A stretch of DNA of 64,000 nt from Ascidiella aspersa (taxonomy: Eukaryota): the NCBI GenBank assembly GCA_963924565.1, contig OZ004612.1, positions 12,524,001-12,588,000 on the forward strand, read 5' to 3'. Below are positions 1-64,000 of the stretch, piece after piece; positions within the stretch are counted from its first letter, which is position 1, and each line of letters opens with the position of its first letter. The notes under the pieces were generated by a model that did not search any database, was not told the DNA's origin, and was given only the letters and a program-made list of their open reading frames with translations. A program made the position numbers and the translations under genes.

Positions 1-1183
1 GTCGGCGCGCAAAAGCATTTTCCTGCAGAAGAACATTCTTTTAACCCTAATATTAATGTTTGCAAAAATCGGTAAGGTTGTAATATAAGACAAGGACGAA
101 TACTTTTATTTAAGGTGACTGTGCCCAAATTATTTGTTGAGTTTACCTGAAAAAAAAAACGCCATTTTTGCTGCCGTAATCTTTTACGTTGTAATCCAGT
201 TACCAAACAACAAAAAACAAACATAAGCAAAGTACAAAAAAAACAGTTTAAAATAAATCGATGAAAACCAATGATACGTTGCAGCTTTGCGCAGGTGTGG
301 CCAACCAGTTACCAGCAACAGTCGCATTTCCTATACTTTTTTCCTGTTAAAACTCAACGAGGCCCACCTTACACGTCGGAAATAAATATCATCTCCGCAA
401 TTGTAATGCTGAGCTAGACTAATTGGTAATGTTACACACTAATAATATTGAGTACATTAATATAACGCGAACTGTTGCTCACATTGTAGGCTTGTTAAAT
501 AATTGCCATCACGCCATAAAAAAGCTTTTGATTTTACTTCATAAAAGAGTGTCAGGATCTAAGTCAGAACCGGAAACCATTAGTAACTTAAGCAAAACAC
601 ATTTCACGCTGTTCTTTCTACAAACAAACTTAAAAACACCATGAATTTAAGAGCGGTATGAAGAGCTGAGCCGGGTCCGCAATCCTTGATAAAGCAACCA
701 CTTAAAACATGTCCGCAATATATATATTGTGTAAAATTCCTTGTTCGCGAGATCCGGGCCGGAGAGCGATGGTATAACGGCGACCGTCAGTTGAGTGGTC
801 TCACGATAGCGATTCATTTAAAATATGTCATTAGAGCGATTGCATAAATGGCGACAGCATTAAAAACAGCGACTGTTACGATATCAATTTACTGGCCGGT
901 CACAATGTGATAGGCTCACAAGGTCGTGTTTGTGTTACCTTTGTTAGATAAGTTAACTAGAGTGAATATCCTGATTGGTCGTTACATGTAAACTAAAGGG
1001 TTGGAAGTTTCTACCTTCGCTAGTGGATCAATTTTTATGTCTCTCGGTTCTATTTCTCCGTAAACCACTCTAGGCTTAGGATTAGAGCCCGAGCCCTTTT
1101 TAGCAGTGTCCTTAATTCTTGGCGTGATAAACAATATAAGAGTTAAGACAGTTATCAAAGACAAGTGAAGCATCCAACCCCAC

Positions 1184-1398
1184 CTGACTTTCTCCCTTGA
1201 TCCTTGCTTCTCTCCCTCGCGCAGGATCATGCGCACGATCTCGATGTTGCCCTCGGAGCAGGCGAAATGGAGTGACGTCATCTGGTCGTTGTCGCTGCTG
1301 TGGAGATCCGAGCCCTCGCGGATCAAACACTCGACGATGCTCTCGTGTCCGTGGGTGGCAGCCATGTGAAGAGCCGTCATTCCTTGCAGGTCAATACA
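1184..1398 (-). CDS. Ankyrin gene coding exon 6 (CIDLQGMTALHMAATHG...GSREKV)
   Basis: Acceptor ttcttctttcag at 1400-1399; two ankyrin repeats; donor AG|GTGGGG at 1183 (AAA|GTCAGG 5 nt earlier is an alternative). Confidence 0.88.
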
Positions 1399-4300
1399 CT
1401 GAAAGAAGAAGATCCATCTATTTTTTTCTCTTGTTTATCTGGCCAGTAAGAGTATAGTTATCTGAGCAAAGCTGTTCGCACAATATATGAACCAGCAAGT
1501 GAGAAACGCAGTTTCTGGCCTTTCGCAAAATGTCATTGTACTTCATTTGTTATAGTCTCACCTTCAATATAACATATATACGTATAAAAACGTTTTTGAC
1601 ATTTTGTTAAGGCAATGGGAAATTTGTTCGATTGTTTAATCTGTAAATGGCTGTAGTCATTGCTGAAAAAATTTTCATGTTTAAATATGATGTCGAAGTC
1701 GTTATCTCTAGATAAATTGTGATAAAATAAGGACTTTTTGTCTTGAAACAAAAATTCAATGTAACGCTGATCCTTCATCTAGATTTATGCATCACTTCGA
1801 CATTTAATAAAGGACCGACGACTGTCTTCATTTGGAAAGTCGTGTCGTGATCGATCACAAACTAAGAAACATGTAACAAAAATTTATCGCAATGCGGGTT
1901 GCCTCGAAGACTGTTATGTTGCAATTTCGTCTAAAAATAAGTGTTAAAGCTCAAACAAAATCTTAAACAAACCAAAAAATAATCGTGGTTGCCAAACCTC
2001 AATGGCGATGCCGCGGCATTTCAGGAGCTGGATTACGGCGTCGGTGTTTCCCTTGATGCTGGCGCAATGCAGCGGGGTCTGACCCTCGATGTCCTGTAGG
2101 TTCACGTGGGCGCCGTTCGAAGCCAGAAGCGCGATTACAATCTTTAAATTTTTAGTGATATAGTGTTGTTTGCTATGTTCAATTGAACCAGTGGTCACAC
2201 TTAAACTATAAAATGGTACACAAAGCAGCTGAGGTACACAAAGCAGCCTTATCATGTGGCACACTTAAACTATAAAATGGTACACAAAGCAGCTGAGGAA
2301 TCGGATCAGCACTCGGGACTCGCAGGGTCGATTTATTAGGTTAGAGTCCGACTTATTTATAGGTAATTGGTGATTTTTTAAATCCTATAAAGTACATTTT
2401 CTCGAAATTTAATCTGTGTAGGAGACTATACGCCCCCCTCACAAATAATCCCAATGTGCAATATATTTCAGAAACCTTTACGAAATAAACCAAGAATGTT
2501 TGGAGCTTGGAATAAATTATTTAGATTATTTAGCTTAAGGCACTCTTTATACCACATGTAAGGTATCAAAGTGCACAATTTGTAACTTATTTTAGGTTGA
2601 CATTATGATATTTCCTGTATGATCGACACAGTCAAGGCAGTGCGTCGCCCATGTATAATATAATTTAAGCCAAGTCTTATATATCAATACAGAACGAAAT
2701 TTGGCTTGTCGTGAAAGCCGTACCTTGTCCTGAGAAGCGGTGATTGCGTTTCCAAGCTCATTTTCATCATTGGCGCGACGACGTGGTCTGTACCTCGCTG
2801 CATAATGAAGAGGCGTCGAACGACTCTCCGTCTTGGCGTTCACACCTGGTGGATTAAAGTGATAAGACCTGTAGGGTTAAAACCTGTGCATCATGCGTTA
2901 ATGCATTTGATTGGCGTGTAATGCATTTGATTGGCAAAACCGGTGCAACATAAATTTAAGTTATTTTCCCTTACTTAAGCCAGTGGTTCCCATCTGGGTC
3001 GCGACCCTATGCTGGGTCACAAAATGCCTTTTATGGGGTCGCAATCACCAACCAATTCCTGCAGTTCGAATGTTTTTTTAATGGTTTCGTTTCCGAGCGC
3101 AATGAGTATATTAAAAATGTTAAAACAAATTGAAAATTTGTGCTTCAATTGTTGACTTTAAATCCATGTCTTAATCTACTTCTAAATTGGTGCACATGTG
3201 TAGCCAAAGTTTAAGGAAGCATAACAACAAATTAGAAGCAATAACAACAACAACAAAAAGTATAATCTTCACTTGTCGAAAAACAAAGTGGGGTCACATG
3301 TAAATGCTAATTTCATTTTATTTAAATTAGGGACGGTTTATGAAAAGGTTGGCAACCACTGACTATACTGTTGCTTGTTTGTGTGCGTGTTTGTCAGTCA
3401 CTTACGCAATTGGTGTGTGCATACATTCGTTTGTCATTGCATCAAAGCTTATTGGCTGACTCAATGTGAGGAGCATATCGCATTGGTAATCTTTATGAAT
3501 ATTTTTTTTGCGTATACGACCTAACATTTTTAACGAGTTTTAATTACCTATCGTTGACTTTGAAAACACCTGGCCTAAACGGCAAGTGAAGTTATTTCAA
3601 AAACTGTCTATAACAGATTTTATTGAAACCTAACCTAACAAGGTTTTTATTTGAACATATCTTGTTTTTGTAATGGCTCGAATTAAGTTTCTTGTAGATT
3701 TTAAATTCACTTTTTGTAGTTTTACATCTATAGACCAGTGCTGTTCAACCGGTGTACATGGTGCACCCAAAATTTGTTTAGGGTGCACCAGTGCAAAAAG
3801 GTATACAAGGGTGCATCACAAACTTTTTATGAACTATTTATATTTGAAATTCAGGATATAAAAGTTTGTTTGAATGGTATTTTATGACATGCAATACTAC
3901 TCGCAAGCAGCCTGCAGCCATAATCGAACTCTTATACCGACAGTGTGTAAAATTTCGGCAGCTCCCCTCGGTTTAATTGACATAATGATATTGATATGTA
4001 TAATGATTTTTCATATCGATTTTTACCTCAGTTTACCTTTTAAGTAAACAGGGTGCATGATAATATCAGAACAATTACTATAAGCGTTCACCAACTCAAA
4101 AAAGGTTGAAGAGCACTGCTATAGACTACCTGGAAACCCCCATGCCAATTTAGCATTTTTAAACAGGTAACTCGCCTGCCCCGAATTCGATGAGAAGCTT
4201 GCAGGTATCGTAGTGGTTGTGTCTAGCTGCAAGGTGAAGAGCAGTGATCCCTTCCTCGTCCGTGAACGTGTTAAGGATCCTCTTACGCTGTTGCTCCGGA

Positions 4301-6417
4301 ACAGCTTCCATCATGGATCGGAGCGTCACCTCCTCCCCGTCTCTCGCAAGCTGAAAAGAAAAAACGAGAGTTTAGGGAAATTTTGTGGGAAATAAGAGGA
4401 TATCGTCAAATATGTAAGGAGGATTTTAAACAGATCTTTTAATAATCAAGCCTTATAGTAAAACACAGAAAAGTGTTAACAAAATTTGTCCTTAAAAACA
4501 TCCGTTTCAGTTTTCTGTTTTCGCCCTGACCTAGAGTTTGAATGTGACATGTTATTGGCACAACAACACAAAAATGTATACAGAGATTCTTTATCTAAGA
4601 ACTCTCCAGGTTTGAAAAAATATAATTACAAAAAAATTGTATTTTAAAGAGATGCCTTGGCATGTTTGACTGTTAACAACAGTACATTTAACAGAAAAAT
4701 TAAGTAAACGGAACTATACCTGGTGAAGTGTAACCTTGAACACTCCCGATTGAATGGAAGTTTGCAAGTCCGAGTTGTTGAGGTACTCATCCCACTGGCT
4801 CTTCTTTCGCTGGGCTACCCGGGCGAAGTCGCTTGCGCCCCCCTCGCCGTCTGAAACCGGGCCCAGAGACTCCCCCATGGGAGGGAACTCGACCTTACGC
4901 TTTCGGACGCTTTTGTCCAGTAGCTTCCGATCCGGTCTCGAACCGCTGAAGCTCTCCTTCATGTTGCTTTGGTCTGGGCTGTTAAAGCGCGATAAGTCAA
5001 TGCAAAACGCTATACTTTTCAAACTTTCTTCAACATAAATAGATTATTTCACTTTCTAAGATACAGAGGTTGCCTCTATCGCTAATCAGGAAAAAGTTGT
5101 GCATGTCCTGTTAAAATCGTTGAACCTCAGCAGGTCTGCGGAGTCACACTCGGAACTCGACGGAGTCGGTTTGTTTTGTTGAAGTCGGACTCAAATGGTG
5201 GAATATTTTCCGTGTATTTTGGGTGGATCAGTTATATGGCACCTCCATAAGTGGATTGCTTAATATCCACCTTCGTTTTGTTACGTAAATGGTTAAAATG
5301 CTAGGTGTAGTCTCAGAGCCGGACTCGGGACTCGGCGAATTGCACATTTTAGCCGGAGTCGGACTCGGGTATTTTAAACCGACTCCGCAGCCATGAACCT
5401 CAGAAATTACGCTTTTTAACTGTTTCAGCAATTACTGATACCATTACCAAACAAATTACATTTATTAATATATACTCGGTTTATTTAAAATGTACATTCG
5501 CAAAACTGGAAGTATAGGGGTGCTGACCAAAGTTCGACGTTCACTCTTATGGGAAAGTGATTAGTTGCGCCTAAAAAGCACTTTTGGATAATATTAGGCA
5601 ATATTGATTGTTTGCAAGTATTTTTTAAATTAATTATTTACAATCCAAGCTGAAACAGCCATTGAGACATACTACTCAACGAATGTGCGTCCCATTGCAT
5701 TTCAATTTGCAATACTTAAACCAGGGGTGGACAACTTTTTAAACAGACCGGACAAATATCAGGTTCAGACCGAGAACCAAATGCATTTCTAATCTACCAA
5801 ATTCAACTTAAACGAAATTCTGGCAAGACAAAGTCCATTTTCCAGGTAGCCTAATTATTATTCAGCACTGATCGATCAAAGTATTTCGTGCATCTTTACA
5901 TATTTTAATAAAAAAGCTTACCAACGTACGTTAAAAACGCAAATTCTGCAGCCACGGGGCTGACAGGCCACATACTGGAGCAATTCTAATTTATCCACTA
6001 CTCATATTTTGTGCTTTATTCTTGCTATATATTGGCAGCTAAAAAGCTTGACCAAACGACTGTTTTTTTCACTTGTGTTATTTGAAAGGGCCAGAAACTA
6101 CTCTTCAAAGCATTCTGTGACAGATCTTAAACTAAAGCCTCTCGAGCCATATATTTTTTTCGATCTGCAGACCGCAGGTTGCAAGTCCCTGACTTGAACA
6201 ATGTGAACAAAAACTAAACTCACGTTGGTGTCTCGTAGTGGTGATAGACCGGGTCGTCTTCCGAGTTGAACTTCTTGTAGTTCTTGAGGGCCACGCTCTG
6301 CGGCGGATTGTCTTCGTGGCCAAGCCTCTTTTCCCACGGGTTCCACGGGGGCTTTTTGGCGCTGGCCCGGTTCGACCCATTACGGCGCCGCTCACTGCCA
6401 GAGCGGTCGTCCGACAT
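1184..6417 (-). CDS. TRPA1: Ankyrin-repeat protein, probably TRPA1-like channel N-terminus (5' part only, 6 coding exons; gene continues off the left edge)
   Basis: Exons 6417-6224, 4978-4720, 4350-4176, 2845-2724, 2141-1998 and 1398-1184 join in one frame. They encode a low-complexity N-terminus and tandem ankyrin repeats (TLHQLARDG, GITALHLAARHN, STPLHYAARY, GQTPLHCASIKGN, GMTALHMAATHG, QMTSLHFACSEGN). The ankyrin call is secure. TRPA identity rests on recalled motif pattern; the channel domain is not in the window. Confidence 0.62.
1998..2141 (-). CDS. Ankyrin gene coding exon 5 (IVIALLASNGAHVNLQDIEGQTPLHCASIKGN...GIAIE)
   Basis: 144 nt, phase 0-0; acceptor tttaaag, donor GAG|GTTTGG; ankyrin consensus. 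Confidence 0.88.
2196..2297. repeat. Intronic direct duplication of ~39 bp
   Basis: cacacttaaactataaaatggtacacaaagcagctgagg occurs twice, plus an extra internal ggtacacaaagcagc. Confidence 0.85.
2724..2845 (-). CDS. Ankyrin gene coding exon 4 (GVNAKTESRSTPLHYAARY...ASQDK)
   Basis: Acceptor ccaccag, donor AAG|GTACGG, phase 1-0; TPLHYAA motif. Confidence 0.85.
2981..3361. mobile_element. hAT-type MITE (degenerate)
   Basis: CAGTGGTTCCCA...TGGCAACCACTG termini, internal GGGTCGCGACCC motifs; TSD decayed. Confidence 0.7.
3736..4118. mobile_element. hAT-type MITE with perfect 8-bp TSD CTATAGAC
   Basis: TIR CAGTGCTGTTCAACC / GGTTGAAGAGCACTG; TSD on both sides. Confidence 0.9.
4176..4350 (-). CDS. 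Ankyrin gene coding exon 3 (LARDGEEVTLRSMMEAVP...GITALHLAARHNHYDTCKLLIEFGA)
   Basis: Not in the ORF track; read manually. Acceptor ttttcttttcag, 175 nt open, ankyrin repeat, ends at non-canonical GCAG|GCGAGT donor (phase 1). Confidence 0.88.
4720..4978 (-). CDS. Ankyrin gene coding exon 2 (PDQSNMKESFSGSR...KVTLHQ)
   Basis: Acceptor tttaacag (phase 2) and donor CAG|GTATAG (phase 0) both match neighbouring exons. Confidence 0.85.
5131..5395. mobile_element. hAT-type MITE (CGGAGTC subterminal-repeat family), TSD AACCTCAG
   Basis: CAGGTCTGCGGAGTC / GACTCCGCAGCCATG termini, many GGAGTCGG/GACTC repeats, perfect 8-bp TSD. Confidence 0.88.
5722..6003. mobile_element. Decayed hAT-type MITE
   Basis: CAGGGGTGGACAACTTTTT left end; weak right end; right boundary approximate. 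Confidence 0.45.
6224..6417 (-). CDS. Ankyrin gene first coding exon (MSDDRSGSERRRNG...YETPT)
   Basis: ATG in aaacaaaATG context, upstream acceptor gcatttag (exon starts 6454), donor AC|GTGAGT phase 2 matching exon 2. Confidence 0.8.
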
Positions 6418-6608
6418 TTTGTTTTGGTTAGTTTATGCTATTCTTCTCAATCAGCTAAATGCAGTTAAGAATGGAATAATCTGGTTTGATAATTTGTGCG
6501 AGAAAACGGTACCGTCATGTTGGCCTAATGTATCAATGGTCACAAACACAAACCGGTAGCTAATTTGACAAGTGGTAATCCAATAATTTAAATACAGTTA
6601 GGTAAACT

Positions 6609-6997
6609 CAATGGTTCTAAACCTTTTTTGGCTTACAGTACTCTGCAAACAACCAAAAGATTTGACGGCACCCACAGTCGAACTGAAAAAATTGTTTCTG
6701 TATTATATAAAAAAATAAATTTCAAGAGAGTTTTCGGACAAAACTAACTACAGCGCCGTATATTATCATGAATAATTTATTGAAGTTCATTTCATACAAA
6801 TTCAGTGCGAAATTTGTCCTTGAGTTTTAGCGCAAAGTCCTTTCAATGCTTGGGTGCACATTTGATAATGCTACTCCCATATCTTATTTAAAAGAAGTAA
6901 ACTTTCCCTTTTGTTTTTTTAATGATGGTCAAAAGGCACACTTGCGAAACGTAAATGGAACCCTAAGCTGCCGCGGCATCCCGGTTGAGAACTACTG
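6609..6997. mobile_element. hAT-type MITE (degenerate)
   Basis: CAATGGTTCTAAACC / GGTTGAGAACTACTG termini with GCGGCA(T/C)CC subterminal motif. Confidence 0.7.
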
Positions 6998-9585
6998 AAT
7001 TAACTGTTTATTTTGGTATTTTTTCGTTGACGTTTTTAAAAATATTCTTCCAATAATATTAACTTTTATGATATTTTTCAATAGTCCAAGGACACTCCTC
7101 CAACATCTTAGTTTTTTGCAGAACTGTTATAAACCCTGTCTTCCTTTTTCGGGACTTGAACGTGTGAAGCACCCCTGACTTAAAACAAAACGTTCAACAC
7201 CAGGTATAACTTACTTTTCACAAGTGAGCAGGATGCCAAATACAGTGGTAGATATTCCACGTCAATCCTTTGCTACCTTTATTTTAGGCTGAAACTGGAA
7301 CAAGAATAGCCTATTTGTAACACTCTACGCTTGAAAGAACTTGGAAGCGTGCCAGATTTTGCCGAATTAGCCCGATACATAGTAAGCAGGCAAAACGCAA
7401 CCTGTAAAAACATTGAGTTGTCGCAATCATTGTTTTGTCGCTGTGACTTATAAATCAAAACAACAAAAGTGCCCAGTCATGTCCGTTCTAAGCCAGGTGT
7501 GCTGTTTTCTTTAATCGATAATTAATTGATCAAAGGCCTTACAAATTTACATATTGAATGAACACAGCGTTGGTAAAACAACATTGTAATTGTTTGTTTA
7601 AGTAAAGTCCTTATTAATTTAATACTGCTGCGAAAAATATGATTCGATTTCAAACTATGCACGGCTTTTGCAAAGAAAAAGTAGCCTAATTTTTTCATGG
7701 ATACTTTTAACTTAGTATTATGTAAAAACAAACAATATCTCATTCTCGTCAAATTTATGTTTTTCTCAAACTCGTCATGACTATTGTTTTGACATCACGT
7801 GGTTTAAAGTAAAAACACATATTGAGCGAAGTTCGAACGTTACAGTAGGCCTACCTATATAATAGCATAATGACTACTGAGAGTCGACAAATTCACTTTA
7901 TGGCTTCGCATTTTACTATCGGTTTTGTTATAGTTTAAAAGCTTTACAAATTCTCAACTTGAGTCTGCTAATTTTTGATAAGATGCCTGTCGAAACATCG
8001 CAACGGCGAAATGGCCATTAATTCCACCAATTTAACATCATTTGACAGATCTGAAAAAGTGTATTGTATCTATACAATAAAATAAATTAATTCACAGCTT
8101 TCGACTGGCGTTCTACGCGGTGACGATAAATAGTAGTGGCCATTAACGATAAACATGTAGCTTACAGGTGTTCATTAGTTGCCAGGGAACGGTGGGATAT
8201 AATGAGTTGGCGCCTAGTTACAGGTGAGTATGGCCTTTTGCGCTGCGCAAATGTTCGCTACAGGTATGTGGCTTTATATTTATAAGTATATGTTACATAC
8301 ACAGTTCGTCATGCGTTCACGTTTGCGATACGACGCGTCATGCAATCTGAACATCACTGTTCGACGTTCGTACTTTATGGTTGGGAAATGCATGTCATTT
8401 GGATGATGCGATGTATATTACGAATAGCATTTATGGAACTTAACACAACAAACTGTTCGACTGATAAATGTAGACAAACTGATGGGTCGAAAAAAAACTA
8501 CCTTAGATTGCCACCTATAAATTAACAATTCTCTAATTCCCATCAGTTCCGGTGTTAACATGTCCCATTTAAGCGTGCGTTTTTCAAGCGTGTTACTCGC
8601 GTTTAGGTTGTAGCAACCTTTTCACGTTCGAGAGAGGTCGGTGCTTTAACCTCAAAGCGATTATTATGCGACAACCGAAGAACAGGTCAGCAAAAACTTC
8701 CATGGCAGATTTTGTAGGAGCAGGTTTTGTAATTTTGCATCGCCTACTGATTCACAGATGCTTGTTTATCGCCCAACAAACACGTTTTGCTCAAGGCTAT
8801 CTTGTTGCCTCAATATGCCTATTTGGCTGCCCACGCTCCTCTCAATCACGCCTTGAAAACATACGAGAGCCAATGTCTGTTCATCTGGCAAAGTACGTCG
8901 CCCATACGACCCAGCAACGTATACGTGGGTAGATAACATTTATAAGGCTTCAAATGACGTTATACTAAAGAGGTTTCTAGATTAAGAAAAAGTATATTTT
9001 ATTGTTTTCTAAGTCAGTTTGCCATTATTGGTTCCGGTTTCAGTCGGAAACAATGAGATTATCTTAAGTATAAAGTAGGTTGTTATATCTTTTATTAGTG
9101 AAAAACAAAGTTTCACACTGTAATAACCAACAAAAAACGTTTTTTTTTAATTAACCAAGTGGTGATCATGAAATTCCGTTCAAAATTGTCTGTCTAAACT
9201 GTAAGATTCATTTCCAAGTCTTACTTCTTTAGTTTAAACTGGTGTTCGTAAGTTTAGCTAACATTTTGGTAGTTCAGATATGAAGAGGAATTATTTTATG
9301 TCAAACGGAAGGACACAACATCTTTATGCATAAAAATATTTTAAAAACATTCAAAGAAACGAAGAGCTTTATGGTATTCACAGTTTTTTAGGGCCTGCCA
9401 TGTTATTTAAATACATATACGTTCTCCAACTGAATAGGGAATAACCACTTACCGAAACTGATGCCTGTCAAAGCATAAAGCGTTTACTATTTATTTCGTG
9501 TGTTTTTTTAGATTTTAAACAACATGAGCAGATCTATGTTTTTAGCGTCCTATATTGTTGATATATTTTGCTGTTGTCTTTTCAG

Positions 9586-9607
9586 CATCATCATGGCTTC
9601 GTGGGGG
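9586..9607 (+). CDS. Candidate alternative start micro-exon of the plakin-repeat gene (ATG 9593, MASWG)
   Basis: Strong acceptor ttttgctgttgtcttttcag, catcATGG Kozak context, donor GGG|GTAAAC phase 0, compatible with the 13244 exon. Confidence 0.3.
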
Positions 9608-12064
9608 GTAAACACCTGACAAGGTTCTCAGCATTGCGAGCCAGGCGACGTCTGATTAGAGTTAATTGTTTTCTTTTGCGGTCGACGACACCTCATGGCC
9701 TTGTTTAAAGTCGCCGGGCCGGTTCGATTTAATTGGCCTAAGGGCGCTCGAAAAGTCGTCCAGGCGAGTGAAACGATGGCGCCTTGCGCATCAGCTGATT
9801 AACACATCATTACTGTTTTAATATCGCTTCAGTTCCAGGCAGTAAAGCTGTAAAATCGTTTTGTCGAAAGGTTGTATGACTATATGCGAATTTGGAGACT
9901 TTTTTCTTACGTAAAACCATGAAAGTGTGTGTCGCAGGAGAAGTAATGGTTTGAAATATGTGGCAACCAAATATATGAGGTTTGATATCGCAATTGGTTT
10001 ATGGAAAACAATATATGATTACTAAAATATTATTTTTTAAATAATGCATAAAAAGTCACCAGTCGTTATAAACAGTCGCCAGCGAAAGTATTAGAAAATA
10101 TCTGATAAAGGAATCTTTGTCGATTTACCTTCCCATATTTAACTTAAATATTAAAAATCCACTATAGAAAGTGTCTTTGATGTTAAACGAAATCGCCCAG
10201 TGGTCTTTCAAATCGATTTTACGCATGATGATCTGAACTGTTTTACGTAAGATGACTTGACTTTGTTTTAACTGCACGACGATCTCTCAAAAACCCACAC
10301 TGATAACACCGACCCCTGTTATTTATTGTTTCTGTTTGTTGCTTGTCAGAAATAGAAGTGATGAAGGGCCGTTTCAAACTCGATAAATAAACTGTCGAGG
10401 GCTGTTAGCTGGTGCGCAAATCATCTAAGAGTTGCGAAACGAGGTAAAATCGTTTTTGACGTGTCGCCAACAATCGTTTGTGACTAAATCTTTTACGAAA
10501 AGTTTTGTTTTGATATACTGCTGTTTAAGTGCTGCTGCCAAGTAGGCCATCAATAAAGTGACCTTTATTGTGTAGTAAAGCATCTCGGATACTTCCGAGT
10601 AAAATGCTTCAGAAACTGTTTCAGTCGTATAGAATTGCAAAGCGTGAACGCATTTATCTAGGCCAGATCTCTGGTGAAATAAACAAATTTAGTTGAACAT
10701 AGGATAACACACGTGCTGACTGTTTTTACTGATCCTAATAGAGTATTTCAGTTTGTATTGAGATTGCGGTGAAGTGAGTTTGCCAAGTCTCAACTTATCA
10801 TTTTGTTGTTTCGTTACAAAGCCGGACGTGTATTCCCCATAATGACCACTGAGTGGAACGAATAATGAACACTGAGTGGAATTACCGTAAGACCCGCAGT
10901 TACGTGTAATTAGTTACTGGTCGCACGTAGAAAACCACCATTTACCGAAACGGAGCTGTTTGACGATAGGTTCAGCTGCATTTAACCTCGTGATTACATG
11001 CTATCATATCGTAGCACATTTCGTAGCCTTAAAACATTGAGAACTTGATAGTGGGAGGTAATCATAGGCTGAATCATGATGGTTGTTCGATTTTCCTTAC
11101 CGAACTGCTGGTTAGAGAATGATTGTAGAGAAGAGACTATACTGAGTGAAATGCTGAATAGCACACTTTTTTATGAATATTGACTTGCACAACTGTATAG
11201 GAAAGCGATTATAAGAACTTGGATTTTAAAAGGTGGCAAATTTCTGTTATATACAGAGACAGGCTTTTTGCGCAGTGTGAAAATGCATAGATGAAGATTA
11301 TAGAAAAATAATATCAAAAATGAGGATTATTAATAGCTACTAGGTGTTAAAAAATTTCGAGTTTGATGATATATACTCGGTTTTCGCAAAGGCTTGTTAG
11401 GGTATTTCAGGATTCCTTACTTTCTGACTCCTGTTAGAAATTAATACGATAAAAACCTTGATATACAGCGAATTACAGGTTTCAGCTGGACGATGCCATG
11501 ATGCAGTCACTAAATTGCATGAAATAATGCTTTGCAGAGTGGGAGAAATTGGTCGACAAGTAGAAAAGATCCACTTGTTAGACGCTGTCCCATAACATTT
11601 TACATTTGCCCTGTTGTAAAATTATAACAGGCGAAATGTTTCTTTACTATAGCAAGAAAAAAAAGTTCTACTACTTACACAATATACTTTAAGTTACCAT
11701 GCCGTTTGTGTGTTTTTGAGTTGTTAGATATTGAATATAAGTAAAAAGTGTGTTTGTTGAGGACATTGACAGGTGTTTATTGCGATTCTCGTCAATACTT
11801 ATAAATGGTCAGACAAGACACACTTTGCAGAATGTATCCTTCCTTAATTTGGAAATAATGATAATATTTTTGTGCTTTACAGGTCGCTTAAGGTTAAGTT
11901 TTCCCGAAAAACGATAACTTTCATGCTGAAATATGCATTCTGCCTGACTGAAAGATTACATTAGTTCAGTCGCTTAAGGCTAAAAGTGTCCGATCGGAAT
12001 CTTGCAAACTGCAAAAACTGTTTTGAGATATAAAACAAATCGAGGCAACGAAAAGCCTCCCAAG

Positions 12065-12176
12065 ATGGCCATCGCAATGTCGCCAGGAATTCTGGCCGCC
12101 GTTGTAATTCTTTCCGTGGAGCTTGTGGTTATCATCACTGTCATTGCCTACCTTCTGTGGCGAAGTCATCACATGC
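12065..12176 (+). CDS. Plakin-repeat gene exon 1: N-terminal transmembrane/signal-anchor helix
   Basis: MAIAMSPGILAAVVILSVELVVIITVIAYLLWRSHHM; ~24 mostly hydrophobic residues; donor C|GTAAGA phase 1. Confidence 0.7.
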
Positions 12177-15100
12177 GTAAGAAAAAAAACACTTTTTGTT
12201 TTTAGTAAACGATAATTGGCTTTGGCAATGGTTAATGTGTCGAAAATTGCCGTTCTAGTGCAGTGGTTCTTAACTTTTGGCAACCTGTCGAACCCCTATA
12301 TCATTCTGCAAGCTTTCGTTGAACCCCTACTTTTCGCTCAGTATTCGTTTCTTCCTCCTAGCAGCTGAAACTGGGCATATTCGAATTATAAACTTGCATT
12401 TATCTAGGTTAAATTGGCCAAACTTTCAATTAATAACGTTACATGACACCTTGGCATTTAAAGGAGATTCGAAGTTAGCTTGAAATAACAGCATTTATAT
12501 TTCAGAGGACGTTCTCACCGAACCCTTAAAATAGCTGTGTCGAACCCCAAGGGTTCGGCGAACTCTGGTCAAGGACCACTGTTCTAGTGTTTTAATTGTA
12601 CCGCAACTGTTAAACAATTCCTAATTCATAACTCAAAAGTTCTTTCTATAAAATATGCGGCATTATGTAACGAATAAACGTAGTGTTATGTTTATGGAAG
12701 AAACTATATTGAACAATGTAGGTATTAGTTATAAAGGGGGGAATGGCGGTTCTGAAATCTGAACTGTAATATGCCAAAAGGAGATTGCCATAATGGGCGG
12801 GGGCGCAGTGGCAAAGTTTACGACCTTTAAAATTACAGGCGGTGCTGCCATTGTTTGACGATACAAACAATTGCTGTAATGACAACTTAACAGCGCAAAA
12901 CCTTTCGTTTGGGGAAGGGAGGAGTTTTGAAGTGATAGAACACCTCGCGGACGAAACAAAAAAAAATACATTTATCTTTAAACGTTATTTTTCTTTAAAC
13001 GTCAAATCTGTTCATCAAAGAAAATCGGTCGCTAACAAATTTGCATTTTTATTTAAATATTATTTTAACGTCCATTTCACCAAGAGTTTTAACATCAGGA
13101 AGAGTAGGTTAATTTGTGTACTGAATGTTGGATTGAACATTCAATCAATTGTATAACAAAATATGTTTTGTTTTATACAATACACTTTTTACCTGTAAGC
13201 CTATCCTAAGATTTTTTGTGACGTTATATTTGGTTTCTCACAGGTAGTTATTTATTTTAAAACTGTTTTTGACTACTTGAAATCAACTCGGATATCGAAA
13301 ACGGAAAACAGTTCGTTTCTTTGTGGAAAGATAATAATCCCACAGCAGCAGAAGGTAAAAAATCCTTCACAAAGTTAGAGCCATTATTTCCATTAGGCCG
13401 GATCATGACTTCAGCAGTAACATGACAGCAGAAAATACGATTGTGACGTCTATAAACAATTCAGCGTTTGGGTTTCATAAATCCTCTGTGGAGGTGCTTT
13501 TTGACCAATGAGATAACAATGTGAACGCGAACGTGTCTAATTGTCAGCTACACGGCAGTTCTCAACGTAATTATGACGTTTTCTCCCACCCCCACCTCAT
13601 TTTAGTTAAACTGACTTGAGCCAGTAGCCCGATACAAACGTTCTCTGTTACAAATTGTTATTTACGTCACATTAAAACCTTCGCAAAATACTGCTGTTTG
13701 AAATAAAACGTTGTATACTTTGCTAATGTTTGTACCCACATGTCTATTGACAATACCAGCTTGAGCTTGCTTTGCTTATGTTTTGTAATAGGAATGGCGA
13801 TTAAATGTTTAAAACTGTAAGTAGACCATATTTATACAAATAAACTGATGATAAAACAGAACCCGTTGTCCATCAGTAATGCATATTTGTCAATTTCAAA
13901 TATATAAAAACCGCTGTCATTTGTCCAATTAATAAAACTAAATTAAAATACAATAACTTGTTCTAGTTATACCTGTAAGGCTGTAACATGTCCCAGATTG
14001 CTGCAAAAAACTTCTATTAGTTTGGATTAATTATTGAATCCTAAAATTGTGTTGTGGCGACACTTAGCGGAATCGTATTTACTTAAGTTAAAACTATGAA
14101 AAAATTCTCAAACGATATAATGTGTTCAATTGGCCTAGGCTTCTGGAAGTGTCGCTTGTGCATGAAAACTGTACATTCAGGTTCACTTAAGGATCGGAGG
14201 TTATCGAACTCGCAATCTCTATTGCGATTGCACATAGTTAGATCTGATGTACGCGATTATAGATTGCAGAACGCCCGAGGCGTCTGAAAATAAATTGCTG
14301 GACGACCTCTGTCAATACAAATCGCCAGCCGGGCAGAAGGTTTGTATTTCAATTCTTATTAAATTTTTACTCGACTTTCGACCAACAGTCATTGCATCTT
14401 TAAAAACAATCACTAAGTGCGCATTAAGTATACGTTTGCAGAACATGTTATTAAAAAAGGGATTTTAAGGCGATTTGTGTAGTAGAAGAGTGATTTTTAA
14501 GCCGACCCAAGTTTTCTGCTATTTCTAATTTAGGGTATAGGTATAGATAGGAACAATTTTTCTGAAGTCAAGGACATCGTTTACCTAGTGAAAGGTCACT
14601 AAACAAATATAGGAAGACAAGGTGTTGAAAAGTGTACATTATATCAGGCTAAATTCAAGTGGTTACATGAGTTTTATGCTTTTAAAATATTTTCACAGAA
14701 ATACTGCTGTAAATGGAATTAGTAGCGTATAAGGAGATGTAGCTATATGATCTTGTTTACGTTTTGCATTAGTTGAGGTGTAACAATGTACGTTTCTATA
14801 CCAGCTAAATATGTCGCAACTTTATCTTAAAAAATGATTTAGTGGTAAGTTTTAGTCAGGAAAATGGGTTTTGAAACTCACCAGACATATGAGCTACGAC
14901 TGGTCTTTTTTTTTTGCTGCTTTGTCGCTCTACTTAAAACGTTAAATTATTGTACAGCAATCCCATTCAACGCAAAAAGGTGTTTGAGCTGTTTGATGCT
15001 AGAACCGAATTAAAAACTCTTGATGAGAGAGAGAGCGGTCAAAGGCCACTCCTTAAAAATGATATGAATTCTGCGCCGAATCGTAACCAGAAGAAACAGG

Positions 15101-18100
15101 ATTGGCGCAATGACTTGTACAACGCTATGAAAAGGAGCCTAGAAGAGGGTCCTCTCACTGGGGCCTTGACCGAGAAGACTGGCGACGTCGTCTCACGGAC
15201 CCTCGTATCTCTAGTGGATGCCACCGTCGAACAGAGCCTAAAGAACTTGAAGAGGCAGAATCGCGCCGAGGTACGCGAAAAGGCTCAGCTCCATCGCGAT
15301 ATCAGGCTTCTTGAGGAAAAGAACGAAAAGAGCGCCAGAAAAATACGACAGCTGGAAAAGAGACAGAAAGCCCAATTCAAAAAAGGTCGAAACATTTACT
15401 TGCCAAATGCGAGTTAATTTTCTTTCGACAAAGTTCTTCCTAAAGTTTAGGGCTTTTGCTACACGCAGATTTTGAACGGCAAGGGTACACTAGTATGCTT
15501 TATAAGCGAATCACGTTTTATCCGAATTGTGTGTGTGTTTTTTTACATATTGTGAAATTCCCTTAACGCGTCAAAATTATCTTATGTAAGATGCTCAAGG
15601 CTCATGCCTAAAACTGTTCAAAATACTGAACAGGATATCGACAACTGAGACATCATTGGTTAACAGACAGAATTGTATTGTAGCGGCCTTGAATAATACT
15701 TGGTTGTTTTTAGGTGGCGCAAATAACAAAAGCGAAATACCGACTGGAACCTATGAAGCAAAAGAAACTGTTACAGTGCCACGTGAGTAGGATTTACTTT
15801 TAGTTGATTTGCAAATAGTATAGCCACAATGCCAGGTAGCTGTTTAATTTAACTAAATTGTTTTGGTTATTTGACTAGATGAGCAAATGTAACAAGTGAG
15901 CCTAATGTGAATATTGTTTTTAAACAGCGATAAATAACGTCGTCATCGAGAACGAAACCAAAAAAGAAGAAGAGCCTGAAGTGGAAAAGCCGGTAAGTAT
16001 AGTGGTTCGTGTTAAATAACAGCAAATTCATAGTTGCACATCGATACAATTCATTACTTGTATAATGTTTATAACTTAAACGTTTGACATTAGCAAAGGC
16101 TACCTAGAATCCCCTAGAATCCCGAAACATGCAAACCAAAGCACGGTCTAAACTGAACCCAAAAATAGCTTTAATTCATAAACCGGAAACAATTGTCTAA
16201 AATATAATATTGCTTTGCAAGCTGGTTGTATAATTGGGTCAGATTAGTATCCATTAGTATAAATCAGAGACATGAAAACACCTGGTTGTCATTTCACGTT
16301 AATCTTGGCAGTGAATTTCCGCACAAAGTTAAGGCTGAATATCTGCGATATCCATTGCGTATTAAATAAAAGTGGAAAAACAACGCAAAAAGTATAATTC
16401 TATTTGCTTTCCTTTCTGACATTGTGTTTTTCTCATTTTAAGGTCCCAGCTCCTAGAGCATCTTCAAGCCCTCCTTCTGAATGCGAAAAGGAGACATCAT
16501 CTTCCGAATCCGAGTCCTCGTCGGAAGAGGAGGAAAGCTCCGAAGAAGAACCGGAACTTAACGAAATACAAGAGGAAGTCCAAGAAAAAGAATCCTCCTC
16601 AGAATCAGAACAAGAAAGGGTCGAGGAAGATAAAACTAAAGAGCCAATTGTAGAAAAAGAGGAGGAAGTCTCTGTCATGGAGGCACCATCTTCTCCTGTG
16701 ATTTCAAGGCATCCAAGTACGTCCTCCAGCAGTTCGTCCTCCAACGATCCCAGTTCTTCTTCTTCTGAAACTGATGAAGAACGAAAGAGCGATGATGTGG
16801 TGATTGAAGTTGATCCCGAAGCTGAAAAGGAAACAAGTGATTTCGAGGTGGAAAAACCCCAAGAGGTCTTGATTCCAGTCGAATCACCTCCGACAAGTTT
16901 AGGTAAGTTCGAGTTTTCCCAACTTCATTTTTAACTCAATTTGTTAAATTGCACGTCACTAATTACTCAAGTTAGAGGTTAGTAGTTCCTAAAATTACGA
17001 ATACCAAAAGCTATTTTCTCAAAATAATTAGTCATTAAAATTGTCGTGATTAGATTCTTATTATTTTAAATAGCTGCCTACACTACAGCATCTCTTTGCA
17101 ACAGGAAATAAAAACTTATTATTGCAGGAATAACTTCTTAACGGTACATACAATACGATTTACTAACTCAGTACTGGACGAGGACACGCACAAAGAAGTT
17201 CCAGTCAAGTCAGTTGTTCAAATAAATCAATTATAGAACTAACAAGTCAGTGAGGCAAACGAACGCATGGGGGTATCTTGATTGTTTTTAGAAAAGCACT
17301 GCAATGAACTTCAAAATACACGTCCTGGCAATAATAAATTTAGCACAGGCGTTCCTTAACTGAAGTCCATTCACCCCTTGAGGGTATGTGGACTCGTTTT
17401 GGCAATCAATGAGTCATAATTTAAACCTTATAGTTTTAAATAAATTTATTTTTCAAGAGGCTAACTGAAAAAACGTTTTGACCCTCCTTCAATATATTTT
17501 GGCTCGATTTTAGTGTATAATTGCACACGTTTGACCTAAAACTGCAGGTTTCTACTTGTTTTTACACCATCCTTGAACAATTGCATGCCGACCCTGGTCC
17601 AGGCAAACTATTTTTCAGTTGTCCTCGTTGAATAGTTTAAGAAACCCTGATCCAGCAAATAAGGCATTTTGGCGAGCCGATACTTTATTTATACAATAGG
17701 GCCAAATCTCAAAGATTCAACGCTTTACGTCCAAAATTTAGGCCTAAATTTGAGCTGTCAGTGCAAACGCTATTTAATTCAAAAAATGAGCAAAATTAAA
17801 TACACAGAGCGAGTGTCTTCTTCGTCTTCCCGAGTCCGCTCCATCGACGTCGGAGGAGGCATCACTCTGTCGCTTCGCATCCAGCGCGGATCCGACAACG
17901 CCCACAAAGTCATCCTTAACGGAAGATCTCTGGGAGGCGACGGAGAGTGCACATCATCATCAGAAGATGGGTCGGACGAGCCTCTGAGGAGCTTCTCGCA
18001 TAACCAGACTCAGGATGACGGCATCAAGGTGATCCGGAGGTACGACGTGCCGGAAGAGAACTCCGAAAGCTATTTTGCTGCTCCACCCAAGGTATTGTAA

Positions 18101-20641
18101 TACCGTCGAGTGTTTTTACGAACAATATAATTTATTTAGACTATATAAATTATGTATATGACTATCTTGTTTGAATAGTAAAGTTTCACCTTGTGGTATG
18201 CTCTAAATCACTGTAACCTTCGACCTTTTTGAGATTTTCAAAAACTCCTTATGTTCAAAAATGACATTTAAAGCAAATTAAAGTTCTTCTATTGGATGGC
18301 TCCTATAAAATAAAAAAACGAGTGCTTACGCAATCTGGCCGGTATCTTAAATCACGATTATTTTTTAACTACACTATTGCTGGCTATAACGTATTTGCAA
18401 AAAGCCAAAAAAATAAACGTTTACCTATGTTACCAGCTTCAACTAGTCTTGCTTCATTCTTTCCGCACAAATTCGTGCAAGCATACTCCTGGCATTTCCA
18501 ACGGCTAACGCAACTCTTATCGTTTGCAGCCTATCGGTTTCCGGCCGTCCTCCCTACCCTCCGATGACGAGTCCGACGAGCTCGTGACGTCAGATGAGGC
18601 GGTGGCCGGTGTCATCAACGTGACGTCAGGCGAGAAGCTCACGATCTGCCAGGCGACGAAGAAGGGCCTGATCCCGAAGAAGACGGCGCTCTTCCTGCTG
18701 GAGGCGCAGGCTGCAACCGGGAGCGTAGTGAACCCACGCAACGGCGTTAAGCTTTCGGTGCAGGGCGCAATAGACCTCGGCCTTGTCGACGAGCACTATA
18801 GGCAGACGCTGATAGCTGCAGAAGGCGCTTACTACGGCTACCTGGACCCACGCACCAACGAGACGGTTTGCCTGAGCGAGGCCATGCGGAGGGGAATCTT
18901 CCCCAAAGCGCAAGGCATGCGGCTGCTGGAATCCCAGGTGGCCACTGGCGGCGTTATTGACCCGTGGACCGGCGCCAGGTACGCGCTGGACGCCGCACAG
19001 CAGAAGGGTTTGGTCGACGACGAGATGGCCCAAGCGCTGAAGACGCCCGACGAGCTGATGGATTTCTTCGATCCCGGCACGCAGTCGAAGCTGAGCTACG
19101 GCGACCTGCTGGCCAAGTGTATTCGCGACCTGGACACTGGCCTGCGCTTCCTCTACATCGAGGAGAAGCCGCGCGCTATCGACACGCACTACCAGCCCGA
19201 TTTGCTCACTTTCCGGAGCGCTTTTAGACGCAAAGTCACGCTACAGGACCTGATCGACGCCGGCCTAGTTGAGCGCCCGATTTTGGACGCGTTTCGCGGA
19301 GGGAGGCTGAGCAAAGAAGAGCTTCGCGACGTCCTGCAGCCATTCCTGGTCGGCGAGGAGCCAATCGCTGGAGTGCTGAACAAGGCGACGCACAAGGTGC
19401 TGAGCATCTGTCAGGCGGTTAAAGACGGCTTGTTGCGCAAAGGCACTGCTCTTGAGCTCCTCGAAGCCCAGGCGGCCACCGGAAGCATAATCGACCCTGC
19501 ATCCGGGAAGAAGATGTCCGTAAATCGTGCAGTCAGCATCGGCTTGGTGGACCAGGAGTTTGCAGCCGCCCTACAAAACGCAGAGCAGGCTGTTCATGGC
19601 TTCACTGAGCCTGGAACCAATAAGCTCATATCGCTATTCGAGGCAATGAAGAAGGGCATCGTGATCGAGATTCACGGAGTCCGGATGTTGGAGGCGCAGC
19701 TCGCCACCGGAGGAGTGATTGATCCTGAAGCGGGCTACCGCATCCCAACGTCTCTTGCCCTGGAGCGCGGACTCTTCGACTACAGAATGGCTGACATTCT
19801 TACGACGTCCAACGCAGATTTAAAGGGCTACTACGACCCTACCAGTGGTGAGAAATTGTTTTAAGATTGTTGACAGAAAATTCGGCAAACTGTTTATATA
19901 AGTAACAGCGAAAGGACGCATCTCGATTTTTTCACAAAAAAATACAATTTCGGATTTAAACGAAGAACCTAAAATTGAAAAAAGGATGTAGGAAAGTATA
20001 AAAATGGTCTTAATTTGATTCTAGTAAGCATTTCTTATAATTGTAAAATTACTCTTTCGGCGAAATTTTATTAAGGTGCCAACGTTTCAATTACCTATTC
20101 GGTCAATCGCGTTCAGGGCAATATAGCATTTCCTAATTTGATTCTAATATGACGTTTAGCAAATGCACTCAAGACAAGCTATTCTTCTATAACGGTCCTC
20201 GAGAAGATGCTTTGTAAGCAATCAGACGGCATCCTTCCGATTCAGGCCTTACACTTTGTGTCTCAAAACTGTACCTCTAACGTTAAAAAATCGCAGCCAA
20301 AACGACTTTTAGAGTAGTTTTACGTTGCCGAGGCTGAGCAAAATGGTTACTATGTTGCAGGCGAGAACACGACCTACGCGGAGCTAATGAAGCGCTGCGT
20401 CAGAAACAAGAAGCGTCACGGAGGAGGAATGCGTCTTCTCCCGATCGTCGATCGCGCTCCCACCACCGACCTGAAGCTGAAGGGCACCTTCCGTCATCGC
20501 AAGATCACCATCACCGACCCGCTCACCAACCGCCAGATGACGCTAGACCAGGCGGCATCGGCAAACGTCATTGACCCGGAAACTTTGCAGACGCTATCGC
20601 TACAGGAAGGCGTTTGGCCCGACGACGCCCGTCGCACTTGA
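12065..20641 (+). CDS. Membrane-anchored plakin-repeat (desmoplakin-tail-like) protein, ~1028 aa, 9 exons
   Basis: Exons 12065-12176, 14270-14339, 14958-15385, 15714-15782, 15928-15992, 16443-16902, 17808-18091, 18530-19847 and 20361-20641 all have GT-AG borders, matching phases, and sum to 3087 nt with one terminal TGA. The plakin repeats are unmistakable (LLEAQAATG, IAGV, GGVIDP). Linkage of the TM exon is inferred from phase. Confidence 0.75.
12261..12581. mobile_element. hAT-type MITE with perfect TSD TTCTAGTG
   Basis: CAGTGGTTCTTAAC / GTCAAGGACCACTG, CGAACCC subterminal repeats, 8-bp TSD. Confidence 0.9.
13244..13354 (+). CDS. Candidate alternative exon (phase 0-0: VVIYFKTVFDYLKSTRISKTENSSFLCGKIIIPQQQK)
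   Basis: Acceptor tttctcacag, donor AAG|GTAAAA, 111 nt, open only in phase 0, no ATG. Confidence 0.4.
14270..14339 (+). CDS. Plakin-repeat gene exon 2 (QRPRRLKINCWTTSVNTNRQPGR)
   Basis: Acceptor attgcag (phase 1); alternative acceptor attatag at 14263 (phase 0, same frame); donor AG|GTTTGT phase 2 fits the next exon. Confidence 0.62.
14958..15385 (+). CDS. Plakin-repeat gene exon 3, includes short coiled coil (EQSLKNLKRQNRAEVREKAQLHRDIRLLEEKNEKSARKIRQLEKRQK)
   Basis: Acceptor tgtacag, donor AAAG|GTCGAA, inside the 155-aa ORF; heptad-like charged helix. Confidence 0.8.
15714..15782 (+). CDS. Plakin-repeat gene exon 4 (GGANNKSEIPTGTYEAKETVTVP)
   Basis: Acceptor gtttttag, donor C|GTGAGT, 69 nt, phase 1-1. 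Confidence 0.78.
15928..15992 (+). CDS. Plakin-repeat gene exon 5 (PINNVVIENETKKEEEPEVEKP)
   Basis: Acceptor tttttaaacag, donor CCG|GTAAGT, phase 1-0. Confidence 0.8.
16443..16902 (+). CDS. Plakin-repeat gene exon 6, Ser/Glu-rich disordered linker
   Basis: Acceptor cattttaag, donor TTAG|GTAAGT, phase 0-1; acidic low-complexity ORF. Confidence 0.85.
17346..17649. mobile_element. hAT-type MITE (degenerate)
   Basis: CAGGCGTTCCTTAACT / AGTTTAAGAAACCCTG; TSD atttagca/atccagca. Confidence 0.7.
17808..18091 (+). CDS. Plakin-repeat gene exon 7 (ERVSSSSSRVRSIDVGGG...YFAAPPK)
   Basis: Acceptor tacacag (NAGNAG), donor AAG|GTATTG, phase 1-0; GC-rich codon usage. Confidence 0.82.
18530..19847 (+). CDS. 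Plakin-repeat gene exon 8: plakin repeat domains A and most of B
   Basis: Two internally similar ~190-aa blocks (AVAGVINVTSGEKLTICQATKKGLI..LLEAQAATG / PIAGVLNKATHKVLSICQAVKDGLL..LLEAQAATG); acceptor tttgcag, donor G|GTGAGA. Confidence 0.95.
20361..20641 (+). CDS. Plakin-repeat gene last exon: end of PRD-B plus first half of plakin linker, stop
   Basis: Acceptor gttgcag phase 1 gives DPTSG-ENTTYAELMKRC; then FRHRKITITDPLTNRQMTLDQA..LQEGVW; TGA 20639-20641. Confidence 0.9.
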
Positions 20642-21266
20642 TTTCCAAGCGCGTATATTTTTGTTGTTTCGCTAATCCGCCTGGTAGCGACGTTGCGCTG
20701 CGGCTGCATTGTTTGTTTTTTCAAAAGTGCCAAAAATATTCGCGATGAGCAGAAACAATTGCTCCGGGAAGAAGCGTTATAGCTTAAAATGGGCCCAGGA
20801 TGTAGTCGGAATTCTGTGAAAATTTTGACAATATTTGTATTTGGGTATCCGTAAAGAAACAGATCTATGGATTCGGAGATTCGGTTTGGTTTGGTTTAGG
20901 CTACTTTGTTCTGTTGGGCCTGGTCGTTCGAGTGTATTTTTTCTGTGGGAAAAACATTTTAAATAATATTTGTGTAATATGTTGTTTACATAAAAGTATT
21001 AGAGCTTGCGTGATACCTTTGCGTGATACCTGTCCATTTTGCAAAAATAGGTGTGTTGCATAGTTAGTGTTAGTAATACTGAGTCCTTAATATAAGTAAA
21101 TTAAAATCTCGTTGTTTACAGCTAAGTCTGGCCTTAAATCATATAAAAATTGCTTAATTTATCGCTTAATTTCTGTGTAGGTTTTTTTATTCAATTACTG
21201 TTCCGTGTGAAAACATGTGGTGAAGTTGGTCATGGTACATTTATTGATGTTTAATATTAATATTGA

Positions 21267-21277
21267 AATAAAATAAA
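21267..21277 (+). terminator. Polyadenylation signal (two overlapping AATAAA) of the plakin-repeat gene
   Basis: AATAAAATAAA ~630 nt after the stop, followed by T/G-rich ttgtgttttttt. Confidence 0.6.
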
Positions 21278-24200
21278 TAGCATACATTGAAAAAATGTTA
21301 CATTGTGTTTTTTTCCAAACTAAAAGAGGTAGATGCAGTGCTTATAATTTCTGACCGGACAGGTGGACAGTTTTCTCCTTGAACGCATGAAAATCTTGAG
21401 AGATAACGTCACAGAGTTACGTTAAATCAGGACGCCTATAACAAGTAACCTGAGGTTATCGTTCAATGTAGTGCACAAATATGCAACTGAAATATTGGTT
21501 TAAATACAATCAAAAGATGGCGGGACGGCCTGGTGAAAAAGAGACAAAGCCTAGTAAAAAAGCAACACTTTTACCGGTACGACGTATACCTGCAAAAAGT
21601 TTTACCGTAACGCAAATCCGAAACGATTCGGCTTAATTTTATTACTGGTTTTAGGCAATATAAAATAAATACTGGTACTAATACAGTTTTACTAATTATC
21701 AAATATTATTTACCGTTTTAAACATTCTATTTTGCTAACTTACTTTGTAGTCTGCAACACTCGTAGTTCTTATTTTTGGTTTTATGCTAGTAGTACCGGA
21801 TATATATTATTGCAAAAATCGCTACTTTGCTAAATACAAAATTTTTATAGCATCGATCTGGCAATTTAATTTGCAATCAATAAAAAAGTCACTTTTAAAC
21901 TACACAGCTTATTTAGGCATGAACGCTCTCAATTTAAGGGATATTATTAAATTATATGTGTGTCGCTTAATATTTATAATGATTGTTCGACAATTTTGGT
22001 ACCTAAAAATCCACCAAGCACTTAAATCATCCAAGTAACTAACGATTGTTGTACAATCACTACAAATAAGTTATTTTATGTTTATTCATTATGTTATTTC
22101 TACATCTGTGTAGTTTTAAAAATCTGCTTTATTAGGGGTCTTACCATCCATTATACACGTCGCTTTTGGTTGTACAGTACACGCTTGCTACAAAGAGAAA
22201 TATAACTTGTTCGGTAACGAATAGTAACGACTTTCCAGTGCAAGTTTAACGAAGCGTTTAAAGCTGTTTTACACATTCCCGCGTTACACGCTCTAACGCA
22301 CACTCTCGTAAAAGTTATTTGTGACGCAACAGACGTTTTGCGTCATACGTAGGTCAAGTGAGAAGTACAGTATAGCCTGTTGCATAAGTTTAGACAGCAA
22401 GTAAATCAGTAGGCTTAACTACAGGCACTTTAGATAGCGACAAGCTTTGACACGTCAAGTAATTATTCATCACTCTGCTGAAACTTATGCATGACTACAT
22501 TAGTGCAAGTGTTGCTCAATTAGCCTGCATTGGGATTCCTAACGCCACAGTTTATGCGAAAACGCTTGTTTGCAGTCATCTTGCACAATTTACTTCACTA
22601 TTTCCGAATGACGGGATTGGTGTCGATAGCACATCAATCCAGTTAATGGGAAAACATGTAGACGGCAGCTTTTAAAACAGAACTTTTTCTACATGATTTA
22701 GGTCAATTGCAGTAACTAGACATTTAAGCACTAAGTTTGCCAGACTGGATTGCTAATGTGAGACGTTCGTGTAGCATTTTTTCGCAAAAGAACACTAGTG
22801 AAGGCTTTCGTACCAGATTGGTACTTACGCCTCTTACAAAGTGAGTGGGATGCAAAGATTTTTTGCAGCTACAAAGCAGCGCGCGTTTAGCAGTACTCTA
22901 GGTTGCCAGCGAGGTACTTGAGAAAAGCTTCTAACGGGAAACAATAGCTGATTTATTGGCTCGGATCGGCGCCCAGGCCAAGCGTGTAATGTAACTGGCG
23001 CTTGCAGAGCCTTTTGCGTGCAAATCACAAATGCTCACGTAAAGGAAAGAGGCGGCCCATGGAGTGTGTAAGGCGGAAACGACAACCTGCTGTATTGTGC
23101 AGACGTTATGATGCAGCGTTGCTTGTTTTACGTTGTTGGCCTTATTTTTTTGTTAAAAAAACAGGTCAATTTGCGCGGTAACGCATAATGGCACGAATGC
23201 TCGCAAACTTAGATTCAAGGACGACGTTCAAGTCGTAGGGTGACAGGTGAATATTCGGCTGTGAGTTAGTCATAATGGCATTCGCGAAAAGAAGAGGCAA
23301 TTTTACCCGCAATAAGTAGTTTTGAATTTAAATGAATGTATTAGTACTAATAGGTGTATCGTCTCAAAGCGAGACAGGTAAATAGCCATAGTCATTTCCA
23401 GAGGCTGTGTTAGTCGGCTAACAAAGTAATTTAATTGATTTAGTAAATAAATCAGTGATTCTTAAACTGTGTTCTGCAGCAGTGCGCAACACTAGTGAGT
23501 GCCCCTCGAGAGATTGTTAAGTGTGCCTCGAAACTTTTAGTAGTTGTGGAAAATAAGTCATTCGTGTTACGGATACGTTCAAACATTTAAGACTTGAACA
23601 CGCTAAAACAAACTTGATATACTATTCAATTCTTTTTACATATCGTTTGTCGTGTGTTAAGAATAATGATAGTAAAGTTACTATTGTTGTTCTGTAAAAT
23701 GTGTGCTGCGAAATACTTATTATGGTATAAAAAACATTAGCATTACCCAAATCAATATATAATCGCTAATGGACCCATGCAAACGACAAATGCCGAACTC
23801 CTGATCTGGAATAATATAATGTTGTCTTGTTTAAAAACGCAGCCGCGTAGTTTATATTACATACTTTATGCGCGGTCATTCAGATCAAACAAAAGTATCT
23901 AACACCTAAATAACGAACCCGCAGTTTACTCCAAAACCGCTACGTGCTAAGTATTTGCAATTTAAGAAAATTTCGTCACTGAGAAGACAATTTTGTTTTC
24001 GCTGGTACTTCATTTACTAAACTAAGAGCGTCAAGAAGTTCTGATGGGTGTTCTTCTGACGCAATGCTATCAAAATTGATTACTTTGTTGACGCAATAAC
24101 ACGTGCTGTGTTTTATGTTGTTGTTGGGAACAGGTCCCATACTATTTGTGATTTGTGAGGGACAGTTAAAGTCAGCACGCAGTTAAGGCATTGCTGTACT

Positions 24201-25170
24201 AAACTTGCTACATTTGAGCCAACGCCTCAAAAAAGGTTTATGTCGCAGTTTCGACTCGTCAGCTTTCTGTTAGTTGTCTCGTGGGTTTTAATTTTTGTAC
24301 TTTATAGTCGAAGCGTGTGGTTTCCAGTGTAAATTTGGGAAACAGTACTATTCAGTTAGAGTTAGACAGCTGTAATCGTACACAATTTTTAAGTCAATTT
24401 TTTAATTACCGTGAGTTTCATGCTTATAACAGAAAAACAGTATGACGGGCTGGTGTTTCAAAAAATCTGCGGTATATTTTAAACAAACTGCCACAATACG
24501 GATTTTGGCTTTTTGTATGTGGTTTTAAATCCAGTGTTAGAAACGAGGGAAATAACGTTATCCCATTGCGGTCGATAACTGACACAAAATGTATGGCGTT
24601 TTCTGGGCTGCTTAATCTTGAGTGTACCACGCCCAATGATATGTTACAGCTCAAAATCTGCTGTCTTGCTCTGGCCTTAACTAATCCAATAAACCCGTAT
24701 ATAGTTTACTGTTCAATCGATTTTCTGTAATTTGTCATTGTTCGCACTCTAATCTAAAGGAACACGAATAGGGAGAGAAAAAGACGCAGCAACGTTGAAA
24801 ATAATGTGGAACAAAGTAACAGTCAAAACGATGAAAATCATGGTATTCACGTTGGCGTGGACTCTTGTAGATGGGTAAACTGTTGGATTGGTGCACGCTC
24901 ACCAGCTAAGCAGCATCCAATCTTAGCAAGGAAGGCGGACAGGGCTATTTATGTAGCGACTGCGCTGTGGGTCGCTGCCCTGGCTCGTCAACGCGATAAA
25001 GACACCGACCGGAGACGAGTAGGTGCATTATTCATGAGCGGATATTGAGCCGGGCGGAACCTGCCCTGATCCGTGCCGAAAGCATCGACCCTTCACTGGT
25101 CAACTTGGCCACTTTTATCAGCGCCCGGCTCCTTCAACTGCTTGTCTGAGTTATGTTAACCCCTTTGGGC

Positions 25171-25460
25171 CAGGGGTGGGTAATTATTTTTGAGAGCGGG
25201 CCGCATGAGAATCAGAAAATGATTCGGCGGTCCGTGTCAGAAAAGGGTATCTCAAATACACATATTACTACGTGTGATTCCTTTCAAAAGATTCTTTAAA
25301 TATCCTTGCTTAGACAAGCTGGAACAAATAGGAATAGGTGAGGACATGCCTTACAAGAGTGAGTATTGAATAAAATATTCCAAAATGAAGAAAAACATGT
25401 TAATATTCTACTGTAGGGCCGGATTATATTGCTCGGCGAGCCGTAGTTTGTCCAGGTCTG
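25171..25460. mobile_element. hAT-type MITE (GCGGGCCG family, degenerate)
   Basis: CAGGGGTGGGTAAT...GCGGGCCGCA...GGGCCGGAT...GCCGTAGTTTGTCCAGGTCTG. Confidence 0.7.
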
Positions 25461-26299
25461 CCCTTCGCCGTATTGCGTATTCATGTTGACAACACACAAC
25501 TGCTCGTTGTTATTGCTGTGTGCAAAATGGCATTCGGCGACAAAAGGGAGCCGACCGCCTTTCGAAGCGGCCTTGTGAGCTGATAAAGCGCGAGACTTCC
25601 AATTAGGTATAATTCCTCCGATTCCTGGGACTTTTTCGAGTGACTCACGGATACCCCCTGGGATTGGCTTGCTGCCTCCTTGAACGACTTTGCTCAAAAG
25701 ACAGTTTCGTGTTAACGCCTATTTTTGGCAAATTTTAGTCAATGTCTGCCAGGGCGTTTAATATGTCCCAGAAAGCACACCTATATGTCTGCGTTTACAT
25801 GACGGAATTTCCGAGACCTGTTTTATCAGTATTTCACCATATTTGTTGGTTTCTTCCGCCGTTTCAAAATCTTTTTCTAAACTTTCCTACCCGTTTGCCT
25901 GTATGTGCCCCCTGTGATGAACTGTATTCGCTTGAACAGAAATTAGGTGGCTATCTCGTGTATGGGAAGTTCTGTGTAAACTTGCGGCGGACGTCCATCG
26001 TGCAACTTCTAAAATTGTGACCAACTACGACCAGCGATACACGTTTGCCACTCTGTTATGTGGGCGGACCACAGTCAGCTGTGCTTGTGACCAGATCGCT
26101 TTTAGCCTTCTCTGTGTCACTGGATAGATAACGAAGGCAGGTAGGTTATTGCGTCATGCGACTCGTATAGTTATATTCGATTTTGCAGCCGCATTGCGAC
26201 ACTGCATTCTGCAGGTAGGACTATTGATTTATGCAGACCAGTGTAGGTTAGTTTCCATCTAGAATAGAATCTACATTCTAGATAAGGCATAATAAGTTG

Positions 26300-26790
26300 G
26301 CGTATGCTTTCGCAGTGCATTTTTTCTGCCGTTTGTGCGACTATGAATACTGCCTAAGTCAGTATAAAAATGCATTACAGAATATTAAAAATGAATTACA
26401 GAATATATAGAAGCTTTGCGCTTTATGAAATGCTAATACAACTAGCCTACTGTGTACTTTTCTCTGGTTTAATTACCAGTAATAATTGTTTAATACCACC
26501 AATAACGTTTGCCGTTTTAATCTAAAGAGGTTATTATAGGGACAAGATCAGGGCGTGTCAAAATTATTGCAGCATGTTTTCGCAGTGCAGCTTTTTTCTT
26601 CTGTTTGAAGGACAATGTACACTGTCAAAGTCAGCATAAAAATGCACTACAGAATGTTATAGAAGCTTTGCTTTATGAAGTGCTAATACAACTTACGGTG
26701 AATTTTTCAATGGTTTAATTTCCTACTATGAATTTTGCCATGGTTTAATTGCGAGCAATAATCGTTTAATACCGCTATTAACATTTGAAG
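26300..26790. repeat. Diverged tandem duplication, ~270-bp period
   Basis: tttcgcagtgca, aagtcag(t/c)ataaaaatgca(t/c)tacagaat, atagaagctttg, gctttatgaa(a/g)tgctaatacaact and tggtttaatt recur in the same order from ~26300 and ~26570. Confidence 0.85.
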
Positions 26791-27876
26791 TTTTGTAATC
26801 CAAATTGGTTGGCTCCTTTTGTATAAACAATAAACTGCTGATCGATACAGTTTTGTTGCAGAAAGTTTTGGAATCGTTTGCATTGCGATGTCGACGCGAC
26901 CTTGCTTGCCGCGGCGCTGTAGCAAGGCCGGAAACCTGCTTTGTTTCGTCATAAATGCCAAGTCTCGGTGCGCGCACGTGATCGCCGCATTTCAATAGGT
27001 CACCTCTATAGCTGGCCAGTTTTAGCCTCGTTCTAAAATAAAATCGGACTTTTTCGATCTATTGTCGTGCGTTGTTTCGCGCAAAATACCTGGTCTCAGT
27101 TTAACTGTGTGCAGACCAGCTTACACGACGAGGGGCGGATAATTTGCGCTTTCGAAGCGTTTTTAATAACTCGCTTGTGCAAATGTGCCCAAGTTATACG
27201 GTACGACTATAAAATAAAATAACTAGATTGGATTTGTTTGGCGGGCTGATCGAATAGAAATTCAATTGGTATATAGTTTGTATGTTGCCAAGATATTGTA
27301 TTGTATACAATTATAGATAGTGGCCAACACTATTTTGCATGTGTTGCGTAAGGCTAAATATTTTCGAACTTGCTGGATTTTAAGCTTTGTTGTTGGTCAA
27401 ACTATGGGTCACAACTACTTTTCTTTATTTTTTGGAAATGACTTATTTTTATATATTCAGAAATTTAAAGAAAATCGCTAATTAACTTGCGACGCCTCTT
27501 TGTCAATAACCTTTTCTTTTACGTTAAATAGGGTGATAAAAACATCCACTTAACGAAATCTGTTTAACCTTTTGAGCTTAGGCAGATGATGGCAAACCGT
27601 GAATCCGCCTTCATGAAGTCGCACGACAGCGCAGTTTTTAACTCGATGTATGTGCGACTCGATGTACTCGATGTGTGTCGTGTATGGTTTACATGTAAAG
27701 ATGTTTGCTGCAGTTGATGAAAGACACACACAAACATATGTGTTTAATAACATCTGTGATCTAGCCCCTCGGAAGTTGCTTTATGACCAACGATTACGGC
27801 TTCCGTATCAATAGTTTGCTGAAGTTGTTTCGCTGTGCGATTTGACAACAGTTACGATGTTTACGTGTGTGTATGC

Positions 27877-28657
27877 CAATTGCTCCTCAACCTTTTTCAC
27901 TTGCGACACACTAACAGAGCTATGGAAATTCGTCGGCACAACAACAAAATATATGTCAATCGATAAAAGACCCGTGATCAAGTAATAGAGCGTTTAATAG
28001 ATTAGTTTAATGCGTCAAAGGCACAAAAAATACGTATTAAAACTTATATTTTAATTTGCGGTTTTACGGTCTTACTAAAGACCTAAAATATCTTGTAATT
28101 CCTTACGATAGCGGATCACTGGACATTGGGGGCTTTTAAACAGCACTCGGGAAACGAAACTTGACCATTATGCTTAATAGTGCTTTGCTTCGTTTTCCGC
28201 ACTGACAGCCTTGGTTAGTTTAAAACAAAGCGCACAGAGGCAATACGGTAACAGACAGAAATACCTAAAAATTGCAGTAGTATTTCATAGGTTTGACCAT
28301 GAGTGTATACAGTCGCCTTTTTCGCTTTGGTATAAATATAAAAAAAAACAGTGTTACATATAGTTTAGACCCGTTAATCACCTCGTAGTTGAGTTTGGTA
28401 AAATAACTATAGGGGATTTTGAAATATGTTTTTTGGCGACTGAATGTGACATAGGTTTTAAAAAAGGCTGTAAATATTGCCGGAAGTTCATAACGTTACA
28501 CCGGGATTATTGACTACAGCCAAACTGCCTGATTTTCGCGTATATTTTTTCGTGTTAATTCTATACTGATTATATCATAGTTTACCATTAAAAAACGCAA
28601 GTAACAAGCCTCCAGACACCTGAAATGGTCTCGCGGCACACCGGTTGCGAAGTACTG
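27877..28657. mobile_element. Non-autonomous hAT element, TSD gtgtatgc/gtgaatgc
   Basis: CAATTGCTCCTCAACC / GGTTGCGAAGTACTG termini, GCG(A/G)CACA subterminal motifs. Confidence 0.75.
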
Positions 28658-31600
28658 GTGAATGCCACAGTGGAGTTGGTCTTGGAAGTCAATGGTGCGC
28701 GTAATTGGTTCCGGATTGCTAAGTTTGACTCGTTTATTTGCTCGGCGTTGTGTTTTGATTTTTTAGGGGGCTAAAATAGAGAAAACATTTTTTTAACAAA
28801 CATTGTAATTTGGTTAAAAATGATTGCTGAATGCCATGTTTGCAGTGGGAAAAAACAAAAAAATATTACTGGAAACCTTTTTAATAGCAGTGAAGCAAAA
28901 GAGGTTGTATAGAGATCTTTGAACGAAGGCCGTTTTCACGAGTTAAATAAATGACATTGTAGAGCTGTAACTAATGATGCGATTTTCGACTATATTGACC
29001 TAATTATAAGCGAATTACTGTTTTACTGAAGAATTCAACAGCTTTGTAATATTTTGTGTAACAATGAATATTCTGAAGACGACAAGTCAAAGAGTATATT
29101 CACGTCACGCAAACTCATAGATTTGTAAAATAAGGTTCTATGACCGCTTCTTTTTCATTTTCGATCACACGGAAAGGTCAAACCCAATTCGCGTCTAATA
29201 TTAGCATCTTGTGAATCAAGAGTTTTCCCCGTTGGGTTGGGAACCATATAAAGCGCAATGACGCATTTAGACTTGAATTGTTAAGCCGAAATTGAAACTA
29301 CTCGTGGTACAATGTCATTCAGTTTTTGTTAGGTGACCGGACCAGTTCTTGAATTGTTGGAACGAAAAATAACGTTTTTGCCCCAAAATACGACCGATTG
29401 TGTGTAAGCAGATGATTAAAAAGTCTTTTTGGATGATCCATGGTCCATTATAAACTGAAGGACAATCGGCAGAGCAAAATGGTGATTTTGAAAGCTGTAG
29501 TTTATTCCCCAAATCAGTAAGGGACAGTTTTTAAATAGAATGGACAGTTATAATGTAGTAACGTGTTTTCCAATTAGGAACATTATTAACTCAACATCTC
29601 CCTCACGGTCCCCATAAAACTGTTTCGTGGACGCCAGGTTAAGAACCACTGGCCGAAAAGATTGAATTGCAAGTGTGGTATTGTCTTGCCGTGAGCTAAC
29701 TGGCGAAAGAGTTCGAACTGTCCTAAAAGTGCCCAATCACAAATAAATGATTAATTTTGATTAAGGTAACCATCCTTCGATTGTTTAACGGCCATCCTTT
29801 GAGGTTTTCACGTTTTTTTATATTGTCGTAATGTTATTTTAGCTCTGTCAGAATTCTGTTTTTTTAGTTTTATTGTGACATTACTTTAAGTTTGAACTGT
29901 AAAGCATAAAACTTAGTTAAAACGCTTTAGATTGCGCGGTTGTATTCCGTTTAAGTTTATCGTGTTTAAAGTAGGCAGTTTGACATTCTACGTGCTATAA
30001 GCATCCGTTGACAGGCGTGGAAATGACAATGGTTTAACGGTTAATTTAAGTACGCGTTTCCTGCTGCTTGACCGTTTGACCGCAAGAAAGATGACCAATA
30101 CGCACTGCGCTGATGACACACCAAGGGTTCCCTCGACTTGTAAGCTAAAAGTTGGGGCATTACTACCACACGCCATCATGCAATGGTTGTCGTTAATCTG
30201 ATATGGTGTGGAATTTAGTGTTTTGACGTGTGGTGATTTACTGTTCCAAAAACTTAAAAGCAGCGTTTATATAATACCTAACGCACGGAAAGGGGTACTG
30301 TGAGGTTAAATAAAACCACAAGGGGCCACAGAAATAGCAGCATGATATATGCTCAGATTGGTGTTTCTATACCGCGCCTCGGTCAATTTCCAGTCAACCC
30401 ACACGTGGTCTGAGCCGAAAAAGCCACTTCCTCGTTTTGCCAAAAATGAACAGCCACAAGGGATTGTGAAGGGGTCGAAAAGGTTGCGTCATCCCCGTTG
30501 TATTGTCGAGTCAGGTTAGCTCGAATCCTTGGCGAAATTGTTGCGGATCAATACGCAGAATCAGGTGCGGTGCATACCTGGAAACGGCTTACCCGCGAAT
30601 TGTCTACATCAGTTGCATTGAAAGGGCATCGGTTGGTTTTTGTGTGGTTGGGAAGGGGAGGGTATATTGAGAGTTGAGACTCCGCCCAGTGATATTTTAC
30701 TTTGTTTAAAACGTCTGGTAAAAATAAGGATATCTATGAGGAGATTCCACTTGAACCGTTAGTGCATTGACCTTTAAAGACGCCCGGCTTTCCCAGTGTA
30801 GGCGTACTGTTGTATTTTTCTCGTTTTAGATGTGCTAAAATTGATTTCTGGGAAATCCACCTTTGGGTGAGGTTTTACGCGCTTAACAAAAATCAAAGAG
30901 CTTTAGTTGCGGTTTTGGGTTGTATGGTGTTTTATACCTATTTCGGTCGAAAATGTGTCATGACACCGCTTTCCAGGCTCTGCTTATTTTTGGAAAGTTC
31001 TGGAAATAGGTTATAGTTCTCAGTTCTTTAGAAAGACTAACATACGCCACCTTTATGGGTTACTACCTCAAAGTTGCATAACTCCATTTTGGCACGTGTC
31101 TTACTGTCCAAATGTTTCTCTAATTTGTTGTAATAATCGAAAACAAGCTGTTTTGTTAGGATTAGATGGCATAACAGTAGCAACTGTTTCTTTGTAAAAA
31201 AAAACTCTTTATAAAGTGCTTCAGATCTCAAGCCTTATGGCTTGCGCCTGTGTTTCGAATAAGAACGATAGGAAGGACAATAGCCAAAAGTAAAATTCAC
31301 ATCCAGGCAAAATGATACCTATATTTGCCGTTGAAATACGGGTTATTGAAAATAAAATCCAGCCATCATGTCGTTGTCAAAATGAGTGAAGCTTTCATAC
31401 AATATAACAGTGAGCTAAAATACAATACAACAGTGAGCTAAAAAATGAAGAAGTATCGTCTATGGAGTTATGGTAGGAGCTGCTTGTCCACTACACGTCG
31501 TGTTATTTATATGGTTCGTTATCTAAAAATGTCTCATGATCTATCTAGTATAAATTGTTATATATGCATATATATTTAGTTTTTTAGCTGAATAAGTTTT

Positions 31601-32540
31601 ACGGATTGTAAGAGCCGTTTGGCCTAATTCTAGGACCATGCATACTAAGCGGTGTATTTACAGACCAAAATATTCTATGCAGAAAGTGTGGGGCTAAATT
31701 TTTACACTGGCCTCCTAAGCCAAGTTATTAGCAGAATTACAAATATGTTGATTTATTCGAACTGATCTGGATGAGGTTTAGGGATGTTGTACATAGATTA
31801 ACGTAAGCTTTTTACCACTTGGACAGTTTTGTTGGAATTAGTTACCCAACTTTGGATTAATTTTTTATAAACACGTTTTTATTGACATACAAATAATCTG
31901 TACAGAATAGGGGTCATATTCCTTTTATAAACCTGAAAAATTTGAAAAAAGTCGTCATTTAACTAAAAAAGATAAAAAAAAAAAAAAAAAAGATATAGTG
32001 GTAAACCATTGACAACACGCTTTTATTTTAATGTACTGTTTTTAATTGTTATTTACAGGTTTATGTTCGTTCAGGCATCGACCGATGTGGGATGTTGCAT
32101 TAGTTTTATACCTTGACGCATGTCAATGTCATGTAACAATGATGTCAAAGTTAATAACGATTTACCTGTCATATTGTGTCACTTCCATGTCCAATGGCTA
32201 TATGTTGGTGCGACTTTTAATTCCTTCATGTATGCAATGCTTAAATATAATTAGTAGTTTTTATCCCAACGAAAACTATGGAAAGCTACCATGGACGTAT
32301 TTAAAACACGTTTGTTTGACATGCATTGCTCGATTTGTTTTGTAATACAAATACGTTGCACAATTTTATGAGTTCTAAATACCCACGTTTAATCAGCGAG
32401 CGTGTTAGTAGCTCGTTAAGAAATTAACTGTTTTGTCGCCGAAAATTTTTTGTCAACACTATGCACAAAAAACCTATGAAAACGTCTTCTAAATCATTAA
32501 CACAAGAAATGCCGTACAGCTAATATTTTTACCTTTAGAG

Positions 32541-32864
32541 CAGGGGTTCTTAAACCTTTTTTTGTCGCGACCCCTAAAATAATATGTTGCTGCCTGTGGA
32601 CCACGGAAGGCAAGAAATTCTCAAAACTGACGCCATGAATTGACGCTACGATCAAATAGACTTTCAGAAATATTCTGATGATTTAAATAAAATGGAGTTT
32701 AAATGCATTCAGTACAAAAACGTTTATTTTTAATAAACCTCTTACTTTGAAAAATTGATTACTTCTAAAATATTCACTGATATTTCGATTTGGCCTTCAT
32801 GGACCCCCTAAAACTAGTACACGTACCCCAAAGGGGTCCATGGACCCCAGTTTAAGAACCCCTG
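32541..32864. mobile_element. hAT-type MITE
   Basis: CAGGGGTTCTTAAAC / GTTTAAGAACCCCTG perfect 15-bp TIR, GGACCCC repeats, TSD ctttagag/ttttagat. Confidence 0.88.
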
Positions 32865-34471
32865 TTTTAGATCAAATGTGACAATATTAAAGACGTCACA
32901 TCGCTTGGATTCCGGTTGGAGAGAGACACCAGAAAGGCCAATAGTTAAGTATAGCTCATTCATTGCTACAAAGATCCAAATATAACTTATTACTCGCGGT
33001 GGTAAATGTAATTAAAATGCCACGCACGTGACGCGGTCGTTTTGTATGTTTTGTCGTTAATTACAAAAACAAGACACAGGCCTTTTTTACCCTTTAATAC
33101 TAAGATTTACCAAAAAAATCCATGTAATATCTGGGCAGGTTTTGGTCATTCCCATAATCGTGTTGGGTGTCTTTAGACGTAGTTGTTAACAAATAGGCTA
33201 TTGGCGGAATGTCTATAAAAACAACTATAAGCAACGGTTTTATGCAGTTGACTTGTAGCAGCTTGCACACAAGAAAACTGAATGACAGACTACAAGGTTG
33301 TCCTACGTTAGTTGTTGATCACCAACTCATAATAAAGTTTAAAAAAAGTGTTTAAAATTTAAGTGGTAAATAACAGTCAAAACCTATATGGTGCTTTTAA
33401 TTTACAGTGCAAAACGAATACAGTTTATTGTAAATTCCATTTTTCCCACTGACATCCGCTTTTGTGAATGAATGCATGAACAGACTCCCATTTCATTTGC
33501 CTGTTGATTTGATCGATGTTAAAGTCGAATATATCCGACATCCGTGTAAACGAGTTGCAGGGATGTGACGCAAGGATATGAACTTTATCTGTCAGAGTAA
33601 GAAATGCTTGCTAAAAGCTGTACGAAGCAGGCGCTTCAAGTGTTTGCTTCGCGTTTTGTGCAATATGTGATGTATAATTTATATTTTATAGAGCGTTAAA
33701 TTTAAAACGAAATCAGCTACTAGAGAAGTCGCACTGGCTAACAATGATGTCTCAAGCATCAATACGATGCTTAATCAACATAAGCCAAATTAGCCGACAG
33801 TTGGCTCTTCCTAAGCTTTCTTACGTAGCTAGAGAAGTTATGGTAATCCGTTGTGTTTTTTTGCATTGCTGTGTTGGAAAAGCCTTGGTTTAGCAAGTCT
33901 GCACCAGTATAATTCCACCTAACTTTGATATTTCATCAACACAAAACCCCCTTGTTTACCCCTTCCGTATACGCGAAGCGTTCAAGCCTAATTGGTCAAT
34001 GATAGTTGTCTTTTGTTCTGTGGCATCCGCGCAGCACGAATGCATCGTAGCGCTATTTCGCCTTACTCGGACAATACACTGACTCAGCGCTGAACGACGT
34101 CAAAGGACGCCGCTACCGAGCGAAATTTGATTTTTTGGTTGTGGTTTGCTGCGGCGCGGGCACTTTTGGTTGTTTTGCAGCAGGTAACCCAGTATGCGCA
34201 ATAGGGGTAACAGTTCTAAAACCTAATGAGGCGCGCCTGCTGTTGGGCTTGGTTTGGGCAAAGACGTTTGAGCTTGCGCCGTCTGCGACCACAAGTCAGC
34301 CCCTTTTCGGTGCCATGCAAATTTTGCACATTTTGGTTTAGTCGTTGGCGCGAGCAAAGTATTTGTAAGGCGCATTAGACGCGAAAATTCGCTCAAAGTG
34401 ATAAGTGACATGTTGATTTATGGTTGATGGTTATCGTTATTTTAGGAGATTGTGTTCGGTAAAGCGCACCA

Positions 34472-34530
34472 TTTTTAGAGCAATGCGTGTTCCGCGAGGT
34501 AGTTTTAGAGCAATGCGTGTTTCCGCGAGG
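34472..34530. repeat. Tandem duplication, ~30-bp unit
   Basis: ttttagagcaatgcgtgtt(t)ccgcgagg twice. Confidence 0.85.
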
Positions 34531-35521
34531 ATCGTACAACAGCCTTCCTTTATCAAAAATGCCGTCGGAACCGCTTAATGTTAGCCACCGTATCTTTTTT
34601 AGGACTTGTATGGGAAAAATTGCGATTGCAGTAAGTTTTTCTTTGTGTTTAAAACATTGACATATCTCGTGGGACTGGATGCATTCCAGGTACACAGTAC
34701 TGCTGTTTAATTACCGACTAAAAACGTTGGGTTTAAAAGACCATGATCCCCCGTTAGATTCTAGTGAATACGCCGAATTCGCGCTTCTGTATTTACAAAT
34801 CCCCCTGTATGTTATATATCGGTATTCAGCATGGTGTAAAACGTGATCATCAGTGGTGGATAACTTATTACGACAACCGACACACGAAAGTAAGATTGAT
34901 TAATATTTTTTTAAGGGTGCCTGCTTTTATAACCCCGATCAGAAGCTAGTTTCTGGCCTTAAAACTCGGATTTGGTTGTTTTCTGGTCTATGTTGCTATT
35001 GTACGTTTAATAAAAAAAGTTTTACTGTGCTCTTATAAACATAAATACATGTTTAAAGTTTGTTAGTTTTATTTTAGAGTTGTTGTTTTTAGCCTGTTCC
35101 TAAGTTCCATTTTTTCAGCAACATATTTAATAACTTTCCATGTAGGAAATCAAGATGTTACCTTCTATTTAACGTCAAAAAAATTAAAAGTATAGCAGCA
35201 CAGCTTTCTGGTTTGCGCGGTTTAAATCTCACACGATTGTGCATTTGAAAGTGTACCGGTTGTGCTCCGCAAGCCTCAGCTTGTTTACCGAGACAGCTGA
35301 GCGTCACTTTACACAGTGCACAGGGCCAGAAATTGTTCAGTGCCCCTAGCCAATGCTGCCTAGTCATCAACCACAATATACAACGGCACAACGCTCTAAG
35401 GAGGTTAGTTGCGGGCCCCGGTAGATCATGGCATCCGTCAACACAGGAACGGCTGACGATCAGCGTCGACCTTTACTGTTTAACGTCTGGCGGCCTACAC
35501 ACAGTCAGCTCAGCCTTAGAG

Positions 35522-36001
35522 CAGTGGTTCCCAACCTTGGGGTGGCAAGGGTTTGTCTGGGGGGTCGCCGTCTAGTATTTGATAAAGAAAGACTTCGAAA
35601 TAAGCAATATGAACTAAAAGTTTAGCAGTATAAAAGGAGCAAAAGCAACCGCCAGTCTAACATTTGTGTTTATGTGGATTTTGCTGCAGTGGACCAGTCG
35701 TGTTTATGACGTCACCATTACACTTTTCAATTAATAAATCGAGCGTAGTTTGAGTCACACAATGTCTAATCTAATAAAATGAATGGACGCTCAAACCGTA
35801 ACTTGTTGCGCATACTTAAGTCCGGACATTTTAGCCAAATTTTGATGCAATTCGTATAGATTTTTTCCCAATTTAAATTTGGCCAATTTTGAAATGTGTT
35901 TTTATTGACTCTGGTTTATGTATGATACACTCTAATTGGGGGGTCGCGCACGTTATTAAAAACTTAAAAGGGGCGCCAGAACGAAAAGGTTGGAACCACT
36001 G
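35522..36001. mobile_element. hAT-type MITE with perfect TSD CCTTAGAG
   Basis: CAGTGGTTCCCAACCTT / AAGGTTGGAACCACTG, GGGGTCGC motifs. Confidence 0.9.
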
Positions 36002-36367
36002 CCTTAGAGCTTGGCAGGTGGCAAGGGGAAAGACCGAGGTCAATTACGCGCGTGCATTTTCGATAGGGTGACATAGGTGCGTTGGTGTTAAACGTTGCTG
36101 CTGCTTCTGTGTTGCGTCATTGACAAGTGACTGAATAATTGTTGGCGCTGGGGGATTTTTAAAACAGTTATCTTGTAGTTTTACGACATTTGTCGCAATC
36201 ACTGCACGGACGAGCGCTAATTCATTCACAAAATTACCATTTTTGTCTAATGTGTTTCAACTTGAATATAAATTCCTTTATATCGTATTTACATTATTAA
36301 TTAGTGATTCACAGCTATTTTTAACATTGTTATTGCATATATCTTGCAAATCGTTTGTGTTCTATGC

Positions 36368-37410
36368 CAGTGCTTCTTGAACTTTTTTAGTTTTGTTCAC
36401 CCCTAGCATCTATCTGCAGATTTCATTCACCCTTGTCTCATGGTATAATGAAACTGACTTGCACCCCTACGAAAAGCAATTCGGAATTTTTAATTAAATA
36501 TCTCTGAGACAACTTGAAAATAGTGAAAATTGTTGTCGGTCGCGCGAAGCGCGAAAAAAAGTGGATTTAATTGGTTGAATTGGCGCTAAACTGTAAAATC
36601 AGGAGGCTTTTCGCAAAACATTTGGTCCCCCTGTTGCTAGCCTGTTATCCAATTATATAAAATATGGATAAAAAATAGATCGAACGGGGGATGACTTTGA
36701 TCGTTTATCTATAATTTAGAAAAATTATAATTAAATAAACATGAAATGGCACTCAAAGAGACTTTGTGCTCAACAAAGTAAACAAAATTAGATTTAACAG
36801 AAGATTCGCAAAGTTTTCTTGGCAGTTTTAATGTTAAAGTTGGCAAAAACAGAGTTAGTACAGCGCTGTAGGAGTGGTGTACAACCAAAACGAAAACGAT
36901 ACCATTAGAATCATAGCAAAAAATTTAAATATTAACTTAGAGCTCGCCTCCCCCCCTACGAATTGCTTCGAGCCCCACTAGAAACCTTTTTTAAACCAGC
37001 AATTCAGCATCTTTTATGGCTTAAGCATTTTTTGAAAATAAATGCAACGCCTCGCCTAAAAGTCTTGTTAAAATTATAAGCAAATAACTCGAATGGCGAA
37101 AAAAGAGGACATTTGGACATTTTTGAGCGTCCTCGGAGGACCATTCAGTTTTCTTAAGAAAAGTGGACAAATCCTCCTAAAAGAAGACATATCGTAGGCC
37201 TAACTTATACACTCAGTGCAAACCAACTTAACTATTACAATAAGCAAAAAACACCAAAAAAACAACAGTTTACTTCAAAAAGTTGTTTACTAGTGACTAT
37301 AAGATTCTCCTGAACTTTCGTTCACCCTTATTCACCTATTTTGGTTGGTTCACCCCTGGACAAATTTTACTCATCCTGGGGTGAATCATTCACCACTTTA
37401 AGAAACACTG
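36368..37410. mobile_element. ~1.04-kb non-autonomous hAT element, TSD ttctatgc/tgctatgc
   Basis: CAGTGCTTCTTGAA / TTTAAGAAACACTG termini; TTCACCC subterminal repeats at both ends; AGGACA-rich internal segment ~37100-37200 may be a nested remnant. Confidence 0.82.
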
Positions 37411-39018
37411 TGCTATGCTATGTGGTTTGCAAGAGTAATATGTAGTTGGATTTAGGAAAATCGCAACTTTTTAATGTGCTTTACAGTTCCTCTGTAGACA
37501 ATTTATTCAACGCCGGTTAACGCTTACTCCTGTCTAGGTACACAATTTAAGAACGAGATTATATTAAACAAACTGGTGTGAGTTAGTTCTTCTTATTTCC
37601 TTAAAATAAGGTGCAGATCTGCTACTAGTTTTCGTCTGAATTTTTTCTTCGACAGTGTGCAAGTTGACCGGTTTTATCTCTCAAAAGCCCCATTAAAATT
37701 AGGGTAGCGTATAAGTAGGTTCAAAACTTGAATCCCGACAGTAACTGTGGTTAAAATGTCTCGGCAGTTGTATTTCAGCTCATTTTCAAGTATTTGTAAA
37801 AAGAAAATCTATAAAATAGCTTTTGGTTTCTATTACACTTTTGCCATCCTTGGTTAAAGCTTTTATCGGTGCGTTCGCGCGGGCGAATGACATTTCCGGC
37901 GTGTTATCTCACGATCATGATGCGGTGATATCCTTGCTATCTCTTCTTGCCCCCGCGTGTCATAGCGCGGGCGTCCAATTCGCTTTTGGTTAATAACGCG
38001 TTTTTGGTAACTGCGGCTCGGGTTGTTGCTGTTTGTATCGAAGAAAACTTGCCAGCTTTAAAGGAAGGACGAAATCAGGCTTTGTTGGCTGTGAACCGGT
38101 TTTCCGGTATGCTAAGGTGCTTCGTAAAGGTTTTAACACAGGGTAAAGTGTAAGCGGTCGGTATTTTCATTTTGTTTCCAGTTCAAGTGTTAGAGTATTG
38201 TTTAGAACAGTTGGAACGCTGTACGATTTGCTGTAATAGCGCCAGAGCAAAAGTAGAGTTGAAATTTTGTAGATGTCAAGTTTGACGGTGGAACTGCTAT
38301 ATTTCCCTGTCTATATATTTCGCCTTGTGTTTAAGCTGTCTTTAGGTTTGTATTTAGTTGTGGGTTTGCTTAGTTGAAAAAATTACGATTAATCGGAACT
38401 CTTTGGATCTTGGTAAAATTGTTATCACGCGTACTCAAATTTTGTTGTTCTGGAACATTATGCAGTGGTGTTAAACTGGGCGCTGCGGCGCTAAAAACAA
38501 CCTCATCAGCAATTCTGGCAATACGGCAAAATGGAAGCTGAAATATTTTGAATGGAAGGTCAAAAAATATATTATTTAACATTTCTTTACAAAAAATAGC
38601 ATTTTATAGACAAGGGTCATTTTGCCTATATATTGTCCTATTCTTATTATGGGAAACTTTTTAAAGACTATCTTCTTCGTTTTGGATATTCAAAAGTTCT
38701 GTAGATAAGGTGACACTGTTAAAAAGCGAACTACATTATTTCGAAACATTTGCACAACCGTGCATAAACTGATGAAGTGCGTCAAGTGCGTCATGCCGAG
38801 ACGTAATCGACATTTTAATAAATGATCCCCGATCACACCCTTATGCAAAGCTTTATTAACCCCTTGTACTTTCCCGCTGATATGTCAAGTTCCCAGGCCG
38901 ATCGGGTTTTTTGAATGAACGCAGTGTCGACGCACGACACGGAATTATTTTCACGACAGCGCAGTCTGGCCAAAGTATAGCGTCATGCAAGAAACAACGG
39001 ATTGCCAAAACTCTACGT

Positions 39019-39086
39019 CAGGGGTGTCCAACTCAAACAGGCCGACGTGCCAATTTTTGGTAGGTGACGCTATTTGGACACCCCTG
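39019..39086. mobile_element. 68-bp minimal hAT MITE with perfect TSD CTCTACGT
   Basis: CAGGGGTGTCCAA / TTGGACACCCCTG perfect 13-bp TIR, identical 8-bp flanks. Confidence 0.92.
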
Positions 39087-41819
39087 CTCTACGTTGTCGT
39101 CGACACGAGTGCAGTCGCGTTAGTTTATTCAGCGTTCCATCCCGAATTACACTCCAGTCGCGTAATTGGGTCGCCCAGGCGCGCCTTTCGCCCTTCGTCG
39201 ACGTAAAACACCTTTCGCGGCAAGGCACCGCTCCTCCAGTGACGTCACGACACGTTTGGACAATTGCTTCCGCCCGACCTATCCAGGGCCAGGGTAAAGA
39301 CTGGAAAACCGGGCCGACTACCGTTGAGGCTGTCAGCTTGTGAAAGTGAGTCGCGCATTCGGAGTATATTGGGTGGATCTGAGAACTTCAGTTCAGCGAA
39401 AAGAGATTTGAAGTTACGCGAAAATGTTTCTTGAATCGATCGTGAGTTTCTGTGTTTGAGGTTCTTAGAGTTTATGATATAAGATCTTAGATACGTCAAG
39501 ATAACTTTTTTATTAATTTGGAAATCAATTGGGTTTGTTACAGTATACCTCAAAAGGCTCACGCCATATGGGAAATAAGACTGGTAGTAATTCCACAGGA
39601 CTAAAAAAACACCACATTTTTTTGAGTTTATGTATACCGTGACTGATTTGGTTGTGTTGTTTCTATCGCCTCATAGAGCTGGTATGCAGGATTTTTTTCA
39701 GTTGATCTCCTGCAATACTCAAGGCGTGCAACTGCCAGGCGTGATAAACGTTCCGTCAGAAAATTAACGGTTCATCTCTAGCGACGAACGCCTACAGGCC
39801 TCTGGAGATTCGGCTGCATTAAAACGCCTTACCGGCCCCTAAAAAAGGCTAGAACCTGTAATATCTCAATCGATCGCGGGTGATAATGATTACACAGGCG
39901 GCCGGATATAGTGCAAAGGCAGCTTTCGCCCATCAATCATTTAGCAACGTGTCTGTGGTGTGATCAAGATCTGAACTTATTTGGCCCCAACGGTGCCGAA
40001 TAACGGAGGTTAAATGGTAACGTTGAAGCAACAGCCGAGTTCATTGCTTACGTCTTTGCAAATAAGTACTACCTCTATGTGTAAGTGTGTGTTCATGGGT
40101 ATTAAAATGTTGGAAATATTGAACAACGGCCCCCGTGAGCGGCTGATAAGCAATTTCCTTCTCCGGCCGATCGATTTCCCGTGTAAATTTGACGGTGCCC
40201 GTCTCCCAGTTCATTCGTCTCTTTCTTGGCATGTCGCGCGGTTCGCATCTGCGTCAGCAGTTTTCCGCTTTTTCGTCAGAGATCGGTTTTCTTTGTTTAG
40301 TGCGTTTAACTACTTGTTCTCAGGGGCAGATAATTTGGCATCTTGTTCTTTCTTGCCTGCGCTTGTTTTTTCTTGCCAGGTAAAGGGTAAGCAGTTCCAC
40401 TTACGTTATGCACATCGCGCAATTAAATTCGACAATGGTAGTTTTTAAAAATAGCGTTATAAGTATTTTTATTGCCAAGGTACCACTCTGTTAAGCTCAC
40501 TTGGGCTGCGATTCCGTTAGTGTGTTGTTTTGATCAAGGTATTTTTGGACCTAAAGTTTAAACTAAAGTTGTAAATCGCTGTTTGCTGGTGCGTTAAATT
40601 TCTACAAAAACGAAATTATTTGTTTGTGTACATTTCTAAAAGGTATTTAAACAACTTAAACGGCTGTGCCAGCAAATCCTGGTTAAAGTCTGTCATTACA
40701 AACCGCTTGTCTCCCAAAATCGCCACTAAAAATTAAAAACAGTTGAAAACATACGCGAAGAGCAGGAAAGTTGCATTGTAGCTTTATTTATATAGTTTCA
40801 GACTTGTCAGTGGATTAATCTGCTACGAACTTAAGCAAGTATAAAACTGGAGCTAGCTTCTGGCGAAGTGATCAGAAAGGAAAGTATGCGACCTTTTATT
40901 GTCTTGTAAAGTATATTTAGGTGATTGGTATATACCAATCACTCAGAGTACAGTCCTCAATCATATATTTAATGTTGTTTATCAGCGTTTCTCAACTGAC
41001 AGAGATACTCGTGTGATGCCGTAAAATTGTATTTTTATGTATATCGGAAGGTGAAATGTACCTTGAAACATTACAGGAGAATTGCTCACGAAACCTGTAT
41101 TTTCTTGGTTTCTAATTCGCTTTCTAATCGAGTAATATTACTAGAAACTAAATACGGGTTTACGAGTAAAACCCGAAATGTATGTGTCAAGTTTGAAATG
41201 AGTTTATTAATGCACGATTTGCATGTATTTTTATAATTGTTTTGCTCGGTAGCTTAAGATTTTATGCAATGACCTGCGGCCCTAACTTTTAATATATGCT
41301 ACGATCGTTGCGGTATATGTCGGAGGTTCTTGAAATTTATTTAACACGGACCCCTTAAAATATTTGTGTTTTTTGTGGACCTGGTTCGGCATTGAATTTT
41401 TAGAGTATATTGACGTCATTAACATGTATACTTATTAACATGTTATACTTATCTGTTGATTTAAGTTACAAATATGGGCTTATATAAATTTGTTTACAAG
41501 TTTTAAACAAAGATTTCCATATGTCCTTCATCCGCTTGTGAATCAGAAAGTTTGAGTTTATCGCATTTTTAACTAAATAATGCCAAACATGACGTTTATT
41601 TGGATTTATGTTATTGGTAATTAAAGCTCATCTTGTTTTTTATTATCATAATCCGCAAGATGGCGTGCGATATACATTTTAGTTTGTAATGATGTGGTCG
41701 ACGTGTTAGGAGACGAAACGATAAATAACGTTCTAAGTCGCCGCAAGGAAAATTTGACGAAAAATAAAGAAAAATACATTTTATTTAGAAAATCGTTGAC
41801 ATTCACGTATACCCCTGTT

Positions 41820-41982
41820 CAGTGTTTTTTTAAGGTGTTTTGGGGGACCGAAACGGTCCCCCAAATTTCTCCAGCGGTTTCCCAAATTTTGGACTTGCGA
41901 CTTTTTGGTATTTAAATGAAACACTTGTGGTCTCTTAAAACTAAATAGCGGTCACCCAAACCAAACCTTAAAAAAAACCCTG
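41820..41982. mobile_element. hAT-type MITE with perfect TSD CCCCTGTT, nested in an older MITE
   Basis: CAGTGTTTTTTAAGG / CCTTAAAAAAAACCCTG; GGTCCCCCAAA motifs; TSD at 41812-41819 and 41983-41990. Confidence 0.88.
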
Positions 41983-42004
41983 CCCCTGTTAAAAAAACCT
42001 AAAC

Positions 42005-42386
42005 CAGTGATTTTCAACCTTTTATAGACACGTACGACTTAGTGTTTTTATTGTTCCGGCGTATCACCTGGTTTTAGAACAAATAATCTTGATTTACTTA
42101 CGTTTATTCAGGACAAAAAATAAATTAAAAAAAACTCTACCAGCGCTGGTCGAACATTTTAATTACATGTCACTTTAAGATTATCAAGAGAAAGTTTTAC
42201 GTTATTTTACGAAACTCTATATAAGACTTACTAGTTTTGGGCGTACTTTTAGTGGTAAAAGGGTCTATCTTCATAAATCCAAAACCTTTTGCACCAGGTT
42301 TCTGCTTGTCGATCACTGTTCGGCTGACTAGTGATAAATGTACCTGGATTTGTAGGATACTTGCACCACTAGATTCATAACCACTC
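42005..42386. mobile_element. Decayed hAT-type MITE
   Basis: CAGTGATTTTCAACCTTTT left end; GTAC motifs; weak right end ATAACCACTC. Confidence 0.5.
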
Positions 42387-45300
42387 GTTCTGATCTAACC
42401 GAACATGTAGCCACCCGATTGCGTCACGAGCTGTCGGGCACAACACACGCGCCAACACCGTTCGTGCGTGAATCATTTTTTTCACTGCGAAACCCACTTC
42501 GAACGTAGGCGACCAGCGTGACTCGATCAGGTGTACGCTTGTCTGCACTATAGGGTCGTATCAGAACGTTGCCTGTTTGTGTTATTTTTCCGGGTGGCAC
42601 CGACTCGGTCTTGGCCAGGTTTTTGGAAGGTTGTGCGGCTTGTTTTCGACCACTTAGTTTGGAGAGGTGTCGATCAGATGCTGCCATTTGTTTGTAGTGT
42701 TTTGCCAGGATTTTTTTAGTACAGGGATTTCCCAAGCTTCGTATCCACTTTAGCTTAGATAAGATTTGTCAGCTTTCTAAATTGGGAACAAAGCACGGCC
42801 AACCTGACTCAATCACATGCCTAAAGATAGAGCGCAAAATACAGTGTGCCACAAGTCAAATAATTTCAAGTAAACCAGTTTGGCAAACGTGCTGAAAACT
42901 GCAGAGCAATTTGAATTACAAGATAGAGAAATTTGTCACTGCGAATTTTGTTGGCCCGACAAGAGTTCACTACACAGATAGCGATTTATGCACGTTTGGC
43001 ATAGCAAGTTTATATTGTTTAGTTTAGTATAATTGTAAAATAGGTCTTTAAATATCGAACTCCATCTTTACAATGTCGGCATTAATATTATATCTTAGTT
43101 TTGCCCTATAGCGGAAACCGTAAGTTTATCGTATTTTTTTAACCACCTGAGAAGAACAAGCAATGGTATAGTTTTACCTGTTTAATGAGGAGCTACATAT
43201 TGCCGGGAAATCCTTGTTATAAGAATTCACATGGGCGTTAGCAATTGTGCGATTCGTGGTAGAGAGAGTGCGATTGAACACCTCAGTAATTTTGATCGGA
43301 TTAGGCTGATTTTTGACCAAAGCCGCATAGCTGTTTAATCTCAAGGTAAAAAGGTGACTTCGCCTTTCGCTGTGTTGAAATTTGACCAAGGTGTAAGTAA
43401 ATTGGGCTAAACCCAGTCGACGACCTGTTTTACGATCTGCGTTTATTGCTAGAAGTCGATCCCTCGCCAAGATGTGGCTGGGACGGCGAATTTGCAATTT
43501 CCATTCAGAGAATTCCCCGAAACATTTCAAAGTTAACCCTGCACAGCCGCTATTGTCGGCAGTAGCAAACGTTCGTATAGCCCCTGGCGTTGGACGTGGC
43601 CAGGACAAAAGCGAAAGCATGCTGGCTGTCTCATAGGCTCACCGTGGCGGCATTCCGAAGTGGCCGATTAAGCTCTGTATTGTCTCTAATACTTTTCAGT
43701 AGACATATAACGAAGGCACAAGTTGTTGAACAGTAGACAGGCGTTCGCGATGGGTGGTCAGCAAGTGTTCCTTTTAGTTTTGACTGTTTGTTTTAAGGTT
43801 AGTTTGGACTGCCTATATCTGTACTTTGTAAAAGAAGAACGCAAGTGCATTAGAACTGGTCTGGTGGTTCAGGGTTCCATAGTGAGATATATTAGCCCAT
43901 AGTTTTGTTTTTAATTTATGTAGTAGTAATGATTAACGATAAAATCCATTTTGCCTGGCTAAAAAAGTGGCTGTTTACCTTGTTGCTGGTCAACGGAGCA
44001 AGTATCAGTTTGGGACCATTTAGTTTTTTTAGCTTTTATAATATGCCTTTTGAATTTTGTTGCTGGTGGTTGACAAAGTCCTTTGAATCGGTAACCAGTA
44101 ATAGAGATATATTTATTAACATCAAACGCACAGATAAAGTAATATGAGTTAAGGTCACAGATTAAATCACTGCAACTTGTAGAGGTGATGTGTATTTACG
44201 CGTATAGCGAGTCACATTGGTGTTATGTTAGCATATTACGGCCGTTATACTACAGCTTTTCTTTTAGACGCCGAGAAGCTAAACAGGCTTCTAAACCGAT
44301 CGTTAGTTTAATATCAGCGAGTTGTCGCAGACAAATATTTACCGTCTTGACAATGCCTAAACGTCGCGATATATTACACTATGAAACTGAGCTGTGGTGA
44401 AACCAGTCATGAAAATGTATATAAATATGTAGGTTGTCAATTTCTTTAGAATGGTGTATGGTCTTTTCGTTGCCTTGTTGTGTAACCTGCACTTATATTT
44501 TACATTGTTGAAATGCTTTGTATAACGTAGGTTTAGTGTTAGTTATGGTCGAAATCGACATGTTTGAGCGAAAAGTAAAGCCCTTGCGAGAGTTGTTGCA
44601 TTGCGTCTTACCTTTTTAAGAAGTAGTTTTGTTATTTCTGGCGTTTCTCGATTCGGATCATTCGCAAAGAATTGGGAGTGATTTACAATTGCGAGACGAA
44701 GCCGCTATCCATAAAGGAAAACTTTAAAATGCTCGTAACCTAATTCTAATGGTAAATTGTAGCACTTTGGAGCATAGTGTTGGAAGGTCTTAGTTATAAG
44801 TAGTAAGAAAATTAAAGCCTATAGTCTTTATTTATTTTAAACATGGTGTGAAGGCGCGGATCCTATGTATGTTTACCGTTGAGGTAGACTGCGTAAAAGA
44901 ACAAACCAAAAAGAAATTTACACCATGTTAAAAACAAATACAGATTTATTCATTAAAACAAACTTACAAAAAAACTTTACCTACTTGCACGAACGCTGAC
45001 CTTGGAGGTGACTTAACTTTTGCCGACATACCGAACGATTCAAGCCGGTCAAGCCATTTCACATATTAATTCGAGCTGAACCAGTTTTAAAAACTCGTTT
45101 CAGCCCCTCAAGAAACAGCTAACCCCATTAAAACTTACCCCAACATTTATAACGTTTCAGAAGTGTATCTGAATCATACAGTTAACCTTTAATGTTTGGC
45201 CTATTTTATTTTTTTTTCAACCTTGCATACTGGGGGATCGAGCGTGGAAAAATTAATATCGGATGGGATAAAGGTAAAGTGTGCATATCTGACATGAGTA

Positions 45301-45629
45301 AAAGTGATATTTAGACCCGCCTGAATCTAACATCTATTGCTCAACTTCACCTGCGACATACATGTCAATTGCCAATGTTATGCTTGTCCAATTATTCAAA
45401 AGTTTCACCATAGGTATCCATTCGAGTATATATCTCACCTCTTTAGCATTCTATGGGTGCATTGAAAGTACACAGCACCGACCATATTTTAGAAGCGAAC
45501 AATAATTAATTGAGTTGAATACAAATATAATTCCAAAGCAGTGTTTATTTCGGATTTGCCCCTAGCATACGCAACTATATGTAGCTGAGGAGTGAGTGTT
45601 TCCTGGAACCAACACATTTAGACAGGAAC

Positions 45630-45732
45630 TGCTTTAGAAATAGAAAACATTACCGTTTAATATACCCTGAATTGCAATGTAAGGCAAATATAGAAGCCGA
45701 CATTTCACGCAAGTCTGGACCTGCATTTGGAA
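45630..45732 (+). pseudogene. Possible heavily decayed RTE-clade LINE reverse-transcriptase remnant
   Basis: Fragments LEIENI... and KANIEADISRKSGPAFG resemble the RTE ORF2 segment just after the FxYLGS motif; frameshifted; recognised by eye only. Confidence 0.28.
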
Positions 45733-47374
45733 TTTATTTACAACACGAGCCAACTGCCACCGCTTACTGCTTTCAAATGATTAATTTGAATTTTAAAATA
45801 TTTGGCCTTTTGTCATAATTGTGTATGTTTTGCAAATAGCATGTATTCAGGAAATTGTCAGCAAATAACAGATCTAGAATATTGAAAGTGTTATTTATAA
45901 AAACGATTGACGTATTGCCCAAACCTAATATGCATTTTTAGGTGGAAAATTAGGTTGTTATTTATCAAAGTACTTTTGATAAAACTTTCTTCGCAGCTTT
46001 GGCGCTAACTACGATATTACAAGTATTTTGGGTCCAGTCAGGTCTCTGCATATCAACTAAATAACTCTTTTAGGTGTAGTATTTTAAAGTATAAAGTCGT
46101 AAAATACCGCTTTTATTTATATAAAATCCCAAATAGCACACGATTCCTTACCCATGCAGTCTTCGTGCAACATGATTCGCTTTTTAGCGCTATTGGCGCA
46201 CGCATTTTATGTAAGGTGAAATATAAAAAAAATCGCACTAAATCTGGATAAAAAGATAGGTAACTACATTTGGAAGGAGCAACCTTGTGAACCGTTAGGC
46301 CCCAAAGTCTCGAAAAACAGTACGTGACGCGCCAGCGTTATTTTGAGCTTTTTCGTTTTAATTTGGTCATTTCGAATTCCGGTGAAACCGCATGAACCCT
46401 TAAAAATGGAAGTTTGTTAAGGAACGCCTCGCGCATACGCGACTCGTAGGCTGCTGTTGTGCATATAATTGCGTATAGGTCACCCGAGTCACATTGTGAC
46501 CCTATTACGAATAAAAGCCATGTTTAAAGGGTAAAATTGCCGCTTCTGTTATGTCGCTGTAAACGCGAACACTCGAACAGACTAATTTGGCCCACGCGCA
46601 GACGATTACAGGATTCTTAAATGCGGATTGCTTTTTGGAGCGTTTGAAATAAAAGTTGCGTCGTAACATTATGTTTTGCGTTTTTTGACTTAGCTTTTTT
46701 CGATTTTAGACCGGTCGGTGTTTCAAGCCGAAGGGGAATGTTCAGTTAAACAAAAGAGTATCGAATTGCCGTACGACGAATCACCGAAAGATCGATATGA
46801 TGCATTCGTTTGATGTAGACGAGAACAATGTAGCGTCGTTAAGCCACTTGCAAGTATATACTGCGCAATTAGCTTTTTTTGTGAAACTGGTAATGACGTG
46901 AGTTGTAAAGTTGGCCAGCAGCAAATGGTTTGTTGAATTTGATTTTCTAGTGTTGGATTCCAATTCTTTACTTAACGCAAATCAGCAATGTTTATTGTTT
47001 TAACTTTGGTTTACTAAAACTTTAATTTGAGCAAATATTGTTTACTTCCGTGTACAGCAAAACCAAGAACACTTATCCGTTTTGGAGCGTTGAAAACGTA
47101 CAGCTTTTAGGTAATCCATAATGTCCGGTTAAGCGAGTCCCTGTTGCCAAACAACAAAGGGTCGCGCACCTTTGCGTCTGGAGTGTGCCAAATGTGGAAG
47201 CCCGTGGCTATTTCCTGTCCTCGACCTTCTATTTCGGGCGCGACGGATATATTCGCAATGCAAATGCGGCTCGGAAATGTGCGCGCTTTTAATTCCGGCC
47301 AGCGCGCGCGCAAGAACGCCGGCCGCGCACGTTAAGTGTTTATATTTGGCGCCCGTGACCGCATGAGTGCGGCA

Positions 47375-47822
47375 TTTATAGTCGTTCAGTGCGCTCGCGC
47401 CGGTCTCCACAATGTAGAGGTCAATCGCCAGTGAGTGGTCCGTTTCAGTAATTTATAGTCGTTGAGTATGATCGCCATTGGCTAGTTCAGTGGTTCCCAA
47501 ACTTTTTGGCTCGCGGCACACTAAAAAAATCTAAAAAAAAAAAATTCCAAGAAAAAAAAAAAAAAAAAATCTTAACTATTTCGCGGCGAACTTTTAACAG
47601 AACAACAGTAGAGAAATTTTACAATCGCCCTAAAACACGTCTAAAATGCTTGCATGTATGCCTATTGGTAATACATATAGTCTATTTTCCGAAATTACAA
47701 AAAGGCACACTTGACAATCCCTCGAGGCACACTAGTGTGCCGTGGCACACAGTTTGGGAATCGCTGGGCTAGTTCGCTTTAGTCTTCTATAGTCGTTGAG
47801 TATGCTCGCCAGTGGCTGGTTC
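47375..47822 (+). repeat. Three diverged copies of a ~35-bp unit (TATAGTCGTTGAGTATG[A/C]TCGCCA.TGGCT.GTTC), interrupted by a MITE
   Basis: Copies start at 47375 (diverged), 47452 and 47788. Confidence 0.8.
47488..47766. mobile_element. hAT-type MITE with perfect TSD GGCTAGTT
   Basis: CAGTGGTTCCCAAACT / AGTTTGGGAATCGCTG, GGCACAC subterminal repeats. Confidence 0.92.
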
Positions 47823-48318
47823 AGGACACCTGACCGTGTTGATCGTCGACGCTTATCGAAGCAAAGTTACGGCCAAGTCAGGCCGATAACTTGTTGCGAT
47901 CACGATCAAAACGTGCTTCGGTGTACTGTGGCGGTGAGGTCAGCTTGTGTGAAAGGGAGAATTGGAACCTGATGTGTGTACCCGTGTAGTTTGGGCCGCG
48001 CGTGGGCATTGGTGAAAATTGAAATGCGTAGTGCTGCGCGCAAAAGTGCCACGAAAGAACCTGTTACAAAGCTGTATTTGTGCTCAACTGCTCGCGTGAG
48101 GTAAGTCAGTTGCACACGTCACACGTGTTTGTGGGAGATAATTGCCCGGTTTACATTTCTGCCACTTATACACGCTTCGAAAGCAGGTGTAAATAAGATC
48201 CTATACTCGCCGCTAAGTGATATGTTAATGTTCACCAGCAAGACCAATTTCTCTCCAATGTTGTTTAATAATATTGCAGCGATTTTAATGTAAACTTAAC
48301 TAATGTTCCCTTTTTCAG

Positions 48319-48453
48319 GTTTAGCCTGTGTATAGGCTAAAAATTATATAAAGAAACTGAGCTTTAGTTGCTGAATCCTTTGTCAGTCTATACTGCTACT
48401 CGGGCCAAGACTTTGTTACCTAGCCAATCTGCACAAGGCATCTCGTCGAATTG
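48319..48453 (+). other. Candidate non-coding (5'UTR or lncRNA) exon
   Basis: Branch-like cttaactaat plus ccctttttcag acceptor; TTG|GTAAGT donor; upstream donor GAG|GTAAGT at 48101; stops in all frames and no ATG. Confidence 0.55.
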
Positions 48454-49805
48454 GTAAGTACTTTTTATTGCTTTAAAATATACAAACATTTACTTTTTAC
48501 AGAAATGCGCGAAAAAAGGTATAAACCTTTATTATGACATTTTCAATTCATATTTTTAAATATTTGTAAATTACTATCGGGGTTAACAAATGACCGCACC
48601 TAATACTGTCCGCCATAACAAGAGACCCACAAACATTTAAACTTTACCTTGTAAAACTTCAACTATAGGATTACCCGAAAAAAAGGTGGACAAAGATCTT
48701 TTGTGGCTTAGGCTTTTTACTGGTATCATTACATTACAACTCAATAATACTACCACCAAAGTGTTGACGTACATTGTTTTCAGGGCAAACATCTAAAAAT
48801 GGCCAACATTTTTACGAAATTTACACTAACATCCGTTTTGACCAACGAGTTATATGTATTTTTTTTCAACGAGTTGTATGCACGCTACAATATGTACAAT
48901 ACATTCTAACGGTCGGCGCACCTAGTGGCGTTTTTTTGTAAATCTTAATAACCGCAAGGTGTCGCTTGTGTGCCATCCCACACAATATATATGTTTTGTC
49001 AGGTCAACCGCCAATCACTAATCACTGCGAAATGTATTAAGCATCGTTTTTTTGTTATTAATGACGGTAACCAAAATTATCTAGCAATCAAAAAAATGTC
49101 ATTTTCTAGCTATCAAATAAACTGAAATTTGATTGCGGAATTTTACGTAGAGCCCAACCGCCAAATTTACATTTTGAATGCAAATTAGAATGGTTCCTTC
49201 CTAGTCTATTATTTGGCCGGTGCAGTATGTGGTTGCAGTGGTTTTGTTGTGACTCTTCGCACGCCACACATTTCAACATCTTAAAATATTCGTGCAAAGC
49301 CGGGAATAGAAAATTCGCGATTGGCCGTTGTCGCTTTGTGTTATGCGAATGTCGGCAATTTTGATTGGCATATAATAAACATAATGCGAGAGAGAGAGAG
49401 GGATAGATCAACGTTTAATGGCTCGCGTGTATGTAGGCCTCTGTAAACAATTGCAACCAATACTGCTGGATTGGGATATTTATGTATTTACATCATATGT
49501 CATCGTTGTATGTAACCGTGTTTACATAATTTTGTATTTAAATTAGTGCGTTGCTGTTTTTAAGAAATGTTAAAGTTCGCTTAAGTGAGATTTGCAGGCT
49601 GAACTAGTCAGATACAGTGTAAGTTGTTACTACACATTTTATAATGATTAAGGGCGATTTAAAGGTATAATGATTACCTGCCGACGTTTAAATCATGGTC
49701 GTAAAATCAACCCCAAGATGTATAGTCTCTTAGTTTGTTGGTTATGACAGCTAGTTTGCTGTCGGTTTGCTGGTAGCAGAAAGTTTGACAGTTTAAACCG
49801 TTAAC

Positions 49806-50088
49806 CAGTGGTTCTCAAACTTTTACACATAATATATTGATTTTACTTTTACGAATTATTATATGACCTCATAAAATTAAAAAAACGAAATTTAAAAATT
49901 AACAAATCCCTCTAAGATTCAAACCAGTAATTCTGCAAGCTACTTACCCTATCTATACAAACTTCCAACAAGTAGGTTAATTATAATAAAAGTAAGAAGA
50001 CTCTTCCCTGGCTCTTATAAAATCGCTTAATGAATTTAAAAGATGATTTGCAGACTCTTTCTTGTCGCCCACAGTTTAAGAACCCTCG
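49806..50088. mobile_element. Decayed hAT-type MITE
   Basis: CAGTGGTTCTCAAACT / AGTTTAAGAACCCTCG. Confidence 0.62.
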
Positions 50089-50139
50089 GTGAAAACAGAA
50101 AAGCGTACAGTTTGCCTGATTTGAATAAACTTTTGAATG

Positions 50140-50290
50140 ACCAACCTGCAAGGGTTTCTTCACACCGAGTACGGTAAAATGGACACGTCTAAACTTCACC
50201 GGTATGGCCAGAGGTCGGGAATTCGAACCTTACAGCTGGCTAGTTGTTTTTAGCCTGACTTAAATTGATCGACCTATTCGGTTAGTCTGT
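50140..50290 (-). mobile_element. Possible tRNA-derived SINE head remnant
   Basis: Minus strand reads TAACCGAATAGG (A-box-like), ~45 nt, then GGTTCGAATTCCC (B-box); no cloverleaf. Confidence 0.33.
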
Positions 50291-53200
50291 CGAAGACTTA
50301 TAGGGTGTACTATGATATGAAAGCCGTTATCGTTGATCAAACAACCATTTCAGAAGGGCTAGATCACAGTATAGTTGTATACGTATGTGTATGGCATCAT
50401 CCTAAGATTCGTTATAGCAATTAGCATGTCGCCGGCACCGAATTATGCGCGTAGCCAATCGTTGTTATTTAAACAATGGCTCGCTCCTGTACCCTTACGG
50501 GAATGCAGGGAAGTTTTGTATAGAAGCGGGCCAACTGACCCCGGACATGTCCCAGCCTTACCCCATTTCAGGCGCCGGTGCTACGGACTCCCTTCCTGCA
50601 TTTTATTGTTTCTTTTTTGTGTATGGGGTCGAAAAGTTGAAGCGGAAAATAGGCGGCCTGTGTGGTGCAATTTTAAAATTGAAAATTTAAATAAAGGTCC
50701 TGAACGATGACATAAAATGCATCTTTTGGTTTATCGCCCTAAGCCTAAAGGGTAAAACTATATGTTGAAATACTTGGGTAGTGTGCTGCAGCTCAGCGTT
50801 TATGCCTTACAAAGGTTATAACAAAATCTGACATGATTTGTTTTAGGCACAAGATTACATTATTGTTTGAACCGGCTACCGAAGGATTTTAGCCGATACA
50901 ATAATGCCAAAATTGATTTGCAAAAGTCAATTCCACCTGAATGTTGCAGGGTCTACAGGCCTGCCAAATTGGTGTCGTCACTTTTACTTTACAAAAATGG
51001 AGTAACGCACTACCGCAATTAATCGCAACCTCCGACGAAACGGAGGGTGAATTTCAACAAAAAATCCACTGTTTCTTTTGTATTTCAACAATTTAACCAA
51101 AAATCACAACCCTGTGGTTTCAATCCAACCATTTACAACTTAAACGGTAAATTTAATAAAAGCTATACAGTAATTTAATAAATTTAACAAAAGCTATATA
51201 GTAGTTTAACAAAGTAGCTAAACCTACTATATCACTAAAGCAATTATCGGTCTACGGCCTGCAAATAAAACCCTTTGGACTTTTCAATTTTATTAATTTG
51301 CTTGTCTGGGCATAAGTATAAACTTCATTTAGTATCGGATCGGATCGCAAGACTTTTTGTCCAAAGTGTTGGGTTTTAAATCGGAAAGCAATGTCAAGTA
51401 GCCGACAACCCTATATGCGCATGAGGTTTTTCGCAAAACGTGGTAAATTGTTAATAAAACAGCAAAGCTTAATCAACGCTTCGATTGTTGTTCGTTCAAA
51501 TGCTGCCACAAAAACGCAGAGATTCTTATAGATATAAACTAAATCAAACGCAAAAATGAGATTTTTCCTGTGCAAGTTTGCCTTTTGTTGGAACGGTTTT
51601 CTTTTGCCGCTAGATGTTTTGCATGAGGCGTGTTCTAACCTTTGTGAGCTTCGGGCAAAATTGCACTGTCGTAATCGTGGCAAAATATCGCAAAATTCAA
51701 ACCGCGTCGAACTGCACCCAAAGACTAAAAGTTCACCGCACAAAAGTCTGCCAGTTGTTTCGCACGCAAGAAAAGGGGAAGCGGCAGACCGAAAACTGAT
51801 TCGCCAAGTTGGATTTAGAAAATCGTTTAATGCTACCAATATTTTCATGATTTTTACCGATTATGAAGTGAAATTTGTCATTCGGACATAAATGATATTT
51901 TACCACATTTTTGTCCGAAGTTGGCCCTGTCCGTATGATGGAACGCGGTCAATTTATGCCGCCTTTGAAAATGCCACTGTACTATATGATTGCGTGCCGA
52001 TCCCCAACGTAGCTGCCGAAACGGGTAAATGGCACAAATCAGGGGTAGAAAGCAGCGGCTGACCGAGGGTGTCGTTCGGCCATGTCTACGTTTTAACGAC
52101 CACATATATTATATAGACGCTGGCCCGCGGCGCAACGCTAAATTAGATATAGATCGAACTGCGAAATTGCCTGTGCGGTAATGGACAAATAGGTGACTGT
52201 GGCTCTATAAGCTGTTAGCACTTCTTCGCCCAAAAGCAAATACACGGGGCGTTAGTAACCTACGCCAATCGCCTGGAGTTCAAGTACTGGGTAAAACGTG
52301 AGAAGGCGTAAGGCGCAAGAAACACTCAGGTATATTAAGCGACTTGTTTGGTTAGCGCCTATTTGCAAACGTGGCAAAAATAAATGTAGGTCCAGACGTA
52401 GACTGATCAAACGATAGTCGACTTTTTTTTCAAGCTTTTCCATCCACTTTTCTTCTGTTTTCGGTATAGGCGGTGCCAATTGTTAGTCGCAGACCAAAGT
52501 TGCAGTACTCAAGTTTAATTTATTTTACAAAGAAACCTAATACTGCAGAAGGGCAGCCGTTGAAGGTATAATAGTTTTTTCAGCAGTGAGCTAATGATTT
52601 TGCTCGTACAGTGGATTGCAGTCTGCTGACAATTAGCCAACACCTAATTTTAGGTCATGGTAACTCCGGGTCAAATTCGGTTAATTGTAGACTTGGAGTT
52701 ACCCCTTGCATAGCAGCTTTCGTGTTTTTTCTACAGCGCGAAGAAGGTACTTTTCTATTACCTATAGACACGAGAGCATCAGGTAAATTATCACAAACCG
52801 TATATCACTAAATTGTCCCAGGCGAAACCAAGCGTTTAAAGATATTGACGTGTTAAAAGGTTGTGTTTATGGCCGCAATAAATCGGTTACGGGTTGCGGC
52901 ATGTCTGCGTCAAAGGCGCCCATTAACATGGCAGCCTACGGCTCGAATAAAAGTGTGACATCAACACCGATTAACACGATCAGCGTCAAGAACATGCGTC
53001 AAAACCCAATTAAGTCGTAACTCCTATACCACAGCGATGCGACGCATAAATTGGCTTATTCTTTTGATACAGAAATCCTATATTTTAGGAAAACCTGATG
53101 GCCGCCGGATCGGATAACAAGTGCAGTTACTACTGTACAAAGGCATTATCACTCAAGTTGAAAGATATAACGTTTTTTTAGGTCAAAAAGGCTTAAGCTC

Positions 53201-54587
53201 TGCAAAAATTGGTTATACCGTCGTTATTGTTATACACTTTTATAAAACAAAATTATCTTTAAAATTGGAAAGCTCAGTTTGTTTTTGGCCATTATGAAAC
53301 GCTGAAATAGATTTGGTATCCGATTAGATAGCACCCTATAGTATCGGTCGAGTTTCGATACTATCACCTGAAATCGGGTTTGCCGAATCGGCTCCGCTTC
53401 AATCGGATTGCTGTTGAATGAATTGCGCTGCTCACGATGAAACTATCTTTAAAAACACGCATCTGACCATTGCCTTTGTCAGTAACTTGGTGTATAACGA
53501 TCGCTACGCCTGTCGCCAAAGCAGTAACCAGCATCAGGAACCGCGGTAGGCTTTTCGAATGCCACGAGACAACAACGACGCCGGGTGATCTGATCAATAA
53601 TTAAACAGGCCCTTGGACCCCTTTCTTTTTTTATCGTCACACTGAACGGTAAAAGGGGTGATACGGACTCGCGTGTTCGTCTTTTTTCGTCCGATGCCAA
53701 AATTGCGAAGGCTTGACGCTTGCCCGCGCGTCGCCGACAGCAGGCCGTATATACACGGAAATGTATTGAGACGGCAAATGGAGTAATGATTTTCCTGTGA
53801 GTTGCAGTCTGTCGCTTTCGGTAGCCTTCAAGATTTCTTAGCTTGAAGCAAGTGATGAATATGCGATGAGTCGTCCAAGTGAAGGGAGGAAAATTCCGAG
53901 CGATTTCCGACTATCGGTCTATTTTTAAATCGTTCTAATTTTAGAGCCTGTACTTTTATTGAAAAGGTTTCGTGTGTAGACGGAAAGACGTTTGTTTGGG
54001 AGATTTGGAAAAAAGTCAAAATAATAATTTCGCGTAGAAGTGTGACAAGACAGTTTATGTGCGCCTTTCGTCGAAATGATTTTATATATATATTACCTTT
54101 AGTCTTACTGGACAATCGAACATTTAAATCTTAGTATTTGCGTATTGGCATAATTAGAAAAAATAATAAATCCAAAATAGAAAAGTTAGGATCTTTGAGG
54201 CGTTAAACAAAGTGGCCAACATCAACATAGCAAATTTTTTTCAAAGCAGCGTGTTTTTTTGAGGAAACATAACACGCCAGGAACATTGTTTTCTACCCGA
54301 CTGCATAACCCCCGTATGTTCAGGCAGTGTTTTATTTCACTCCAAAAGTTTTTCCTGCGCAGTCAGTCATGCCGTCATGCCAGGATACGCAACTCACTGG
54401 CCATTAAACGAGCCAAGTCGTACCAGGAAAAGTTTCTACTGCCAGTGCAACAGAAGAGCGTTTTCCGCTAAAATCCCCTCGCCAATCGACTGGGTATACT
54501 GCTGCTGTAAAGGCATAATGTGTTCAACCGACGCAGTCTTTGTTTTGAAATTCAGTGCGTCACAATGGGATACTGTCGCGTGCATTG

Positions 54588-55608
54588 TGACGTCACAGCG
54601 ATTAGCGGCGTCGTTTGAACCAGCCAGCGAGTGGCAGGTAGTGCGATGATTTAAGCTTCTCCGTTAAGCAGCAGTAAAGTTGAAATATTTTATCATATTG
54701 CCAACAGCGCAGTGTTTTTTGTTGTAACGAAGTTGAGCTTTATTCATCAAAAAAAATTGTTTTACGCGTTGCAGCGAGCGAATTGGGGGAGTTTATCTAG
54801 CTTTAGTTATATTTTACCCCGTTACGTCTTGCTAGTTCGACAGGTGCGCGATCGCACATTAAAAGTGTGACGTCACGCAGCCTGATCGCTGATCCCCTGG
54901 GACCAGGCCAAGTGCAAAGCCGGGCGCAAACTCACGTAGGCAATGCACGGACGAGTATAGTAAAGTTGCTAAAAATCATTTTTGCGAAGTTAATTGTGGT
55001 TGTCTAATTCAAAGGGGCACGTGTTCTCATTTCGATAACAGTTAAGCTTTTAATTTGATATGACCTATAAGAAAGCGACGTAGTTGGTCGTTCATAAGCA
55101 GTATTTAAAAGTTGTTCGATCTTAAGCAGTTTTTGCATCCAGTAACCAGCACTGCAGGGTTAAGGTTTAGCCGAAAATTGTTGTCCAAATTCGCCTTCGT
55201 TAGTACAAGCCGCCTGTGAAGTTTACCTTTTTGGGCTAATAATACTTAAAAGCCACCAATTGTCTATTCAGGGCGTTTAGACCACAGAACCGTCCTAATT
55301 GACCGTGCCTAAACAGCTTGTCGAACAACGGTGTTTTGAGCGGACAGCGTTAAATTATTCATTTCAAAAGAGCCGGCCGCCATTTGAAAGCCAAATAATT
55401 TCCACGCAGCAACATTATAGGGTGGCGTTCCTGAAGTGTTTTTAAAAATAGGTCCAATTTCGCAAAAAAACGTCAGCTTGCTATTTTCGCGCCTGGTCGA
55501 GACGCAACCTTCGGTTTTGTGCTTTGGCCAACACGCGGTAGCACCAGAGTATCGAATTTCCCGATAAATCGCTCAAAATGACCGCGCCATGTCGTAGGAA
55601 TGACGTCA
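54588..55608. promoter_or_regulatory. Cluster of three palindromic CRE (TGACGTCA) sites
   Basis: Exact 8-mers at 54588, 54868 and 55601, with TGCGTCA half-sites nearby, in CpG-rich sequence. Confidence 0.4.
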
Positions 55609-58600
55609 AGCTGATAAATTCGGTAAATCCGTGTCTATAGCGCGTTAACTGGTCACCGTAAAGGGCTTCGGGTCAGCTGACTGGTTAAAATAGTCGCGTA
55701 CTTCATATTGTTGCTCTGTCACGCATCAAACAGCTTGCTGACTTGTAGAAGGTCCAGGTTCCGGCGCGTGCCAGTCACCGAACGAATTTTTGCGACTCGT
55801 GACGTGAATTTGATTCGGACGCGAAAAATGTGAATGGGGCTACAGGAGGGATTCGGGTGAACCCTGCCTTTTGCGTTCGTGCGTCACGTTTCGGAAAGAG
55901 TTTAAGTGTTTTGTATTCGTAGAAGTTGGGCTATGGGTTTACCGCGGTTCGTTTTGCTTAGCTAGTCCCCGAGAGGTTGTGCTGCATTTTGTTTCACTAT
56001 AACTAGTGTTTGGTTTGCGCTATTTGAGTATTGAATCTAGTTTTTCTTCTTTTTTTCTTGACTGTAAATTCCCGTTTCTTGATTAACTATATAGTACATG
56101 GTTTGCTATATATTTTTATCAGGGCTTTAAGCAGAACCAGTGCGCAGCGCACTTTTTGTTTCTAATTATTGAAAAAATATAAACCGTATGTATGGCAGTT
56201 AGGGGCAGATAGAGATGCTAGCATGTTAAAAGACAAAATTCGTGAAAAATACCGTCGGTCGATTGCTAACTGTTGACTCGACTGCGCATTTCAGCAATTA
56301 GCCTTGGAACCGGGTTTCAATCGATCGGTTAACCCCGTTAACGGACAAATACACCGAGGCCATTTAGTTGGTTCGGCCGACAGAATCTTGCCTGTCGAGC
56401 CGAGACGTGAGCTAAAAGGTTCAAAAGGGTAGCCATGCCAAAAACGAAAAAGAGTGGCTTTACAAATAAATTGGATAACGCCTGAATCACCGCCGCAGTC
56501 AACCAGGAGTATGAGTTGCGTTTTTCTTTTTTCTCGGCGTCCCCGCCTACGACGCTAAAATAAAAAACGTATATGGATTTGTCATTTGCTATAGAGGTCC
56601 GTCAGGTGTGCGTTGTTTAGCAGTTGTTTTGCACAGGTGCTTGTACTAAATTACAATAGAGAGGGTGTCTGATATATATTGCGGCCTATTATGGACAGTA
56701 AACGTTTGGTATTCTAAGTTGTTTCCGAAAAACTGTTTTCGTCCGAATTTTTAATTTGGCTAGACGTGACCGTCGGCAATCTATAATTGACTTTATATAT
56801 AATTGTGTGATCTCGCGTTTTTTGTTGCGTTAAGTAATCGGTCGTTTCCTTTATAAGTTTCGAAAGGGCAAATATTTTCCTAATTAATCTCGCTTCGGCG
56901 CTAAACGTCAACTCGCATATGCCAGTGTTTGTTTGGTGCGCTTACGCAACGGTCCACCAGGCAAACGTTTCGTTCAGTTCCTGTCCGTTGCTTTGTGCGC
57001 TGCATGGCTTTAATTCGCAACCACGTCAGAAAGGAATTTACTCCTTGAAAGTCCCGAAAAGCTTAAACAAGCTTATTGGACATTTTGGGTATTGAAAACA
57101 AGTTGATTGGTTAACGAAAATTTGAATGTCAAGATATGGTACGGCTTGTCAAGCAGTAGTTGGCATAGTGTATATATTTTTGCGCCTAGGTTTGCCGAAG
57201 CAAGCAGTGTTATTGCTCACCGGTGCATGTCTATGTCAGTATAGACGTCAGATTAAGTTGTAAACCCATTTTATGAGCAGTCGAATGTTTTTTTAACACT
57301 GACTTCAGTAGTGCAGAAATTTAACTGTAAACCAGGTTAAAACAACAATTATGTAAAAAGCGGCCAAAATATTGACTTCAATAGGGATGCTTGCTTCAAT
57401 TTAACGAGAGTATGTAAACCGGTCTGTCCGGCTACTTTTGCATGAATTCGGACTATACGCATTTCAGCCGCGGTCTACGGGCTGTGTTACGCAAAAACTT
57501 TGACTGCAGCGTCAGTTGTTGTACGTATATTAGGTAGAAGTAATCGCGGAGTAAGTAAGTGCTGGTCTGGCGCCTTTCCCCGGCCCGATTTCCTCAGAAG
57601 CGCGTCGATTCGCTGGATGTGGTGGGCGGCGCGAGTGCGACGCTGCCCGGATGCCGCCGCTCTGCAACTTTGCAAAGAGTATATATAATATGCTCTATCA
57701 GTAGTGTGTTGTTGTGCACGGTGTCGGGTTGTTGCGGCCACCTGCAAGCCGCTGTGGTTTGCCTGTATATTAGGTCGAAGAAAATCGTATATAGATCAAC
57801 AGAATGAGAAAAGCTATCTCCGGTTTTTAAAGAATAATCTGAAAGTTTTTGTAATTTTCTGGGTTTTTAGACGCATTTTACTCGTATTTCGGTTTTGTTT
57901 ATATTTCTTGGTAGTTTTTAAATCGACCAAATGAACTGGCCTGCAATGATAGCTGACACATAATCATATGTAGAGAAAGGAATCAGTATAGAAGACCTGT
58001 CATTTTTTGCGGCGTGAGCTGGTCAGGCGTTTGTTATGCTCGTGCTGTTACTGCTGTTGTGTTGATTGCGAACGAGTCATAGCGTCAGTGTGTGGTCACC
58101 GCGGTACTAATGCAGTAACGGTGTGGCGCAAGTATTTTGCTGTGTGGCAAACCCACGGGACCGAGCTTGTGCCTGTAAATTGGCGCAAGTTGGACGTGTT
58201 TTACCTTATTTTTTGTGGCGTAATTGTTTTTTCGGTGCTTTCGGAATATCGGCTTGCTTAAAATAAAAGTGCCAGGCTGTCATTCATGATCGATATTTAA
58301 CGCAAAAGTACCATCGAGTGCAATTTGCAGTGTGACTGCCCCTGTAACTGTGGCGTAAGTCTTGGTTTTAGTGCAAGTGAGCTAGCCATTAAACTAGCCT
58401 TCGGTAAGAAAGTTAGAATCACAGGTGTAACGAATGAGTATGATATGCTTTATTTTTACTTTCTGTTTAGGTGCGAAAAATGTCTCCAGTTTTAAAATAG
58501 ACTTTTTACCTCATATTGACAAAATAAATCCGTGCAGTCCTGACGAACTAAAATCGTTGCTGTATCGAAAGCGGTGACTGTTTTGCGACGAAATTGAAGG

Positions 58601-61522
58601 GCTTAGAGATTTAAACCGGGCGCTCTTATTTAATATTTATCCGCATCACCAGAGTCGGAATCTCTCCGCTGTTGGTGCTGTGAGCTGCAGAATGCAGATG
58701 TCCCGCTGACCGTCACAATACGCGCCTAATTGGCACGCGCGTCTAATTTCATACAAATGTTTTCCGGTAAAGAGAGAAATGAGCAGAGGGCACGGACCTA
58801 AGACGAAACGGTATTGGCAGTACACAAGCACAAGTGCACGTTTATAGGAAACACAAGTGCACTTTTATTTTTAGTACAGTCTGCAAAGCAGCCGTAAAAA
58901 GGGCAGTTCCATATACAAATGCTGGTTATCGCGTTGTAAATGCGCAAGGCTGGCCAACCTTCGACTTGTAAAACAGGACTGGCTTAAGCGTGATGTACAA
59001 ACGACAGCCGACGGTGGAAAGGTGGTGCGTGTTGTTTTTTGGTCGGTCAATCATTCACCTCTGGTAAGGTAAGAGTTAACAAGACGGCTTTTCCGCAAGC
59101 CTTTATTTCCTATGCAAAGCGCCCGTGGGGAAAGGAGAGACGGCGGTAAAAGCGAAAGTGACGCGATTTTTTTACTGGCTCGATATGTCTTGTGCTATTT
59201 TAGGCTTTGTAAGCGTCGGTCGATGAGTTTACGCAACCACTTCCTGTTGTAAAAATGCCCGCATTTTGCGGCAGAAATACCGGGGTTTATTTGCGCGACT
59301 GTTCGTTAAACACAGACAGCAAAACTCGCTGAAATTGTATTAGTTTATTACGATAATGGTGAACTTTACAGGCTTACAGCTGAACCAAAATCAAGTCAAG
59401 TATGTTGCAGGCGCCAGACAAACGCTCATTGTTATTGCGAAAATAGCGAGATTTAAACAACCAACGTCAATAAGTGGTGGGTAGGGTTGCAACATTATCT
59501 AAGGCGGGAATGCGAATATTATACAAAAATATCACAACAACAACAGCAGCAGTTCATCAGCAGGGTAATCCCGCAACGTTACAAACTCTATATGACTGTA
59601 CATATGGAAACAGAGATCCTGGGTTGTCTCAGTTAGTCGCTTAGTTTGGCCGGTGCACATCAGACAACCATGCTAAGTCGTTCTCCATTATGTGCAACCT
59701 AACTTTGTGCGCTAACGCACCAGCCGCCAGGCGTTATCGACTTATGGGTGTCAAATGCAGCAGGCCTCTACTTGCACCAAATGCAGTTGGTGATGATGAC
59801 TGTTTTGTTTTGGCGTCATGTGCAGACAAGCCGAATACGCAGGCCGCAGGGGCAGCGCGAGTTCGTTTTAGGGGTCGCCCTATACGCGCAGGTCACTGAA
59901 CGGACATGGCTTTGAGGCTGCTCGTTAGATGTTTGGGTTTTATCAGCGGCTCTGTTGATCTTTTAGGCGATATGCTGACATTTTTGCAGTTGTAAGGGAG
60001 GTTCTGTTGGTCCGCTTTGTTTACCTACTTAGAGATCCAGAGTCTCACTGTTGCAAGCTTTCCGTTCAGCCATGCTTTATGCGTTCTGCATTCGCGTTTG
60101 CCAGCATACGCTTTCTTTCCTTCCAACCCCTTCAAATAATGGCGTGATGAAAAGGACACGAATTAAGCATAAGCAAGGCAAATAACAGGCCGCGTGTTCT
60201 TGAAGTTCCTATGCACACTTACAGAAGCTTGTGTAACAACTGGTGCGGCGATTAGTTAGTTTTAAACGGGTTTATGACCTTTAAAAGGTTTTGTGTGGCG
60301 ACGTTCGACAATATTGACATGCTGGCTCCGCGTTTGGCGGCTTAAATATGTTCACCGAAATGGCAGCTTTGTTGCATTTCTGATTTCGCTCTTTGTTTAC
60401 AGTCGAATTTCACGCTGGGTATAAAAGTGCTAAAATTGAAAAGATATCTAATTCTTACGTTTGGTAAGGTCATCGAATTCCATTTCGCCAATAAAAACGT
60501 TTCGTGGCTTTTCGAAAAAACTAAGTGACTAAATCACGTTGCGTTTTTGTGTGGGTGTCATTAAATATAGAAATAAAAACAAACTGCTCCAACCTCCGTA
60601 TCAGAAATGCCTGCAGACATCGCGGATAAACCATGGTATTACGTGTTCAGAAAACCTTATTTCGGCAATGTATTGTGAGTAACATAGTTTAATATTGCCG
60701 CGAAATTTTGAGATGGTCTGTTGTTTCAGCTTAAATCCCCTTGGCCTAATGCCTGTGGAGATGTTCTGTACACGTGTCCATTGTTTCATACAAATTCCGT
60801 ACTCGTGTAGCGGCGTTGCGAAAGCGAACAAGTTACTCACCGGATCAAAATATACTTGTTCGAAACGCGTGCAGCCAGTATTTTCGTCTCTTTGCGTGTT
60901 TACGCCGAAAACAAAACGGCCAGAATAATCGGGCGCCTTATTGATTACACAGATGTGGTTCACGGGTCATTACGAAAGCAATGGCTCGGCGTCTCGGTCT
61001 ATTTATACAGCGATTACTCGCGGTTTTGCGCTGACAAACGCTATTAATAATGCGCTTTCACTGCGCCTTGTTTTTTGTTTGACCGTAAACGCCCCATAGC
61101 TCCTCCTTTTGCTGTGTTGGGAGCATTTGAACTTCACTGTTCTGCAGCTAGGGCTGGAGCTAGGAAGCCGATTTAAACAGTTTTTTTGCAACACGTTTGC
61201 AAGAGTAAACCTATAGATGCCGAACCAGGTATTCTAGCCCTAAGGTCTGTTGTCGTAAGGATGATTTATTAAGTATATAGGATGCCAGAGTTTTTTGTTG
61301 CAGGAGAACACGATCCTTTATGAATTTCACATCATGCATTCTAACGAAATTAAGAAATTACTTTTTTTATAAATTTGCACGCGTGTATGTGCCCGGTTTT
61401 CGATTTTGCCTCCTTTGTTAATAATATTTTCCAATTTCCGCAGATGCAATTTTGGTCGTTTGCCTTAGGCTGTCGCTTGTGTAACTTTGTAAAGTAGTAT
61501 AGCGCAGCAATAAACTGTAAAC

Positions 61523-61621
61523 ATGCCTTACAATCTGTCGCAGTACTTCGGGTCACGTGACGGCTTTCGTCGCACCAACTCAACTGGCCAGTGGAGACCG
61601 CAGCAGGTCGTCGAAGACCCC
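61523..61621 (+). CDS. Candidate first coding exon of an unidentified downstream gene (MPYNLSQYFGSRDGFRRTNSTGQWRPQQVVEDP)
   Basis: taaacATG start context, 33 codons GC-richer than the flanks, phase-0 donor CCC|GTGAGT followed by AT-rich intron-like sequence. Confidence 0.38.
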
Positions 61622-64000
61622 GTGAGTTATGTTTTATTGTACCTTAACTTTTACATTAAGTCCAAAATATCGATAGGTAAATGTCTTTTAGCGAGGAAGC
61701 AAATTTTAAAATTAGGCTCTGCAATACATGTCCCTTTTAAAAGAAAGTCTTGTACTTTTAATAGACGAATCAGGTGGCACTGTATAAAGACAAATTGTAT
61801 TCATTTATCGACAAGCTTTCGCACAACCGTGCTTCGTCAGGTCAAAGTATAGAACGTTGTACTTTAGGATGCCTGGCAAACACACCAAAGGTTTAGAAAA
61901 AATAAGAAAGCGCATGAAAAATAGTCAAACTCGTATTTTTTTACATGAAATATATAAAATGAAATGGTCTGTGTTTAGTGTTTAGGTTTAGGCGATACTC
62001 GAAATACTCGTACCTTCCGTGGCATGTAACCAGTGTGGGAAAAACTAAAAAAAAACATAATAACTATATAGTTGTTAATGTAGATTGAAATATCTGTAAT
62101 TGAGAAAAAAGTACAGCGTAATAGTACTATAAGTTGGACTGGGTAGGTCCCATACCGCTCAGGGCTCGAAAGCTATTAATAAACGTACAATCCGGTTTCG
62201 GTACGTTTACATCCACAACCAAACTAAATGCGAAAAAATTCACGAGCATATGTGAAAGGTTCAAAGCTACATTGTACAGCCGCAAAAAACCTAAAAAACA
62301 GCGGTTTGCTTTTTCAGGGCGCACCATAGCGTGGCTTATAAACGAGTATAGCGCAACAATAAAAAACACCGATTTCCTCTAAAACTTAGTTTCGGGAATT
62401 CACGCCCGCGCATCTGTGTCCAAGCTGTGTGAGTTCGCTCACCGCGTTACGAGTCATACCTGGCACGCTGCACGCCCCAACAAGATCATGACGTCATGCA
62501 TGAATTGCGAGTGACGAAATGCGGTGAAAGCATGGAAATCACCCCTTACTGCGCAGAAATAAATATGGAAATGTTTAGACATCGCCTTTATGGAAGCTTC
62601 GAAAGGAGGCATTTCATCTTTTTCTTGCCTTTTATAGACACATTGATAACAAACGAAACTTTAAATTGTACAGTTAACAGGCTCCAAAAAAATCTCTGTT
62701 TGATGGCTTTCGAAACCCATGATTTCCGTCACAGTAAAAAGGCTATTCTTACATTGCGAACCGCAAATGAAACTGGTTTACGCGGCCGGTTAAACTATGC
62801 TCCAGCAGCTCAAAAATAGCACGAAAAAGGGTTTGCCATTTCATTGTACATCTTTTAACGTGCTTCTTGTGTTGTAAAAGGTTTGCATACCGAAGCGATT
62901 AAACTTGCAGCTTTGGCAGAGTAATGATGGATTGAAGTTACATGCATTTTGGTCTTACGCTGATGAAGCACAACTGTATTGTCAAATCGCACTATGGGTA
63001 GATGCGAAACCGTGAAATGAAACTCGATCCGTTCCCTTATATGGCTTTGAGACTGATTAGGCTGCTTTGCCTGCTTCTCGTGCTCCTTCTCGTTTCTTTT
63101 TGACTGTGATTTTGTACATTGCAACCATAGACAACATTGTTGACAAGGCATTTGTCTGCGGTTGTTCATTGGTACGAAAACACAAATCGCACTTATAAAT
63201 GCTGTTGAACAGTGTTGAAAACAAATATTTTTAAAATGAAGTCCTAGTCATGATATTGGCAAAACAACTCAAGTCCAAGTTAAGTCAGTTCAAATCATTG
63301 ACAGTAAAAATCGCATCTAAGGCACGTCACTGACATTTAAAATAAATTGTATACTTACAAAATCGAAACCACGATATTTTGCATAGCGAACATCAAAAAC
63401 GAAACGAATGTCAAGTCATAGGAAATTAACAAATTTTACTCTAATGTATTCAAATAGAACACTTAAAATTCAAGTCGTTTGTACAAGCGGTTTGAGGGCA
63501 AGTCAAATCAAATTAAATAAATTTAAGTCATTGTCAGTTACTAAAACAGTGCAGTATGCATTTTTGTTGCAATTATACAACTTTACATATAACTTGTAAG
63601 GTCTGCATATAAACACATTCGGTGAATTTACAACAATTGCAGAAATGTCACTCAAAACGAGGGCTAAGAGCCCTATACGATGTTTTGTGGTTTAAAACAT
63701 TATCTTGGCTTGTAAATATAATTTTGGTCTTAGCTTGAGCGTACATTTATTTCATAAGTGATAAGCAAATGAACAGTTTTACTTTGAAGTTGGTTAAAAT
63801 TGTATTTGACGGGGATTATCATTTAAAAGTTCCTACAAATCCGCTGTATTTCAACTTGCTATAAATATAGCCCATTTTGAAATGTCTTTCAACACGTGAC
63901 AAGCAGGACAGATGGCACAGTTTGCGTAAACAGTTCGCCGAAACCGCTCTTGGACCAATACACATATTCTCGGGACGGCCACGACTGGCGTTATTTTGCG

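What the first reader, a model, noticed from the sequence alone, without database searches (positions are those of the whole stretch)
12065..20641. Single-pass membrane protein fused directly to a desmoplakin-type intermediate-filament-binding tail
Seen: nine GT-AG exons form one 1028-aa frame. It runs N-terminal hydrophobic helix, basic RSHHMQRPRRLK, ~50-aa coiled coil, Ser/Glu-rich linker, two plakin repeat domains, half linker. No CH/actin-binding, plakin, spectrin or long rod domain is visible. Established: PRDs and the linker are the IF-binding modules of desmoplakin and plectin. Those proteins reach membranes through desmosomal cadherins/armadillo proteins or integrins, and desmosomal cadherins are vertebrate-specific. 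The plakin isoforms I know with N-terminal membrane anchors (plectin 1b, dystonin-a2) keep their ABD and plakin domains. Inference: by the positive-inside rule the PRDs face the cytoplasm. This could be a one-molecule IF-to-membrane or IF-to-organelle tether, a 'minimal desmosome' architecture I do not recognise.
Basis: partly seen in the sequence, partly recalled or inferred. Interest (0 to 1): 0.85.

Follow-up and report, generated by a model that had tools for sequence, protein, structure and literature searches.

The report
Membrane-anchored plakin-repeat protein, sea squirt
A sea-squirt gene joins a membrane-spanning helix to the filament-binding tail of desmoplakin-type proteins, other sea squirts keep the same design, and no searched paper describes it, so it may be a one-protein way to tie intermediate filaments to a membrane in animals without desmosomes.

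Summary
Nine GT-AG exons (12065-20641, + strand) give one 1028-codon frame: a hydrophobic N-terminus, a basic stretch, a helical region, an acidic Ser/Glu linker, two plakin repeat domains and the first half of a plakin linker. No CH or spectrin exon was detected nearby.

The transmembrane exon is real. It is 72-73% identical in protein to the first exon of orthologues, with third-position changes, and conservation stops at the ATG and at the donor. Ciona (XP_002120044.1) and Styela models, and a transcript-like contig, start with it.

The reading needs three corrections.
- The Ciona protein runs from the membrane-helix sequence straight into E4-like sequence. The Phallusia and Clavelina models start in the helical exon and have no helix. 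The two N-termini are therefore probably alternative, and the 1028-aa form is unproven.
- Binding to intermediate filaments is inferred only. The key groove residues of envoplakin (K1901, R1914) are not basic here.
- This is one of at least four membrane-anchored plakin-repeat genes in this genome. This scan had already noted two others on other DNA.

I found no paper describing the architecture. RNA reads could not be obtained.

The parts
12065..12176 (+). E1: start codon plus an N-terminal signal-anchor transmembrane helix (about G8-W32, with Glu19 inside it), followed by RSHHM. Ends in phase 1 at a GTAAGA donor.
   Evidence: Hydropathy maximum 3.04 and GC 0.51 against 0.35 in the flanks. 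It is unique in the window. Protein identity is 26/35 to L007:1293-1397, with nucleotide differences 8/4/17 by codon position and flank identity of only 41% and 31%. It is 27/37 identical to the N-terminus of Ciona XP_002120044.1 and 19/33 to Styela.
14270..14339 (+). E2: 70 nt encoding (Q)RPRRLKINCWTTSVNTNRQPGR(S). It is the only exon that can bring E1 into the frame of E3. No comparison supports it.
   Evidence: AG/GT sites, correct phase and GC 0.53. No homologue was found in L007 or in any orthologue protein.
14958..15385 (+). E3: basic helical region (net charge +12) with a predicted 70-residue helix. With E2 it forms a 498-nt, frame-neutral cassette. It probably belongs to a TM-less isoform.
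   Evidence: AlphaFold2 helices. It is 48% identical to residues 9-111 of the Phallusia protein P0237 (E 1e-21) and 35% identical to Clavelina P0236 (E 7e-12). Both of those proteins start here without a TM. It has no paralogue in this genome.
15714..15782 (+). E4: 69 nt, phase 1 in and phase 1 out, encoding GANNKSEIPTGTYEAKETVTVP. Both E1 and E3 can join it in frame.
   Evidence: Sequence and splice sites. Phallusia has PRNKSEIPSGTYG after its KKG. Ciona has R-GTNKGHDIPTSNEG directly after its TM. The E1-to-E4 junction codon CGT encodes Arg.
15928..15992 (+). E5: 65 nt encoding INNVVIENETKKEEEPEVEKP. It restores phase 0.
   Evidence: Splice sites and phase. The resemblance to Phallusia CVIESET... 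was judged by eye only.
16443..16902 (+). E6: acidic Ser/Glu-rich linker of 153 residues, net charge -35, with 44 Ser+Thr.
   Evidence: Weak collinear homologue at L007:6937-7359 (E 5e-8).
17808..18091 (+). E7: linker exon carrying two motifs specific to this orthogroup, GGITLSLRI and GIKVIRRYD.
   Evidence: tblastn to Phallusia (59%), Clavelina, Styela and L007:8522-8743. No Pfam family matched.
18530..19847 (+). E8: two plakin repeat domains, desmoplakin PRD-A-like and PRD-B-like.
   Evidence: Pfam Plectin E 4e-80. PDB 5dzz E 2e-98. Orthologues are 58-83% identical and share the exon ends.
20361..20641 (+). E9: end of PRD-B, the RHRK basic motif, the first (PR2-like) lobe of the plakin linker, and a TGA stop.
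   Evidence: The position of the E8/E9 junction is confirmed by the spliced orthologue P0235, which reads SG|GNLTY where ours reads SG|ENTTY.
9570..9800 (+). GC-rich island 2.3 kb upstream of E1. It is the site of the alternative first exon (ATG at 9593) that scan note s1-802501 proposed for a TM-less isoform. It is uncertain.
   Evidence: GC 0.47-0.57 and sequence. There is no comparative or RNA evidence.

Best explanation
The locus is a member of a tunicate-specific orthogroup of plakin-repeat proteins. Its first coding exon is a conserved N-terminal signal-anchor helix.

In the membrane-bound isoform about 7 residues lie outside or in a lumen. A 25-residue helix with an invariant intramembrane Glu crosses the bilayer. 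The basic juxtamembrane residues and everything after them face the cytoplasm: a long acidic, Ser-rich and probably phosphorylated tether, two desmoplakin A/B-type plakin repeat domains, and the first lobe of a plakin linker.

The most likely function is to hold a PRD ligand at a membrane. Intermediate filaments are the default ligand, and the genome has IF genes. This would work without an actin-binding domain, plakin domain, rod, armadillo adaptor or cadherin.

The helical cassette E2-E3 is most likely the N-terminus of a second, soluble isoform. The gene would then switch one tail between a membrane-bound form (about 862 aa, E1 joined to E4) and a free form (about 932 aa, starting at the Met in E3).

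Shown: the exon structure, the PRD and linker homology, the conservation of the TM exon, and the orthologue architectures. Inferred: the topology, the isoform choice in this species, IF binding, and the target membrane.

My odds:
- A TM-anchored isoform is made here: about 0.88.
- A TM-less isoform also exists: about 0.7.
- The TM isoform contains E2-E3: about 0.3.
- The ligand is IF: about 0.55.
For: Gene model. PRDs and linker.

E1 is coding and under purifying selection. It is 26/35 identical to L007:1293-1397, which lies on the same strand 8.7 kb upstream of the 74%-identical PRD exon. Ten codon differences are synonymous and 9 are conservative replacements, with nucleotide differences of 8/4/17 by codon position. 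Identity is 72% in the exon against 41% and 31% in the flanks. The donor is in phase 1 in both species.

Full-length orthologues begin with the same helix: Ciona P0238, Styela P0239/P0240, and P0241 (948 aa on a 3381-nt contig, so probably spliced RNA). All have only Plectin repeats as a Pfam domain among those scanned. The sister protein P0031 (710 aa on a 2446-nt contig) also starts with a Glu-bearing TM.

Paralogues in this genome have the same layout. The first exon of the mini-plakin is also 112 nt and phase 1 (L002:3780-3891). The PDZ type also ends in phase 1.

Alternative N-termini: Ciona reads TM-R-GTNKGHDIP, which matches E1 joined to E4. Phallusia P0237 and Clavelina P0236 start in E3-like sequence without a TM. 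E1 and E3 both end in phase 1 and E4 starts in phase 1.

IF genes are present in the genome.
Against: The nearest annotated relative, Phallusia (79% identical in E8), has only a TM-less model. The Ciona and Styela models are automatic predictions.

E2 has no comparative support. E3 was not found in the L007 species.

Against IF binding: the equivalents of envoplakin K1901 and R1914 are G99/T112 in PRD1 and Q/L in PRD2. The non-basic motifs AAEGAYYGY and AEQAV recur in the orthologues checked. Both PRDs have a net charge of -2. The second linker lobe, which carries R1713/K1714, is absent.

Topology rests on hydropathy and the positive-inside rule only. No TM predictor was available.
Confidence: 0.62

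Rival explanations
1. All nine exons are joined in one mRNA. The protein is TM + basic stretch + helical/coiled-coil region + acidic linker + PRD-PRD-half linker (1028 aa), and the helix dimerises the anchored protein.
For: All nine exons are frame-compatible, with GT-AG sites and no stop. The part of E3 upstream of its first Met is open, is predicted helical, and holds several out-of-frame ATGs that would suit a 5' UTR poorly. Clavelina also codes through this region. Styela isoform X3 shows that a cassette can sit between the TM and the linker.
Against: No orthologue model combines the TM with the E3-like region. Ciona, Styela X2 and P0241 go from the TM to the linker. Phallusia and Clavelina X1 have the E3-like region without a TM. 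E2, the only bridge, is not conserved anywhere. The Styela cassette shows no significant similarity to E3.
Confidence: 0.3
2. In this species the TM exon is not used with the PRD exons. Only a Phallusia-like soluble protein is made, and E1 is a relic or belongs to a separate short transcript.
For: The closest annotated relative (Phallusia P0237) lacks the TM. There is no RNA evidence here.
Against: E1 is intact. It has a good Kozak context, a canonical phase-1 donor, coding-type substitutions and 73% identity to the Ciona N-terminus. A relic would not keep these. The Phallusia model may be 5'-incomplete or may be only one isoform.
Confidence: 0.08
3. The protein is membrane-anchored, but its PRDs do not bind intermediate filaments. 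They hold another ligand, as suggested for the poorly basic PRD-A class, or they act as a spacer or scaffold.
For: The equivalents of K1901 and R1914 are non-basic in both PRDs, and the non-basic motifs recur in the orthologues checked. Both PRDs have a net charge of -2. Fogl et al. 2016 (PMC4782060) state that PRD-A modules have few basic groove residues and may have undiscovered functions. Only one lobe of the linker groove is present.
Against: The R1876 equivalent is Lys in both PRDs. The RHRK motif corresponds by position to plectin RKRR 4274-4277 and periplakin R1655/R1656, which are needed for IF co-localisation (PMC7035337). This correspondence is by position in the linker, not by a residue-level alignment to plectin. 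Every tested PRD-plus-linker tail so far binds IFs (established knowledge). The genome encodes several IF proteins.
Confidence: 0.35
4. The N-terminal hydrophobic stretch is a cleaved signal peptide, so the PRDs are lumenal or secreted.
For: It lies at the extreme N-terminus.
Against: The hydrophobic core is about 25 residues, while signal peptides have 7-15. There is no small-residue cleavage motif after it. The positive charges (+5) all follow the helix and none precede it. PRDs are known only as cytoplasmic modules (established knowledge).
Confidence: 0.03

Closest known systems
Desmoplakin C-terminal tail (PRD-A, PRD-B, linker, PRD-C; PDB 5dzz, 1lm7)
   Same: E8-E9 are collinear with PRD-A, PRD-B and the first lobe of the linker (E 2e-98 and 4e-16). 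The basic motif at the start of the linker is kept.
   Different: No plakin domain, rod, second linker lobe, PRD-C or Gly-Ser-Arg tail. An N-terminal TM helix takes the place of the plakoglobin/plakophilin-binding head. In the tree the orthogroup lies outside the vertebrate desmoplakin/plectin/epiplakin clade.
Plectin isoform 1b and dystonin/BPAG1-a2 (plakins with an N-terminal membrane-targeting sequence)
   Same: A first-exon-encoded N-terminal anchor chosen by alternative 5' exons. The same gene also gives non-anchored isoforms. This comparison rests on established knowledge and was not tested here.
   Different: Those isoforms keep the actin-binding domain, plakin domain and rod. Here nothing but a linker lies between the anchor and the PRDs.
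Other tunicate TM-PRD genes: Ciona 'plectin-like isoform X2' (P0124), Ciona LOC100182972 and Styela 'plectin-like' mini-plakins (P0090, P0091), Clavelina SP+TM+PDZ+PRD (P0071), Oikopleura P0114
   Same: An N-terminal TM followed by a basic cluster, an acidic linker and PRD(s), with Plectin repeats as the only Pfam domain. The first exon ends in phase 1. An intramembrane Glu is shared with P0114, P0163 and P0031.
   Different: They are paralogues, not orthologues. P0124 is 45% identical, and its orthologue lies at C1:7.744-7.759 Mb. Only this orthogroup has the E3 helical cassette and the GITLSLRI / IKVIRRYD motifs. This orthogroup also lacks the basic K1901-equivalent residue that the paralogues keep (AERAV).
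Epiplakin
   Same: A plakin made of PRDs with no actin-binding domain, plakin domain or rod.
   Different: Epiplakin is soluble, has 13 PRDs, and is restricted to jawed vertebrates. PMC8782857 found no Ciona homologue.
Nesprin-3 with plectin; integrin beta-4/BP180 with plectin/BP230
   Same: The functional outcome is the same: a membrane protein coupled to IFs.
   Different: Those systems need two or more proteins, and the TM partner has no PRD. Here the anchor and the PRDs are in one polypeptide. The analogy is inferred only.

Membership tests
Plakin-repeat (PRD) proteins | At least one plakin repeat domain (4.5 plectin repeats) | tested here: met
   Pfam PF00681: 7 repeats in E8 (E 4e-80) and 2 in E9. 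Collinear match to desmoplakin PRD-A/B, E 2e-98.
Canonical plakins (desmoplakin, plectin, BPAG1, MACF1, envoplakin, periplakin) | Plakin domain (spectrin repeats with an SH3 insert) and/or an actin-binding CH pair at the N-terminus | tested here: not met
   No CH or spectrin match within megabases on C6, with the caveat that only the best candidates were scored. Full-length orthologues and paralogues have Plectin repeats as their only Pfam domain. The SH3_10 search was uninformative.
Canonical plakins | Long coiled-coil rod for dimerisation | tested here: not met
   Only a predicted 70-residue helix in E3. It is absent from the TM-bearing orthologues.
Desmoplakin orthologue | A PRD-A, PRD-B, full linker, PRD-C tail, and clustering with vertebrate desmoplakins | tested here: not met
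   The protein ends after the first linker lobe. In the tree it falls outside the vertebrate clade, which has 95/93 support.
Tunicate membrane-anchored PRD proteins (undescribed set, noted earlier in this scan) | N-terminal TM helix followed by a basic cluster, encoded by the first coding exon | tested here: met
   E1 properties. Conserved in L007, Ciona, Styela and P0241.
Tunicate membrane-anchored PRD proteins | TM and PRDs present on the same mRNA in this species | not testable with these tools
Only orthologue models and transcript-like contigs support the junction.
IF-binding PRD/linker modules | Basic groove residues (envoplakin R1876, R1895, K1901, R1914) | tested here: not met
   Only the R1876 equivalent is basic. 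The equivalents of K1901 and R1914 are G/T in PRD1 and Q/L in PRD2. The PRD2 equivalences were read by eye through PRD1.
IF-binding PRD/linker modules | Linker basic motif (plectin RKRR 4274-4277; periplakin R1655/R1656) and a bi-lobed groove | tested here: inconclusive
   RHRK and the conserved Trp are present. The second lobe, with R1713/K1714, is missing. The RHRK correspondence is by position only.

The most novel reading that the evidence does not exclude
Tunicates, the sister group of vertebrates, lack desmosomal cadherins. They may anchor intermediate filaments through a family of single-pass 'TM-plakin' proteins that need no plaque adaptors. In this reading the invariant intramembrane Glu drives assembly inside the bilayer, either as self-oligomers that replace the plakin rod or by pairing with a basic residue in an adhesion receptor. 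Alternative first exons would switch the same filament-binding tail between a membrane-bound and a soluble state. This would be a third, previously unknown design of IF-membrane junction beside desmosomes and hemidesmosomes.
Probability: 0.22. Interest if true: 0.85.

Novelty: new variant of a known kind. Interest (0 to 1): 0.66.

Why it matters
How invertebrate chordates fasten their keratin-like filaments to membranes is not known. Desmosomes are regarded as a vertebrate invention. In every described system PRDs reach membranes through adaptor proteins.

A conserved gene family would offer a simple, testable alternative. Ciona, Styela, Oikopleura and this genome each hold one or more members, and this genome has at least four. 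In these genes a membrane helix is fused directly to PRDs. The family also bears on how the desmoplakin/plectin tail was used before desmosomes existed.

Ciona orthologues exist (XP_002120044.1). Localisation, knock-down and IF-binding tests are therefore ordinary experiments in an established model.

The finding also has a practical side. These proteins are labelled 'plectin-like' in databases, which hides their architecture.

Tried and rejected
1. My first gene model had 7 exons and 981 aa, with E3 joined to an acceptor at 16450. It is frame-compatible but wrong. Homology to Phallusia and Ciona revealed E4 and E5 and the phase-0 acceptor at 16443.

2. The search of protein representatives with E3 returned 0 hits. 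I first read this as 'E3 is lineage-specific'. Later hits showed E3-like regions in Phallusia and Clavelina, so that blank was misleading.

4. The search for E2, E3 and E4 homologues in L007/L008 found nothing significant. I found no exon phasing for that species that links E1 to the acidic exon through its strong acceptor, so its structure stays unresolved.

5. The Styela X3 cassette compared with E3 showed no significant similarity.

6. The ESM Atlas search on E3 gave scores of 0.85 or less, which is uninformative.

7. The SH3_10 search rang nowhere, not even in the controls.

8. The TM exon of the C1 orthologue of Ciona P0124 was not found in L005/L006.

9. I considered a mitochondrial outer-membrane anchor of the plectin-1b type and thought it less likely. 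The helix is long and very hydrophobic. This was not tested.

10. The joined spliced protein was never searched, folded or written out. All searches were exon by exon, by reference.
Full report
**Place and organism.** The window is G000:C6:12524001-12588000 of a 308.6-Mb, 75-contig assembly. Earlier notes of this scan call it a sea squirt. The protein comparisons agree. The best named relatives of the gene are ascidian proteins. Phallusia mammillata is closest, at 79% identity over the PRD exon. The genome is not Styela clava or Clavelina (61% and 52% to their orthologues of a paralogue).

**The observation.** Nine exons on the + strand form one frame of 3087 nt, which is 1028 codons plus TGA:
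- E1 12065-12176
- E2 14270-14339
- E3 14958-15385
- E4 15714-15782
- E5 15928-15992
- E6 16443-16902
- E7 17808-18091
- E8 18530-19847
- E9 20361-20641

Every junction is GT-AG and no exon has a stop. My first model had only seven exons, because E3 can also be joined in frame to an acceptor at 16450. Exon GC was 0.46-0.60 for the seven exons measured, against 0.32-0.36 in introns.

The parts are as described.
- E1 gives a 37-residue N-terminus with a 25-residue hydrophobic core. Its Kyte-Doolittle 19-mer maximum is 3.04, and a Glu sits in the middle.
- RSHHM and, through E2, QRPRRLK follow it.
- E3 is predicted as helices 2-25, 42-63 and 72-141, the last with pLDDT above 90.
- E6 is an acidic Ser/Glu stretch with net charge -35.
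- E8 holds seven Pfam Plectin repeats (E 4e-80) and aligns collinearly with desmoplakin PRD-A/B (PDB 5dzz, E 2e-98).
- E9 completes PRD-B and continues through RHRK and one PR-like lobe. It stops right after the Trp that ends the first lobe of the plakin linker (E 4e-16 to a desmoplakin-like protein; linker anatomy from PMC7035337).

No CH or spectrin exon lies near. An ankyrin-repeat gene on the opposite strand lies about 10 kb upstream.

**Is the membrane exon real?** Four lines of evidence say yes.
- Chance: in the whole window, on both strands, there are only 26 ATG...GTRAG open frames of 25-80 codons. The only one with TM-grade hydropathy is E1.
- Conservation: a JGI metagenome contig from a related tunicate (L007) carries a PRD exon 74% identical to E8. 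On the same strand, 8.7 kb upstream, it has a homologue of E1 with 26/35 identical residues (tblastn E 1.3e-15).
- Substitution pattern: the nucleotide differences fall 8/4/17 on codon positions 1/2/3. Ten codons differ synonymously, and the nine replacements are all conservative, mostly swaps between hydrophobic residues. Identity is 72% inside the exon and 41% and 31% in the flanks, starting at the ATG and ending at the donor. The donor is in phase 1 in both species. In a tblastx of 12 kb against that contig, E1 is the best-conserved element after the PRD exon.
- Collinearity: E6, E7 and E9 homologues follow in order.

**Do relatives keep the fusion?** The length limit of the protein search hid full-length proteins at first. 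A spliced orthologue fragment was then found: P0235, 603 aa on a 2032-nt JGI contig. It lacks the in-frame intron seen in the genomic P0008, which confirms the position of the E8/E9 junction. Using it as the query reached the full-length orthologues.
- Ciona intestinalis 'plectin-like' XP_002120044.1 (829 aa) begins with a helix 27/37 identical to E1.
- Styela clava LOC120331173 X2/X3 (901 and 968 aa) and P0241 (948 aa on a 3381-nt contig, so probably RNA-derived) also start with this helix.
- The sister protein P0031 (710 aa on a 2446-nt contig) does too.
- Of these, Pfam was run on P0031 and on the paralogues P0124, P0114, P0163, P0090, P0091 and P0071. It finds only Plectin repeats in them.

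The membrane-helix-to-PRD fusion is therefore a conserved property of the orthogroup.

**The correction.** Not all orthologue models have the helix. Phallusia A0A6F9DPM9 (930 aa) and Clavelina LOC143462073 X1 (985 aa) begin inside sequence homologous to E3 (48% and 35% identity, E 1e-21 and 7e-12) and have no TM.

Conversely, the Ciona protein reads ...LLWKNH-R-GTNKGHDIPTS. This is our E1 followed directly by E4 (GANNKSEIPTG). In our locus the E1-to-E4 junction codon is C|GT, which also gives Arg.

E1 and E3 both end in phase 1, E4 opens in phase 1, and E2+E3 total 498 nt. Three products are therefore possible:
- E1 joined to E4: anchored, about 862 aa, Ciona type.
- A TM-less form starting at or before E3: about 932 aa from the Met at 15062, Phallusia type.

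E2 is the only bridge from E1 to E3, and it has no comparative support. I therefore rate the two N-termini as probably alternative. This agrees in outline with the other first-stage note on this window (s1-802501). Its specific first exon at 9593 could not be tested. Only a GC-rich island is seen there.

The joined protein was not searched or folded.

**Family context.** The genome has five PRD loci.
- One is a canonical spectraplakin with a CH exon upstream (C4:3.68-3.74 Mb).
- Three besides ours are membrane-anchored. They are the orthologue of Ciona 'plectin-like X2' P0124 (C1:7.744-7.759 Mb; TM + acidic linker + PRD-PRD-half linker); an SP+TM+PDZ+PRD gene next to it (L004:1404-1578 is its first exon); and a TM + single-PRD 'mini-plakin' on C6:10.774-10.779 Mb. 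The mini-plakin's first exon is, like ours, 112 nt and phase 1.
- The scan had already noted two of these on other DNA (s1-788683 with a follow-up, and s1-806514).

In a tree of the PRD pair, our orthogroup plus P0031 forms a clade (99/97). It is separate from the Ciona P0124/Oikopleura clade and from vertebrate desmoplakin, plectin and epiplakin (95/93).

A Glu at the same depth of the helix, 13-14 residues before the first cytosolic basic residue in most of them, is invariant in all eight TM sequences aligned. These come from at least two, probably three, paralogous lineages.

**How it probably works.** All positive charges follow the helix and none precede it, and the hydrophobic core is long. 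This is the pattern of an N-out/C-in signal anchor (inference; no predictor was available). The tail would then hang in the cytoplasm on a tether of about 300 acidic, Ser-rich residues.

PRD plus linker is the IF-binding unit of plakins (PMC4782060, PMC7035337), and this genome has several IF genes. An IF-to-membrane tether is therefore the default reading.

It is not secure.
- The groove residues shown to matter in envoplakin, K1901 and R1914, correspond to Gly/Thr in PRD1 and Gln/Leu in PRD2. The non-basic motifs recur in the orthologues checked. The PRD2 equivalences were read by eye.
- Both PRDs have a net charge of -2.
- Only the first linker lobe, with its RHRK motif, is present.

I put IF binding at about 0.55. 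The conserved intramembrane Glu suggests assembly within the membrane, either with itself or with a partner. That is speculation.

**Novelty.** Searches of 8.4 million papers found no description of membrane-anchored PRD proteins. The terms covered plakin repeat, tunicate/Ciona/ascidian, transmembrane, and the accession numbers. One Ciona paper mentions a plectin/desmoplakin/epiplakin homologue only as a marker (PMC7397655). The architecture is thus present in databases as automatic 'plectin-like' predictions, but no paper found here describes it. I file it as a new variant of a known kind.

Noticed in passing
window 17808-18091 (E7): Two short motifs, GGITLSLRI and GIKVIRRYD, are kept in every orthologue seen (Ciona, Styela, Clavelina, Phallusia, L007, P0241). 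They are absent from the paralogues and match no Pfam family. They could form a small fold or a partner-binding site.
   Followed up: partly
window 12119-12121 (Glu19 of E1); P0114, P0163, P0031, P0238, P0239, P0241, L007:1347-1349: A Glu at the same depth in the membrane helix is invariant in eight TM-PRD proteins from at least two, probably three, paralogous lineages. This suggests an interaction within the bilayer.
   Followed up: partly
window 9570-9800: A GC-rich island (0.47-0.57) lies 2.3 kb upstream of E1. It contains the short ATG exon that scan note s1-802501 proposed as the first exon of a TM-less isoform. No comparative or RNA evidence could be had.
   Followed up: partly
window 982-2264 (- strand): Ankyrin-repeat exons of a neighbouring gene on the opposite strand (Pfam Ank, E 5e-14 and 1e-8).
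   Followed up: partly
G000:C1:7743799-7768551 (L003-L006): Two membrane-anchored PRD genes lie in tandem. One is the orthologue of Ciona 'plectin-like X2'. The other is an SP+TM+PDZ+PRD gene whose first exon is at L004:1404-1578. The TM exon of the first gene was not located.
   Followed up: partly
window 14959-15384 (E3), tool behaviour: The search of 1.84 billion protein representatives returned no hit for E3. Yet Phallusia and Clavelina proteins with a clearly homologous region (E 1e-21 and 7e-12 by tblastn) are present in the other protein database. A blank from that tool can mislead.
   Followed up: yes
L007:1790-1993 and 6363-6769: Related open frames (...LLGALLKAENLHTAVAIG..., ...THCNCYWAPFKSRV...) recur inside the long intron of the orthologous gene in the metagenome contig. 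They are probably a repeat or a mobile element.
   Followed up: no
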